Made by a program: the position numbers and the translations under genes
Notes under the pieces: model-generated
Told to the model about the DNA's origin: nothing
Databases searched by the model: none
The model's input: the letters and a program-made list of their open reading frames with translations, nothing else
NCBI RefSeq assembly: GCF_964188315.1
Contig: NC_135662.1
Coordinates: 7,564,001-7,628,000, forward strand
Length of the DNA stretch: 64,000 nucleotides
Source: Podarcis muralis
Lineage: Eukaryota
Direction of reading: 5' to 3'
In this document: positions 1 through 64,000 of the stretch, in pieces
Numbering within the stretch: the stretch's first letter is position 1
Layout: the number at the start of each line of letters is the position of its first letter

Positions 1-623
1 AAGCAGCAAGATGAGACTTAGAAAAACATATGTATTGATTAGCCTGACATTGAGATTATTGCTTTTGCAAATGAACTACATCAACTTGAGACGTTCACAT
101 ACCTGTGAGAAAATGCTGATCAGCAATATGGTGATTGGGAGACAGGAAATGCAGCACTCAGCGCTGGAATAAGTAGATGGTAGGAAGGCTTGCAGAAATG
201 AATGCAACCCAACGGGAATAAAAGCAGATATGTCCTCAAGTTCCCTGTATGAACTTTAGGGCTCCACCCACCCTTTTTCGAATTCTGCCCACATCATGTG
301 ACAAAAATATTCTTTTCAATGGTTATCAAAATTTTGAAGATAGGAGGAGGTTCTTACCACATAAAGGCATTCTTGAGAAAATTGGGTTAGCAAATTGCAG
401 GGAATGAGGAACCAGACAACACTCTGTGATGCAATCAGGAGAACTATTTTTACTGAGTAGTGTCATGTGTCGTCTTCATTTTGCTATGCTCTAGCTGGTT
501 AACATGGCCATGGGTACACAAGAAACTCAAAGATATACATGCAAATGTATTTATTTCTTATTTCATAATATTCATATACTGCTTAATGGTGAAAATCTCA
601 AAGCAGTTTACAGTTTACAGACA

Positions 624-880
624 NNNNNNNNNNNNNNNNNNNNNNNNNNNNNNNNNNNNNNNNNNNNNNNNNNNNNNNNNNNNNNNNNNNNNNNNNNNNN
701 NNNNNNNNNNNNNNNNNNNNNNNNNNNNNNNNNNNNNNNNNNNNNNNNNNNNNNNNNNNNNNNNNNNNNNNNNNNNNNNNNNNNNNNNNNNNNNNNNNNN
801 NNNNNNNNNNNNNNNNNNNNNNNNNNNNNNNNNNNNNNNNNNNNNNNNNNNNNNNNNNNNNNNNNNNNNNNNNNNNNNNN
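624..880. other. Assembly gap (257 N)
   Basis: Run of N. Confidence 1.
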
Positions 881-1297
881 GGCATCCTGGAAAGTTAGGA
901 AGATCTCCCTCCTTCATTGACTGTTCAAGGTCATGTCCTAGAGCAGTACATTTTGCTAAGGAATTCTGCCCACATCATGTGACAAAAATATTTTGAATAT
1001 AGGTGGAGGTTCTTAGCTCATAAAGGCATTCTTGAGAAAATTGGGTTAGCAAAATGCAGGGAATGAGGAACCAGACAACACTCTGTTATGCAATCAGGAG
1101 AACTATTTTTACTGAGTAGTGTCATGTGTCGTCTTCATTTTGCTATGCTCTAGCTGGTTAACATGGCCATGGGTACACAAGAAACTCAAAGATATACATG
1201 CAAATGTATTTATTTCTTATTTCATAATATTCATATATTGCTTAATGGTGAAAATCTCAAATCAGTTTACAGTTTACAGACATGTAAGAAGCGTCAT

Positions 1298-1300
<3 letters not shown>

Positions 1301-1335
<35 letters not shown>
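1301..1335. repeat. (CA)n microsatellite
   Basis: Direct. Confidence 0.95.
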
Positions 1336-1337
<2 letters not shown>

Positions 1338-2458
1338 TTTTAAAGGCATCCTGGAGAGTTGGGATGATCTCCTTACTTCATTGACTGTTCAAGGTCATGT
1401 CCTAGAGCAGTAGCATCACTGGAAACTGGAGGAAGCTTGTATCCACCTGGTCAGTGTGAGGGCAGGTTTTCCACACCCCAGTTCCCCTAAGAAGAAGAAT
1501 TACTGTCCTGTAGCAGCAGCATCAATGGGATGTAAAAGATAGCGGGGTGGGCTTTTTCTTTATTTTGGATTCTTCCCTGTACATTGCTCGTGATATTTAG
1601 TCTGTCAAGTTTCTTCCCCTTCAGCAGTAAGGCAAAAGTCATTCCATTCCTCTATGGCTCCTCTGTTACAACACAGTACATTCTCCTACATGTCCTCTTT
1701 CCTTGATGCTCCTGTCTATCCAAAACTCAGTTGCCTGAAGAAATCACTTCTTTCACCACTCACATATTTGGACCCCCCCCCCCAAGTTTAATTCATGGGA
1801 TGTCTAGTCCTTCCCACCTGCAGCACAAATGCCTTAACCTTAATTTTAGTGCCTTCCCCGCCCCTCCGGCCGCCCTTACTGCTTTGTAAGTTAGTGGCCA
1901 TTATCTCTTCCTCTCCAAATCTACCCACCTCAACTGACTAAAGCCCTCCTACTTCACTAAAAAGCTCTGCTCATTCTGTTGATGAGCTCAAAACATGGAA
2001 CTCGCCACCCTTAAGTATCTATCCAGGATGGAAGATTTTGCAAGGTTGCAGTACAGTAGTAGGTGGCACAGGAAACTTCTTCATGTTCCAGGGTTTTCAT
2101 TTTTCAGGTTACCCCCCCCCAAAAAAAAAGTGGAATTCAGAAGGCATATGGTGGCTTTGCAGGGCTTGAATTAAATGTCCCTCCGGGTCCCTTCCACTTC
2201 TACATTTCTGTAATTCTATGATTCCAAGTCAAAATAATTTTGGCCATATTAGTGGAGTTTGTGCCAAATGCTTTCAGAACTGTCTTCAGTCACAGGAAAA
2301 GACTACAACCTCACCTATATGAGCTCAAGCAAGACGTGAATACTGAATACAAATTAAGTAGGCTACAGGAAATGCAACCTGAAGTTATAGACATCTGCTT
2401 AGTAGAATGTAGAATGTCATAGTATAAACTAGATAAAAGTGATGGTCTTTTGGGACCA

Positions 2459-3439
2459 TTAGCACTTTGTTTCAACAGAGGTCTCTGCTTCCTCTGTTGA
2501 GCTTTCCTCCTCCTTGAAAACATTCTGGAGTATGGCTTTCATGCTCTTCCTGTGTCTGCCTCTCTTCTGCCTCCCAACCAGGAAATAGATCAAAGGGTTA
2601 ACACTGCTGTTCAGGCAGGCAAATAAGTAGACATAAATTGAAGAAAAGAGAGAGGCTGAATCAAAAACATAAGGGCTGATGTAATAGGCATTTAGTGGAA
2701 ACGAAAAAATGATGAAGAAAAGAAGAGCAAGCAAGATGGCTATTTGAGTTTTACCCCGCCTTCGCTGTTGCGATTTGAAGGAGACCTTGAGGCAGAGAAT
2801 TAGAGTTGAGATAGTCATGAGCGGGAGGCAAAGGATGCCGTTCACAGCATATTGGTAACGTTTCATGGTATAATTGTGTACCATTTCACTCAGGCGGAGG
2901 GTGAAGGTAATTCCACAGAGAAGGCTAGAAAGTACCCATATTATGGAACACAAAGTGGTGGACAAATTTGCTGGCCGGCGGCATCGATGCCAAATTGGGA
3001 AGAGGACTGACACACACCTGTCAATGCTGATGGCTGTCAGTAGATATTGACCAGCACTGTACATTACTTGAAAGACATCTTGTAGAAAATCATACAGAGG
3101 TCCATAATAGTCTCCTGTTGCAAACAAAATCATTTCCATAAAAAAGTTAGCTGTGACTACACCCAAGTCCGCAACAGAGAGGTTCAGGATGTAAATGGTG
3201 AAAGAGTTCCTCTTAATGCAGAAGCTAAGCAGCCAGACAACAGTCCCATTCCCTAAAAGCCCCAAAATGCAAATCAAAATTGTGAGTATAGAAAATATAT
3301 ATATATTTGGGTAAATATCCAAAATCCATTCTGGATAATCATAACTACTATTGTTGGAGGACCCAGTTGCATTGTCTTCTCCATAATAGTCTTCTTTAGC
3401 ATTGAAAGGAGACAGGGCCATTGGGCTGTAATTGGCCAT
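2459..3439 (-). CDS. MAS-related GPCR (MRGPR/MAS1-like), divergent paralog 1, intact main coding exon (326 aa from the internal ATG; probably extended to 3483 plus exon 4662-4689)
   Basis: 7 hydrophobic segments; GLLGNGTVVWLL, YILNLSVADL, LLTAISIDRCVSVLFPIWHRCRRP, NSSVNPLIYFLVG motifs typical of the MRGPR/MAS family; splice acceptor ...ccacccccagcag| ending at 3484. Confidence 0.93.
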   Translation of the reverse strand: MANYSPMALSPFNAKEDYYGEDNATGSSNNSSYDYPEWILDIYPNIYIFSILTILICILGLLGNGTVVWLLSFCIKRNSFTIYILNLSVADLGVVTANFFMEMILFATGDYYGPLYDFLQDVFQVMYSAGQYLLTAISIDRCVSVLFPIWHRCRRPANLSTTLCSIIWVLSSLLCGITFTLRLSEMVHNYTMKRYQYAVNGILCLPLMTISTLILCLKVSFKSQQRRRGKTQIAILLALLFFIIFSFPLNAYYISPYVFDSASLFSSIYVYLFACLNSSVNPLIYFLVGRQKRGRHRKSMKAILQNVFKEEESSTEEAETSVETKC

Positions 3440-3689
3440 TGTACTCAGTCGTTGCTGTTGCGCTTCTTCTTGTGTAGATATGTCTGCTGGGGGTGGAGAG
3501 GGTGGAATTAGTCTTTGTTAATGAATAAAGATGAAACTAAAACTTTTCAGCCTACTCTTCCATGTCTTTGTGAGTTAATTCTTGAGTTAATTCCTAATAT
3601 GAGAGTTAATTTTTAAGGTGAAATGGCTCATCTGTTTCATCTCGAGTTCAAGCTACCTCTTCAGTAACAAACCTAATGTCAGGGCATGG

Positions 3690-4229
3690 CTGGATGAAGA
3701 GGAGTGGTGGGAGCCTCTTGCCCTATAGCCCCCCGCCCCCGAGGATGCAGAAGATTAGGATATTTTTAATCCAGTTGAAAGCGATACTGCCACATGGCTT
3801 CTGAAATGATTTCTCTCCCATCTCCTTACGGTCTTCAGATAAGAACATCTTGGAGATCCCGGGCCACAGGGAGGTTAGGCTGGCCTCAACCAGAGATAGG
3901 GCTTTTTCAGCCGTGGCCCCGATCTGGTGGAACACTCTGCCACAAGAGACTAGGGCCCTGCAGGAGTTGACATCTTTCTGCAGGGCCTTCAAGACAGTGC
4001 TGTACCATCAGGCCTTTGGCCAAAGCACAATCTGACCCCCTCCTTCCTTCTGTAATCCTCACAGACCTCTAGCCCAATGGTTGCCATTAATTTGATTCTG
4101 AATTGATTTTAGAATGTTTTTTAATTAATTAGCTGTGATTTTATGTAAAATGTGCTGTTTTTCCTGTTGTTAGCCGCTCTGAGCCGGGCTTTGGCCAGGG
4201 AGGGTGGGGTATAAATAAAATGTTGTTGT

Positions 4230-4263
<34 letters not shown>

Positions 4264-4270
4264 GTTGTGA
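3690..4270 (+). mobile_element. L2-type LINE 3' fragment ending in (TTG)n tail
   Basis: DRAFSAVAPIWWNTLP peptide matches L2 ORF2 C-terminus; ttagccgctctgag...ggtataaataaa 3' end; (TTG)n 4221-4268. Confidence 0.6.
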
Positions 4271-4661
4271 CATAAATGCAGAAGGTTGACAGGCCATATT
4301 TGGCCCATCGGTTGGAGGTTCCCCACCCCTAGTTGATAGAGGTACAAAGATTTTTGGGTCATGCATTGGAGCCATCTCCACTTGCCAATGAACAACGGGG
4401 AGCTTGCTCCAAGGCTCCTGGTTTTTCCTTTGCAGTTTCACTGGCCAAATTAGGAACCTGCTTGATTTAGTACAACATCAGGCTCAGTGCACTCCCTGTC
4501 CTACTGGAAAAGGCAAAACAGAAATGGGGAACACAGAACAAGATGAAAAAAGTTGTGAAACTGGTTTACTGAGATAAGCAAGAGATGGCTAGAGGTATTC
4601 ATTTTATTGTAAAAAGTGGAAATAAGCAGGCAAGAATTTCTAACTTAAGCTTTTCGCTTAC

Positions 4662-4689
4662 CTGTGACAAACATTGGATCAGATATCAT
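4662..4689 (-). CDS. Predicted upstream coding exon of paralog 1 (MISDPMFVT+G, phase 1); exon about 4662-4722
   Basis: ATG ATA TCT GAT CCA ATG TTT GTC ACA G|gtaagc; strong donor; in frame with the 44-nt leader 3440-3483. Confidence 0.7.
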
Positions 4690-5196
4690 GATGGAGAGAG
4701 AAAAAACCAGCAGTATATATTCCTGTGCTGGAATAAACAACCAGAAGATTTGCAGACATCAATGCCACTCCCAAGTCTTGAGGAAACATTCAATGCATTT
4801 AAAAGCTCATGGCAAGATGTACAGCAATGTGCCCGTTTGCCTTCAGTTATGCTTAATCCGTTTGCCAGTGACAAGACAAAAACGATTCTCACTGGATTGC
4901 CAATACAATCATCTGCAAATTTAGGAGGAGATTATTTTTTGCAATACCCTAGAATACCACTCTTGCAAGAAGTGGGCTTGCAAGCAGTAGGAAACAAATG
5001 ACTCTGAATTGATCAGGTGAAATGCATTTATTGAATAGAATCATAAAAAGCTTCTAAATTTTCGTGCTGAAACTGGAATTATGGAGGTACAAAACTGGAA
5101 GTTATGGATGTACGAAAAAGCACTAAGAGCATGCAATATTATAGCAAATGTAAAAATTTAGGGTGGTATAGGTGAGTATAGGGTAGTATACAAATT

Positions 5197-5197
<1 letters not shown>

Positions 5198-5228
<31 letters not shown>
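5198..5228. repeat. (AAT)n microsatellite
   Basis: Direct. Confidence 0.9.
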
Positions 5229-5284
5229 TTATAATGCCATATTATTATTTTTCTCACTCTCCTATAATACTAGAACTCAGGGCC

Positions 5285-5645
5285 ATCTAGTGCATCTGAA
5301 TGCTGGACAATTCAAGAGAGACAAAAGAAAATACTTCTCTGAAAAGTAGATAGATAAACCGTGGAATCTGCTCCCAAAGTATATACTCATGGCCACCAAC
5401 TTGGATGACTTTAAAAGAGGACTGAACACATCAATGGATGATAAATTTATATTCTGCCTCCTGTGTGTGGGGCAGTATGCCTCTGAAGTCCAGTTGCTGA
5501 AAATCAGAACTGGGGGGAAAGCTGTTGTGCTCAGGTCCTGCTTGTAAGCTTCCCATAAACATCTGTTTGACCACTGTGAGAAAAGGTTGCCGGGATGGAT
5601 GGTTCTTTGGCCTTCCCCAGCTGTTCCCTTCTTATGGTGTGTCCT
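5285..5645 (+). mobile_element. Old CR1-like LINE 3' fragment (related pieces at ~21030-21150, 29735-30025, 48830-49125)
   Basis: FKRDKRKYF..IDKPWNLLP-like remnant and ggcagtatgcctctg...ccactgtgagaa..cttcttatg 3' UTR; family assignment from recognition only. Confidence 0.5.
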
Positions 5646-7049
5646 GATAGCATCAACAGAGAAGGCAACATGAAGGATGGGGCTTTATTTTGCATTCTTT
5701 TCTTCACTTGGTTTTGCATGTTCCATCAGTTATGTTTTTTCCTCTGGCACAACATGAAAACAAGCCCCACATTCTTCTCCAACTCCAGTGCTGAAACTTA
5801 GTTCACCATCTGGTCATCTCCTGACTTGGCTACACCGACTTTTTCTGCTCTGGACGGAGCTCTTCATTCACTCCTCTGTCCTCTTATTGATTCAAAATTC
5901 TGTTTCCAAATCATTCACCTCTGCTAAAAGTAGTTAGTAGTATCCTGTGCCAGCCATTCAGCTGTTGAGGCTACAACAGTCTGGCATGTGGGGTTATAGC
6001 CCAAAACATCTGGAAGCAACCACACTTGTTTTTCCTTTCTTATGTCCCTGATGACAAAAGAAGAGCTTTTCTGGAGCAGAACAGAGGTAGATCTAGTCCA
6101 TCATTCTGTTCCTGCTTTCTAAAGGAAGCCACTAAAGCAGATATGTTCCTTCACCACCATCGTCAAATTCACTCAGTGAGACTTTGTAACAGACATGTGG
6201 AATTCTAGCAGTGCAAGACTCTGCAAAGATCACATCCAGTTAAGTATGCAATGCTGGACTTGCTATTCCACAGACTGGGCAGAGGCAAACATCTGCATTG
6301 GCAAAGACCAACTCATGTTTAGAGGCACAATCTGAGTGTCATTAAAAGCAAACTTTGATGCCAGATTGAAGAGTCCTTCTAGACGGAAGCAGGATTGCCT
6401 TGCCCACAAGGCAAGCTGAGGAGACCACCTCAGGTGGCAGGATCCAGGGAGGGAGGTCGATACTTCCTTTGAGTAACATGGTAGGTAGTTAGGAAGTTTG
6501 TGTAATTTATGTGAAATGTAATTTTGGAAAACTCATTAAAAATCATGTTTAAAAAAGAAATCATAAATAAATAGATAAATTAATACATAAAGTGATGTTG
6601 ATGGTGTCAGAGTTCTGTTTGCTGAAATTAAAGTGGAGATTACACTCTAAAAGTCTCAGTTTTGCAGAAAGAAATTACTGGGAAAAGTTAGTTTGCAAGA
6701 GGTAGGGAAGGGAGAACCAGCTAATGGCTCTGTGACTTAATCAAGTGAAATTCATTTATTGATTAAAATCATACCCTGCTTCTATATTTCCATGCTCAAT
6801 CTGGTTAACGGAATCAAAACGGATGTACAAAAAAGAGTACAAAAATACTGGGAATGTTTCATCTGTGCCTTTTGGGGTTTTTACCATGGTCATCCTTCTG
6901 TAAAGTTTATACCTGTAGTCAACCATGTCCCACTGGTTTTCTGCATTCCAACAGGCTTCTTTTATGCTCACTATGTGAATGCCATCTGGACATAATGCAG
7001 TAAATAGGTAGGACAGTCACATGTGGTCTTCCGTATCAGTAATGGCCAG

Positions 7050-8070
7050 AGCACATTACAGACAACTACATGAGATGTACAAGGAAGAGAATAAGAAAGG
7101 GTTTAGTTACACAACTTCTAGATTTCAAAAGGAAGTTATAGAAGAAGAAGTGAAGCTGCTGAAGAAAGCATATAGTATTTTGATAGAATGGGAAACAAAA
7201 GATGAGGAGGTCAAATCGGTTATGATCAAATGGCCACAGGATATAGGACATAATATACAATTTGAGGACTGGGAAAAATTGTGGAAGGTAAACTTGAAAT
7301 TTACAGATTGTTCTCTCTTTAAAGAAAATTATATGAAAATGATGTATAGATGGTATATTACACCAGTGCAGATCGTAAAAATGTATAATACAGGGTCAAA
7401 TATATGTTGGAAATGTAAAGAAAAAGAAGGGACTTTTTATCATATATGGTGGGAATGGAGAGAAATTTTAAAAAATTGGGAAATGATATACAATGAATTG
7501 GGGGGGGGGATGTTTAAAATGACATTTGTAAAGAAACCAGAAGCATTTTTGTTAGGGACTGTAGGACAAGACCTGCCAAGAAATATAAAGAATTAATTTA
7601 TGTATGCTACAACAGCAGCAAGAGTCTTGATAGCACAAGGATGGAAGAATGAGTAAATCCCAATGAAAGAACAGTGGCAATAAAAATTGATGAGATATGC
7701 AGAGTTGGCTAAACTGACATGTAAATTGCAGGACGAGGACAGCTGTGGCTTTAAGGAAGAATGGGAGCTTTTTTTTACAAATTATTTAAAAAGACAACAA
7801 AATGAACTGGACTCGTTGGCAGGTTTTGAATAAACATAGACAAATTTATTGGTTGATAACATGTTAGATAGATAATGTAAGGATATGTAAAATTTTATAA
7901 CATGCAGAGAATAATATGTGCTGAGAAATCAGAGAGAGGAGCTGAGGGAGGACTTTGGTGGGGGAGCAAAGGGAGGGGGAAGGGGGGAAATAATGTATGC
8001 GATTATATGGTTTGATAATTTGTTATGTTGAAATTGCTGATAAGAATAATTTTAAAAAAGAAAAAAGAAA
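7050..8070 (+). mobile_element. L1 LINE 3' fragment (ORF2 C-terminus and 3' UTR)
   Basis: ORF 7021-7596 with MMYRWYITP and CWKCKEKEGTFYHIWW, homologous to L1 ORF2 at 41849-42205; A-rich end. Confidence 0.85.
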
Positions 8071-8831
8071 CAAGAGGTACAGCTACAATAGTTGGGCATA
8101 TGTGGCTGACTAACATCAATCAAGGAACGTCTCAATTTTCTTTTGATTTAGGAGCAGGGGAAGATCCTTGGAGGAAGGGTTCCTGAGGGACATTAAACTG
8201 GATGAACTTATTTAATTGAATATATGACGATGTGTCATATTAGTCCTCTTCCCATAAAAGACCATGCATATAAGTGCATAAGAAGGGGCAGGATTGTAAA
8301 AGCAGATCTTTATGGTGACTGCACATTCAGCTGAATTTGTGCATAGAGTCAGGCACATTTATAATTATGCACAGCTAAGGCTCTGCCAGGAACTCTGCCA
8401 TTTGATGTTTCCCTAATGACATGGCTGGATATACATGTAACCCAATACTTTGGATGCTATTTGATTAAGCCATACTCTGAATTGACCCACTGAAATCAAG
8501 GCACTTGGTTGTGACTTATTTAAATCGGTTGATATTGACTTAGTTAGGAAGTTGGCTTACACCAATTCAGATCATTTGTTGAGCTAGTTTAGTAATACCT
8601 ACTGAGTTAGGGAAAGCATCCTCAAAAGACTGGTAATAGATCCTCACATTTCAGACAGTGTCCTTCCCAGCCCTACCTGACAGAGACTGAATCTGGACTC
8701 TTCTGCATGCAAACCACTCAGCCTCAGATTTTGGATACAAAATCCACACTTCCATTTGAACTGTGATTTCTATGCAAGGATATGAGAGGTGATTCTTTTG
8801 TGCCATTGCTTATTCCCATGAAAACCTGCTA

Positions 8832-9057
8832 CAGTGGTACCTCGGGTTAAGTACTTAATTCGTTCCGGAGGTTCGTTCTTAACCTGAAACTGTTCTGAAC
8901 CTGAAGCACCACTTTAGCGAATGGTGCCTCCTGCTGCTGCCACACTACTGGAGCCCGATTTCTGTTCTTATCCTGAAGCAAAGTTCTTAACCTGAAGCAC
9001 TATTTCTGGGTTAGCGGAGTCTGTAACCTGAAGCGTATGCAACCCGAGGAACCACTG
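8832..9057. mobile_element. Tc1/mariner-type MITE (226 bp)
   Basis: TIRs cagtggtacctcgggtt / aacccgaggaaccactg, TA TSD on both sides; empty paralogous sites at ~20030 and ~43100. Confidence 0.9.
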
Positions 9058-9218
9058 TATTTGCTGTTGATTGGGGACAAACATCAGTAGGGTTTTGGAA
9101 GGGATATTCAAAGCCTTAGTGTTGGACCTGAAGCTACTAAGTCTATCAGGCGCTGAGATCTCCAGAACTCATTCTGTCCTAGTCCTGCCACCCTTGCAGA
9201 TGAAATATGTTCACATAC

Positions 9219-9246
9219 CTGTGAGAATCTGTGGCTCAGATACCAT
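9219..9246 (-). CDS. Orphan copy of the upstream MRGPR coding exon (MVSEPQILT+G, phase 1); exon about 9219-9275
   Basis: ATG GTA TCT GAG CCA CAG ATT CTC ACA G|gtatgt; acceptor ccccagcacag|. Confidence 0.5.
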
Positions 9247-9884
9247 GAGCAGGAGGAAGCAGGAGTAAGAGCGTTCTGTGCTGGGGAAAGCAGGCAATTG
9301 AAGGATTTGCAGGAATCAATGCAATGCCCAAGTCGCAATGAAAACTTGTAAGACTGACCCAGCTAATGTCCTGTAAATTATCCTCTCCTCTTCATCTGCG
9401 CTTAATCAGTTTGCCAACATCTTGTGACAAGAAGAAACTGTTTCTTTACTGGTGATCAAGATAGCCATCAGCAAAATTAGGAGGAGTTTGTTGCCGCCTT
9501 AAGTCTCACTGTTATAGAAAGAACTCTTGATAAAAGGTGGTTTCCTAGTCATTGGGAAGCGGAAAGCAATTAACAACTCTGTGACTTAATCGAGTGATAT
9601 TCATTTATTGATTAATAGCATAGTATGCTTTTATCTTTCCATGCTCAACTTGGTTAACATAATAATCTATATACCATAAAGTACAAAAACACAGGGAATA
9701 TTGCAGCCAATGGATACAGTAACATAAGAGCCATGAGAAGTTTCTTCTGGAAAGTGGGGAATTCCTGTAGATTTTTCCCCACTCCCAAATGTTAACTACT
9801 CAATTGCTAACTACTGCTAACTACTCAAAACTGTGCCATTTTTTAAAACCTCCATTTTCCTCATATCAGATTCCCCCGAGGATC

Positions 9885-10057
9885 TGAAACTGTTCTGAAC
9901 CTGAAGCACCACTTTAGCTAATGGGGCCTCCTGCTGCCGCCACGCCACCGGAGCACAATTTCGGTTCTCATCCTGAAGCAAAGTTCTTAACCTGAGGTAG
10001 TATTTCTGGGTTAGCAGAGTCTGTAACATGAAGCGTATGTAACCCGAGGTACCACTG
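9885..10057. mobile_element. Truncated copy of the same Tc1/mariner MITE
   Basis: Similar to 8885-9057; retains right TIR aacccgaggtaccactg+TA. Confidence 0.85.
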
Positions 10058-10060
10058 TAC

Positions 10061-11045
10061 ATCATTTTCATTACATTTTATTTGAGCAAACTGCGTGCAG
10101 TAAAATTTATTCCATATTTCCCAATCTTTCCCAATCTTCTAAAAGTATGTTATACCCAATATCTTTTGCCCAATGTATCATTATAGATTTAGCTTTTTCA
10201 TCTTTTGTATACCATTCCAAAAGTAACTTATATGTTCTTGACAACATTTTTACTTTATTACTTAATAAATTCAATTCAAACCTACATCTTATATATTCCA
10301 TTTTTCTTGTTGTCTTCTTTAAACACTTCATTTATTTGACAATAATGCAGCCAATCATTTCCCAGGTTTTTTTATTTCCTCATAAGGTTTTAGTTTCCAC
10401 TGGTTATCCATCTCCATCACCAAATCTCCATAGGTGGGCCATCCCCCCCACCACCATTTTTAGCTTTTTTTTTTTTTTTTTGGTCTTCTTTAAACACTTC
10501 ATTTGTTTGATGATAATGCAGCCAGTCATTTACCAAGGTTTTTTATTTCATTATAAGGTTTAAGTTTAAGTTTCCAGAAGGTCATCCATCTCCATCACCA
10601 AATCTCCATAGGTGGCCCATCCTTCCCCCCATATTTAACTTTTTTTAATAGTTGTTGCCTCTAACGGCAACAGCCACCATGGTGTTTTACATTCTATTAA
10701 GGCTTATATCTATTCAACACCTCATATATTGATTTTTGAATTATGTGGTTCAGAAAATCTTTATGGATTTTTACCTTCTCATATCATAAATATGCGTGCC
10801 ACCCAAATCTCTTATCAAATCCTTCCAGATCTAATAGAGCTGTATTTTTTAACAATATCCAATCCCTTAACCAACAAAGGCAAGAAGCTTCGTAATACAC
10901 ATTTAAATCTGGTAGAGAGAAACCTCCTCTCTCTTTGGTATCTGTAAGTAATTTAAATTTTATTCTTGGTTTCTTTCCTTGCCAGATAAATCTTGTAATT
11001 ACTTTCTGCCACTCTTTAAAATCATGAACACCATTTATAATCTAC
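10061..11045 (-). mobile_element. Degenerate L1 ORF2 3' fragment
   Basis: KMLSRTYKLLLEWYTKDEKAKSIMIHWAKDIGYNI matches L1 ORF2 at 41700-41810; contains a ~170 bp internal duplication. Confidence 0.8.
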
Positions 11046-11200
11046 TATGTCTTCCAAGAGGGAAATAAATCAAAGGGTTAACACAACAGTTCAGGCACTC
11101 ACAAAAGTAGTCATAATATAGGCTCTAGGGAGGTTCTGAACTGAAAACAAAAATGCTGATGCATAAAGCATTCAAAATGTGTTTAAAGGTTCCCTTCTGC
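11046..11200 (-). pseudogene. MRGPR TM6-TM7 remnant, cut by the L1 fragment
   Basis: Minus strand contains ctgaactgttgtgttaaccctttgatttatttcc (LNCCVNPLIYF). Confidence 0.75.
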
Positions 11201-11523
11201 CAGCCGAATATACCCAGCCTACATCTTTCCCCAACTGCAAGTTCAGAGCTCCCTGAATACATTAAATGAATGTATGAATACAATGGACCCAGGCTTCCTC
11301 CATAGTCGTATACTATCTAGATTTATAAAATAATAAGAATAATAAGAAGTTCGTCAAATCCATTCATCTGTTCAAGACTGAGATTCTATGCACACTCTGA
11401 AATCAATAGGCAGCACTGAGCACAGGTCAACAAGGTTACAGACAGAAATTTGTAAATTGGGAACTAGATTGTGTCATCAGAATCACAATGATAAAGACAT
11501 ATTTTGGCAATATTTTTGAGCCC

Positions 11524-12492
11524 TCATAACTGAGTTTCCAAAGAGATCTCCCCTACCTCTGCAGGGTTTTCCTCCTCTTTGAAAACATTCTGGAATGTGG
11601 CTTTCATGCTCTGCCTACACCTGCCTCTTTTCTGTCTTCCAACCAGGAAATAAATCAAAGGGTTAATACAGCTATCCAGATAGGCAAGTATGAAGGCATA
11701 TTCTAAGAAAGAAGGAGGTTCTGAATCAAAAACATAAACAGTGATGAAAATGGTATTGAGTGGAAATGAGAAAATGATGAAGAAGAAGAGAGCAAGCAGG
11801 ACCATAATTAGAAGTTTTCCCCTCCTCCTCTGGTGTGATTTAAAGCAAACCCTGATAAAAAGGATCAGAGTGGCGATAGTCATGAGTGGGAGGCAAAGGA
11901 AGCCATTCACAATAAGATGAATGCCCAGTATGTTATAAACATTGAAATCAGCCAGAAGGAGAGTGAAGTGAATTGCAGGGAAAATAGAAGAAAGTCCCCA
12001 TATTGAAGCACAAACAGCGGTGGACATATTTGGTGGCCGGTGGCATCGATGCCAAAGTGGGAAAAGGACAGCCACACACCTATCAATGCTGATGGCTGTC
12101 AGCAGAAATTGACCTGTGCTGTAGAATAGGAACATGAGAATAAGAATGTATACTAGAAGGTGTTTGAGGACAGATACTTCAAACAGGGACCATATATACG
12201 AACTAAGATTAACTGTGAGTAAACCAAAGTCAGCTATGGAGAGGTGCAGGATGTAAGTAGTGGAAGGAGTCCTCTTAATGCAGAAGCCAAGCAGCCAGAT
12301 GACAGTCCCATTCCACCAAAGTCCCAAAATGCTGATTAAAAAGCAAATATATAGATACATATACTCTCCTAATGTCAATCCTGAATTATTATTAGTGAAG
12401 CTATTGTTAGAGAGAACAGTTCCATTGTCCATTCCGTAATATTCCTCTCCAGCATTCATTGGGGACAGTGATGGGAGGCTGTAATTGATCAT
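11524..12492 (-). CDS. MAS-related GPCR paralog 2, intact (322 aa)
   Basis: Uninterrupted ORF with MRGPR motifs (LLTAISIDRCVAVLFPLWHRCHRP, NPLIYFLVG); acceptor ttcttccagcag| 40 nt before ATG. Confidence 0.92.
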   Translation of the reverse strand: MINYSLPSLSPMNAGEEYYGMDNGTVLSNNSFTNNNSGLTLGEYMYLYICFLISILGLWWNGTVIWLLGFCIKRTPSTTYILHLSIADFGLLTVNLSSYIWSLFEVSVLKHLLVYILILMFLFYSTGQFLLTAISIDRCVAVLFPLWHRCHRPPNMSTAVCASIWGLSSIFPAIHFTLLLADFNVYNILGIHLIVNGFLCLPLMTIATLILFIRVCFKSHQRRRGKLLIMVLLALFFFIIFSFPLNTIFITVYVFDSEPPSFLEYAFILAYLDSCINPLIYFLVGRQKRGRCRQSMKATFQNVFKEEENPAEVGEISLETQL

Positions 12493-12917
12493 CGTGATCA
12501 GTCTTTGCTTTTCTACTTTGTCCGGTGTTTTCCTGCTGGAAGAATTTAGAGAATGGTAGAATTAGTCTTTATTAACGGAAATAAGCAAAGACAAAGCTAA
12601 AGCTTTGGAGATTAGTCTTTCATACTTTGTAGTTATTTTGGAGTGGGTGGTTAAGGTGAAATTACTTGCTTTTTAATTGCCAGATAAAGGGGCCAGTGGG
12701 GCTTGCAGCTACCTGAATATATTTGGGGTTTCAGAGCGTCTCTATGATAGGGTTCCCATATTCACCAAAGTAAAAAATGCTTCCCAGGGCAAGGAACATA
12801 GCTCTGTGGTGCACCATCTGCCTCCTGTGCAGAAGGGTTTCATCCCTGGCATCAACCATTAGGGCAGACCCTTGTCTGAAACCCTTGAGAAGTGCTGTCA
12901 TCCAGAGTCACACAACC

Positions 12918-13226
12918 ATAGAATCTTAGAGTTGGAAGGGACCCAAGGGTTATCTAGTCCAACCCCCTGCAATGCAACAATGTAAAGCAACACTGGGCAA
13001 ATTGGAAAGAGCCAATGTGGCATTGTGATTCCAATTTTGGAGTAAGATCTGGGAGACCAGCGTTCAAATTCCCACACAGACATAAAACTCACTGGATAAC
13101 CTCAAACCAGAGTTCCTCATCCTGACCTATCTCACAGGTTTCTTGTGAGGATAAAAAGAGGAGCAAGACGAACTATGTACACCACCTTGAAAGCCTTGGA
13201 GGAAAGCTGGGCATAAATAAATAAAT
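12918..13226. mobile_element. CR1 3' tail fragment plus old tRNA-type SINE, shared by four duplicated units (also ~18308-18612, 31960-32272, 51537-51845)
   Basis: catagaatcttagagttggaagggaccc CR1 tail; gagccaatgtggc...ctatctcacaggtt..gtgaggataaa...taaataaataaat SINE body. Confidence 0.6.
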
Positions 13227-13337
13227 GGACTAAATTTTAGGAGGCAGCTTCCTATACTTTTCTGTTCCTAAAACCTCATACAGAATCTTTCACAGCTGTG
13301 TTATATTTTAATCCCAGGGATTGAAGCTGTGCTTATC

Positions 13338-13373
<36 letters not shown>

Positions 13374-13575
13374 CGGTGCTTAATTCTGCTACACCAATTG
13401 CCAATTACAATGGACAAAATTTTAGGAGGCTGCTTCCTTTACTTTTCTGTTCCTAAAACCTCATACAGAATCTTTCACAGCTGTGTTATCTTTTTACCTT
13501 TTAACCCCAGGGGTTGAAGCTGTGCTTGTCAGTCATTATTATCATCATCGGTGCTTAATTCTGCCACACCAATTA
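13227..13575. repeat. Local ~170-180 bp tandem duplication with (CAT)n tract
   Basis: ggactaaattttaggaggc...gaagctgtgctt occurs at ~13227 and ~13411; single copy in other units. Confidence 0.8.
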
Positions 13576-13629
13576 TGCCCCTTTCTGCTCTTGCAAGTGA
13601 AGGATTTCTAACTTGAGCTTTTTGCTTAC

Positions 13630-13690
13630 CTGTGACTAACGTTGGATCAGATATTGTGATAGAGAGAGAGAGAACCAGAAGTACGTAATC
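13630..13690 (-). other. Upstream (non-coding) exon of paralog 2
   Basis: Donor cacag|gtaagc; ATG position reads ACA; acceptor AG appears mutated (ccagtg vs cctgtg on + strand). Confidence 0.5.
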
Positions 13691-13789
13691 CAGTGCTTAT
13701 GATTAAAGGTGCCATCTTTTTCTTTACTTTTCCAACATTGGTTATTTGTTCCATATATTTTTGCTAGTTTCACTGGTGTTAAATGCCCA

Positions 13790-15270
13790 TCCTTGCTTAT
13801 AAAACCTAGCCGGGAAGGGCTGGGCGATGGGCTTCGCGGTGTGGTGAATGCTTCTGTGAGGGAGCCTTCCCAGACCCACTAAAAGAGACGGTTATCAAAC
13901 ATATTCTTAAAAAAAACATCTTTAGATGTGACCAATATAGCCAACTATCACACAGTCTCAAATCTTCCATTCCATCATGGGACTGAAACTGTCTTGTTTG
14001 CACTGGTCGATGATCTCTGGTAGGCTAGGGACAAAGGTGATAGCTGCTTCCTAGTTCTGCTGGATCTCTCAGCGGCTTTTGACACCATCGACCATAACAT
14101 CCTTCCGGACCGTCTAGAGGAGCTGGAAGCTGGGGGCACTGTCATACAGTGGTTCCACTCCTTCCTCCTGGGCCGTGTTCAGAAAGTGGGGGGGGGATGA
14201 GTGTTCAGATCCCTGGGCTCTCACTTGTGGGGTGTCTCAGGGTTCTGTCCTCTCCCCCATGCTTTTCAACATTTACATGCAGCCGCTGGGAGAGATCATC
14301 AGCGGGTTTGGGCTGGGTGTTCATCAGTATGCGGATGATAGCCAGCTCTACCTCTTTCAAATCAGAACCAACGAAGGCAGTGAAGGTCCTGTGTAAGTGT
14401 CTGGAGGCAGTTAGAGAATGGATGGCAGCTAACAGATTGAGGTTGAATCCTGACAAGACAGAAGTACTGTTTTTGGGGGACAGGAGGTGGGCAGGTGTGG
14501 AGGACTCCCTGGTCCTGAATGGGGTAACTGTGGCCTTGAAGGTGAGCAGCCTGGGAGTCATTCTGGAGTTAAAGCTGTCCATGGAGGCGCAGGTCAATTC
14601 TGTGTCCAGGGAGTAGCAGTTGATCAGCTTGATCTGGTATGCAGGCTGAGACTCTACCTGCTCGTGGACTGTTTCGCCAGAGTTGTGCATGATTTAGTTA
14701 TCTCTTGCTTGGACTACTGCAAAGTGCTCTATGTGGGGCTACCTTTGAAGGTGACCGGGAAACTACAACTAATCCAGAATGTGGCTGCAAGACTGGTGAC
14801 TGGGAGCAGCCACCAAGACCACATAACACCGGTCTTGAAAGACCTACACTGGCTCCCAGTACATTTCGAGCACAATTCAAAGTGTTGGTGCTGACCTTTA
14901 AAGCCCTAAATGGCCTCCGTCGTTACCTGAAGGAGAATCTCCACCCCCATCGTTTTGTCTGGACACCGAGGTCCAGTGCTGAGGGCCTTTTGACGGTTCC
15001 CTCACTACGAGAAGCCAAGTGACAGGGAACCAGGCAGAGGGCCTTCTTGGTAGTGTCACCCACCCTGTGGAATGTCATCCCACCAGATGTCAAAGAGAAA
15101 AACATCTACCAGACTTTTAGAAGACATCTGAAGGCAGCCCTGTTTAAGGAAGCTTTTAATGATTAATAGACTATTGTATTTTAATATTCTGTTGGAAGCC
15201 GCACAGAGTGGCTGCAGAAACTCAGCCAGATGGACGGGGTATAAATAATAAGTTATTTTTATTATTTGTA
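13790..15270 (+). mobile_element. L2 LINE, 5'-truncated, frameshifted RT
   Basis: LLDLSAAFDTIDH, GVSQGSVLSPMLFNIYM, HQYADDSQLY, DYCKVLYVGLP, HITPVLKDLHWLPV motifs; ggggtataaataataag 3' end. Confidence 0.9.
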
Positions 15271-15274
15271 TTAT

Positions 15275-16068
15275 GTCATTACATTTTCTTTGAGCAAACT
15301 GCGCGAAGTAAAATTTATTCCATCTTTCCACAATCTTTCCCAATCTTCTAGCTGTATGTTATGCCCAGTATCTTTTGCGCAATGTATCATTACAGATTTA
15401 GCTTCTTCATCTTTTGTATGCCATTCCAAAAGTAACATACATTTTTGACATCATTTTTACTTTATTACTTAATAAATCCAATTCAAACCTAAATCTTATA
15501 TATTCACATCCTTTTTTGGGGGGGGGGGGTCTTCTTTAAACACTTCATTTGTTTGATGATAATGCAGCCAGTCATTTACCAAGGTTTTTTATTTCATTAT
15601 AAGGTTTAAGTTTCCACTGGTCATCCATCTCCATCACCAAATCTCCATAGGTGGCCCATCCTTCCCCCCATATTTAACTTTTTTTTAATAGTTGTTGCCT
15701 CTAACGGCAACAGCCACCATGGTGTTTTACATTCTATTAAGTCTTAAATCTATTCAACAACTCATATATTGATTTTGAATTATGTGGTTCACAAAACCTT
15801 TATGGACTTTTGCCTTCTCATAACAAAAATATGCATGCTACCCAAATCTCTTATCAAATCCTTCCAGATCTAATAGAGCTGTATTTTTTAACCAACAAAG
15901 GCAAGAAGCTTCGTAATACAATTTCAAATCTGGTAGAGAGAAACCTCCTCTCTCTTTGGTATCTGTAAGTAATTTAAATTTTATTCTTAGTTTCTTTCCT
16001 TGCCAGATACGGTAAATCTTGGAATTACTTTTTGCCACTTTAAAATCACGAACACCATTTATAATCTC
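15275..16068 (-). mobile_element. Degenerate L1 ORF2 fragment, duplicate of 10061-11045
   Basis: RIKFKLLTDTKERGGFSLPDLKLYYEASCLCWLK; co-linear with 10061-11045. Confidence 0.8.
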
Positions 16069-16230
16069 CTATGTCTTCCAACAGGGAAATACATGAAAGG
16101 GTTAACATAGCTGTTCAGGCAGGCACAAAAGTAGTCGTAATATAAGATCTAGGGAGGTTCTGAACTGAAAACAAAAATGCTGTTGTATAAGGCATTCAAA
16201 GTGTTTGCAAAAGTTCCATTCTGCCAGCCA
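16069..16230 (-). pseudogene. MRGPR TM6-TM7 remnant
   Basis: Homologous to 11046-11200 and 49590-49790. Confidence 0.7.
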
Positions 16231-16557
16231 AATCTACTTTCGCACCCCAGCCTACATCTTTCCCCAGCAGCTCCAACTGCAAGCTCAGAGCTCCCTGAAT
16301 ACATTAAATGCTCTTCCCATCAATGGACCCAGGCTTCCTCCATAGTCGTATATTATCTAGATTTATAAAATAATAAGAAGTTCATCAATTCCATCCATGT
16401 GTTCCAGACTGAGATTCTATGCACACTCTGAAATCAATAGCCAGCACTGAGCACAGGTCAACAAGGTTACAGACAGAAATTTGTAAATTGGGAACTAGAT
16501 TGTGTCATCAGAATCACAATGATAAAGACATATTTTGGCAATATTTTTGAGCCATCA

Positions 16558-17529
16558 TCACTGAGTTTCCAAAGAGATCTTGCCTGCCTCTCCAGGGTTT
16601 TCATCCTCTTTGAAAACATTCTGGAATGTGGCTTTCATGCTCTGCCTACACCTGCCACTTTTCTGTCTTCCAACCAGGAAATAAATCAAAGGGTTAACAC
16701 TGCTGTTCACACAGGCAAGTATGGTGGCATATTGTAAGAAAGAAGAAGGTTCTGATTCAAGAACATGAAGAGTGATGAAAAAGGCATTGAGTGGAAAAGA
16801 ACAAACGATACAGAAGAGGAGAGCCAACAAGATGGCTGCTATAAGTTTACCCTGCCTCCTCTGCTGTGATTTAAAGCAGACTGTGATGAAGAGGAGGAGA
16901 GCAGAGATAGTCATGAGTGAAGGACAAAGGAAGCCATTCACAACAAACTGAATGTTAAGGATACCACCAGATTGTAAATTAGCCAGGGAGAGTGTGAGGT
17001 GAATAGCAGGGGAAAGAAAACAAAATACCCATATTAAGGCACAGACAGTGGTGGACATGTTTGGTGGTCGGTGGCATCGATGCCAAAGTGGGAAAAGGAC
17101 AGCCACACACCTGTCAATGCTGATGGCTGTCAACAGAAATTGACCCGTGCTGTACAAGAATATGAAGATAAGAAAAAGAATGTCAACTAGAAGGTGTTTC
17201 TGGCCATATACTTCTAACAGGAACCATACAGCCAAAATAAGAGTAACTGTCAGTAAACCAAAGTCAGCCATGGAAAGGTTCAGGATATAAGTGGTGAAAG
17301 GAGTCCTCTTAATGCAGAAGCCAAGCAGCCAGATGACAGTCCCATTTCCCAAAAGCCCCAAAATGCTGATTAAAAAGCAAAATAAATTAAATATATACTG
17401 TCCTAATGTCAATCCAGAATCATTATCAGTGTAGCTATTGTTAGAAAGAACAGTTCCATTGTCCGTTCCGTAATATTCCTCTCCAGCATTCATTGGGGAC
17501 AGTGATGGGAGGGTGCAATTGATCATCAT
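16558..17529 (-). CDS. MAS-related GPCR paralog 3, intact (~323 aa)
   Basis: Uninterrupted ORF with MRGPR motifs; first ATG at 17529 (track start 17535 is TTG); acceptor ends at 17567. Confidence 0.93.
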   Translation of the reverse strand: MMINCTLPSLSPMNAGEEYYGTDNGTVLSNNSYTDNDSGLTLGQYIFNLFCFLISILGLLGNGTVIWLLGFCIKRTPFTTYILNLSMADFGLLTVTLILAVWFLLEVYGQKHLLVDILFLIFIFLYSTGQFLLTAISIDRCVAVLFPLWHRCHRPPNMSTTVCALIWVFCFLSPAIHLTLSLANLQSGGILNIQFVVNGFLCPSLMTISALLLFITVCFKSQQRRQGKLIAAILLALLFCIVCSFPLNAFFITLHVLESEPSSFLQYATILACVNSSVNPLIYFLVGRQKSGRCRQSMKATFQNVFKEDENPGEAGKISLETQ

Positions 17530-17723
17530 GATCAATCTTTGCTTTTCTACTTTGTCCGTTGTTTTCCTGCTGGAAGAATTTAGAGAACAGTAGAATTAAT
17601 CTTTACTAATGGAAATAAGCAAATAAAAAAGCTAAAGCTTTGGAGATTAGTCTTTCATACTTTGTAGCTATTTTGGAGTGGGTGGTTAAGGTGAAATGAG
17701 TTGCTCTTTAATTGCCAGGTAAA

Positions 17724-18075
17724 GGGACGCGGGAGGTTCTGTGGGTTAAACCACAGAGCCTAGGACTTGCCGATCAGAAGGTCGGCGGTTTGAATCCCCA
17801 CATTGGGGTGAGCTCCCGTTGCTCGATCCCTGCTCCTGTCAACCTAGCAGTTCGAAAGCACATCAAAGTGCAAGTAGATAAATAGGTTTACCTTCCGGCG
17901 GGAAGGTAAATGGCATTTCCGTGTGCTGCTCTGGTTCGCCAGAAGCAGCTTAGTCATGCTGGCCACATGACCCAGAAGGTGTACACTGGTTCCCTCAGCC
18001 TATAGAGTGAGATGAGTGCCGCAACCCCAGAGTTGGTCACGACCGGACCTAATGGTCAGGGGTCCCTTTACCTTT
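17724..18075 (+). mobile_element. Sauria SINE, full length, in the intron of paralog 3
   Basis: gggacgcgg...ggcggtttgaatccc tRNA-like head, gtgcaagtagataaatagg core, (tttacc) tail; absent at the equivalent site of other units; short taaa(ggg) TSD. Confidence 0.9.
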
Positions 18076-18832
18076 TAAAGGGGCCAGTGGGGCATGCAGC
18101 TACCTGAATATATTTGGGGTTTCAGAGAGTCTCTATGATAGGGTTCCCATATTCCCCAAAGTAAAAAATGCTTCCCAGGGCAAGGAACATAGCTCTGTGG
18201 TGCAACATCTGCCTCCTGTGCAGAAGGGTTTCATCCCTGGCATCAACCATTAGGGCAGACCCTTATCTGAAACCCTTGAGAAGTGTTGTCAGCCAGAGTC
18301 ACACAACCATAGAATCTTAGAGTTGGAAGGGACCCAAGGGTCATCTAGTCCAACCCCCTGCAATGCAACAATGTAAAGCAATACTGGGCAAATTGGAAAG
18401 AGCCAGTGTGGCATTGTGATTCCAATTTTGGAGTAAGATCTGGGAGAGCAGCGTTCAAATTCCCACACAGACATCAAACTCACTGCAAAACCTCAAACCA
18501 GAGTTCCTCAGCCTGACCTATCTCACAGGTTTGTTGTGAGGATAAAAAGAGGAGGAAGACAAACCATGTACACCACCTTGAATGCCTTGGAGGTGGGTGT
18601 AAATAAATAAATGGACTAAATTTTTAATAGGCAGCTTCCTATACTTTTCTGTTCCTAAAACCTCATGCAGAATCTTTCACAGCTGTGTTATCTTTTAATC
18701 TTTCAACCCCAGGAATCGAAGCTGTGCTTGTCAATCATCATCATCATCATCATCGGTGCTTAATTCTGCCACACCAATTACTCGTCTTTCTGCTCTTGCA
18801 AGTGAAGAATTTCTAATGAGCTTTTCGCTTAC

Positions 18833-18895
18833 CTGTGACTAATGTTGGATCAGATATTGTGATAGAAAGAGAGAGAGAACCAGAAGTAAGTAATC
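18833..18895 (-). other. Upstream (non-coding) exon of paralog 3
   Basis: Acceptor caagcacag|, donor cacag|gtaagc; ACA in place of ATG. Confidence 0.6.
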
Positions 18896-20498
18896 CTGTG
18901 CTTGAAGATTTGCAGACACCAATGCAACTCCCGAGTCTTGAGGAAGCATTCAATGCATTTAAGAGCTCATGACAAGATGTGCTGGATTGTGCCTGCTTGC
19001 CTTCATTTATGCTTAATCAGTTTGCCAGTGTCATGTGACAAGAGAAAAACAATTGTCACTGGGTTGTCAATATAGTCTTTAGAGGATTGTGATCAGGCAC
19101 ACTAACAGCTCCATTTGTAAAATATACAAAAGTGCTTTGAAAGGATCTGTTACACTTCAAAAGCTTGCAAGTAAGTTTTAAGCACTGAGAAGCACTTTGC
19201 TCCCCACGCTGGAGATTTCCAATTCACCCGGGGAAAGAAAGCCCAGCTAATGGGCTAGAAAGAGCAGGATGATGGTTCCAGCAAGAGGACCTCATTTTTT
19301 TCTGGGAAACCTCCTAGAAGGGGATACATACAGCCAATCTACTCCCACTTGTAAGCAGAGAGTTCTGTTTGGATAAAAGTAGGCTGCTTGGAATCTCTCA
19401 AGCCTCTTTGGTCCCAGATGCAAGCTACAAAAATTCTATGCATGGCAGGAGAGAGTGCAGGAAGGTAAGGAAGGCCCTTCTCATGGCAGAATTGGGGTGA
19501 ATGGGAAGGATGAAGGCAGGAAACGGTGCAGCAAGGGTTTGTGAGTACATTTGCTCCTCTGCTTCAGGCAGCAAAATGTCTGGCACCAGCACTAACACTT
19601 CACATCCTTTCTTTTAGTTTTTTCTCCTTCTCTTTGGTGTCCTCAGATATTTCTTTTCCTTCATGCTCCTCCTCAAAGGCAACCTTTATGGTTAAGCTTC
19701 TGGACTCCTTTGTCTTCATCTCTCCTTCAGTTATAATATAGGATCATTTCCTGAACACACAGGAGATTGCTGAAGTATCTAGGCTGAGAAAAAAGAAACC
19801 TGCCCATGACTAATTGGAGCAATAACTAGTGGATATGACCATTTTAACAGGATATGAATTAGCCCTACCCGGCAGAGGCTGAATCTGGAATCATCTGCAT
19901 GCAAACCACTCAGCCTCAGATTTTGGATACAATACTCTATGTATAACTCTCTAACATACCTTGAACTGTGATTTCTATGCAAGGATATGAGAGGTTATTC
20001 TTTTGTTCCATTGCTTTTCCCCATGAAAACCTACTGTTTACTGTTGTTTTGGGCCAAACATCCGAAGGGTATTTGAAGGGACATTCAACCGCCTAGTGTT
20101 AGACCTTAAGCTACTAAGGCTATCAGGCACTGAGATCTCCAGAACTCATTCTTTCCTAGTCTGCCACTTGGGATCCCTATAATTATGTTCATGTCACTGT
20201 GCAAAATGCTTGCTAAATATACAAAAAGTACAAAAACACAGGGAATATTGCAGCCAATGGATACAGTAACATAAGAGCCAAGAGAAGTTTCTTCTAGAAA
20301 GTGGCGAATTCCTGTAGATATTCCCCCACTCCCACATGTCACCCCCTGCTAACTATGCAATATGTTGATTAAAAGGTAGAATCCCAAAGTATATACCAAT
20401 GGCCACTTGGATGACTTTAAAAGTGTACTGAACACATCAATGGATGATCAATTTATATTCTGCCTCCTCTGTGTGATGCAGTATGCCTCTGGTGACCA

Positions 20499-20641
20499 AT
20501 ATGCAATATATACTGTCCTAATGTCAATCCTGAATCGTTATCAGGGTGGCTATTGTTAGAGAGAACAGTTTCATTGAAAGTTCCATAATATTCCTCTCCA
20601 TCATTCAAAGAGGACAGTGATTGGAGGGTGTAATTGATCAT
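20499..20641 (-). pseudogene. 5' fragment of an MRGPR coding exon (first ~45 codons) with its intron remnant to ~20920
   Basis: MINYTLQSLSSLNDGEEYYGTFNETVLSNNSHPDNDSGLTLGQYIL then homology stops. Confidence 0.85.
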
Positions 20642-23089
20642 TGTGATCAATCTTTGCTTTCATACTTCTTCTGGTGTTCTCTGGCTGGAAGAATTTAGAG
20701 AAAGGTAGTAAAGTTAGTCTTTACTAACAGAAATTAGCAAATACAAAGCTAATACTTTTCAGATTAGTCTTTCATGTTTTTGAGTGGGTGGTTAAGGTGA
20801 AATGACTTGCTCTTTAATTGCTAGGTAAAGGGGCCAGTGGGGCTTGCAGCTACCTGAATATATGGGGGGTTTCAGATCTTATCTGTGATACGGTTCCCTT
20901 TTTCCCAAAAGTAAAAATGCAATATTATAAGAAATGTAAGAACCTAGGCAGGTATAGGGTGGTATATAAATTTAAATAATTAATGATGCCATATTATTAT
21001 TTTTCTCACTCCCCTATAATACTAGAACTCAGGGCCACCCAGTGCATCTAAATGCTGGACAATTCAAGAGAGACAAAAGAAAATGCTTCTCTGCACAGCA
21101 GATAGATAAACTGTGGAATCCACTCACAAAGTATATACTAATGGCCAGCAACTTGTTTCCTGCAAATTTCTGTGTGAGATGTTTATTTTCCATTTGTTTT
21201 GTCATTCTTCCTGTTGTAATCCAACATATACAGCATCTCTGCTTCCACTTCTACTTTTTTGTTCTCTTTCTCCTGTTCCCAAAGTCTGCAATTTTTCCTG
21301 CGTCACATCTTTGTGTTGAAAAACAAGCCTTCTTCGGGAGAGACTGGCTCCTCTCCCAGGCTCCCGGCTTGCTTACCGGTGACCTCCCTGGCTGCAACCC
21401 CCGCAAGTCCAGGATAGGTCTCAATAGGCGACATCTCCCAGTGTGGGAAAATGCACACCCCCTCCCTCCTTGCTTCCCAGCAGGAAAAGGAGATTAGGCA
21501 GAAATGTATTTACATCGCTTTATTTCTGACTCTTCAGCACTACATAAAACATGTCCGATCACTTCAGACTCCTTCCAGCAAGTGGCAAATACTTCCTTTA
21601 CATACGCAAGAGGAAGGTCTCAAATTACACTCTGAGCAAATTCCGGTGAATCGCCCTGTAAACTGACTGTAACACTGTTTCCCACAGACAGTCCCATCAT
21701 GTGATGTTTTCAAGCTACCAGTTTGCAGCTGCGTTGCTTTCATATCATAACACTTTGTTTGTCAAAGTCTAACAAAATGTCTGGAGTCCTGCCAAACCCC
21801 CGGGTAAGTCTCCAACTTATCTTTCTCATCCAACACTCAGCCGCTAATGATCAGGCATCCCTCCAGAGCTGTGGTACATCTTCAAAAGCCATAGCCCTAA
21901 TTGCGGTTCAGTGGAAGATTGGTGCTTTAAATCGTACCAATATTCTCACACAGTTCTATTTTTGTAACGATCCATATATATTATCTTATTCTCATTAATT
22001 TTCTTTTGCTTTTTATCAATCCATTAGCACCCAGGGGGAAGTTTTCCAAATAATTAAAGCAGCAAACACCATGTATATAAAGAAAGGGTAAAGGCTCCCC
22101 TCCCCCAACATACTGCAGTTCACTATGAAGAAAATCTTCTCTCCAGGTCGAAATGTTGCTGCTCAGTGGCTGATTCATTTAGCAGATTATCATGTCCTAT
22201 TAGTCCAGTACACATCTGTAAGTTACATCCAATTTCATTCTAAAAAACAGAAGAACCTCTGCCCATAATGGCTGCATCAGATGGTTACCAATAAGCAAAT
22301 TGCTTTGCACTCAGTGCCTCCTGTAATCCATGTCGGGATGAGAGCTAGGTATCAGACAATCTGCAAGTGGAGTTCACCCCCTCCCGAACACTGTGGGGGG
22401 AGGGCTTGCAATGACAATTACCCTCAAATCGTCCTTGTTTATGATCTGTGATCGATCTCCACTAACATGGGAGCTGCCTTCATTATGGCAGAAAGCACCA
22501 GAAGTCTCAGGCTTCACTCATCTGAGACCTCCGGGTATAGGGCAGTATATAAATTCAATAAATAATAATAATACATACATTCAATAAATAATAATCTGCC
22601 GATAAAAAAATGGAAATGGGGTTTACCTCTATGTCTCTCCAGAGATATACAACCTGTAGAAATTAACAAATAGATTTCTAATAAGTTAAACTAATTATAA
22701 TAGAAGCATTGCCACCCACCCCACCTCACTCATGTTTAGCCCTCCACCGCTTCCCCCCTTTTCTTCCTAATGTATCACTAATGTTTCAACAAATGAAATT
22801 TGAAAAATGAGACATTGCACATACTTTTGTAAACCAAGAAATTTTTAATTAAAATATTTTAAGACGAAAAGGAGGAGGAAGAGGGGAGGGGGAGATACTG
22901 AGTTCAGAGTAGAACAAGTACCAAGAAATATAATAAGCATTTTTTTGGGGGGGGGGAATTAACAAGTCATTTTTTAAATTAAAGCCTTTGTGTTACAAAG
23001 CAAACAGATAACAGGGAAAGGTATATCTGTCGTCTCCACTTTCAGTACATAGTATATTTCACAGCTCTATTCTTCTTTGAAGTCATGAG

Positions 23090-23230
23090 ATCCAGGTTTG
23101 GACTTGAACGTCTCACTTCTTTCTCCCATCTTCCTCCTCCTTAAAAAGCCTCTGTAATATGACCTTCAAGCTCTCCCTTGTTTCTTTTTTCCAACCAGGA
23201 AATATGTATTAATAAAATGCAGGTATATGG
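23090..23230 (-). pseudogene. Degenerate second copy of the paralog 5 C-terminal tail
   Basis: tatttcctggttgg...agggagagcttgaaggtcatattacagaggctttttaaggaggaggaa (YFLVG..RESLKVILQRLFKEEE) repeats 23330-23460. Confidence 0.7.
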
Positions 23231-23437
23231 GTTTCTTTGAACTTCTGAACAGCCCCAGGACCTTGCCAAAAGTATCAGAATAGCAAGAGGGAAAAAGTGA
23301 ATCATTCTGATTCTTTTGAAGCATCATATCTGCTGGCTGACCCGGAGTTCTACCTCCTCTCTTCCCTGTTCCTCCTCCTTGAAAACCCTCTGGAATACGA
23401 CCTTCAAGCTCTCCCTTGATCGACTGTGTTTCTTCCT

Positions 23438-24316
23438 TCAAACCAGGAAATAAATCAAAGGGTTAACACTGCTGTTTAGGCAGCTGCATAAGAGCCCAAT
23501 AAATATTTTAGTACTGTTTCCACTTTCAAGGGGAAAATGGATTAATGAAATGCAAGTAAATGGGAAAGCTAAGAAGAGGAAGAAGAGGAGGGCAAGTAGG
23601 ATGGCTGTTAAAGCTTTTCCCTTCTTCCTCTGTTGTGATCTGAAGTAAACTTTTATAAACAGGACCAGAGTGGAAACAGTCATGAGTGGGAGGCAAAGTA
23701 TAGCATTTATTAGAAACAGGTAGAAAAGGGGATTTGTTATAACTAAAAAAATAAAAATAATCATGCTGATTACAGTGAGCAGGAAAGCAATGATCCATAT
23801 TAAGGCACACACAAGGGTGGAATAGTGTGGTGGTCGGTGGCATCGATGCCAAAGGGGAAAGACGACAGAAACACACCTGTCCATGCTAATGGCTGTCAAC
23901 AGATATTGACCAGTGTTGTACATGAACAATAAAGCAAAGGTGCCAAAAGATATTATATTGAAATAATAATCACTGGCATGTAAGAATGAAAATGACTCCA
24001 GAAGATATATAATGGACAAAGTAAATAAGCATATGAGAGCCCCAAGGTCAGCAGCAGCCAGATGCAGGATGAAGGTGGTGAAATGATTCATCTTCATGCA
24101 AAAGCCAAGAAACCAGATGACATTTCCATTCCCCATAAGTCCAAAAATGCTAATAAATAAAATGGAGACGGAGATAAAAATGTCTTCTATAGGATATGGT
24201 GATAATTCATGATCAAAACCATCCTGGGGGGTTAGGAGGTCAGTTCCATTTTCTGCTCCAAGATCTTCCCCTGAAGCATCCAAAGTGGACCAGGATCCCA
24301 GGCCATCATTGCTCAT
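23438..24316 (-). pseudogene. MAS-related GPCR paralog 5 (divergent) with a premature TGA directly after TM7
   Basis: ATG at 24316 (MSNDGLGSW), acceptor ttttctcctggtag| ending at 24361; ORF ends NPLIYFLV-TGA where paralogs have GGA; frame stays open for 37 more codons to TGA at 23324-23326. Confidence 0.85.
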
Positions 24317-26543
24317 TTTGCTTAATCTCTTCTTCTGAGCTATTTCTTCTATGGATCTTCCTACCAGGAGAAAATGAACAAATGTGGAGTCAGTTTTGGC
24401 TATAAAGCTCAACCATATTAAACTGAGACCCTCAAACTATAACAAAAGAGACATGCTGTACTGGGAAAATTTATGACTGATAAACAAAGAATGAAAGAAA
24501 TAAAAACTTTAGGAATATTATTCTTTAGAATGTTTTTCAAAATTTATCAGTTTCAAAGGTTATGGGGGGGGAATGCAGTTTGGCGATGGGTTATGGATCC
24601 CCCCCCATTAAGGAATCTGCAGGCACAGCATCAGTAAGCATATCATTTTTAACCTAAAATTCCCCTCTTCTGCTCTCGGAGTCAGACATAACATCTGAAA
24701 TTAGACTTGACTTCTCAAACTAACTAAACTGAGAGTGGGGCGGATGGATGGGGTCAATGTTTCAAATCTGGAGTGGAGAAGAGGAATGGGAGAAGGAGTT
24801 GAACATCAAGAAAACAAAAGCCATTATCAGTAGTAGTACCCCAGCCACATTGGACAGCTTCCAACATATATAAAAGCATAACAAAACAATGCACTGGGTA
24901 GGCATGTGTAAGTTTGTATTATTATTAAAATGTGATTTTTAACAAAACCAGATTAAATAAAACTCAAGTCAAATCCACTGTCCTGGTCTCACAGTGGCCA
25001 AACAGATGCTTAAGGGAAGCCTACAAACAGCTTTGGAACACAAAAGTCCTCTCCTCTTCTGTGGTTTTCTGCTGCCCCAACAACTCTTTGATTTCCCAAC
25101 CCCACTCGGGGCAACTTTGACATTTGTGGGAGACCAACCTGCTTTTTTTTTTTTTTTTTTTACGAGGGCATGGGGACACTTCTCTCCAATCCCAGATTTG
25201 ATAACATGACCCCTAACATTCTTCAGAGGGAAATAGGGATATTTTTCACTCCTCTCCTATTGACCCTCCTCGACCCCCATTATTTGTCCCCCACATAGTA
25301 TTTCCTAACATAAGAAGTGTCACCACCAGTAAATGGTTTATGAAAGAAACACACACTATGAACGATAACAGAAAAATAATCTACACAAGTTAAAATGAGT
25401 TTAAAGCAGCAAAATGAGAGCTAATATCTCTCTCTGTGTGTGTGTGTGCATGCTCACATGTGCTGATGAGCCTGACATTGAGATTTTTTTAAAATAAGGT
25501 TGTACCCCTATAGTAGAGCACTTGTGAGGCAGATTATTTGTTTCTCCAGCCCTGTATTCCCTTCCTCAGGGATTCAGCCTAGGATTTTCTGCCTTCAATG
25601 CATATGCACTTCTGCTTATGGTTCCCCTTCCGCTTTTGCAAACGAACTATGCCAACTTGAGACATTCCCATGCCTGTGAGCAACTGTTGATCAGCAGTCT
25701 AGTACAACATCAACCTCTGTGCAGTCCCTGCCCTGCTGGAGAAGGCAAAACAGAAATGGGGAACACAGAACAAGATGAAAAAAGTGGTGAAACTGATTGA
25801 GTGGGATAATAGACTGCTAGAGGTATTCATGGTATTTTAAAAAGTGGACATAAGTGGGCAAGTGACAGCAATAAAGGCTTTTCTCATGTTTTCTTTGATT
25901 TAAGAAAAGAAAACAGATCCAGGTAATTGAAAAGAAATGATATACTTGAATATATGCCTTATATGAGCCCCCTCTTCACTCATCTTGCATTCAGTAAGTG
26001 CATAGGTTAACATAATAAGCAGATACAAAGCTAAACCTTTTCAGATTAGTCTTTCATGTTTTGTAGCTATTTTGGAGTGGGTTGTTAAGGTGAAATGACT
26101 CCTGCTCTTTAATTGCCAGGTAAAGGGGCCAGTGGCGCTTGCATCTACCTGAATATATGGGGGGGGGGGGTTCAGAGAGTCACTATGATAGGTTTCCCTT
26201 ATTCCCCAAAGTGAAAATCCCTTGACATATGCCCTGGTATTCCTGGACATTTTGCAAATTTAGTGAAAATCCCAGACGTGTGCAGGAAAATCTGGACATA
26301 TAGCAGCCCTACTCTATGAAACACATCATCTTCCTTGGCAAAAGCTCTCAGTTCCCTTTCCCTCTTAAGCCTGTAACGAAACCTAAATACATCTTATTGA
26401 AATAACTGGCTAATCTTTCCCTGTTCACCTCACCTCCCATTCTTTCTTTCTTTGCTTCTCCATTGTTCAATTTTAGATTGAACACAGCCTCTCCAATCCA
26501 ACATGAATGCAATTCTTTTGTTCCCCTTTTCTATACATTTATG

Positions 26544-27097
26544 CAGGGGCAGAGGAAGGGTGTGTGTGGTGGGGGCAGTTCTCCCTGGGTGTCACCACTG
26601 AGGGGGGTGACAAAATGCCAGGTGGCACTCACCACGGGGCCTGCAGCACGCCAGAGCCACATGTCTCTGCTGGTAGTGACATAGTGGCTTGGGCACCCAT
26701 AGGCTCCAGAGCCAGTGTGGTGTAGTGGTTAAGAGGGGTAGACTCATAATCTGGGTAACCAGGTTCGCGTCTCCACTCCTCCACATGCAGCTGCTGGGTG
26801 ACCTTGGGCTAGTCACACTTCTCTGAAGTCTCTCAGCCCCACTCACCTCACAGAGTGTTTGTTGTGGGGGAGGAAGGGAAAGAAGAATGTTAGCCGCTTT
26901 GAGACTCCATCGGGTAGTGATAAAGTGGGATATCTAATCCAAACTCTTCTTCTTCTTCTTCTCCACACTGCCCCAAACAGTCTGCCCGCCTCCTCCCCCT
27001 CAGCTGTAGGGCGGCTGAGTGAGAGGAGGCAGGCAGACTCCTTGGAAGCCCCATGGAGTGTCCTGCCCCAGTGCCCGGTTGGCTTGTTCTGCCGCTG
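26544..27097. mobile_element. hAT-type MITE with nested SINE
   Basis: TIRs caggggcaga / tctgccgctg; 8-bp TSD catttatg / catctatg. Confidence 0.75.
26708..26962 (+). mobile_element. tRNA-headed SINE (Squam3-like) with (TCT)n tail
   Basis: agagccagtgtggtgtagtggttaagag A-box, ggttcg B-box-like motif, tail; same family at 44724 and 54161. Confidence 0.85.
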
Positions 27098-27334
27098 CAT
27101 CTATGAGAAGTTGCCTGTTGAGAAAAACTATCTGTATGCCAAAAGGCTACATTTTTAGTTCAGCAGGAAGCAGGGCTGTCACAAGACTGCGTCGATACTC
27201 CGTCTCCATTCTCTGTCTCTGTAAAGCAGTTTCGTGCAAAATGCATGTGTGCCAAATGCATGCATGATTCTGCCACTGTGCCATGGCTCACCTGCCACCC
27301 TTCCAAATGAAGTATGTTCACATACGTACTGTAC

Positions 27335-27362
27335 CTGTGAGAAGCTGTGGAACAGATATCAT
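27335..27362 (-). CDS. Upstream MRGPR coding exon (MISVPQLLT+G, phase 1); exon about 27335-27391
   Basis: ATG ATA TCT GTT CCA CAG CTT CTC ACA G|gtacag; in frame with the 44-nt leader of paralog 5. Confidence 0.55.
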
Positions 27363-28249
27363 GAGAAGGAGAAAGCAGGAGTCACAGCGTTCTGTGCTGG
27401 GAAAAGTAGGCAGTTGGAGGATTTGCAGGAATCAATGCAATCCCCAAGCCGCAAGGGAAACTTCTAAGTCTGACCAAGCCGATTGCAAAATGTTCTGTAA
27501 CCTACCCTCTCCTCTTCATTTTTGCTTAATCAGCTGGCCAACATCTTGTGACAAGAAGAAACTGCATTTACTGGTGAACAAGATAGTCATCAACAAAATT
27601 TGGAGGAGGCTGTTGCCCTCTAATCTCACGGTTGTAGAAAGTACTCTTGAGAAAAGCTGGTTTGCCAGTGTTAGAGATGGGGGAAGAAGCTAACACCTTT
27701 GTGACTTGACCGGGAGTAATTCATTTATTGATTAAAGCCATACCATGCTTCTATATTTCCATGCTCAATATGGTTAACAAAATTACAGATATACATGACA
27801 GTAGAAAAACACATGGAATATTGCAGCCAATTTATATAACGATTAACTATCATAAGGGGCATGAGAAGTTGCTTCCGGAAATTGGTAATTCCCTTTAATT
27901 TTCCATCCACTCTGAGGAATTCATGGAGGGTGCAACTACATATCAGGTTCTTCTTCTGCTCTTATATTCACTTGCCTGGGTGTAGGTCAAATGGATCTCT
28001 TAAGTTTTCACTGCAGAGTAGACGAGTACATGGTTTGCATGCTGTTATTTATTTGTGCTATTCGATGTGTATGGCTATATGTAGAAATTAAACATTATTC
28101 TTGGATTCAATTAACTTTTGTTTTCTAGCTCCAGCTTAGAGCAGAACACGAAAAACAGGCAATGACACCACAAAACCTTTGAAGTGTCTGGAAGAGAAGA
28201 CAGTTTTTCAAACCTGTTTTTGTTGACAACAACCAATAATATTTTTTTT

Positions 28250-29122
28250 CATAGAATCATAGAATCATAGAATCATAGAGTTGGAAGAGACCACAAGGGC
28301 CATCGAGTCCAACCCCCTGCCAAGCAGGAAACACCATCAGAGCACTCCTGACATATGGTTGTCAAGCCTCTGCTTAAAGACCTCCAAAGAAGGAGACTCC
28401 ACCACACTCCTTGGCAGCAAATTCCACTGTCGAACAGCTCTTACTGTCAGGAAGTTCTTCCTAATGTTTAGGTGGAATCTTCTTTCTTGTAGTTTGGATC
28501 CATTGCTCCGTGTCCGCTTCTCTGGAGCAGCAGAAAACAACCTTTCTCCCTCCTCTATGTGACATCCTTTTATATATTTGAACATGGCTATCATATCACC
28601 CCTTAACCTCCTCTTCTCCAGGCTAAACATGCCCAGCTCCCTTAGCCGTTCCTCATAAGGCATCATTTCCAGGCCTTTGACCATTTTGGTTGCCCTCCTC
28701 TGGACACGTTCCAGTTTGTCAGTGTCCTTCTTGAACTGTGGTGCCCAGAACTGGACACAGTACTCCAGGTGAGGTCTGACCAGAGCAGAATACAGTGGCA
28801 CTATTACTTCCCTTGATCTAGATGCTATACTCCTATTGATGAGGCCCAGAATTGCATTGGCTTTTTTAGCTGCCGCGTCACACTGTTGGCTCATGTCAAG
28901 TTTGTGGTCAACCAAGACTCCTAGATCCTTTTCACATGTACTGCTCTCAAGCCAGGTGTCACCCATCTTGTATTTGTGCCTCTCATTTTTTTTGCCCAAG
29001 TGCAATACTTTGCATTTCTCCCTGTTAAAATTCATCTTGTTTGTTTTGGCCCAGTTCTCTAATCTGTCAAGGTCGTTTTGAAGTGTGATCCTGTCCTCTG
29101 GGGTGTTAGCCACCCCTCCCAG
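28250..29122 (-). mobile_element. CR1 LINE, 5'-truncated, young
   Basis: Stop-free ORF2 C-terminus (LQNDLDRLENWA..MNFNREKCKVLHLG, LVRPHLEYCVQFWAP); (ATTCTATG)n tail; empty site at ~46235 in the duplicate unit. Confidence 0.95.
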
Positions 29123-30568
29123 TTTTCCATATGTGAACAACAGAATAAACCCAAAAATATACATACAAGATTATTTCATATGTAAGTAGCAACGTAAGAG
29201 AAGAAGCTGTAGGGCCTGATGATACGTACACTTGAGAAAAGTTTCTTTCCTAGTCATCAGGAAGCAGGAAGCAGCTAACAACTCTGTGACTTGATTGAAC
29301 GATATTCATTTATTAATTACTAATAGCATAGTATGCTTCTTTCTGTCCATTCTCAACCTGGTTAACATAATAATGTATATACAAAAAAGTACAAAAACAC
29401 GGAATATTGCATCCAATGGATAAAGTAACATAAGAGCCATCAGAAGTTTCTTCTAGAAATTGGGGGTTTCCTGCATATTTTTCCCCACTCCCACACGTCA
29501 CCCCCTGCTAACTACTCAAAACTCTGCCATTGTTTACAACCTCCGCTTTCCTCATATCAGATTCCCTCAAGGATGCAGCGTCGTCAAATATACCATTGCT
29601 TGAAGGGATTTAACTCAAACTGCTGCTGTTGTTTACAATTGTCAATATCCCCCTCTCATTTCCCCCCAATTTATACAAATGTCTGCTGTTGTTTGAAGTC
29701 ACCATTTCCCCCTTGAAAACTGGCTTTCACTGGCATGCAGTGATGGCCACCAACTTGGAAGGCTTTAAAAGAAGAATACAAAAATTAATTGGGAATAGGC
29801 CTATAAACAGATACAAATCATGGTGGAGGCTGTGCTCTGCTTCCACAGCACAAGGCAATGTGCTTTTGGATGCCAGTTGCTGAAAATTGCAGAAGAGGAG
29901 AGCTCTTTTGTGATCAGGCCATGCCTGCTCGTTTCCATCATGTATCTGGTTCAGCAGTGTGAGAACAGGATGGTGGAGTCAATGGGCAATTGGCCAAATT
30001 CATCAGGTCCTTCTTATGGTCTTAGATTCACTTCTTGGGAGTAGATCCTACTGAATTCTAAAGGGCTTACTTCTGAGTAGACATATATAAGATTGCTCTG
30101 CATGCATGCCATTTATTTGTGGTGCTGGGTGAGTATAGCTATGGGCAGAAATTAAACATTATTCTTTGATTCAGTTAACAGCAGAAACAGATAATGTAGC
30201 AAGCAAGATTTAACAGTGTTAACAACCATAGAATAGATTTTTCCATATTATGTGATTCCATCTCACTTCTTTTTATGCTGCTTTTGAGGCAGAAGTCAAT
30301 TTGTGTTTTGTCGTATCCATGATAGTCATTTTCTGACTTTACCTCTTGAACATTTCAAAATGTGCCTCCACTGGCGAAAACTGGCTTAGTCGGAGCTAGA
30401 ATGCCTAGATAGGACTGAAGTGATAAAGCTCAAAGTGATGACCTTTTAGAGCTTCCATAGCTTGAGTTTCAGTGGCGGTATTGACTCAGTAGAATTGTAA
30501 ATTGGAAACTAGATTGTGTCATCAGACTCACAATGATAAAGACATATTTTGGCAATATTTTTGAGCCA

Positions 30569-31537
30569 TCATAACTGAGTTTCCAAAGAGATCTCCCCTG
30601 CCTCTGCAGGGTTTTCATCCTCTTTGAAAACATTCTGGAATGTGGCTTTCATGCTCTGCCTACACCTGCCACTTTTCTGTCTTCCAACCAGGAAATAAAT
30701 CAAAGGGTTAACACTGCTGTTCAGAGAGCTGAGTATGAAGGCATATTGTGAGAAAAAAGGAGGTACCGAATGAAGAACAAAAAGAGTGATGAAAACGGCA
30801 TTGAGTGGAAAAGAAAAAATGATAAAGAAGAAGAGAGCAAGCAGGACCATAATTAGAAGTTTCCCCCTCCTCCTCTGGTGTGATTTAAAGCAGACCCTGA
30901 CAAAAAGGATCAGAGTGGCGACAGTCATGAGTGGGAGGCAAAGGAAGCCACTCACAATAAACTGAATGCCCAGTGTGCTAGAAATATTGAAATCAGACAG
31001 AAGGAGAGTGAAGTGAATTGCAGGGGAAATAGAAGAAAGTCCCCATATTGAGGCACAAACAGCGGTGGACATATTTGGTGGTCGGTGGCATCTATGCCAA
31101 AGTGGGAAAAGGACAGCCACACACCTATCAATGCTGATGGCTGTCAGCAGAAATTGACCGTTGGTGTACATAAATAGGAAAATCAAGTAAAACATGTACT
31201 CTTCAAGGTAAGTGAAGTATTTTCCCACTATGAAAGACATTCTATCAATAAACACAACTGTGAGTAAACCAAAGTCAGCTATGGAGAGGTTCAGGATGTA
31301 AGTGGTGAAAGGAGTCCTCTTAATGTAGAAACCAAGCAGCCGGATGACAGTCCCATTCCCCAAAAGCCCAAAAATGCTGATTAAAAGGTAGCTGATATTC
31401 AATATATACTCTCCTAATGTCAATCCTGAATTATTATCAGTGTACGTATTGTTAGAGAGAACAGTTCCATTGTCCGTTCCGTAATATTCCTCTCCAGCAT
31501 TCACTGGGGACAGTGATGGGTGGGTGTAATTGATCAT
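30569..31537 (-). CDS. MAS-related GPCR paralog 6, intact (322 aa)
   Basis: Uninterrupted ORF with MRGPR motifs; acceptor 40 nt before ATG. Confidence 0.93.
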   Translation of the reverse strand: MINYTHPSLSPVNAGEEYYGTDNGTVLSNNTYTDNNSGLTLGEYILNISYLLISIFGLLGNGTVIRLLGFYIKRTPFTTYILNLSIADFGLLTVVFIDRMSFIVGKYFTYLEEYMFYLIFLFMYTNGQFLLTAISIDRCVAVLFPLWHRCHRPPNMSTAVCASIWGLSSISPAIHFTLLLSDFNISSTLGIQFIVSGFLCLPLMTVATLILFVRVCFKSHQRRRGKLLIMVLLALFFFIIFSFPLNAVFITLFVLHSVPPFFSQYAFILSSLNSSVNPLIYFLVGRQKSGRCRQSMKATFQNVFKEDENPAEAGEISLETQL

Positions 31538-32483
31538 GGTGATCTGTCTTTGCTTTTCTACTTTGTCCGCTGTTTTCCTGCTGGAAGAATTTAGAGAATG
31601 GTAGAATTAGTCTTTATTAACAGAAATAAGCAAAGACAAAGCTAAAGCTTTGGAGATTAGTCTTTCATAGCTTGTAGCTATTATGGAGTGGGTGGTTAAG
31701 GTGAAATGACTTGCTCTTTAATTGCCAGGTAAAGGGGCCAGTGGGGCTTGCAGCTACCTGAATATATTTGGGGTTTCAGAGAGTCTCTATCATAGGGTTC
31801 CCATATTCCCCAAAGTAAAAATGCTTCCCAGGGCAAGGAACATAGCTCTGTGGTGCAACATCTGCCTCCTGTGTTGAAGGGTTCCATCCCTGACACGAAC
31901 AATGAGCGTATACCCTTGTCTGAAACCCTTGAGAAGTGCTGTCAGCCAGAGTCACACAACCATAGAATGTTAGAGTTGGAAGGGACCCAAGGGTTATCTA
32001 GTCCAACCCCCTGCAATGCAACAATGTAAAGCAATACTGGGCAAATTGGAAATAGCCAGTGTGACATTGTGCTTCCAGTTTTGGAGTAAGATCTTGGAGA
32101 CCAGCCATCAAATTCCCACACAGACATAAAACTCACTGGATAACTTCAAACCAGAGTTCCTCAGCCTGACCTATCTCACAGGTTTGTTGTGAGGATAAAA
32201 AGAGGAGCAAGACGAACTATGTATACCACCTTGAAAGCCTTGGAGGAAAGGTGGGTATAAATAAATAAATGGACTGAATTTTAGGAGGCAGCTTCCTATA
32301 CTTTTCCATTCCTAAAACCTCATACAGAATCTTTCACAGCTGTGTTATCTTTTTACCTTTTAACCCCAGGGGTTGAAGCTGTTCTTGTCAATCATCATCA
32401 TCATCAATGCTTAATTCTGCCACACCAATTACTCATCTTTCTGCTCTTGCAAGTGAAGAATTTATAATGAGCTTTTCGCTTAC

Positions 32484-32545
32484 CTGTGACTAACGTTGGA
32501 TCAGATATTGTGATAGTGAGGGAGAGAGAACCAGAATAAATAATC
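32484..32545 (-). other. Upstream (non-coding) exon of paralog 6
   Basis: cacag| acceptor, cacag|gtaagc donor, ACA in place of ATG. Confidence 0.6.
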
Positions 32546-32981
32546 CTGTGCTGGAAGATTTGCAGACACCAATGCAACTCCCAAGTCCTGAAGAAACATT
32601 CAATGCATTTAAGAGCTCATGACAAGATGTGCTGGATTGTGCCTGCTTGCCTTCATTTATGCTTAATCAGTTTGCCAGTGTCATGTGACAAGAGAAAAAC
32701 GATTGTCACTGGGTTGTCAATGTAGTCTTTAGGGGATTGTGATCATGCACACTAACAGCTCCATTTGTAAAATATACAAATGTGCTTTGAAAGGCTCCAT
32801 TACAATTCAAAAGCCTGCAAGTTTTAAGCACTGAGAAGCACTTTGCTCTGCACACAGTAGATTTCCAATACACCCGGGGAAAGAGAGCCCAGCTAATGGG
32901 CTGGAAAGAGCAGGATGGTGGTACAGTAGGGATACAGCAAGAGGACCTTATTTTTTTATGGGAAACCTCCTAGAAGGGAAT

Positions 32982-33173
32982 TGTTGTTGTTTAGTCGTTT
33001 AGCCGTGTCCAACTCTTCATGACCCCATGGACCAGAGAACGCCAGGCACTCCTGTCTTCCACTGCCTCCCGAAGTTTGGTCAAACTCATGTTTGTAGCTT
33101 CGAGAACACTGTCCAACCATCTCGTCCTCTGTCGTCCCCTTCTCCTTGTGCCCTCCATCTTTCCCAACATCAG
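32982..33173 (-). mobile_element. RTE-BovB 3' fragment (192 bp)
   Basis: Matches 60960-61155; (CAA)n tail; 12-bp TSD ctagaagggaat at 32970-32981 and 33174-33185; empty sites at ~19310 and ~52570. Confidence 0.9.
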
Positions 33174-35351
33174 CTAGAAGGGAATACATATAGCCAATCT
33201 ACTCCCACTTGTAAGCAGAGAGTCCTCTTTGGATAAAAGTAGGAAGCCTGGAGTCTCTCAAGCCTCTTTCGTCCCAGATGCAAGCTACACAAATTCTATG
33301 CATGGCAGGAGAGAGTGCAGGAAGGTAAGGAAGGCCCTTCTCATGGCAGAATTGTGGTGAATGGGAAGGATGAAGGCAGGAAATGGTGCAGCAAGAGTTT
33401 GTGAGTGACATTTGGTCCTCTGCTTCAGGCAGCAAAATGTCTTGTGCCAGCACTAACACATCAAGTCTTTTGTTTTAGTTTTCCCCCCTTCTCTTTGGTG
33501 TCCTCACATATTTCTTTTTCTTCATGCTCCTCCTGAAAGGTAACCTTTATTGCGCAGCTTCTGGACTCCTTTGTCTTCATCTCTCCTTCAGTCTGTGTTG
33601 GTATCTAGCCCAACCATACACACATCCATTCCCAAGCCATGCATACATTCAAAATTTTGAATAAATATATAAATATAGAAAACTTCCTTGTACAAGGCAA
33701 GACCGTTTCTCTACCTAGCTTAGATTGCTGACACTCAGCTTCTTCCGGTTGGGCGCAATCTCGCCGCAAGCAGGGATTTTTCCTAGTGGAGAATCCCGTG
33801 TTTTTCGGAGGAAAATAGGGGTACCACAGGGCGCAGTGGTCCCCTAAAGTGTATTTGGAGGGTGTCCGGATACGCGGATTCCCGCTGGAGCCGAAACGCA
33901 GACCACCCGGCTGTCAGATAACTCCCAGTGGGAGCGAAGCGTACGGCGGGGGGAGAAGCGGGCTGAAGGGAAACCATAGCTACCTCCAGAAAACGAAGCC
34001 CCGAGCTTGCAGGGTGAGCGCTTAATTCTCAAATGCAAGAAATTCGATCCTAAATTGAATATAAAGAGGATGCTTTTAAATTAAGGAGGGATTCGGATAC
34101 GAAGGAAAAACACTGAGGTCAGCTGTCATCTGAAATCAGCGAAGATGCAGCGATATGAGCAAAGCTGGAGACGGGAAAGTGAGTTGCCGCTAGCGGCTAA
34201 AGTTTTTTTCGCCCTTCTAACTTGTAAAGTAATAACTCTTTTGAGAAGATACAGTGTAAATTCAAAGAGTAACAAAGTTAAAGGGGGGGGGCAGAGTGAT
34301 ATTATTCTGGACTTTGAAGGTCCTCTTGTAACTCTGAGAAAGAAAAGACTTAAAATATTCTCAGTTTCACTTTTATAAAAAATTGCGTAATGGAAGTGAA
34401 GCTTCCGACTCCATTGTTCCTTCTTTTAGACGGAGGCAATTGTGGAGAAGAAGGCTGTTCTCTATTTTTTGGATATTTTGGTTTATTTTTTCCTTTGGGA
34501 CTAATTACGTGGATCTATTTTCTTTCTTGGATATTGTTACCACTTGAGATTTAAGATTAAAACTTTTAAGTGAACTTTAGAACTTATAAACTACGTCCTC
34601 AATTCTTCGCCCTTTGTTGAGATTTTGGACCCCTTGTGGACATAAGAGAAATTACAACTTGTTTTTCTCACTTCCCTTTACTGTGGTATATATGAATGAT
34701 GGCTGGTCCTATATAAGGAAGTGAGTTAAGTTTCTTCTCTTTTTTGCTCCTCTATTATATGGTTTCTCTGAAGTTTGCTTGGATTCTCTTTAACTGTTTG
34801 GATTTAAGGATGGTTTAATTTAAAGAAGGTTTATAGCACCTCATATTTGGGGGGAAATTCGAAGACTACTTTTAATTTTGGAATCCCTAAAGGAGCACTT
34901 GGAGTACAATTAAAATTCTAATTGGATTACAAAGGTTTCTGAGAGGATTAGCCTAATTGGGGGCAAGAAGTTTTGCGATTTTGGCATCAATTCAGAGAAG
35001 AATATACTTTTTGGAGGTACAATTGGAATTTGGATTATAAATGGATTACAAATCTTTCTAAAAGGATTAGCCTAAGTGGTGGCAAGAAGAACAAATACTT
35101 TTGGTTTACAGCTTTGAGTTTCTACATTTTTAATTACTAAAGATTGGTTTGGGCTGAAGATAACAGAAATTGGAATCTACAAAGGACCAAATTATATACT
35201 TAATATTACATAACTATTAATAACTGAATCAAATAAGATAAGATATAAGAAATTTGTATTTTGGGTTATGTTTTTCTGAAATTGTGGGAAGCGGCGGTGG
35301 GAACTTATTTCTCTGATTTTATTTTGGAAGTTGTAGATATATCTGAGGGAA

Positions 35352-36356
35352 ATGTCTCACCAACCAAAGAAAGGGAGTGAGGAGTGAACCCCAGCAGATA
35401 GAAGAGGGTCATAGCAAAAATCAGATTTCAAAGCAGAAATATTAAAAATGTTTGCAGATATAAGGCAAAGTGAAAAGAACTTAGAAGCAAAATTAAAACA
35501 AGTAGATACGAGGATTGGCAAAATGGACAAAAAAATTGATGAAACAGTAAGCGAACTGAAAGGGCAAATAAAAGAGGTATCTAAGAGAACACAATCCCTG
35601 GAGGAAGGGATGAAGAAGACAAGAACGGAAATGAAGGAATTGAAGCAAGAGGAAGAGAAAACCAAATTGGGACTATCGGAAATTAACAAATCACAAGAAG
35701 AGATGTGGGATGCAATTGCCATGAGCGAACTGAGGCAGAGGGAAGTGAATTTAAGGTTGAGAGCTGTACCAGAGGTTCAAGGTGAGAAAATCAGAGAGAA
35801 ATTAATAACAGAGTTAGCACAATGGTTGGAGTTGCAAACCGAAGAAGTAGCAAAAACAGTACAGAACGCATTTAGGATGAGAGTAAGAACGACTAAATCA
35901 AGGAAACTTCCAGGAGATTGTTTAATTACCTTTAAGGATAGAGAAACGAGAAATTTGATACTTCAGAAAAATAGAGAAAAAAGATTAAATATAGATGGGA
36001 GCTATATAATTATCTTTAAAGATATTCCAATCAGATTATTGAAGCGAAGAGACCCATACAAACCACTGGTGCAAATCCTTAAGAAGAAAAAGATCGAATT
36101 TAAATGGGAATTCCCAGAGGGGATTTCTTTTGTTTATAAAAGCAAGAAGCATAGATTGACTAGTCCAGAGGAAACAGGCAAATTTCAGAGAAGATATAAG
36201 GAACTAACAGGAAGTAAGGAGCAGTAAGGAGAAGAAGTAAAAGGAGCAGTAGGAGGAGCCACGGGTGGGATAGATCTGGGAGAAAAGGAGGAAGAGAACG
36301 GGGAAAAGACAGACGAGGAACAAGAAGAAGAGGAAGAAGAAATCGACAAATTATAG
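35352..36356 (+). pseudogene. L1 ORF1 (coiled coil + RRM/CTD), disrupted
   Basis: ORF 35448-36227 with heptad-rich N-half and NLRLRAVPE..IFKD..RR C-half; stops near both ends. Confidence 0.8.
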
Positions 36357-39027
36357 AAATTACTTAATTTTAATTAGGATCATCATGGCATTAAAAATAT
36401 GGAATTGGAGCATAAATGGGATGAATGACAGGAGAAAACGGAATAAAATTGAACAATTTTTTAAAAGGAAGAATTTGGACATTATCTGTCTACAAGAGAC
36501 ACATGTGGCAAGAAGGCACAAAAAATTTGATTAATAAAAGACTTGGAAATGAATTTATATCTTCTGACAAAGGGAAGAAAAGAGGGGTAGTTTTATATAT
36601 AAGAAACAAAATTGAAGCCCAGCAAATTTTTAAGGATGAGGAAGGAAGAATCATTGCTGTTCAGATCAAATGGCAAGGCGAAAAATTAATAATTGTCGGG
36701 ATCTACGCACCTAATGGAAATAAGACTGATTTTTATAAAAATTTGGAAGAAAGATTGTTTGAATATATGGACCAAAAGATTATAGTAATGGGAGATATGA
36801 ATGGAGTACTGTCAACAGAGATGGATAGACTAAGAGATAAAGGAGTTAGCAAAGAAGGGAAACTACCTAAGACCTTTTTTTATGATGACAAAAACTGCAA
36901 TTTAATTGATATTTGGAGACATCCACTCGAGAAACAGTTTACTTTTTATTCGGAACCAAATCAGTCAATGTTGAGAATAGATCAAATTTGGGTTTCGAAT
37001 GAACTAACCCCAAGAATTCTACAAATCAATATCCAACCAAGAGTAATTTCAGATCACAGTCCAATAAAATTGGAGATTAAAAGCTATGAAGAAAGAACAT
37101 TTCGATGGAGATTGAATGACTACCTTCTAGATGACCAAAAAATTATTCAAGATGCACAAAAGAAGTTGACGGAATATTTTGTGGACAACTGTAATAAAGG
37201 CACTGTATTACTGTAATATTTTGTGTACAACTGTAATAAAGATGACTACAGTATGGGACGCAAGCAAGGGGTTAATGAGAGGATTCTTTATTCAACAAAA
37301 CTCAATCAAAAATAAGAATAGAGAGAAAAGAAAGAAAGAAATTTTAAAACAAATAATGGACAATGAGCAAAAATTAATTAAGAAACCAAATAATTCAAAA
37401 ATTAAAATATCAAAGCTCTACAAGCACAATTTGCAATGATAATAAATAAAGAGGTGGAGTGGAATATCAAAAAGTTAAGACAAAGAAAATTTGAATTTGC
37501 TAACAAATCAGGAAAATGGCTCGTGTGGCAGATTAAGAAAAGAAGGGAGCAAAATACAATCAACAAAATCATTGTGGAAGGAGAAGAAATAGACAATCCG
37601 AAAGGCATTAGAAAATGATTCTTGGATTTTTACAGACAATTATATAGAAGTAAAGGAAAGAATAATATGAGGAAAATTGAAAGATACTTAAAAGAAAAAG
37701 AGGTGCAAAAGATCCCGACAGAAAAGAAAGACAGACTGAATACCCCAATTGATAGTGAAGAGATAAAAGAAGTTATAAAAGAATTGAAGAAAGGAAAGGC
37801 CCCGGGACCAGATGGATTTAGGTCAAGTTACTACAAAGAATTGAAACATACTCTGACGGTACCACTGAAAGAGGTGATGAACAATATCTTGAAGGAAAAA
37901 GATATACCGGAAACTTGGAAAGAAGCCTTTATTACCTTTATTCCAAAACAAGACCCTGATTTAACACAAGTGAAAAATTTCAGGCCGATTTCACTGTTGA
38001 ACACAGATTACAAAATTTTTGCAGGAATATTAGCAAAAAGAATGAAGAAGGTATTACAAGAAATATCTGGCTGCCAGGAATGATAAACAAGCTATCTTGA
38101 TGTTTGTGGATGCCGAAAAGGCCTTTGACAATATATCATGGGAATTTATGTTAAAAAACTTTGAGTACATGGAGGTGAGGAATGATTTCTTTAATGGAAT
38201 AAAGGCAATTTACACGGAGCAAAGAGCAAAACTGATAGTAAATAATGTAATTACAGAAGAAGTGAAGATATCGAAGGGTACAAGACAGGGATGTCCTCTT
38301 TCACCTTTGTTGTTCATACTGGTCTTGGAAGTCTTTCTGAACTCAAGTAGACAAAATGAATCAATAAAAGGAGTGGCAGCAGGTCAGAACGAATATAAAG
38401 TCAAAGCCTTTGCTGATGATCTGGTAATAACGTTGGAAGATCCGATGAAAAGTATAAATGAAGTGCTGGAGGAGACTGAACAATTTGGTAATGTGGCAGG
38501 ATTTATACTAAATAAGAAAAAAAGCCAAAGTAATTGCAAAAAATATGGATCAAAGTGTGTTAGAAACATTGCAACAACAAACAGGGATTGAAGTGGCGAA
38601 AAAAATAAAATATTTGGGAATATGGTTAACCCCTAAAAATATTGATTTGTTTCAAAATAATTATACACCGGTATGGAATGGAATTGAAAAAGACCTGGAG
38701 GTGTGGGGAAGGATGAAACTATCTTTTTGGGGTAGAATTTAAAGGATTAAGATGTGTGTACTTCCAAAGATGTTATTTTTATTTCAAATGATTCCAATAA
38801 TTAAGGGGACAATGATCTTTAAAGAGTGGCATAGAATAATCTCAAGATATGTCTGGCAGGGCAAAAAGCCAAGAATTCAATTTAAGTTGTTAACAGATGT
38901 GAAGGAAAGAGAGGCTTTGCCCTGCCAGACTTCCAGTTACAGATAGGTAGCCGTGTTGGTCTGCCATAGTCAAAACAAAACAAAATCCTTCCAATAGCAC
39001 CTTAAAGACCAACTAAGTTAGTTCTTG

Positions 39028-39065
39028 GTATGAGCTTTCGTGTGCATGCACACTTCTTCAGATAC
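39028..39065 (-). ncRNA. Minimal type I hammerhead ribozyme motif (inverted-arm copy)
   Basis: Reverse complement of 41116-41153. Confidence 0.65.
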
Positions 39066-39444
39066 ACTGAAACAGAAGTTGCCAGATCCTTCTATATAGT
39101 GAGAAGGTGGGGAGGGGTATTACTCAGAAGGGTGGTGGGAATGGGTGATTGGCAGATAGCTGTGATGAGCCTGTTGACGACTCTTAACGACTGCGATAGG
39201 TCTTACAGGAAAAAGCAAGGGGTGAGAAGGTGAAAAATGGCTTTGTCATGTATAATGAGATAAGAATCCAATGTCTTTGTTCAGACCAGGTCTCTCCATG
39301 GTTTTAAGTTTGGTAATAAGTTGCAATTCAGCAGCTTCTCTTTCCAGTCTATTTCTGAAATTCCTTTGTAGTAAAACAGCTACTTTGAGATCTTGTATAG
39401 AATGTCCTGGGAGATTGAAGTGTTCTCCTACTGGTTTCTCTGTC

Positions 39445-40935
39445 TCCGGTTATATGGACTCTGTTCTGAAACCATATGCCATCAGTGCTCCCAGCTATGT
39501 ACGTGACACCACAGATTTTCTGAGGAAAATACAATTTTTAAATAATCTCCCCAACAATACTATACTAGCCACTATGGATGTGGAATCTCTGTATACCAAC
39601 ATCCCACATAACGATGGTTTACAAGCTATAAGGAACACCATTTCAGATAAAACCACAGCGGACTTTGCCACCAAACTCTGCCAATTTGTCCTTACCCACA
39701 ACAACTTCAAATTCGGTGATGACCTGTTCCTTCAGATCAGCGGCACAGCAATGGGCACCCGCATGGCCCCACAGTATGCCAACATCTTCATGGCAGATTT
39801 AGAACAACGTTTCCTAAACTCCTACCCACTCAAACCTCTCTTGTACCTGCGATACATTGACGATATTTTTATCAACTGGACACATGGTCAACAGACCCTG
39901 GACACCTTCCACCAGAAATTCAATGATTTTCACCCCACAATCAACCTAACAATGAATCAATCTATGCAAGAAATACATTTTTTGGACACTACTATAAAAA
40001 TACAGGATGGGCGCATAGACACCACCTTATACCGTAAACCAACTGACCGACAAACATATCTACATGCCTCTAGCTACCATCCCAAACATACCAAACAGTC
40101 CATTGTATATAGCCAGGCACTATGTTACAGCCGTATCTGTTCCAATTCTACAGACAGAGACTCTCACCTAAGAGATCTACAGCAAACCTTTTTAGAACTA
40201 AAATACCCAGCAGATGAAGTTAGACAACAGATCAACAGAGCCAGACTTATACCCAGAGAGAACTTGCTGCAAGACAGACCCAAAAAAGAAAATAACAGAA
40301 CACCTCTAGTCATCACATACAGCTCCCAAGTTAAAACAGTACAACGCATCATCAGAGATCTACAACCTCTCCTGGACAATGACAGTTCTCTTTCTCAAGC
40401 TCTGGGAGGAAGACCTTTCATTGCCTACAGACAGCCACCCAATCTTAAACAACTCCTAACCCACAATAATACTACAACCAGACTTAACATGGACACTGGC
40501 ACCAGAGCCTGCAATAAACCCAGATGCCAACTTTGCTGCCACATACACCCGGACAACACCATTACTGGCCCCAACAACATCACACATACCATCTCGGGAC
40601 TATTTAATTGCTCATCGTCTAACATTGTGTATGCCATCAAATGCCAACAGTGTCCTTCAGCTCTCTATATTGGACAAACAGGCCAAACCTTACGCCAAAG
40701 AATAAACGGACATAAATCTGACATCAAGAATCACAAGACAGAGAAACCAGTAGGAGAACACTTCAATCTCCCAGGACATTCTATACAAGATCTCAAAGTA
40801 GCTGTTTTACTACAAAGGAATTTCAGAAATAGACTGGAAAGAGAAGCTGCTGAATTGCAACTTATTACCAAACTTAAAACCATGGAGAGACCTGGTCTGA
40901 ACAAAGACATTGGATTCTTATCTCATTATACATGA
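39445..40935 (+). CDS. Penelope RT C-terminal part plus GIY-YIG endonuclease (5'-truncated, stop-free)
   Basis: TMDVESLYTNIP, GTAMGTRMAPQYANIFM, LRYIDDIF; Cys-rich linker CNKPRCQLC; NIVYAIKCQQCPSALYIGQT. Confidence 0.9.
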   Translation, partial: SGYMDSVLKPYAISAPSYVRDTTDFLRKIQFLNNLPNNTILATMDVESLYTNIPHNDGLQAIRNTISDKTTADFATKLCQFVLTHNNFKFGDDLFLQISGTAMGTRMAPQYANIFMADLEQRFLNSYPLKPLLYLRYIDDIFINWTHGQQTLDTFHQKFNDFHPTINLTMNQSMQEIHFLDTTIKIQDGRIDTTLYRKPTDRQTYLHASSYHPKHTKQSIVYSQALCYSRICSNSTDRDSHLRDLQQTFLELKYPADEVRQQINRARLIPRENLLQDRPKKENNRTPLVITYSSQVKTVQRIIRDLQPLLDNDSSLSQALGGRPFIAYRQPPNLKQLLTHNNTTTRLNMDTGTRACNKPRCQLCCHIHPDNTITGPNNITHTISGLFNCSSSNIVYAIKCQQCPSALYIGQTGQTLRQRINGHKSDIKNHKTEKPVGEHFNLPGHSIQDLKVAVLLQRNFRNRLEREAAELQLITKLKTMERPGLNKDIGFLSHYT

Positions 40936-41115
40936 CAAAGCCATTTTTCACCTTCTCACCCCTTGCTTTTTCCTGTAAGACCTATCACAGTCGTTAAGAG
41001 TCGTCAACAGGCTCATCACAGCTATCTGCCAATCACCCATTCCCACCACCCTTCTGAGTAATACCCTTCCCCACCTTCTCACTATATAGAAGGATCTGGC
41101 AACTTCTGTTTCAGT

Positions 41116-41153
41116 GTATCTGAAGAAGTGTGCATGCACACGAAAGCTCATAC
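41116..41153 (+). ncRNA. Minimal type I hammerhead ribozyme motif in the Penelope pLTR
   Basis: GUAU-CUGAAGA-A-GUGUGC AU GCACAC-GAA-AGCU-C-AUAC: stem I GUAU/AUAC, core, stem II hairpin, palindromic AGCU stem III. Confidence 0.7.
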
Positions 41154-43254
41154 CAAGAACTAACTTAGTTGGTCTTTAAGGTGCTACTGGAAGGAATTTT
41201 TTTTGTCCTGCCAGACTTGAAATTGTATTATGAAGCACGTGTCTGTTGGTTAAAAGAATGGATAAAATTAGAGAATACAAAATTGTTAGACTTAGAAGGA
41301 TTTGATAACAGATTTGGATGGCTCGCGTATTTATGGTTGGAGAAGAAGAAAAGTCATAAAGGTTTTGAGAACCACATCTTCCGGAGATTGTTAATTGAAG
41401 TATGGGATAGGTATAAAAACCTATTAGAACCAAAAGTGCCACACTGGTTGTCACCATTAGAGGTGATGTGTGTAAAGAAAATCAATATGAGAGGGAGTTG
41501 GATTACATATGGAGAACTGGTGACTAAAGAAGGAGGGAAATGGAAAATGAAGCCATATGAACAAGTTAAAAAATATGTATTTGATTGGTTGCATTATTTT
41601 CAAGTAAATGAAATGTTTAAAAAAGATCTTAAGGAGAATGGTTACATAGAAAAAGATTCAAAATTTCAAATTGAAATAATAAATAATGACTGTAAGATAT
41701 TGTCAAAAATGTATAAAATGTTGTTGGAATGGTATACGATGGATGAGGAAGTTAAGTCGGTGATGATACATTGGGCCAGGGACTTTGGTTACAATATACA
41801 ATTTGAAGACTGGGTTAAAGAATGGAATGAAAATATAAAATTTACAGCGTGCTTTCCACGTTAAAAGAAAATGTTATGAAAATGGTATATAGATGGTATA
41901 TTACACCGGTTAAGTTAGCGAAAATGTTTAAAACATGTAATAAGTGTTGGAAATGTAAAGAAAAAGAAGGAACTTTCTTTCATATGTGGTGGGAATGTAA
42001 GAAGGTGAAGGGTTTCTGGGAAATGATTTATAATGAATTGAAAAAGATGTTGAAATATACATTTGTAAAGAAACCAGAAGCCTTTCTCCTAGGAATAACA
42101 GGAAATGAAATAAATAGAAAGGATTGTAAACTTTTTCAATATGCAGTGACAACGGCGAGAATACTAAGGCCCAAAAATGGAAACAGGAGGAGCTACCGAC
42201 TCTAGAAGAATGGAGAATGAAAGTGATGGATTATGCAGAACTGGATAAACAAACTGGGAAAATCACATACCAAAGAGATCACAAATTTACTGAGGACTGG
42301 GGAAAATTTGCTGAGTATCTGAAAAGTATATGTGATGAACAAATAATGCTAGTGGGATTTAAAGAAGCTCTGTGAAAATTTAAGGAGTATTGCAAGAAAG
42401 AAAACAAGAGAGAAAGGATATCTTAAAAGGCAATATTAACTTTAGGGAATGTGTAACAAAAATTTTAAATCTGGATGATTGGCAGAGAAGCTGAAGGAAG
42501 TCCAAAAGGTGAAATTTGTGAAAATTGTTTGCTATGTTGTTATTGTATAAATTGTATGGAAAACTTAATAAAAATTATTATATAAAAAAATAGATTGCTG
42601 ACACTGACCAGCAGGGATATAGGCAGGAATCATTCCTGTCCCTACCTGGAGCTGCCACTGAGTAAATCCAGGACTTTCTGCACGCTAAGTCAAAGCTCTG
42701 GAGATGAGCAAAGCTCTGGAGATGAGCCCTCAACACACCTGCAAGCATAAAGTGCATATGTCTCTGGAGACTTTGATAAGTGTTTTATTTTTTTCTTTAT
42801 TTGTAATAGGTTCATTTCCTGAACACACAGGAGATTGCTGAAGTATCTAGACTGAGAAAAAAGAAACCTGCCCATGACTTATTGGAACACCAACTAGCGG
42901 ATATGAACATTTTAAGAGAATATGAATTAGCCCTACCCGGCAGAGACTGAATCTGGAATCTTCTGCATGCAAACCAATCAGCCTCAGATTTTGGATACAA
43001 AACTCTATATATAACTCTCTAACATACCTTGAACTGTGATTTCTATGCAAGGAAATGAGAGGTTATTATTTTGTTCCATTGCTTTTTCCCATGAAAACTT
43101 GCTGTTTACTGTAGTTTTGGGCCAAAGATCAAAAGGGTCTTTGAGGGACATTCAAAATCTTAGTGCTAGACCTTAAGCTACTAAGGCTATCAGGCACTGA
43201 GATCTCCAGAACTCATTCTTTCCTAGCCTGTCACTTGGAATCCCTATAATTATA

Positions 43255-44160
43255 TCCCCTGCTTCTGCAGGGTTTTCATCCTCTTTGAAAACATTCTGGA
43301 ATATGGCTTTCATGCTCTGCCTACACCTGCCTCTTTTCTGTCTTCCAACCAGGAAATAAATCAAAGGGTTAACACTGCTGTTCAGACAGCTGAGTATGAT
43401 GGCATATGGTGAGAAAAAAAGGAAGTACTAAATGAAGAACAAAAGAGGTGATGAAAAACAACATAAACAGTGATGAAAATGGCATTGAGTGGAAAAGAAA
43501 AAATGATGAAGAAGAGAGCAAGCAGGACTATAATTAGAAGTTTCCCCCTCCTCCTTTGGTGTGATTTAAAGCAGACCCTGGCAAAAAGGATCAGAGTGGA
43601 GACAGTCATGAGTGGGAGGCAAAGGAAGCCACTCACAATAAGCTGAATGTGCACTATGTTAGAAACATTTAAATCAGCCAGAAGGAGAGTGAAGTTAATT
43701 GCAAGGGGAATAGAAGAAAGTCCCCATATTGAGGAACAAACAGCAGTGGACATATTTGGTGGCCGGTGGCATCGATGCCACAGTGGGAAAAGGACAGCCA
43801 CACACCTATCAATGCTGATGGCTGTCAGCAGAAATTGACCAGTGGTGTACATAAATAGGAAAATCAATTTAAGCATGTAATCTTCAAGGTAAGTGAAGTA
43901 TTTTCTCACTATGAAACACATTCTATTAATCAACACAACTGTGAGTAAACCAAAGTCAGCTATGGAGAGGTTCAGGATGTAAGTGGTCGAAGGAGTCCTC
44001 TTAATGCAGAAGCCAAGCAGCCAGATAACAGTCCCATTTCCCAAAAGCCCCAAAATACTGATTAAAAAGCAAATATATAAACGTATAAACCGTCCTAATG
44101 TCAATCTTGAAACATTATCAGTAAAGCTATTGTTAGAGAGAACAGTTCCATTGTCCGTTC
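43255..44160 (-). pseudogene. MAS-related GPCR paralog 7, pseudogene
   Basis: Start codon and acceptor missing (junction at 44160), out-of-frame duplication after TM6 (~43445-43490), last codons replaced at ~43255. Confidence 0.9.
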
Positions 44161-44559
44161 AGAGAGTCACTATGATAGGTTTCCCATATTCCCCAAAGTG
44201 AAAATCCCTTGACATATGCCCTGGTATTCCTGGACATTTTGCCAATTTAGTGAAAATCCAGCAGGACATCATTATGCTGCCCAATACCCAGACGTGTGCA
44301 GGAAAATCTGGACATATGGCAGCCCTACTCTATGAAACTCATCGTCTTCCTTGGCATAAGTTCTCAGTTCCCTTTCCCTGTTAAGCCTGTAACCCAACCA
44401 AAATAGATCTTATTGAAATAACTGGCTAATATTTCCCTGTTAGCCTCACCTCCCATTCTTTCTTTGTTTGCTTCTCCATTGTTCAATTTTAGATTGAACA
44501 CAGCCTCTCCAATCCAACATGAATGCAATTCTTTTGTTCCCCTTTTCTATACATTTATG

Positions 44560-45110
44560 CAGGGGCAGAGGAAGGGTGTGTGTGGTAGGGGCAGTTCTCC
44601 CTGGGTGTCACCACTGAGGGGGGTGACAAAATGCCAGGTGGCACTCACCACGGGGCCTGCAGCATGCCTGAGCCACATGTCTCTGCTGGTAGTGACACGG
44701 TGGCTTGGGCACCCATAGGTTCCAGAGCCAGTGTGGTGTAGTGGTTAAGAGTGGTAGACTCATAATCTGGGTAACCAGCTTTGCGTCTCCACTCCTCCAC
44801 GTGCAGCTGCTGGGTGATCTTGGGCCAGTCACACTTCTCTGAAGTCTCTCAGCCCCACTCACCTCACAGAGTGTTTGTTGTGGGGAAGGAAGGGAAAGGA
44901 GAATGTTAGCCGCTTTGAGACTCCATCGGGTAGTGATAAAGCAGGATATCAAATCCAAACTCTTCTTCTTCTTCTCCACACTGCCCCAAACAGTCTGCCC
45001 GCCTCCTCCCCCTCAGCTGTAGGGCGGCTGAGTGGGAGGAGGCAGGCAGACTCCTTGGAAGCCCCACGGAGTGTCCTGCCCCAGTGCCCGGTAGGCTTGT
45101 TCTGCCGCTG
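44560..45110. mobile_element. hAT-type MITE with nested Squam3-like SINE (44724-44975), duplicate of 26544-27097
   Basis: Same TIRs, TSD and nested SINE. Confidence 0.75.
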
Positions 45111-45345
45111 CATCTATGAGAAGTTGCCTGTTGAGAAAAACTATCTGTATGTCAAAAGGCTACATTTTTAGTTCAGCAGGAAGCAGGGCTGTCACAAGAC
45201 TGTGTAGATACTCCATCTCCATTCTGTCTCTGTAAAGCTGTTTCGTGCAAAATGCTCGTGTGCCAAATGCATGCATGATTCTGCCACTGTGCCATGGCTC
45301 ACCTGCCACCCTTCCAAATGAAGTATGTTCACATACGTACTGTAC

Positions 45346-45373
45346 CTGTGAGAAGCTGTGGTTCAGATATCAT
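45346..45373 (-). other. Copy of upstream MRGPR coding exon (MISEPQLLT+G) whose downstream partner is pseudogene 7
   Basis: ATG ATA TCT GAA CCA CAG CTT CTC ACA G|gtacag. Confidence 0.55.
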
Positions 45374-46444
45374 GAGAAGGAGAAAGCAGGAATCACAGAG
45401 TTCTGTGCCGGGAAAAGTAGGAAATTAGAGGATTTGCAGGAATTCATGCAATTCCCAAGTCTGACCAAGCCGATTGCAAAATGTTCTGTAACCTGCCCTC
45501 TCCTCTTCATTTTTGCTTAATCAGCTTGCCAACATCTTGTGACAAGAAGAAACTGCATTTACTGGTGAACAAGATAGTCATCAACAAAATTAGGAGGAGG
45601 CTGTTGCCCTCTAAATCTCACGGTTGTAGAAAGTACTCTTGAGAAAAGCTGGTTTGCCAGTGTTAGGGATGGGGGAAGAAGCTAACACCTTTGTGACTTG
45701 ATTGGGAGTAATTCATTTATTGATTAAAACCATACCATCCTTCTATATTTCCATGCTCAATATGGTTAACAAAATTACAGATATACATGACAGTAGAAAA
45801 ACACATGGAATATTGCAGCCAATTTATATAACGATTAACTATAAGGGGCATGAGAAGTTGCTTCCGGAAATTGGTAATTCCCTTTAATTTTCCATCCACT
45901 CTGAGGAATTCATGGAGGGTGCAACTACATATCAGGTTCTTCTTCTGCTCTTATATTCACTTGCCTGGGTGTAGGTCAAATGGATCTCTTAAGTTTTCAC
46001 TGCAGAGTAGACGAGTACATGGTTTGCATGCTGTTATTTATTTGTGCTACTGGATGTGTATGGCTATATGTAGAAATTAAACATTATTCTTGGATTCAAT
46101 TAACTTTTGTTTTCTAGCTCCAGCTTAGAGCAGAACACGAAAAACAGGCAATGACACCACAAAACCTTTGAAGTGTCTGGAAGAGAAGACAGTTTTTCAA
46201 ACCTGTTTTTGTTGACAACAACCAATAATAGATTTTTTCCATACGTGAACAACAGAATAAACCCAAAAATATACATACAAGATTATTTCATATGTAAGTA
46301 GCAACGTAAGAGAAGAAGCTGTAGGGCCTGATGATACGTACACTTGAGAAAAGTTTCTTCCTAGTCATCAGGAAGCAGGAAGCAGCTAACAACTCTGTGA
46401 CTTGATCGAGTGATAATCATTTATTGATTACTAATAGCATAGTA

Positions 46445-46808
46445 AGGGACGCGGGTGGCGCTGTGGGTTAAAGCCTCAGCGCCTAGGGCTTGCCGATCGA
46501 AAGGTCGGCGGTTCGAATCCCCGTGGCGGGGTGCGCTCCCGTTGTTCGGTCCCAGCGCCTGCCAACCTAGCAGTTCGAAAGCACCCCTGGGTGCAAGTAG
46601 ATAAATAGGGACCGCTTACTAGCGGGAAGGTAAACAGCATTTCCGTGTGCGGCTCTGGCTTGGCAGAGCAGCGATGTCACGCTGGCCACGTGACCCGGAA
46701 GTGTCTTCGGACAGCGCTGGCCCCCGGCCTCTTGAGTGAGATGGGCGCACAACCCTAGAGTCTGACAAGACTGGCCCGTATGGGCAGGGGTACCTTTACC
46801 TTTACCTT
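46445..46808 (+). mobile_element. Sauria SINE, full length
   Basis: 13-bp TSD taatagcatagta at 46432-46444 and 46809-46821; empty site at ~29320. Confidence 0.95.
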
Positions 46809-47224
46809 TAATAGCATAGTATGCTTCTTTCTGTCCATTCTCAACCTGGTTAACATAATAATGTATATACAAAAAAGTACAAAAACACAGGGAATATTGC
46901 AACCAATGGATAAAGTAACGTAAGAGCCATGAGAAGTTTCTTCTAGAAATTGAGGGTTTCCAGCATATTTTTCCCCACTTCCACACGTCACCCCCTGCTA
47001 ACTACTCAAAACTCTGCCATTGTTTACAACCTCCACTTTCCTCATATCAGATTCCCTCAAGGATGCAGTGTCCTCAAATATACCATTGCTTGAAGGGATT
47101 TAACTCAAACTGCTGCTGTTGTTTACAATTGCCAATTTTTTCCTCTCATTTCCCCCCAATCCTGCTTTATACAAATGTCTGCTGTTCTTTGAAGTCACCA
47201 TTTCCCCCTTGAAAACTGGCTCTC

Positions 47225-48808
47225 TCTCTCTCTTTTTAAAATAATTTTTATTCTGGCGGAGATGACTGGCAGAATCCGTGACCAGGGGAAAGAGACAGTG
47301 GAAGAAGACTGGAAGAAATTTAAAATATATCTTAAAAATTGTTGTAAAATTGAGGAGTGTTAAGATGTCAAGGAGTTGGCAAATAGAGAATTGCAGCTGT
47401 AATCAATAAGTTAAAGAAGAACTTAAAAGAAATTGAATTGAATAATTAGTTAATTGGAGGAGTTGCTGAAGAAATGTAAAACAAGGATGCAGAAAAGGGG
47501 AGGTATGGGGAAGTCCGGGAAGTAAGGTGTATGAAAATAAGATTATGAAGTTATACATGTTTATATGTTTGTATGTCTGTGTATTGTGTATTGTTTGTTT
47601 TTATTTTGTGTTTGGAAAACCAATAAAAATTTATTTAAAAAAAAATTAAAATAATTTTTATTAACAGGCCAATCACATCACATTAATTGCAAATAACAAT
47701 AATTTCAAATTACACAGCCAAATTTTTTAAAAAAATTGTTGGGGGTACCCATGCTTCAAGCTCCGAAAGGGATCCAATCATCTCTCTTACTGCTGCTTTA
47801 ATTACACAGTTCTGTCAAAATAATATTCACAGTTCTGTTCAATCTTCTCTTTGTTGTTTTCCTCATCTTCTTGTTGTTATCTCCTTTCTTTGTGATTTCT
47901 GATAATCTCCACAAGCAGGTTGAAGACAAACGTCGTTATTTCCTGTGTGGATTTTACACTCATCCAAGAGCCATAAAAGTAGACAGACGCCATTTCAACA
48001 CCTCCGTACAAAACATTCTGACAGTCTGTCCTGATCTCCCCAGGCCTGCCGCTCCCTCATAAATTTTCTCAGGGGGCCCTGCTAGGCCGAACCCATACTC
48101 CAACATAGTAACAGCCATAGTCCTCCTCCCCCTGGATTCCTGCGGGCGGGCCTGCCATGATAAATCTCTTTTTACAGCTGCGTCACAAAAGACTTACTTT
48201 CGTTTCCCAATGCTCCCATAAGCCATGTCCTTACATAGTAATTAATTTCCACACATTTCTTATTCCCCCTGCTTGTGATCAGTAATTTCAACGATTCTTT
48301 TTTTTTGGGGGGGGGGGATTATTGGGTTCTCACATAAGACAAAAAAAAAAGAAAAGTTTTTCTCCCCCCTCCTTTTCAGTCTCGCTCCGACATACCAATC
48401 CTTTGATGAATCTTCTTCTTGATTTATTCATCTTCTTGATTTAATGTTAAGTCCAGCCTGTCGCTCCTCTTCCAAGAGATTCCTTTAGTTAGCAGTCCTT
48501 ACTCCCGATCCTCGCTTGAAGTATGTGCGTTTGCTTCTGTTCTGATTGTTTATTTTGAGCTCCCGCAACTAGCTGCGCAGATCAGAGACAGCATCCAGGA
48601 GAGCCGACCCACACGAGGGCTTTTGTGCCTAGTGCCCTCACCCTCTTTCGAATCTGGGGGTGAATTATGGGCACAGCAGGCAAGGCAGCGTTCCCCATTC
48701 CCTTGGGGTAATGAGGGAGGCTGCATACTCCCATAACAGCCTCTTAATTACCTCGTGTGAGCCGGAGAGATGTTATTGTTGGACATCTTCTGATGCGCCC
48801 CCTAGTGC
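47225..48808 (-). mobile_element. Unclassified ~1.2 kb non-coding retroposon with nested L1 fragment
   Basis: 21-bp TSD cccccttgaaaactggctctc at 47204-47224 and 48809-48829; aataaa near 3' end; empty site at ~29710. Confidence 0.75.
47253..47645 (+). mobile_element. L1 3' fragment (393 bp) nested in the above
   Basis: 17-bp TSD ttaaaataatttttatt (47236-47252, 47646-47662) at a TT/AAAA site; EEDWKKFKIYL ORF2 end; aataaa + poly(A). Confidence 0.8.
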
Positions 48809-49589
48809 CCCCCTTGAAAACTGGCTCTCACTGGCATGCAGTGATGGCCACCAACTTGGAAGGCTTTAAAAGAAGAATACACAAATTAACTCCGAATAGG
48901 CCTATCAATAAATACAAATCATGGTGGAGGCTGTGCTCTGCTTCCACAGCACAAGGCAATGTGCTTTTGGATACCAGCTGCTGAAAATTGCAGAAGGGGA
49001 GAGTGCCTTTGTGATCAGGCCCTGCCTGCACATTTCCATCATGTATCTGGTTCAGCAGTATGAGAACAGGATGGTGGAATCAATGGGCAATTGGCCAAAT
49101 TCATCAGGTCCTTCTTATGGTCTTAGATTCACTTCCTTGGGAGTAGGTCCTATTGAATTCTAAAGGACTTACTTCTGAGTAGACATATATAAGATTGCGC
49201 TGCATGCATGCCATTTATTTGTGGTGCTGGATGAGTATAGCTATGGGCAGAAACATTATTCTTTGATTCAGTTAACAGCAGAAACAGACAACGTAGCAAC
49301 CAAGATTTAACAGTGTTAACAACAACCATAGATTTTTCCATATTATGTGATTCCATCTCTGTTCTTTTTATGCTGCTTTTGAGGCAGCAGTCAATTTGTG
49401 TTTTGTCCTATCCATGATAGTCATTTTCTGACTTTACCTCTTGAACATTTCAAAAACATTTCCTCCACTGGCGAAAACTGGCTTAGTAGGAGCTAGAAGG
49501 CCTAGATGGGACTGAAGTGATAAAGCTCAAAGTGATGACCTTTTAGAGCTTCCATAGCTTGAGTTTCAGTGGCGGTCTTGACTCCGTAG

Positions 49590-49790
49590 AGTTTTTCTCA
49601 TTCCAGAAGGCTTCTGGGATATGACTTTAATACTCTGCCTACACCTGCCTCTCTTCTGTCTTCCAACAGGGAAATAAATCAAAGGGTTAACACAACAGTT
49701 CAGGCAGGCACAAAAGTAGTCGTAATATAGGATCTAGGGAGGTTCTGAACTGAAAACAAAAATGCTGTTGCATAAGGCATTCAAAGTGTG
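49590..49790 (-). pseudogene. MRGPR TM6-TM7-helix 8 remnant
   Basis: Translates LNALCNSIFVFSSEPP*ILYYDYFCACLNCCVNPLIYFPVGRQKRGRCRQSIKVI. Confidence 0.8.
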
Positions 49791-50153
49791 TGTAGAGGTT
49801 CCCTTCTGCCAGCCAAATCTACTTTCCCACCCCAGCCTACATCTTTCCCCAGCAGCTCCAACCGCAAGCTCAGAGCTCCCTGAATACATTAAATGAATGT
49901 ATGAATACAATGGACCCAGGCTTCCTCCATAGTCGTATACTATCTAGATTTATAAAATAATAAGAATAATAAGAAGTTCATCAAGTCCATCCATCTGTTC
50001 AAGACTGAGATTCTATGCACACTCTGAAATCAGTAGCCAGCACTGAGCACAGGTCAACAAGGTTACAGACAGAAATTTGTAAATTGGGAACTAGATTGTG
50101 TCATCAGACTCACAGTGATAAAGACAGATTTTGGCAATATTTTTGAGCCATCA

Positions 50154-51113
50154 TCACTGAGTTTCCAAAGAGATCTCCCCTGCCTCTGCAGGGTTTTCAT
50201 CCTCTTTGAAAACATTCTGGAATGTGGCTTTCATGCTCTGCCTACGCCTGCCTCTTTTCTGTCTTCCAACCAGGAAATAAATCAAAGGGTTAACACTGCT
50301 GTTCAGACAGGTGAGCATGTAGCCATATTTAAAGAAAGAAGGAGGTTCTGAATCAAGAAAAAGAGTGATGGCATAGACATTGAGTGGAAAAGATAAAATG
50401 ATGAAGAAGAAGAGAGCAAGCAGGACAATAATTAGAAGTTTCCCCCTCCTCCTCTGGTGTGATTTAAAGCAGACCCTGACGAAAAGGATCAGAGTGGAGA
50501 CAGTCATGAGTGGGAGGCAAAGGAAGCCACTCACAAAAATCTGAATGTTCACTGTGTTATAAACACTGAAATCAGCCAGAATGAGAGTGAAGTGAATTGC
50601 AAGGGAAATAGAAGAATGTCCCCATATTGAGGCACAAACAGCGATGGACATATTTGGTGGTCGGTGGCATCGATGCCAAAGTGGGAAAAGGACAGCCGCA
50701 CACCTATCAATGCTGATGGCTGTCAGCAGAAATTGACCCGTGGTGTACATAAATAGGGAAGTCACTAAAAGCATGACATCTGCTAGGTAAGTGTATTTTC
50801 CCACTATGAAACACATTCTATTAATAAATACAACTGTGAGGAAACCAAAGTCAGCTATGGAGAGGTTCAGGATGTAAGTGGTGAAAGGAGTCCTCTTAAT
50901 GTAGAAACCAAGCAGCCAGATGACAGTGCCATTCCCCAAAAGCCCCAAATTGCAGATTAAAACGTAGCTGATAGTCAATATATACTGTCTTAATGTCAAT
51001 TCTGCATAAATAACAATGTAGCTATTGTTAGAGAGAACAGTTCCATTCTCTGTTCCGTAATATTCCTCTCCAGCATTCATTGGGGACAGTGATGGGAGGG
51101 TGTAATTGACCAT
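50154..51113 (-). CDS. MAS-related GPCR paralog 9, intact (319 aa)
   Basis: Uninterrupted ORF with MRGPR motifs; acceptor 40 nt before ATG. Confidence 0.93.
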   Translation of the reverse strand: MVNYTLPSLSPMNAGEEYYGTENGTVLSNNSYIVIYAELTLRQYILTISYVLICNLGLLGNGTVIWLLGFYIKRTPFTTYILNLSIADFGFLTVVFINRMCFIVGKYTYLADVMLLVTSLFMYTTGQFLLTAISIDRCAAVLFPLWHRCHRPPNMSIAVCASIWGHSSISLAIHFTLILADFSVYNTVNIQIFVSGFLCLPLMTVSTLILFVRVCFKSHQRRRGKLLIIVLLALFFFIILSFPLNVYAITLFLDSEPPSFFKYGYMLTCLNSSVNPLIYFLVGRQKRGRRRQSMKATFQNVFKEDENPAEAGEISLETQ

Positions 51114-51967
51114 CGTGATCAGTCTTTGCTTTTCTACTTTGTCTGGTGTTTTCCTGCTGGAAGAATTTAGAGAATGGTAGAATTAGTCTTTATTAACGGA
51201 AATAAGCAAAGACAAAGCTAAAGCTTTGGCGATTAGTCTTTCATACTTTGTAGCTATTTTGGAGTGGGTGGTTAAGGTGAAATGACTTGCTCTTTAATTG
51301 CCAGGTAAAGGGGCCAGTGGGGCTTGCAGCTACCTGAATATATTTGGGGTTTCAGAGAGTCTCTATGATAGGGTTCCCATATTCCCCAAAGTAAAAATGC
51401 TTCCCAGGGCAAGGAACATAGCTCTGTGGTGCAACATCTGCCTCCTGTGTTGAAGGGTTCCATCCCTGACACCAACAATGAGTGTATACCCTTGTCTGAA
51501 ACCCTTGAGAAGTGTTGTCAGCCAGAGTCCCACAACCATAGAATGTTAGAGTTGGAAGGGACCCAAGGGTTATCTAGTCCAACCCCCTGCAATGCAACAA
51601 TGTAAAGCAATACTGGGCAAATTGGAAGCAGCCAATGTGGCATTGTGATTCCAATTTTGGAGTAAGATCTGGGAGACCAGCGTTCAAATTCCCACACAGA
51701 CATAAAACTCACTGGGTAACCTCAAACCAGAGTTCCTCAGCCTGACCTATCTCACAGGTTTGTTGTGAGGATAAAAAGAGGAGCAAGACGAACCATGTAC
51801 ACCGCCTTGAATGCCTTGGAGGAAAGGTGGGTATAAATAAATTAATGGACTAAATTTTAGGAGGCAGCTTCCTATACTTTTCTGTTCCTAAAACCTCATG
51901 CAGAATCTTTCACAGCTGTGTTATCTTTTTACCTTTTAACCCCAGGGGTTGAAGCTGTGCATGCTGC

Positions 51968-51968
<1 letters not shown>

Positions 51969-52003
<35 letters not shown>
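51969..52003. repeat. (AAT)n microsatellite (other units have (CAT)n here)
   Basis: Direct. Confidence 0.9.
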
Positions 52004-52004
<1 letters not shown>

Positions 52005-52076
52005 TGCTTTGTTCAGGCACAGTAATTACGCCTCTTTCTGCTCTTTAAAGCGAATAATTTCTAACTTTTCGCTTAC

Positions 52077-52132
52077 CTGTGACTAATGTTGGATCAGATA
52101 CTGTGATAGAGAGAGAACCAGAATAAGTAATC
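52077..52132 (-). other. Upstream (non-coding) exon of paralog 9
   Basis: cacag| acceptor, cacag|gtaagc donor, ACA in place of ATG. Confidence 0.6.
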
Positions 52133-53959
52133 CTGTGCTTGAAGATTTGCAGACACCAATGCAACTCCCAAGTCTTGAGGAAACATTCAATGCATTTAAG
52201 AGCTCATGACAAGATGTGCTGGATTGTGCCTGCTTGCCTTCATTTATGCTTAATCAGTTTGCCAGTGTCATGTGACAAGAGAAAAATGATTATCATTGGG
52301 TTGTCAATATAGTCTTTAGAGGATTGTAATCATGCACACTAACAGCCACTTTTGTAAAATATACAAAAGTGCTTTGAAAGGTTCTAAACTTCCATAGCCT
52401 GCAAGTACGTTTTAAGCACTGAGAAGCACTTTGCTCCCCACCAAGGAGATTTCCAAAACACCGGGGGAAAGAGAGTCCAGCTAATGGGCTAGAAAGAGCA
52501 GGATGATGATACAGTAGGGATACAGAACCTTTCTCCAGCAAGAGGACCTTTTTGTTTTCAGGGAAATCTCTTAGTAGGGGATACATATAGCCAATCTACT
52601 CCAACTTGTAAGCAGAGAGACCTCTCTGGATAAAAGTAGGATGCTTGAAATCTCTCAAGCCTCTTTGCTCCCAGGTGCAAGCTACACAAATTCTTTGCGT
52701 GGCAGGAGAGAGTGCAGGAAGGTAAGGAAGGCCCTTCTCATGGCAGAATTGGGGTGAATGGGAAGGATGAAGGCAGAAAAGGGTGCAGAAAGAATTTGGG
52801 AGTGATATTTGGTCCTCTGCTTCAGGCAGCAAAATATCTTGCGCCAGCACTATTGCATCATGTCTTTTCTTTCTGCTTTTTTCTCCTTCTTTTTGGTGTC
52901 CTCACATATTTCTGTTCCTTCATGCCCCTCCTCGAAGGCAACCTTTATTGCGAAGCTTCTGGACTCCTTTTTCTTCATCTCTCCTTCAGTCTGTGTTGGT
53001 ATCCAGCCCAACCATACACACATCAATTCTCAAGCCATGCATACGTTCAAACCTCTGAATAAATAAATATAGGAAACTGCCTTGTACAAGGTCAGACCAT
53101 TATTCTACCTAGCTCACATTGCTGACACTGACCAGCAGGGATATAGGCAGGAATCATTCCTGTCCCTACCTGGGGCTGCCACTGAGTGAATCCAGGACTT
53201 TCTGCACGCTAAGCTAAAGCTCTGCAGATGAACAAGAGCCCTCAGAACACCTGCAAGCATAAAGTGCATATGTCTCTGGAGACTTTGATAAGCGTTTTCT
53301 TTTTTTCTTTTCTTTTTTGAATATATATTGTAGTCTGTGCCAGAATGATGAATGGTGGACAGACTTGTGGGGGAAGCATTGCAGCTATGAAATTTACATG
53401 ATTTTGACCAAATTCACTGCAAGATGCACAGCTGAGTCCATTGATCTCCACCTCTTCTTAGCTTGCCGGCCTCATACAGGGAGAATGAAATGTTATTTTA
53501 TCACCTGTCAATATAGTCATTAGTGACCTTAGAGGAGAAGCCTCTTGCCACATGAGGTTTTCTCTCCTAAAAGAGCAGAGTGAGTTTTCTGCTTTAGGCA
53601 GCTGGTTTTTGGTATCATGTATTTGCCCAGGTGGGGACACGGGTGGTGCTTAAGACTTGTCGATCAGAAGGTCGGCGGTTCGAATCCCCATGACGGGGTG
53701 AGCTCCCATTGCTCAGTCCCTGCTCCTGCCAACCTAGCAGTTCGAAAGCACGTCAATGTGCAAGTAGATAGATAGATAGATAATACTTTATTCGGCTATA
53801 AGCCCACAAGGTAAAACCAATCAATAAATAAAATAGCATTTTACATTCTAAAATATCAACTAAAATATTTCAACGCATAATCTCCTTCACGTTACATACA
53901 ATCTCTAGATGTACCATATTGTGGCCTTGAATATAAAGATGGTGGATAGAGTTTACTAG

Positions 53960-56900
53960 ATTTTTAATAGTCATGCAGCATTCCATGAAGTCTTTTATAT
54001 GAAAGAACTGAATTCAGGAATCTGGCAACCTGTCATGTTCTATAAGAGTCAATGTCCTGGAGTAGATAGGCTAGATGTAATTCAGGTGGTTTAGCAACAG
54101 TTTCCAAAATGATTGAACTCAGAATCCTTGATCGGGGAACAATATATAAAGGACAATTAAAGAAGAAGAAGAAGAAGAGTTTGGATTTGATATCCCGCTT
54201 TATCACTACCTTAAGGAGTCTCAAAGCGGCTAATATTCTCCTTTTCCCTTCCTCCCCCACAACAAACACTCTGTGAGGTGAGTGAGGCTGAGAGACTTCA
54301 AAGAAGTGTGACTAGCCCAAGGTCACCCAGCAGCTGCATGTGGAGGAGCGGGGAAGCGAACCCAGTTCACCAGATTAGGAGTCCACCGCTCTTAACCACT
54401 ACACCACACTGGCTCTCCATAAACAAGATATGATAAAGGGATTCTATTGATTTGTTGTCACATGCGCATAAAACAGAGGTTTTACCATTAGAAAATCTAT
54501 TGCTCAGCACATTTGAGGGGAACACATTAAATCTGGCTCTAACAAAAGCGAATCTATGCGACGCAACCGATAAGGTAGACAGATATCGAGGTATCTGGGA
54601 CATAAATGTAATGCTCTGATTTATCGGGGAACATGTACCTCCACCTGTAGTAAGATTTTGTTGCAAATCAACCTCCTCCAATCTTTGTTTGATGACCTTT
54701 TCTGCTGTAATTAGATCTAAATTTAGTATATCGGAAGGAGAGATTCCATAAGACAACAGTTTGGAATGGATTTTTGTTGCCCATGGGCTGGTAAATTCAT
54801 CTCTCCAAAGGCACTGAATAAGATGGTAATTGGGCAATTTATGCCAAAGGGACAGCCAGTAATTAAAGGCATGTCTCCACATCAGGATCTCTAAGGAGGG
54901 GGCCTTAAGTTCTAAGCGAATAGCCGAGTTGCTTACACAGGAGGGTAGTTTCAAAAGGCGTCTGAGAAAAAGATTTTGCAATGTCACCAGAGGCATGAGG
55001 TTTACAAAAGCGCCCCATAAAGGGACCGCATAGGCCATAGTTGCAACCACTTTTGCACTATAAACTTTTAAGGCAGATGGAACATGCATAGCCGCCTCTG
55101 TAAAGAAAAAGCGTAATAGAGCGTAGATAAGGGCTTTGCCCTTATTTTGTAAGTATGTGATATGCGCTTTCCATCCCATATTATGCTGGAAGTAAATTCC
55201 TAGATATTGAAATTTGTAGACTTGTTCAATTGGCTTCCCCTCGAGTTCCCACCTATACAATTTACGACTCCTGGAAAAAATTAGGACTTTAGATTTGGAA
55301 TGGTTAATAGTAAGTAAATTTGTTTGGCAATATAACGCGAAGATCTTAAAGGCCCTCCTCAAACCGATTCTTGAATATGAGAGGATCACCGCATCGTCAG
55401 CGTACAATAGTAAGGGGCAGCGATAGTCTGCAAGCCTGGGTGCATGAATGGTGGTTTGGGCCTCAACTAGGGGAGTTCTCATGTCACTAATATAGAGGTT
55501 AAAGAGATAGGGGGCAAGGATACACCCTTGCCGTACCCCCTTATTTATTGGTACAGAGTTTGTGAGATCGCCCTCAGGTGTTAACCTCACCCTAGCGGCC
55601 GTCCCTTCATGTAATTTGATCATAAGCCACAACAGCCTTTTATCTATGCCCCACTTTGCCAATTTTTCCCATAGCAGCTCTCTAGAGATACTGTCAAAAG
55701 CCGCCTTCAGGTCTATAAAAGCGGCACATAGAAGACCATGAGTGGGGGAAGAATACTTCCGCGCCAAATGATATAGAATTATTGCATGGTCAATAGAAGC
55801 ACGATTTGGTCTAAACCCGGCCTGTTCATGGCCTATCAGATTGGAATCTTCGGCCCATTGGGTTAGTCTGGTTAGCAAGAAGCGAGTATAGATTTTTCTG
55901 ATGATTGATAATAAACTGATATTACGATAGTTTCCTGGGTCCTCTGGTGGTCCTTTTTTATATATAGGAATTATGATGGACTCCTTCCATGATCTAGGTA
56001 TCTGGCCCGTGGCATTAATTGCATCAAAGATTTTTGCAAGAATTTTGGCCCACCATGCTGGGTGTTGTTTAATAGCTTCCGCCGGGATCAGATCGGGCCC
56101 TGGGGCTTTATCAGTTTTCAGTTTAGCAATTAAATCAACTATTTCCTCCGGGTCAGTATCTGGCCATATGGGCAAGTGACATGAAAGGGTATCAGAATGA
56201 ATGTTAGAGATAACTGTCTGGGAGAAATATTTTCTTAGAAATTGTTCCCATGTCGGGGCTGGTATAACCGTCAATGGGTATTTCCTCGATCTTTTGTTGA
56301 TTAAATTCCAAAAACCACAAGAGCTGCGAAGCTTAGAGGCAGCAATCAGCGCTTGCCAATGTCTTAGCTGCCATTCATGCTTGGCTGACTTCTGTGCCTG
56401 TTTGTAAGCAATTTTGGCCTGCAAGTACTCTGGCGGAAGAGTTTCAGCTCCAGAAGATTTATATCTGTTGTAGATACAACAGAGAGATTCTAGCTTGCTT
56501 ACATTTGGAATCAAACCAAGGTGCACCGAACCTGGGTTGATCTCGGTTAACCAGGTGAGTCGGCATCATAAAGAAGCTAGTTAAATCTGCAGAGAGGTGG
56601 GAGAACCACTCCAATATCCTATTTGGTTCAGACAACTCCGCCACTGAAACAATAAGGGGTTCGGAGATATTCCTCGAAGAATTCTGCGTATTTTGGGGCC
56701 TGTTTCATAGACCATTTAATGCTTCTTACTTGAGCTGCGGCATTTAAACCTACATGAATTGGGTGTGAACCGCTAACCGGGTGCCAGTCAAGCGTTAGCT
56801 TGGCCGCTAGAGGTAGGTGGTCACTGGATTGTACATTGTCTACTTTAAAATAAAAGAAGTTTGAGAATAGGTCTTCTGAAACTAGAAGGTAGTCTAGGAC

Positions 56901-57602
56901 ACTATTTGATGTTGTGCCCAAATGAGTGAATTCTCCTGGCACGTCCGGAGGGCAATTGCCATTCAAAATGTTCAAATTCATACGAATGGCCAATTGATAA
57001 AGAAGGACTCCCGCCTCATTCACTCTGATGTCCTTAGATCTTGATGTAAAAGAGATTAAATCAGATTTTGGGTAGGGGGGAGGTACCCACCACTTGGCCT
57101 TGATTATCCCATCCCAATTGGCAGCTGTACGTGCATTAAAGTCACCACCCATTATCGATGGAATATTAGGGTACATAACATAGCATGCCAATAAATGATC
57201 TTCCAGAGAATCCCATCTATAATGGAGGTCCGATATAAGACCACCTGGAGGAAGATAAACGTTGGTGATTAATAGGGAGAATTTTTCGCTTGAAATCAGA
57301 CCTGTAAAGGCAAAAGGAGGAAAAGTCTGAAGTAGCGAGAGTTTAGCACTCATTTTAAGTGATATGGCGATTGCAAGACCACCTCTGGACCGGCCACCTT
57401 TTTGGGAGGGACTAGCTGGAAGTGATATCAGTTCAAAGCCATTTATATCTATCTTATCTTCTTCCCGTGTTTCTTGCAAAAGGATTATCTGAAAAGAGTT
57501 TATATAGGACAAAAATTCGGGATCTAATCTTTTCCTTTTCCAGCCAGCAATATTCCAACTTAGGACTGCTAGCTGGGGACTTCTGTGTTGTTCTTTTAAC
57601 AG
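53960..57602 (-). pseudogene. ORF2 (APE-RT) of the RTE-X-like LINE, two frameshifts and a SINE insertion
   Basis: LSWNIAG, LQET, MGGDFNAR, SDHLPL, PWFDSKC, KAPGPD, EQAGFR, FIDLKAAFDS, GVRQGCILAPYLFNLYI, LLYADD, YLGIYF. Confidence 0.88.
54161..54417 (-). mobile_element. Squam3-like tRNA SINE inserted in the LINE zinc-finger codons
   Basis: Same family as 26708-26962; removing it restores HILF-NCPLY. Confidence 0.88.
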
Positions 57603-58207
57603 TCAAAGCGAAGGAGGGGCAGACTCTCTGGAAGAGACAGAAGATGTAACAAAAAAATCAGTTATTTTACATTGGGAAGATGGTAACTGTGAGGAGCCCT
57701 CCAAATTAAAATTTTTAACAATTTGGTTCGACTGTTGGAACACCGAGGATGATCTACTAGAAGTAGATCCCTGAACAGGAAGTCTCTTCATTTCGAAATT
57801 CTTTGTACAACTTGACAGAGAAATACCCAGAGAGGGAGAAATTAAGTCCGTCGGAAGAAACCCTCTAGCAGATTTATCATCAGGCATTAGGATGATTTTA
57901 TTGATGCGTCCCATCGGGTCTTCAATCGTTTCCGACGACGGGTCCCGAAGTGTAACATTCACATTTTCCTTTAAAGAAGGTAGTTGAGGGGACATCACAG
58001 GGCGGTAATTGCGGAAGACTCTCTCAGGGGCATCACTTGTGGTCTACTTCTATATCTGGTCGAAACTGGAGAAGATTCTAGCTCTGGCATAGATGAGTGA
58101 GTTAAAGAGGGATTTGAGTCAGGCAGGGAAATCAGAGTTTCGTCCTTAGGTGTGTTGGTCGATGGATGTAGATGAAGGTTAAGTGAGGATAGCAGAGCCT
58201 GGTCGTC

Positions 58208-59434
58208 TCATGGAATAGCACTGGGGGCAGAAACAACTTGAAGATTTGAGTCTTGCAGGATGGTGTTTTTTTTCAAAGTGGGGCTGAGCTGAAGAAGGTT
58301 GACCACTTCTGTCTGGTGAACCCAAGTGGGGTTGTTTGAAGCATCATTAGTCTCTTCCCCTCTGTGTTGGACTTGCAAAAGCTGTGATTTAAGCGTGTCA
58401 AATCTTTGCATCATCACCGACTGTTCTTTCGGAGGGAGGGCTCTGAACGAATCAATAAGTTCCCTTTCATCAAGGGCAGTCTGCAGGTTTCCGTCCTCAT
58501 ATATGGCTGTTTGAGAGGGTATCGAGATTGGTCGAGAATGGCACGCTGCAGAATCATCGCAATGGGGCCTGACAGTATTTTGAAGTAAGGCAGAGTCTCT
58601 TGTCCTAATGTCCTCACCGCCAGGGCACCTATTTAGAAGGGGTATGATCTTGCTATCTGCAAAAACCCTCGTTGCTACGATATCGGCCATGGACAAAAGC
58701 GTTTTCCGCCTAACAATAATAGATGGTATCTTTTCAGAGTGGAACGCAAGTATCACCTTCAAGAAGTTGGTCTGTCGGAACAGGGGCATCACCGCATATA
58801 GGTCAATCTGGTGTTTCTTAATTTTTAAAAGTTTGCTTAAACAGTCTTTAGCCCCTTCTAGCGATGACCATCTTCCTATTTCCGACCTGACAGAAAGGCA
58901 ACTTTTCTTGGGTTGCAGAGTTAATATCTGATTATTCAATTGGGAATTTAAGATATATTTAATTTTAGTCTCCTTTCTATTATCTTAATTGGGGTGAGGC
59001 AATAAGTTTTTGACCTCACAAACTGAAGATTGTGTTGTTGATTCAAGTTTTTCGACTTTCAGCAGGATATTGGATAATTGTGAAGATACCTCATCCAGCC
59101 TTTTAAAGATACAGTGAAGGGTCTTAATTACTAAGTGTAACTGCTCACAACTGGGAAACTCCCCCATATCAGATGTTAAACCATCATCCTGTGTTGCGAG
59201 TTTTTCTTTCATATTCTCCTTTACAGGCTTTACTTTTGAAAAATTTTGAGTCGTCAGAGTTGGAGTGGCTTCTAAATCAATTAGAGGTAGGAAGCGATTT
59301 TGGGTTTCCACCGCAAAGCAATGCTCAGCATTGTCACTCCCTCTTCTATTCCAGTGTGGCACCAACCTTGATAGTTTTGGTTTAGGGGATGATAGGGGCT
59401 CGTCACAGTCTCTCAAGCGTTTGTTCTGACCCAT
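58208..59434 (-). pseudogene. ORF1 of the RTE-X-like LINE (one in-frame TAA at 58985-58987)
   Basis: ORFs 58985-59434 and 58208-58939 are in the same frame; TQNRFLPL motif and short coiled coil; position upstream of APE. Confidence 0.65.
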
Positions 59435-60959
59435 ACTTTCCTCAGGCCAAGGATTATACGATTCTTAAAATAACATAACATTTAACACACAAATAAGATA
59501 GTTAAGACCACCAGAAGATGGCACCGTGGGTGAAAGCTCCTTGGATGGATAATAATAGTGAAGTTTTCCTCTCCACTGCGGTAAAATCCACTTACAACAT
59601 CAGTCTTTCGTGGACACCTCGGACCCAGTTTGCAGAAGCTTTTCACAAGGGGAAGTATTGAAATGTGACAGCCTCAAGATGTCTAGGGGGTAGGGTGCCA
59701 AATGTCCTGGCTCCACTGGCCTCTCTCAACCCTCTATGACAGCAGCCTGGGCACAAATGATGACTTATCCAGGATTTAAACACCACACAGCGTCTTCCTC
59801 TTAAGCCCTCTCTCCAATTAGGATAATGGCGTTCTCTTCTCTTTTAGCAGCCGAGGCCGGCCCGCTCGGCGCCATGTTGATGGTCTCCTCAGTGCAAGTA
59901 GATAAATAGGTGCCGCTCCGACGGAAAGCTAAATGGCGTTTCTGTGTGCTGCTCTGGTTCGCCAGAAGCGGCTTAGTCATGCTGGCCACATGACCTGGAA
60001 GCTGTACGCCGGCTCCCTCGGCCAATAAAGCGAGATGAGCACCACAACCCCAGAGTAGGTCACGACTGGACCTAATGGTCAGGGGTCCATTTACCTTTAC
60101 CTATTTGCCCAGGCAGGTGCATTACATGACCCACAGCAAAATGGCTGTGAGCTCCAGGGGAAGCAGCCTTACCTAGACTTTTCCCTCCCCTCTTTGCCCA
60201 GTATTTTGCTGCAATCTATGGGCCACAGTGCCACCAGGCAAAGGTGCCCCATGCTTATCGGGCATGGAGCGGGACTTATCAGATTCACATCCTGTTCTGC
60301 CATTAGAACAGCAGATAACAAGCCCATTACTGTAAAGGCCAGTTACAGGAAATGAGAGTCATCATATGGAAAATAAACCTTATTCTAAAATTGGTGAGCT
60401 GGTCTTAGACACTTGCCCTGTTCTCACAGTAGTACATTTTGAGCTATGATGATGGGCTATGGCAGCCTTGGAGTGAAAGTCTGCATGGTTTTCCTCTCCA
60501 GAAACTGGCTTGCATTGAAGCTGTATGTTGACCAGGGTATAGTCCTTTCTGTAGTACTTTGTTTGGTAACTTGGAGTTTGGATTACTGTAATGAAGTCTA
60601 TGTGGAGCTGCCCTTGGCATGAGCTGTAAACGTCAGCTGGTACTGAACACAGCGACTTGACTGCTGATGGGAACAAATGGGGACTCCTTCCTTGCTAAGT
60701 AAGTCTTGGGTATGTGAACCCAACAGGCACATCTGGGTCCCAGAGTCCACCATTCACCAAGGTGACCCAAGAGTGCCCTTAAACCTAATAATGCCTCAGG
60801 GTGCCTGCCAAGATCCATTCTTGTAGATAAGACCAATTCATGTCTTCTCCAAAAAAAGGTTTTGTAGCAAATTCACCCCTGCTATATATATTTTCCTCCT
60901 TTTTTGGAAGAATTTTTATTTAGGATTTACAAAGAGAAATACAAAGCTTTATATCATAT

Positions 60960-63661
60960 GTTGTTGTTGTTGTTGTTTAGTCGTTTAGTCGTGTCCGACT
61001 CTTCGTGACCCCATGGACCAGAGCACGCCAGGCACCTTTGTCCTCCACTACCTCCCGCAGTTTGGTCAAACTCATGCTGGTAACCTTGAAAACACTATCC
61101 AACCATCTCGTCCTCTGTCGCCCCCTTCTCCTTGTGCCCTCCATCTTTCCCAGCATCAGTGTCTTCTCCAGGGAGTCTTCTCTTCTCATGAGGTGGCCAA
61201 AGTACTGGAGCCTCAGCTTCACGATCTGTCCTTCCAGTGAGCACTCAGGGCTGATTTCCTTAAGAATGGATGCGTTTGATCTTCTTGCAGTCCATGGGAC
61301 TCTCAAGAGTCTTCTCCAGCACCATAATTCAAAAGCATCAATTCTTCGGCGATCAGCCTTCTTTATGGTCCAGCTCTCACTTCCATACATCACTACTGGG
61401 AAAACCATGGCTTTAACTATACGGACCTTTGTTGGCAAGGTGACGTCTCTACTTCTCAAGATGCTGTCTAGGCCTGTCATTGCCCTTCTCCCAAGAAGCA
61501 GGCGTCTTTTAATTTCGTGGCTGCTGTCACCATCTGCAGTGATCATGGAGCCCAAGAAAGTAAAATCTCTCACTGCCTCCATTTCTTCCCCTTCTATTTG
61601 CCATGAGGTGATGGGACCAGTGGCCATGATCTTCGTTTTTTTGATGTTGAGCTTCAGACCATATTTTGCGCTCTCCTCTTTCACCCTCATTAAAAGGTTC
61701 TTTAATTCCTCCTCACTTTCTGCCATCAAGGTTGTGTCATCTGCATATCTGAGGTTGTTGATATTTCTTCCGGCAATCTTAATTCCAGCTTGGGATTCAT
61801 CCAGCCCAGCCTTTCGCATGATGTATTCTGCATACAAATTAAATAAGCAGGGAGACAAAATGCAGCCTTGTCGTACTCCTTTCCCAATATTGTTCCATAT
61901 CCAGTTCCATATCCAGTTGTTCCATATCCAGTTCTAACTGTAGCTTCTTGTCCCACATAGAGATTTCTCAGGAGACAGATGAGGTGATCAGGCACTCCCA
62001 TTTCTTTAAGAACTTGCCATAGTTTGCTGTGGTCGACACAGTCAAAGGCTTTTGCATAGTCAATGAAGCAGAAGTAGATGTCTTTCTGGAACTCTCTAGC
62101 TTTCTCCATAATCCAGCGGATGTTTGCAATTTGGTCTCTGGTTCCTCTGCCTCTTCTAAATCCAGCTTGCACTTCTGGGAGTTCTCGATCCACATACTGC
62201 TTGAGCCTTCCTTGTAGAATTTTAAGCATAACCTTGCTAGCGTGTGAAATGAGTGCAATTGTGCGGTAGTTGGAGCATTCTTTGGCACTGCCCTTCTTCG
62301 GGATTGGGATGTAGACTGATCTTCTCCAATCTTCTGGCCACTGCTGAGTTTTCCAAATTTGCTGGCATATTGAGTGTAGCACCTTAACAGCATCATCTTT
62401 TAAAATTTTAAATAGTTCAGCTGGAATACCATCACTTCCACTGGCCTTGTTATTTGCAGTGCTTTCTAAGGCCCATTTGACTTCACTTTCCAGGATGTCT
62501 GGCTCAAGGTCAGCAACCACACTACCTGGGGTGTACGAGACATCCATATCCTTCTGGTATAATTCCTCTGTGTATTCTTGCCACCTCTTCTTGATGTCTT
62601 CTGCTTCTGTTAGGTCCTTACCACTTTTGTCCTTTATTATGGTAATCTTTATACGAAATGTTCCTTTCATATCTCCAATTTTCTTGAACAGATCTCTGGT
62701 TCTTCCCATTCTGTTGTTTTCCTCTATTTGTTTGCATTGCTCGTTTAAGAAGGCCTTCTTGTCTCTCCTTGCTATTCTTTGGAAATCTGCATTCAATTTC
62801 CTGTATCTTTCACTATCTCCCTCGCATTTTGCTTGCCTTCTCTCCTCCGCTATTTGTAAGGCCTCGTTGGACAGCCACTTTGCTTTCTTGCATTTCCTTT
62901 TCATTGGGATGGTTTTCGTTGCTGCCTCCTGTACAATGTTACGAGCCTCCATCCATAGTTCTTCAGGCACTCTGTCCACCAAATCTAAATCCTTAAACCT
63001 GTTCCTCACTTCCACTGTGTATTCATAAGGGATTTGACTTAGATTGTATCTTACTGGCCCAGTGGTTTTTCCTACTTTCTTCAGTTTAAGCTTGAATTTT
63101 GCTATAAGAAGCTGATGATCTGAGCCACAGTCAGCTCCAGGTCTTGTTTTTGCTGACTGTATAGAGCTTCTCCATCTTTGGCTGCAGAGAATATAATCAA
63201 TCTGATTTCGATGCTGCCCATCTGGTGATGTCCATGTGTAGAGTCGTCTCTTGTGTTGTTGGAAAAGAGTGTTTGTGATGACCAGCTTGTTCTCTTGGCA
63301 GAACTCTATTAGCCTTTGCCCTGCTTCGTTTTGAACTCCAAGGCCAAACTTGCCAGTTGTTCCTTTTGTCTCTTGACTCCCTACTTTAGCATTCCAATCC
63401 CCTATAATGAGAAGAACATCCTTCTTTGGTGTCACTTCTATAAGGTCTTGTAAGTCTTCATAGAATTGGTCAATTTCAGTTTCTTCAGCGCCAGTAGTTG
63501 GTGCATAAACTTGGATTACTGTGATGTTAAAAGGTCTGCCTTGGATTCGTATCGAGATCATTCTATCATTTTTGAGATTGCATCCCAGTACAGCTTTCGC
63601 CACTCTTTTGTTGACTATGAGGGCCACTCCATTTCTTTTACGGGTTTCTTGCCCACAGTAG
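60960..63661 (-). mobile_element. RTE-BovB LINE, 5'-truncated (2.7 kb), nearly intact ORF
   Basis: 12-bp TSD tttatatcatat (60948-60959, 63662-63673); (CAA)n tail; IQVYAPT, GDWNAKVG, NQIDYIL, IDYAKAFDCVDH, NINNLRYADDTTL; one frameshift at ~61890. Confidence 0.95.
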
Positions 63662-63673
63662 TTTATATCATAT

Positions 63674-64000
63674 ACCCCCCCCCCCAAAAAAAAAACATTA
63701 ATAAGAAAACAATAAGAACATAGAGAAAAAGAGAGAAGAGGAAAAGCAGGAAATATAGAACAAGAGAGAGAGAGACAAATAAAGGAGAAACAGTCATATT
63801 TCTGATCACACCTTCCATAATCTGCATCTTCAGGAAAAACACTTAGAGCAAGAGGGAAGCTTGTCGTTACCTCAGATATGGACAGGCAAGACACACAGCC
63901 AAAATCTGTGAAACTTGAACCCAAAACTTGCGGTTCTTTTCCTCAGTTTATATTCTCTTAGAATTATAGATAACCACACAATCATGCACACAAAGCATAT
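63674..64000 (-). mobile_element. Possible older LINE 3' end hosting the BovB insertion (continues at 60900-60947)
   Basis: T-rich tail with tttatt signal left of BovB and composition only. Confidence 0.3.

What the first reader, a model, noticed from the sequence alone, without database searches (positions are those of the whole stretch)
3440..4722. Hidden upstream coding exon gives divergent MRGPRs a 24-aa N-terminal extension
Seen: a ~60-nt exon-like element recurs nine times (about 103, 4662, 9219, 13630, 18833, 27335, 32484, 45346, 52077), always ending CACAG|GT on the minus strand. In four copies an ATG sits exactly 28 nt before the donor (MISDPMFVT, MVSEPQILT, MISVPQLLT, MISEPQLLT; phase 1). 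Paralogs 1 and 5 both have exactly 44 nt between acceptor and the internal ATG, which completes the frame: MISDPMFVT-D-ISTQEEAQQQRLST-MANY and MISVPQLLT-G-RSIEEIAQKKRLSK-MSND. Between those two leaders six of 14 codons keep the amino acid through synonymous changes (TCT/TCC, GCG/GCT, CAA/CAG, CGA/AGA, CTG/TTA, AGT/AGC), the signature of coding constraint. Inference: these receptors are two-coding-exon genes and single-ORF annotation misses their true N-terminus. Most mammalian MRGPRs are coded by one exon.
Basis: partly seen in the sequence, partly recalled or inferred. Interest (0 to 1): 0.72.

Follow-up and report, generated by a model that had tools for sequence, protein, structure and literature searches.

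The report
Upstream start exon in lizard MRGPR genes
Each copy in this wall-lizard itch-receptor-type (MRGPR) gene cluster has a short upstream exon; in one intact gene it carries a start codon that would add about 24 amino acids to the receptor's outer tail, a layout public models already show for a related worm lizard but for which I found no transcript evidence in this species.

Summary
The window is Podarcis muralis, with a tandem MRGPR-H-like/Mas-like cluster on the minus strand. Nine units carry a ~66-nt element ending CACAG|GT. Four have an ATG 28 nt before the donor. Genes 1 and 5 have 44-nt leaders that put that ATG in frame with the receptor.

The element is the conserved first exon plus about 270 nt of promoter of each duplication unit. 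RefSeq models of Rhineura floridana show the same two-coding-exon layout (MISETPFLT-[A]G-VSTPEEAEQQSLST-MANVSP). Their isoforms X1 and X2 differ by one residue, as the NAGNAG acceptor seen in gene 1 would give.

The leader shows an excess of synonymous change in the receptor frame only (shuffle P 0.003). It has no indels, while the adjacent intron has many.

Against the reading:
- Five of nine copies lack the ATG. The four young group-A genes also lost 4 nt of leader, which breaks the frame.
- The nine exon-1 codons show no synonymous change.
- Gene 5 has a nonsense codon after TM7.
- Two ATG-bearing copies are an orphan or sit before a dead gene.
- The internal Met and its strong context are kept.
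- No read or contig showed the junction, and one contig crosses the acceptor unspliced.

Only gene 1 would be re-annotated. An earlier follow-up in this scan reported split-exon MRGPR N-termini elsewhere in this genome.

The parts
4662..4727 (-). Gene 1 exon 1 (about 66 nt; 5' end not mapped). It ends CACAG|GTAAGC at 4662/4661.
   Evidence: The block conserved between paralogs runs from about 4930 to 4659 and stops at the donor.
4687..4689 (-). Upstream ATG of gene 1 (tccatcATGa, A at -3). A second in-frame ATG lies at 4674-4672.
   Evidence: Both upstream ATGs are in frame with the receptor and open, and the 66-nt exon plus leader holds no out-of-frame ATG.
4728..4930 (-). Conserved upstream block, read as the putative core promoter of gene 1.
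   Evidence: It is 80% identical to group A over 282 nt and 66% to gene 5 over 284 nt, higher than the flanking intron.
3484..4661 (-). Intron of gene 1 (1175 or 1178 nt). It holds an abundant interspersed repeat (about 3779-4213) and a (CAA)n run (about 4211-4275).
   Evidence: depth in the hundreds to about 2,000 at 3779-4213 in all contig runs.
3484..3489 (-). NAGNAG tandem acceptor (cag|cag) behind a pyrimidine tract. Exon 2 starts at 3486 or 3483, and both keep the frame.
   Evidence: Rhineura isoforms X1 and X2 differ by exactly the residue such an acceptor adds.
3440..3483 (-). 44-nt leader of gene 1, open in the receptor frame (ISTQEEAQQQRLST). An in-frame TAA at 3520-3518 in the intron closes the frame upstream of the acceptor.
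2459..3439 (-). Gene 1 receptor ORF, 326 aa, 7tm_1. It stands in the public protein collection as a 326-aa protein starting at MANY.
   Evidence: P0001.
27335..27400 (-). Gene 5 exon 1 (group B) with ATG at 27362-27360 in weak context (cttctcATGa). Donor is CAG|GTACAG; a second possible donor 9 nt further on also keeps the frame.
24317..24360 (-). 44-nt leader of gene 5 behind acceptor ctcctggtag| (RSIEEIAQKKRLSK).
23438..24316 (-). Gene 5 receptor ORF, 292 aa. It is cut by TGA at 23440-23438 directly after NPLIYFLV, and 38 conserved codons follow in frame.
9219..9284 (-). Orphan group-B exon 1 copy with ATG (MVSEPQILT). No receptor body lies between it and gene 1's exon 1.
45346..45411 (-). 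Group-B exon 1 copy with ATG (MISEPQLLT), upstream of a dead group-A-type receptor (44212-43254, with a stop and a frameshift).
13630..13695 (-). Group-A exon 1 copy without ATG (ACA), belonging to gene 12492-11524.
   Evidence: The leader is 40 nt, and the ancestral phase-1 frame meets TAG.
18833..18898 (-). Group-A exon 1 copy without ATG, belonging to gene 17526-16558.
32484..32549 (-). Group-A exon 1 copy without ATG, belonging to gene 31537-30569.
52077..52142 (-). Group-A exon 1 copy without ATG, belonging to gene 51113-50154.
103..168 (-). Group-B-like exon 1 copy with ATA in place of ATG and a 1-nt deletion. Its receptor lies beyond the window start.

Best explanation
The recurring element is the first exon, with its promoter, of every tandem MRGPR-H-like duplication unit. 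It is spliced to an acceptor 40-47 nt upstream of the canonical Met.

The inferred ancestral gene, older than the lacertid/worm-lizard split and probably older than the split of the two receptor clades in this window, carried its start codon in exon 1. That exon gave 9 codons plus 1 nt (phase 1), and 14-15 more codons came from the start of exon 2, so the receptor had a 24-25-aa N-terminal extension.

Gene 1 (2459-4727) keeps this layout intact. If its transcripts start upstream of 4689, scanning ribosomes would meet the exon-1 AUG first (A at -3) and make a 350/351-aa receptor with an acidic extra tail. The conserved internal Met, in strong context, probably still serves by leaky scanning or from shorter transcripts.

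In the young lacertid-specific group A the extension has decayed: ATG became ACA and the leader lost 4 nt, so exon 1 there is purely non-coding. In group B the layout survives, but here it is attached to a gene with a nonsense codon, to a dead gene, or to nothing.

Shown: the sequence anatomy, the frame, the conservation pattern, and the identical public models in Rhineura. Inferred: splicing and translation in P. muralis.
For: - Anatomy and frame.
- Homology between the most distant paralogs covers promoter + exon 1 and ends 3 nt past the donor. Exon 1 is 82-86% identical between clades, against 63-73% for the leader and 62% for the first 60 nt of intron between gene 1 and gene 5.
- Rhineura floridana XP_061463872.1 and XP_061463883.1 begin MISETPFLT-AG/G-VSTPEEAEQQSLST-MANVSP. 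This is the same exon-1 peptide, the same phase, the same 44/47-nt leader and the NAGNAG pair. Two further Rhineura paralogs (P0014, P0126), an Ensembl-type P. muralis model (P0008) and two L. agilis models (P0002, P0030) also read the leader in this frame.
- The extension is 15/23 identical to Rhineura without gaps. The bona fide N-tail is 56% identical with 5 gap columns, and the TM core is 63%.
- Leader, gene 1 vs gene 5: Sd 8, Nd 8, pN/pS 0.26, shuffle P 0.003 in the receptor frame and 0.85 / 0.996 in the other frames. Gene 5 vs group A gives P 0.01.
- No indel in the 44-nt leader, against 25 gap columns in the adjacent 90 nt of intron.
- Every ATG in exon 1 + leader of the six genes is in frame and open; none is out of frame.
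- The tree puts the ATG-bearing copies in both major clades and the ATG-less group A as a derived lacertid clade.
Against: - No transcript evidence in P. muralis. No run on record as RNA holds the gene.
- In read laying the raw RNA run X14 gave no read on gene 1. The three contig runs, exon-biased and possibly RNA, gave no cover of exon 1. The only contig over the acceptor (X3, 3258-3580) runs on into the intron unspliced.
- The nine exon-1 codons show 0 synonymous and 5-6 non-synonymous differences between gene 1 and group B.
- The internal Met and its A(-3) context are kept almost everywhere.
- All lacertid public models of group B, and the window's own gene 1 and gene 5, start at the internal Met.
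- The extension of gene 5 is net +3, which is unfavourable for an outward-facing GPCR N-tail. That of gene 1 is -3.
- The leader's pS (0.92) is higher than that of the real CDS (0.53), so part of the signal on 14 codons may be luck.
Confidence: 0.55

Rival explanations
1. The element is a real but purely non-coding 5' exon, as in mammalian MRGPR genes. The in-frame ATG in a minority of copies is a tolerated accident: out-of-frame upstream ATGs are purged and in-frame ones are harmless. The receptor is made from the canonical Met because transcription starts at or after the ATG or because scanning is leaky.
For: - Five of nine copies lack the ATG.
- Exon-1 codons show no synonymous excess.
- Exon 1 is conserved as strongly upstream of the ATG as downstream of it, which fits a promoter or UTR function.
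- The internal Met and its Kozak context are conserved.
- Public lacertid models start at the internal Met.
- No spliced read was seen.
- The family evolves almost neutrally (pN/pS 0.6-1.0), so a short conserved UTR can mimic coding.
Against: - The frame-specific synonymous excess and the absence of indels in the leader.
- ATG + phase + leader length are retained in gene 1, group B and Rhineura, across a split at least as old as lacertids vs amphisbaenians.
- In the lineage that lost the ATG, the frame also decayed, as expected if the frame had been under constraint before.
- NCBI models the extended CDS in two isoforms in Rhineura.
Confidence: 0.35
2. The element is not an exon at all. It is a conserved promoter-proximal or enhancer block of the duplication unit whose GT is never used, and transcripts begin closer to the receptor ORF, for example inside what is here called the intron.
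For: Contig X3 runs from the CDS through the acceptor to 3580 without a splice, and exon 1 has no cover in any run.
Against: - The donor is conserved in all nine copies with good consensus (CAG|GTAAGC, CAG|GTATGT), and homology ends exactly there.
- Acceptors with pyrimidine tracts are conserved 40-47 nt before every Met.
- Public models in Rhineura, L. agilis and P. muralis splice into that acceptor.
- Runs X1-X3 are of unknown type and very shallow.
Confidence: 0.1

Closest known systems
RefSeq models of Rhineura floridana mas-related GPCR member H-like, isoforms X1/X2 (XP_061463872.1, XP_061463883.1)
   Same: Start codon in a short upstream exon encoding M-I-S-[DE]-x-x-F-x-T. Phase-1 donor. 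Leader of 14 (+1) codons ending LST before the internal Met. One-residue isoform difference, as expected of the NAGNAG acceptor seen in gene 1.
   Different: These are automatic predictions in another species. The P. muralis gene stands in the collection only as the 326-aa single-ORF form.
Mammalian MRGPR genes (e.g. MRGPRX4): non-coding 5' exon(s) plus a single coding exon
   Same: A short 5' exon is spliced to the one large exon that holds the whole 7TM receptor. The four group-A genes here have exactly this layout. [quoted passage not shown]
   Different: In gene 1, group B and Rhineura the 5' exon carries an in-frame ATG, so the CDS would span two exons.
N-terminally extended proteoforms from an in-frame upstream AUG (alternative translation initiation, leaky scanning)
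   Same: Two in-frame AUGs with no stop between them. The downstream one sits in strong context and is conserved. How scanning would treat them rests on general knowledge of eukaryotic initiation.
   Different: Nothing here shows which AUG is used.
Split-exon MRGPR about 116 kb upstream in the same genome (earlier scan finding s1-179041)
   Same: A wall-lizard MRGPR whose outer tail is built from small upstream exons. That follow-up judged it a sound re-annotation already seen in models of sister lizards.
   Different: It concerns a different paralog, different exons and an acidic Tyr-rich tail. I did not test that claim.

Membership tests
MAS-related G-protein-coupled receptors (class A GPCR) | Rhodopsin-type seven-transmembrane domain | tested here: met
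   Pfam 7tm_1, E 1.6e-15, 1.2e-14 and 5.6e-18 for genes 1, 5 and A12.
MAS-related G-protein-coupled receptors (class A GPCR) | Closest relatives are proteins named MRGPR or Mas | tested here: met
   557 hits. The best are squamate 'mas-related G-protein coupled receptor member H-like' and 'proto-oncogene Mas-like'. These names are automatic, not tested functions.
Two-coding-exon MRGPR layout (as in the Rhineura X1/X2 models) | ATG in exon 1, phase-1 GT donor, AG acceptor 44/47 nt before the internal Met, open frame throughout | tested here: met
   Met for gene 1 and gene 5. Not met for the four group-A genes and the copy at 103, which have no ATG and a broken frame.
Two-coding-exon MRGPR layout (as in the Rhineura X1/X2 models) | Exon 1 joined to exon 2 in transcripts of this species | tested here: inconclusive
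   no junction, no cover of exon 1, and one unspliced contig over the acceptor. The runs are shallow and of uncertain type, and the raw RNA run had no reads on the gene.
Two-coding-exon MRGPR layout (as in the Rhineura X1/X2 models) | Translation starts at the exon-1 AUG | not testable with these tools
   Needs ribosome profiling or N-terminal proteomics.
Two-coding-exon MRGPR layout (as in the Rhineura X1/X2 models) | Codon-level constraint on the extension | tested here: inconclusive
   Leader: yes (P 0.003, frame-specific). Exon-1 codons: no (0 synonymous changes). The receptor's own N-tail has pN/pS 0.94, so the test has little power.
NAGNAG tandem splice acceptor | Two AG dinucleotides 3 nt apart at the intron end, both in frame | tested here: met
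   ccccag|cag|AC at 3489-3484 in gene 1 and ttccag|cag|G in group A.
NAGNAG tandem splice acceptor | Both acceptors used | not tested
   Only implied, by the one-residue difference between Rhineura isoforms X1 and X2. There are no reads for P. muralis.

The most novel reading that the evidence does not exclude
The 24-25-aa pre-sequence is a functional module of lacertoid MRGPRs that has been kept for well over 100 million years. It would be an acidic N-terminal peptide that changes surface delivery or ligand gating (for example a tethered or cleavable tail). Paralogs would switch it on or off by gain or loss of the exon-1 ATG, and the NAGNAG acceptor would fine-tune it. Tandem duplicates with near-identical promoters would then differ in their receptor N-terminus by a one-codon switch.
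Probability: 0.07. Interest if true: 0.6.

Novelty: new member of a known kind. Interest (0 to 1): 0.3.

Why it matters
If the exon-1 start is used, one P. muralis receptor (gene 1), and probably its orthologs in other lacertids, is annotated about 24 aa too short at the ligand-facing end. That would affect expression constructs and ligand screens for reptile MRGPRs. It would also show that the 'single coding exon' rule of mammalian MRGPRs does not hold across squamates.

The reach is limited. The same layout is already in automatic models for Rhineura. A related split-exon case was already re-annotated in this genome by the scan. Most copies in this window have lost the feature. The cluster does give a small, clean example of an N-terminal extension decaying stepwise (ATG loss plus frame loss) in a young tandem array.

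Tried and rejected
All cross-species evidence is at protein-model level.
- RNA: the run search found no holder on record as RNA. The single read-laying run gave no junction and no reads from the raw RNA run.
- A word search with residues 1-40 of the Rhineura extended protein found only itself.
- The same search with the gene-5 leader + N-terminus found only a fused L. agilis model that reads the leader; all other group-B models start at MSNDG.
- The first try had a frame slip and was corrected.
- Literature searches for squamate or reptile MRGPR gene structure found nothing relevant. Only a remark on MRGPRX4's single coding exon turned up.
- I first read the L. agilis ortholog's loss of the internal Met (LSTTASFSP) as strong support. 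I rejected that, because Met-7 (SPM) is kept and could serve as the start, and the public model reads through the acceptor into intron-derived sequence.
- I rejected 'TATA box at 4719-4714, so the ATG is untranscribed': the motif is absent from the other copies.
Exon 2 with its leader was searched by reference (window:2462-3481:-, window:23441-24358:-). The 9-codon exon-1 peptide is too short for any search. The joined step was left out.
- Scripts used only short typed pieces (44 nt or less) for codon counting.
- The large representative search was not used, because the family is not in doubt.

Full report
**What is there**

The window is from Podarcis muralis: the window's own proteins sit on a 91.9-Mb contig and the nearest named relatives are lacertid. 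Its minus strand holds a tandem array of MAS-related receptors, all with the Pfam 7tm_1 domain. The receptor bodies lie at:
- 3439-2462 (gene 1)
- 12492, 17526, 31537 and 51113 (four young 'group A' genes, about 90% identical in DNA)
- 24316-23441 (gene 5, 'group B')
- 44212-43254 (a dead copy)

Retroelement ORFs fill the gaps.

**Check of the observation**

CACAG|GT with a homologous stretch of about 66 nt occurs at nine places on the minus strand. Four copies have an ATG whose A lies 27 nt before the last exon base. The other five have ACA (four group-A copies) or ATA plus a 1-nt deletion (copy at 103).

Genes 1 and 5 both have 44 nt between acceptor and internal ATG. The phase-1 donor then completes the frame.

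Gene 1's acceptor is a NAGNAG (ccccag|cag|AC). Both sites keep the frame, giving a 24- or 25-aa extension.

Seven of 14 leader codons keep the residue between genes 1 and 5, six of them by synonymous change.

The recurrence itself is not independent evidence. The copies are parts of duplicated gene units, and homology extends about 270 nt further upstream.

**Is it an exon?**

Between the two most distant paralogs (gene 1 and gene 5, 43% protein identity) the only non-repeat homology outside the receptor ORF is a block from about 270 nt upstream to 3 nt past the donor (4930-4659 against 27608-27332). The donors fit the consensus: CAG|GTAAGC and CAG|GTATGT, with a weaker CAG|GTACAG in two group-B copies that also have a frame-keeping alternative 9 nt on. 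An acceptor with a pyrimidine tract is conserved 40-47 nt before every Met. Public models in three species splice into that acceptor. I take the exon as real at about 0.85-0.9.

**Is it coding? Evidence for**

1. NCBI models for the worm lizard Rhineura floridana begin MISETPFLT-AG-VSTPEEAEQQSLST-MANVSP (X1) and MISETPFLT-G-VSTPEE... (X2).
   - These match gene 1's MISDPMFVT-(A)D-ISTQEEAQQQRLST-MANYSP in exon-1 peptide, phase, leader length and the NAGNAG residue.
   - From general knowledge of the NCBI pipeline, alternative isoforms are normally made only with transcript support. I could not verify this here.
2. The extension is 15/23 identical to Rhineura with no gap. The receptor's own N-tail is 56% identical with five gap columns, and the TM core is 63%.
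3. Codon test on the leader, gene 1 vs gene 5:
   - Sd 8, Nd 8, pN/pS 0.26.
   - Column shuffles reach this in 0.3% of trials in the receptor frame, and in 85% and 99.6% in the other frames.
   - Gene 5 vs group A gives 1%, and gene 1 vs group A gives 8%.
4. The leader has no indel, where the adjacent 90 nt of intron need 25 gap columns.
5. Every ATG in exon 1 + leader of the six genes is in frame and open.
6. In a tree the ATG-bearing copies fall in both major clades. Group A, which lacks the ATG, is a derived lacertid clade. It also lost 4 nt at the start of the leader, so the ancestral frame now hits TAG. That is the pattern expected when a formerly constrained frame is released.

**Is it coding? 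Evidence against**

1. Transcripts in this species:
   - The run search found no run on record as RNA that holds the gene.
   - The raw RNA run gave no read on gene 1.
   - The three contig runs cover mainly exon 2, so they may be RNA. They show no exon 1. The single contig over the acceptor (3258-3580) continues unspliced into the intron.
   - Depths are 2-10, and two of the three runs do not reach the 5' part of the ORF. This is weak negative evidence, not a refutation.
2. The nine exon-1 codons have 0 synonymous and 5-6 non-synonymous differences between gene 1 and group B. Exon 1 is conserved as DNA, upstream of the ATG as much as downstream.
3. The internal Met with A at -3 is kept nearly everywhere, which suggests it is still a start.
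4. All lacertid group-B models, and the window's own genes, start at the internal Met.
5. The leader's pS (0.92) exceeds that of the real CDS (0.53). The family evolves with pN/pS of 0.6-1.0, and 0.94 in the true N-tail.
6. The L. agilis ortholog lacks Met-1 but keeps Met-7, so it does not force an upstream start.

**Scope within the window**

Of the four ATG-bearing copies:
- The copy at 9219 has no receptor behind it.
- The copy at 45346 precedes a dead gene.
- The copy at 27335 precedes gene 5, which has TGA in place of the Gly after NPLIYFLV. The 38 codons behind it are still conserved, so this is a recent nonsense mutation.

Only gene 1 is an intact candidate for re-annotation. Its extension is acidic (net -3), like the Rhineura one (-4). 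Those of gene 5 and of the group-A leader are net +3. By the positive-inside rule (general knowledge) that would suit an outward N-tail less well.

**Mechanism proposed**

Transcription starts in the conserved block upstream of 4727. Exon 1 is spliced at 4662 to 3486 or 3483. Ribosomes start at the AUG at 4689 (A at -3) and add MISDPMFVT(A)DISTQEEAQQQRLST to the extracellular tail. Some ribosomes, or shorter transcripts, use the AUG at 3439. The anatomy and conservation are shown; splicing and initiation are inferred.

**Comparison and novelty**

Group A has the mammalian layout of a non-coding 5' exon plus a single coding exon (compare MRGPRX4). Gene 1, group B and Rhineura have a two-coding-exon variant that is already present in automatic public models. 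An earlier follow-up in this scan (s1-179041, not tested by me) reported another split-exon MRGPR in this genome as a sound re-annotation.

This is therefore a new member of a known kind: a plausible but unproven annotation refinement for one gene, with a tidy example of stepwise loss in its paralogs.

Exons were searched apart by reference, and the joined step was left out.

Noticed in passing
window 23438-23440 (minus strand): Gene 5 has TGA where relatives have the Gly of GRKKHSRS, right after the NPLIYFLV motif. The following 38 codons remain open and conserved. This looks like a recent nonsense mutation that removes helix 8 and the C-tail. The gene stands in the public collection as a 292-aa protein.
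   Followed up: partly
window 9184-9674 and 43254-45411: There are promoter + exon 1 copies without a matching body. The copy at 9219 has no receptor between it and gene 1. The group-B-type copy at 45346 precedes a group-A-type dead receptor.
   Followed up: partly
window 48197-48226 (minus strand): A public P. muralis model (P0034, 306 aa) for the dead receptor at 44107 borrows a start exon MAYGSIGKRK|gtaagt 4 kb upstream. It looks like an automatic rescue of a broken ORF.
   Followed up: partly
window 12118 (minus strand) and L. agilis model P0030: The TM3 motif NTGQ is encoded as ACAG|GTCA, a phase-1 cryptic donor identical to the exon-1 donor. An L. agilis model fuses two neighbouring receptors through it into the next gene's leader, in frame. 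Read-through chimeric transcripts between tandem paralogs may exist.
   Followed up: no
window 4662-4930 against 32456-32721: Promoter + exon 1 of gene 1 and group A are 80% identical by BLAST (88% by global alignment), while their coding DNA is about 72-78% identical and their proteins 55%. Either the regulatory block is more constrained than the receptor, or it has been homogenised by gene conversion.
   Followed up: partly
window 11527-12492 against 30572-31537: The young group-A paralogs differ with pN/pS about 1.0 over the whole receptor. This points to relaxed or diversifying evolution in the newest duplicates.
   Followed up: no
window 35448-41864 (+), 54367-63924 (-), 28337-29164 (-): Retroelement ORFs: a Penelope-like RT with a GIY-YIG domain (39271-40935), and LINE endonuclease + RT ORFs (36425-37216, 54367-56526, 61726-63924). 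The 275-aa ORF at 28337-29164 has no Pfam hit.
   Followed up: partly
window 3779-4275: Gene 1's intron holds an abundant interspersed repeat (depth in the hundreds to about 2,000 in all contig runs) next to a (CAA)n microsatellite.
   Followed up: no
window 624-880: A run of 257 N (assembly gap or masked). I left it untouched.
   Followed up: no
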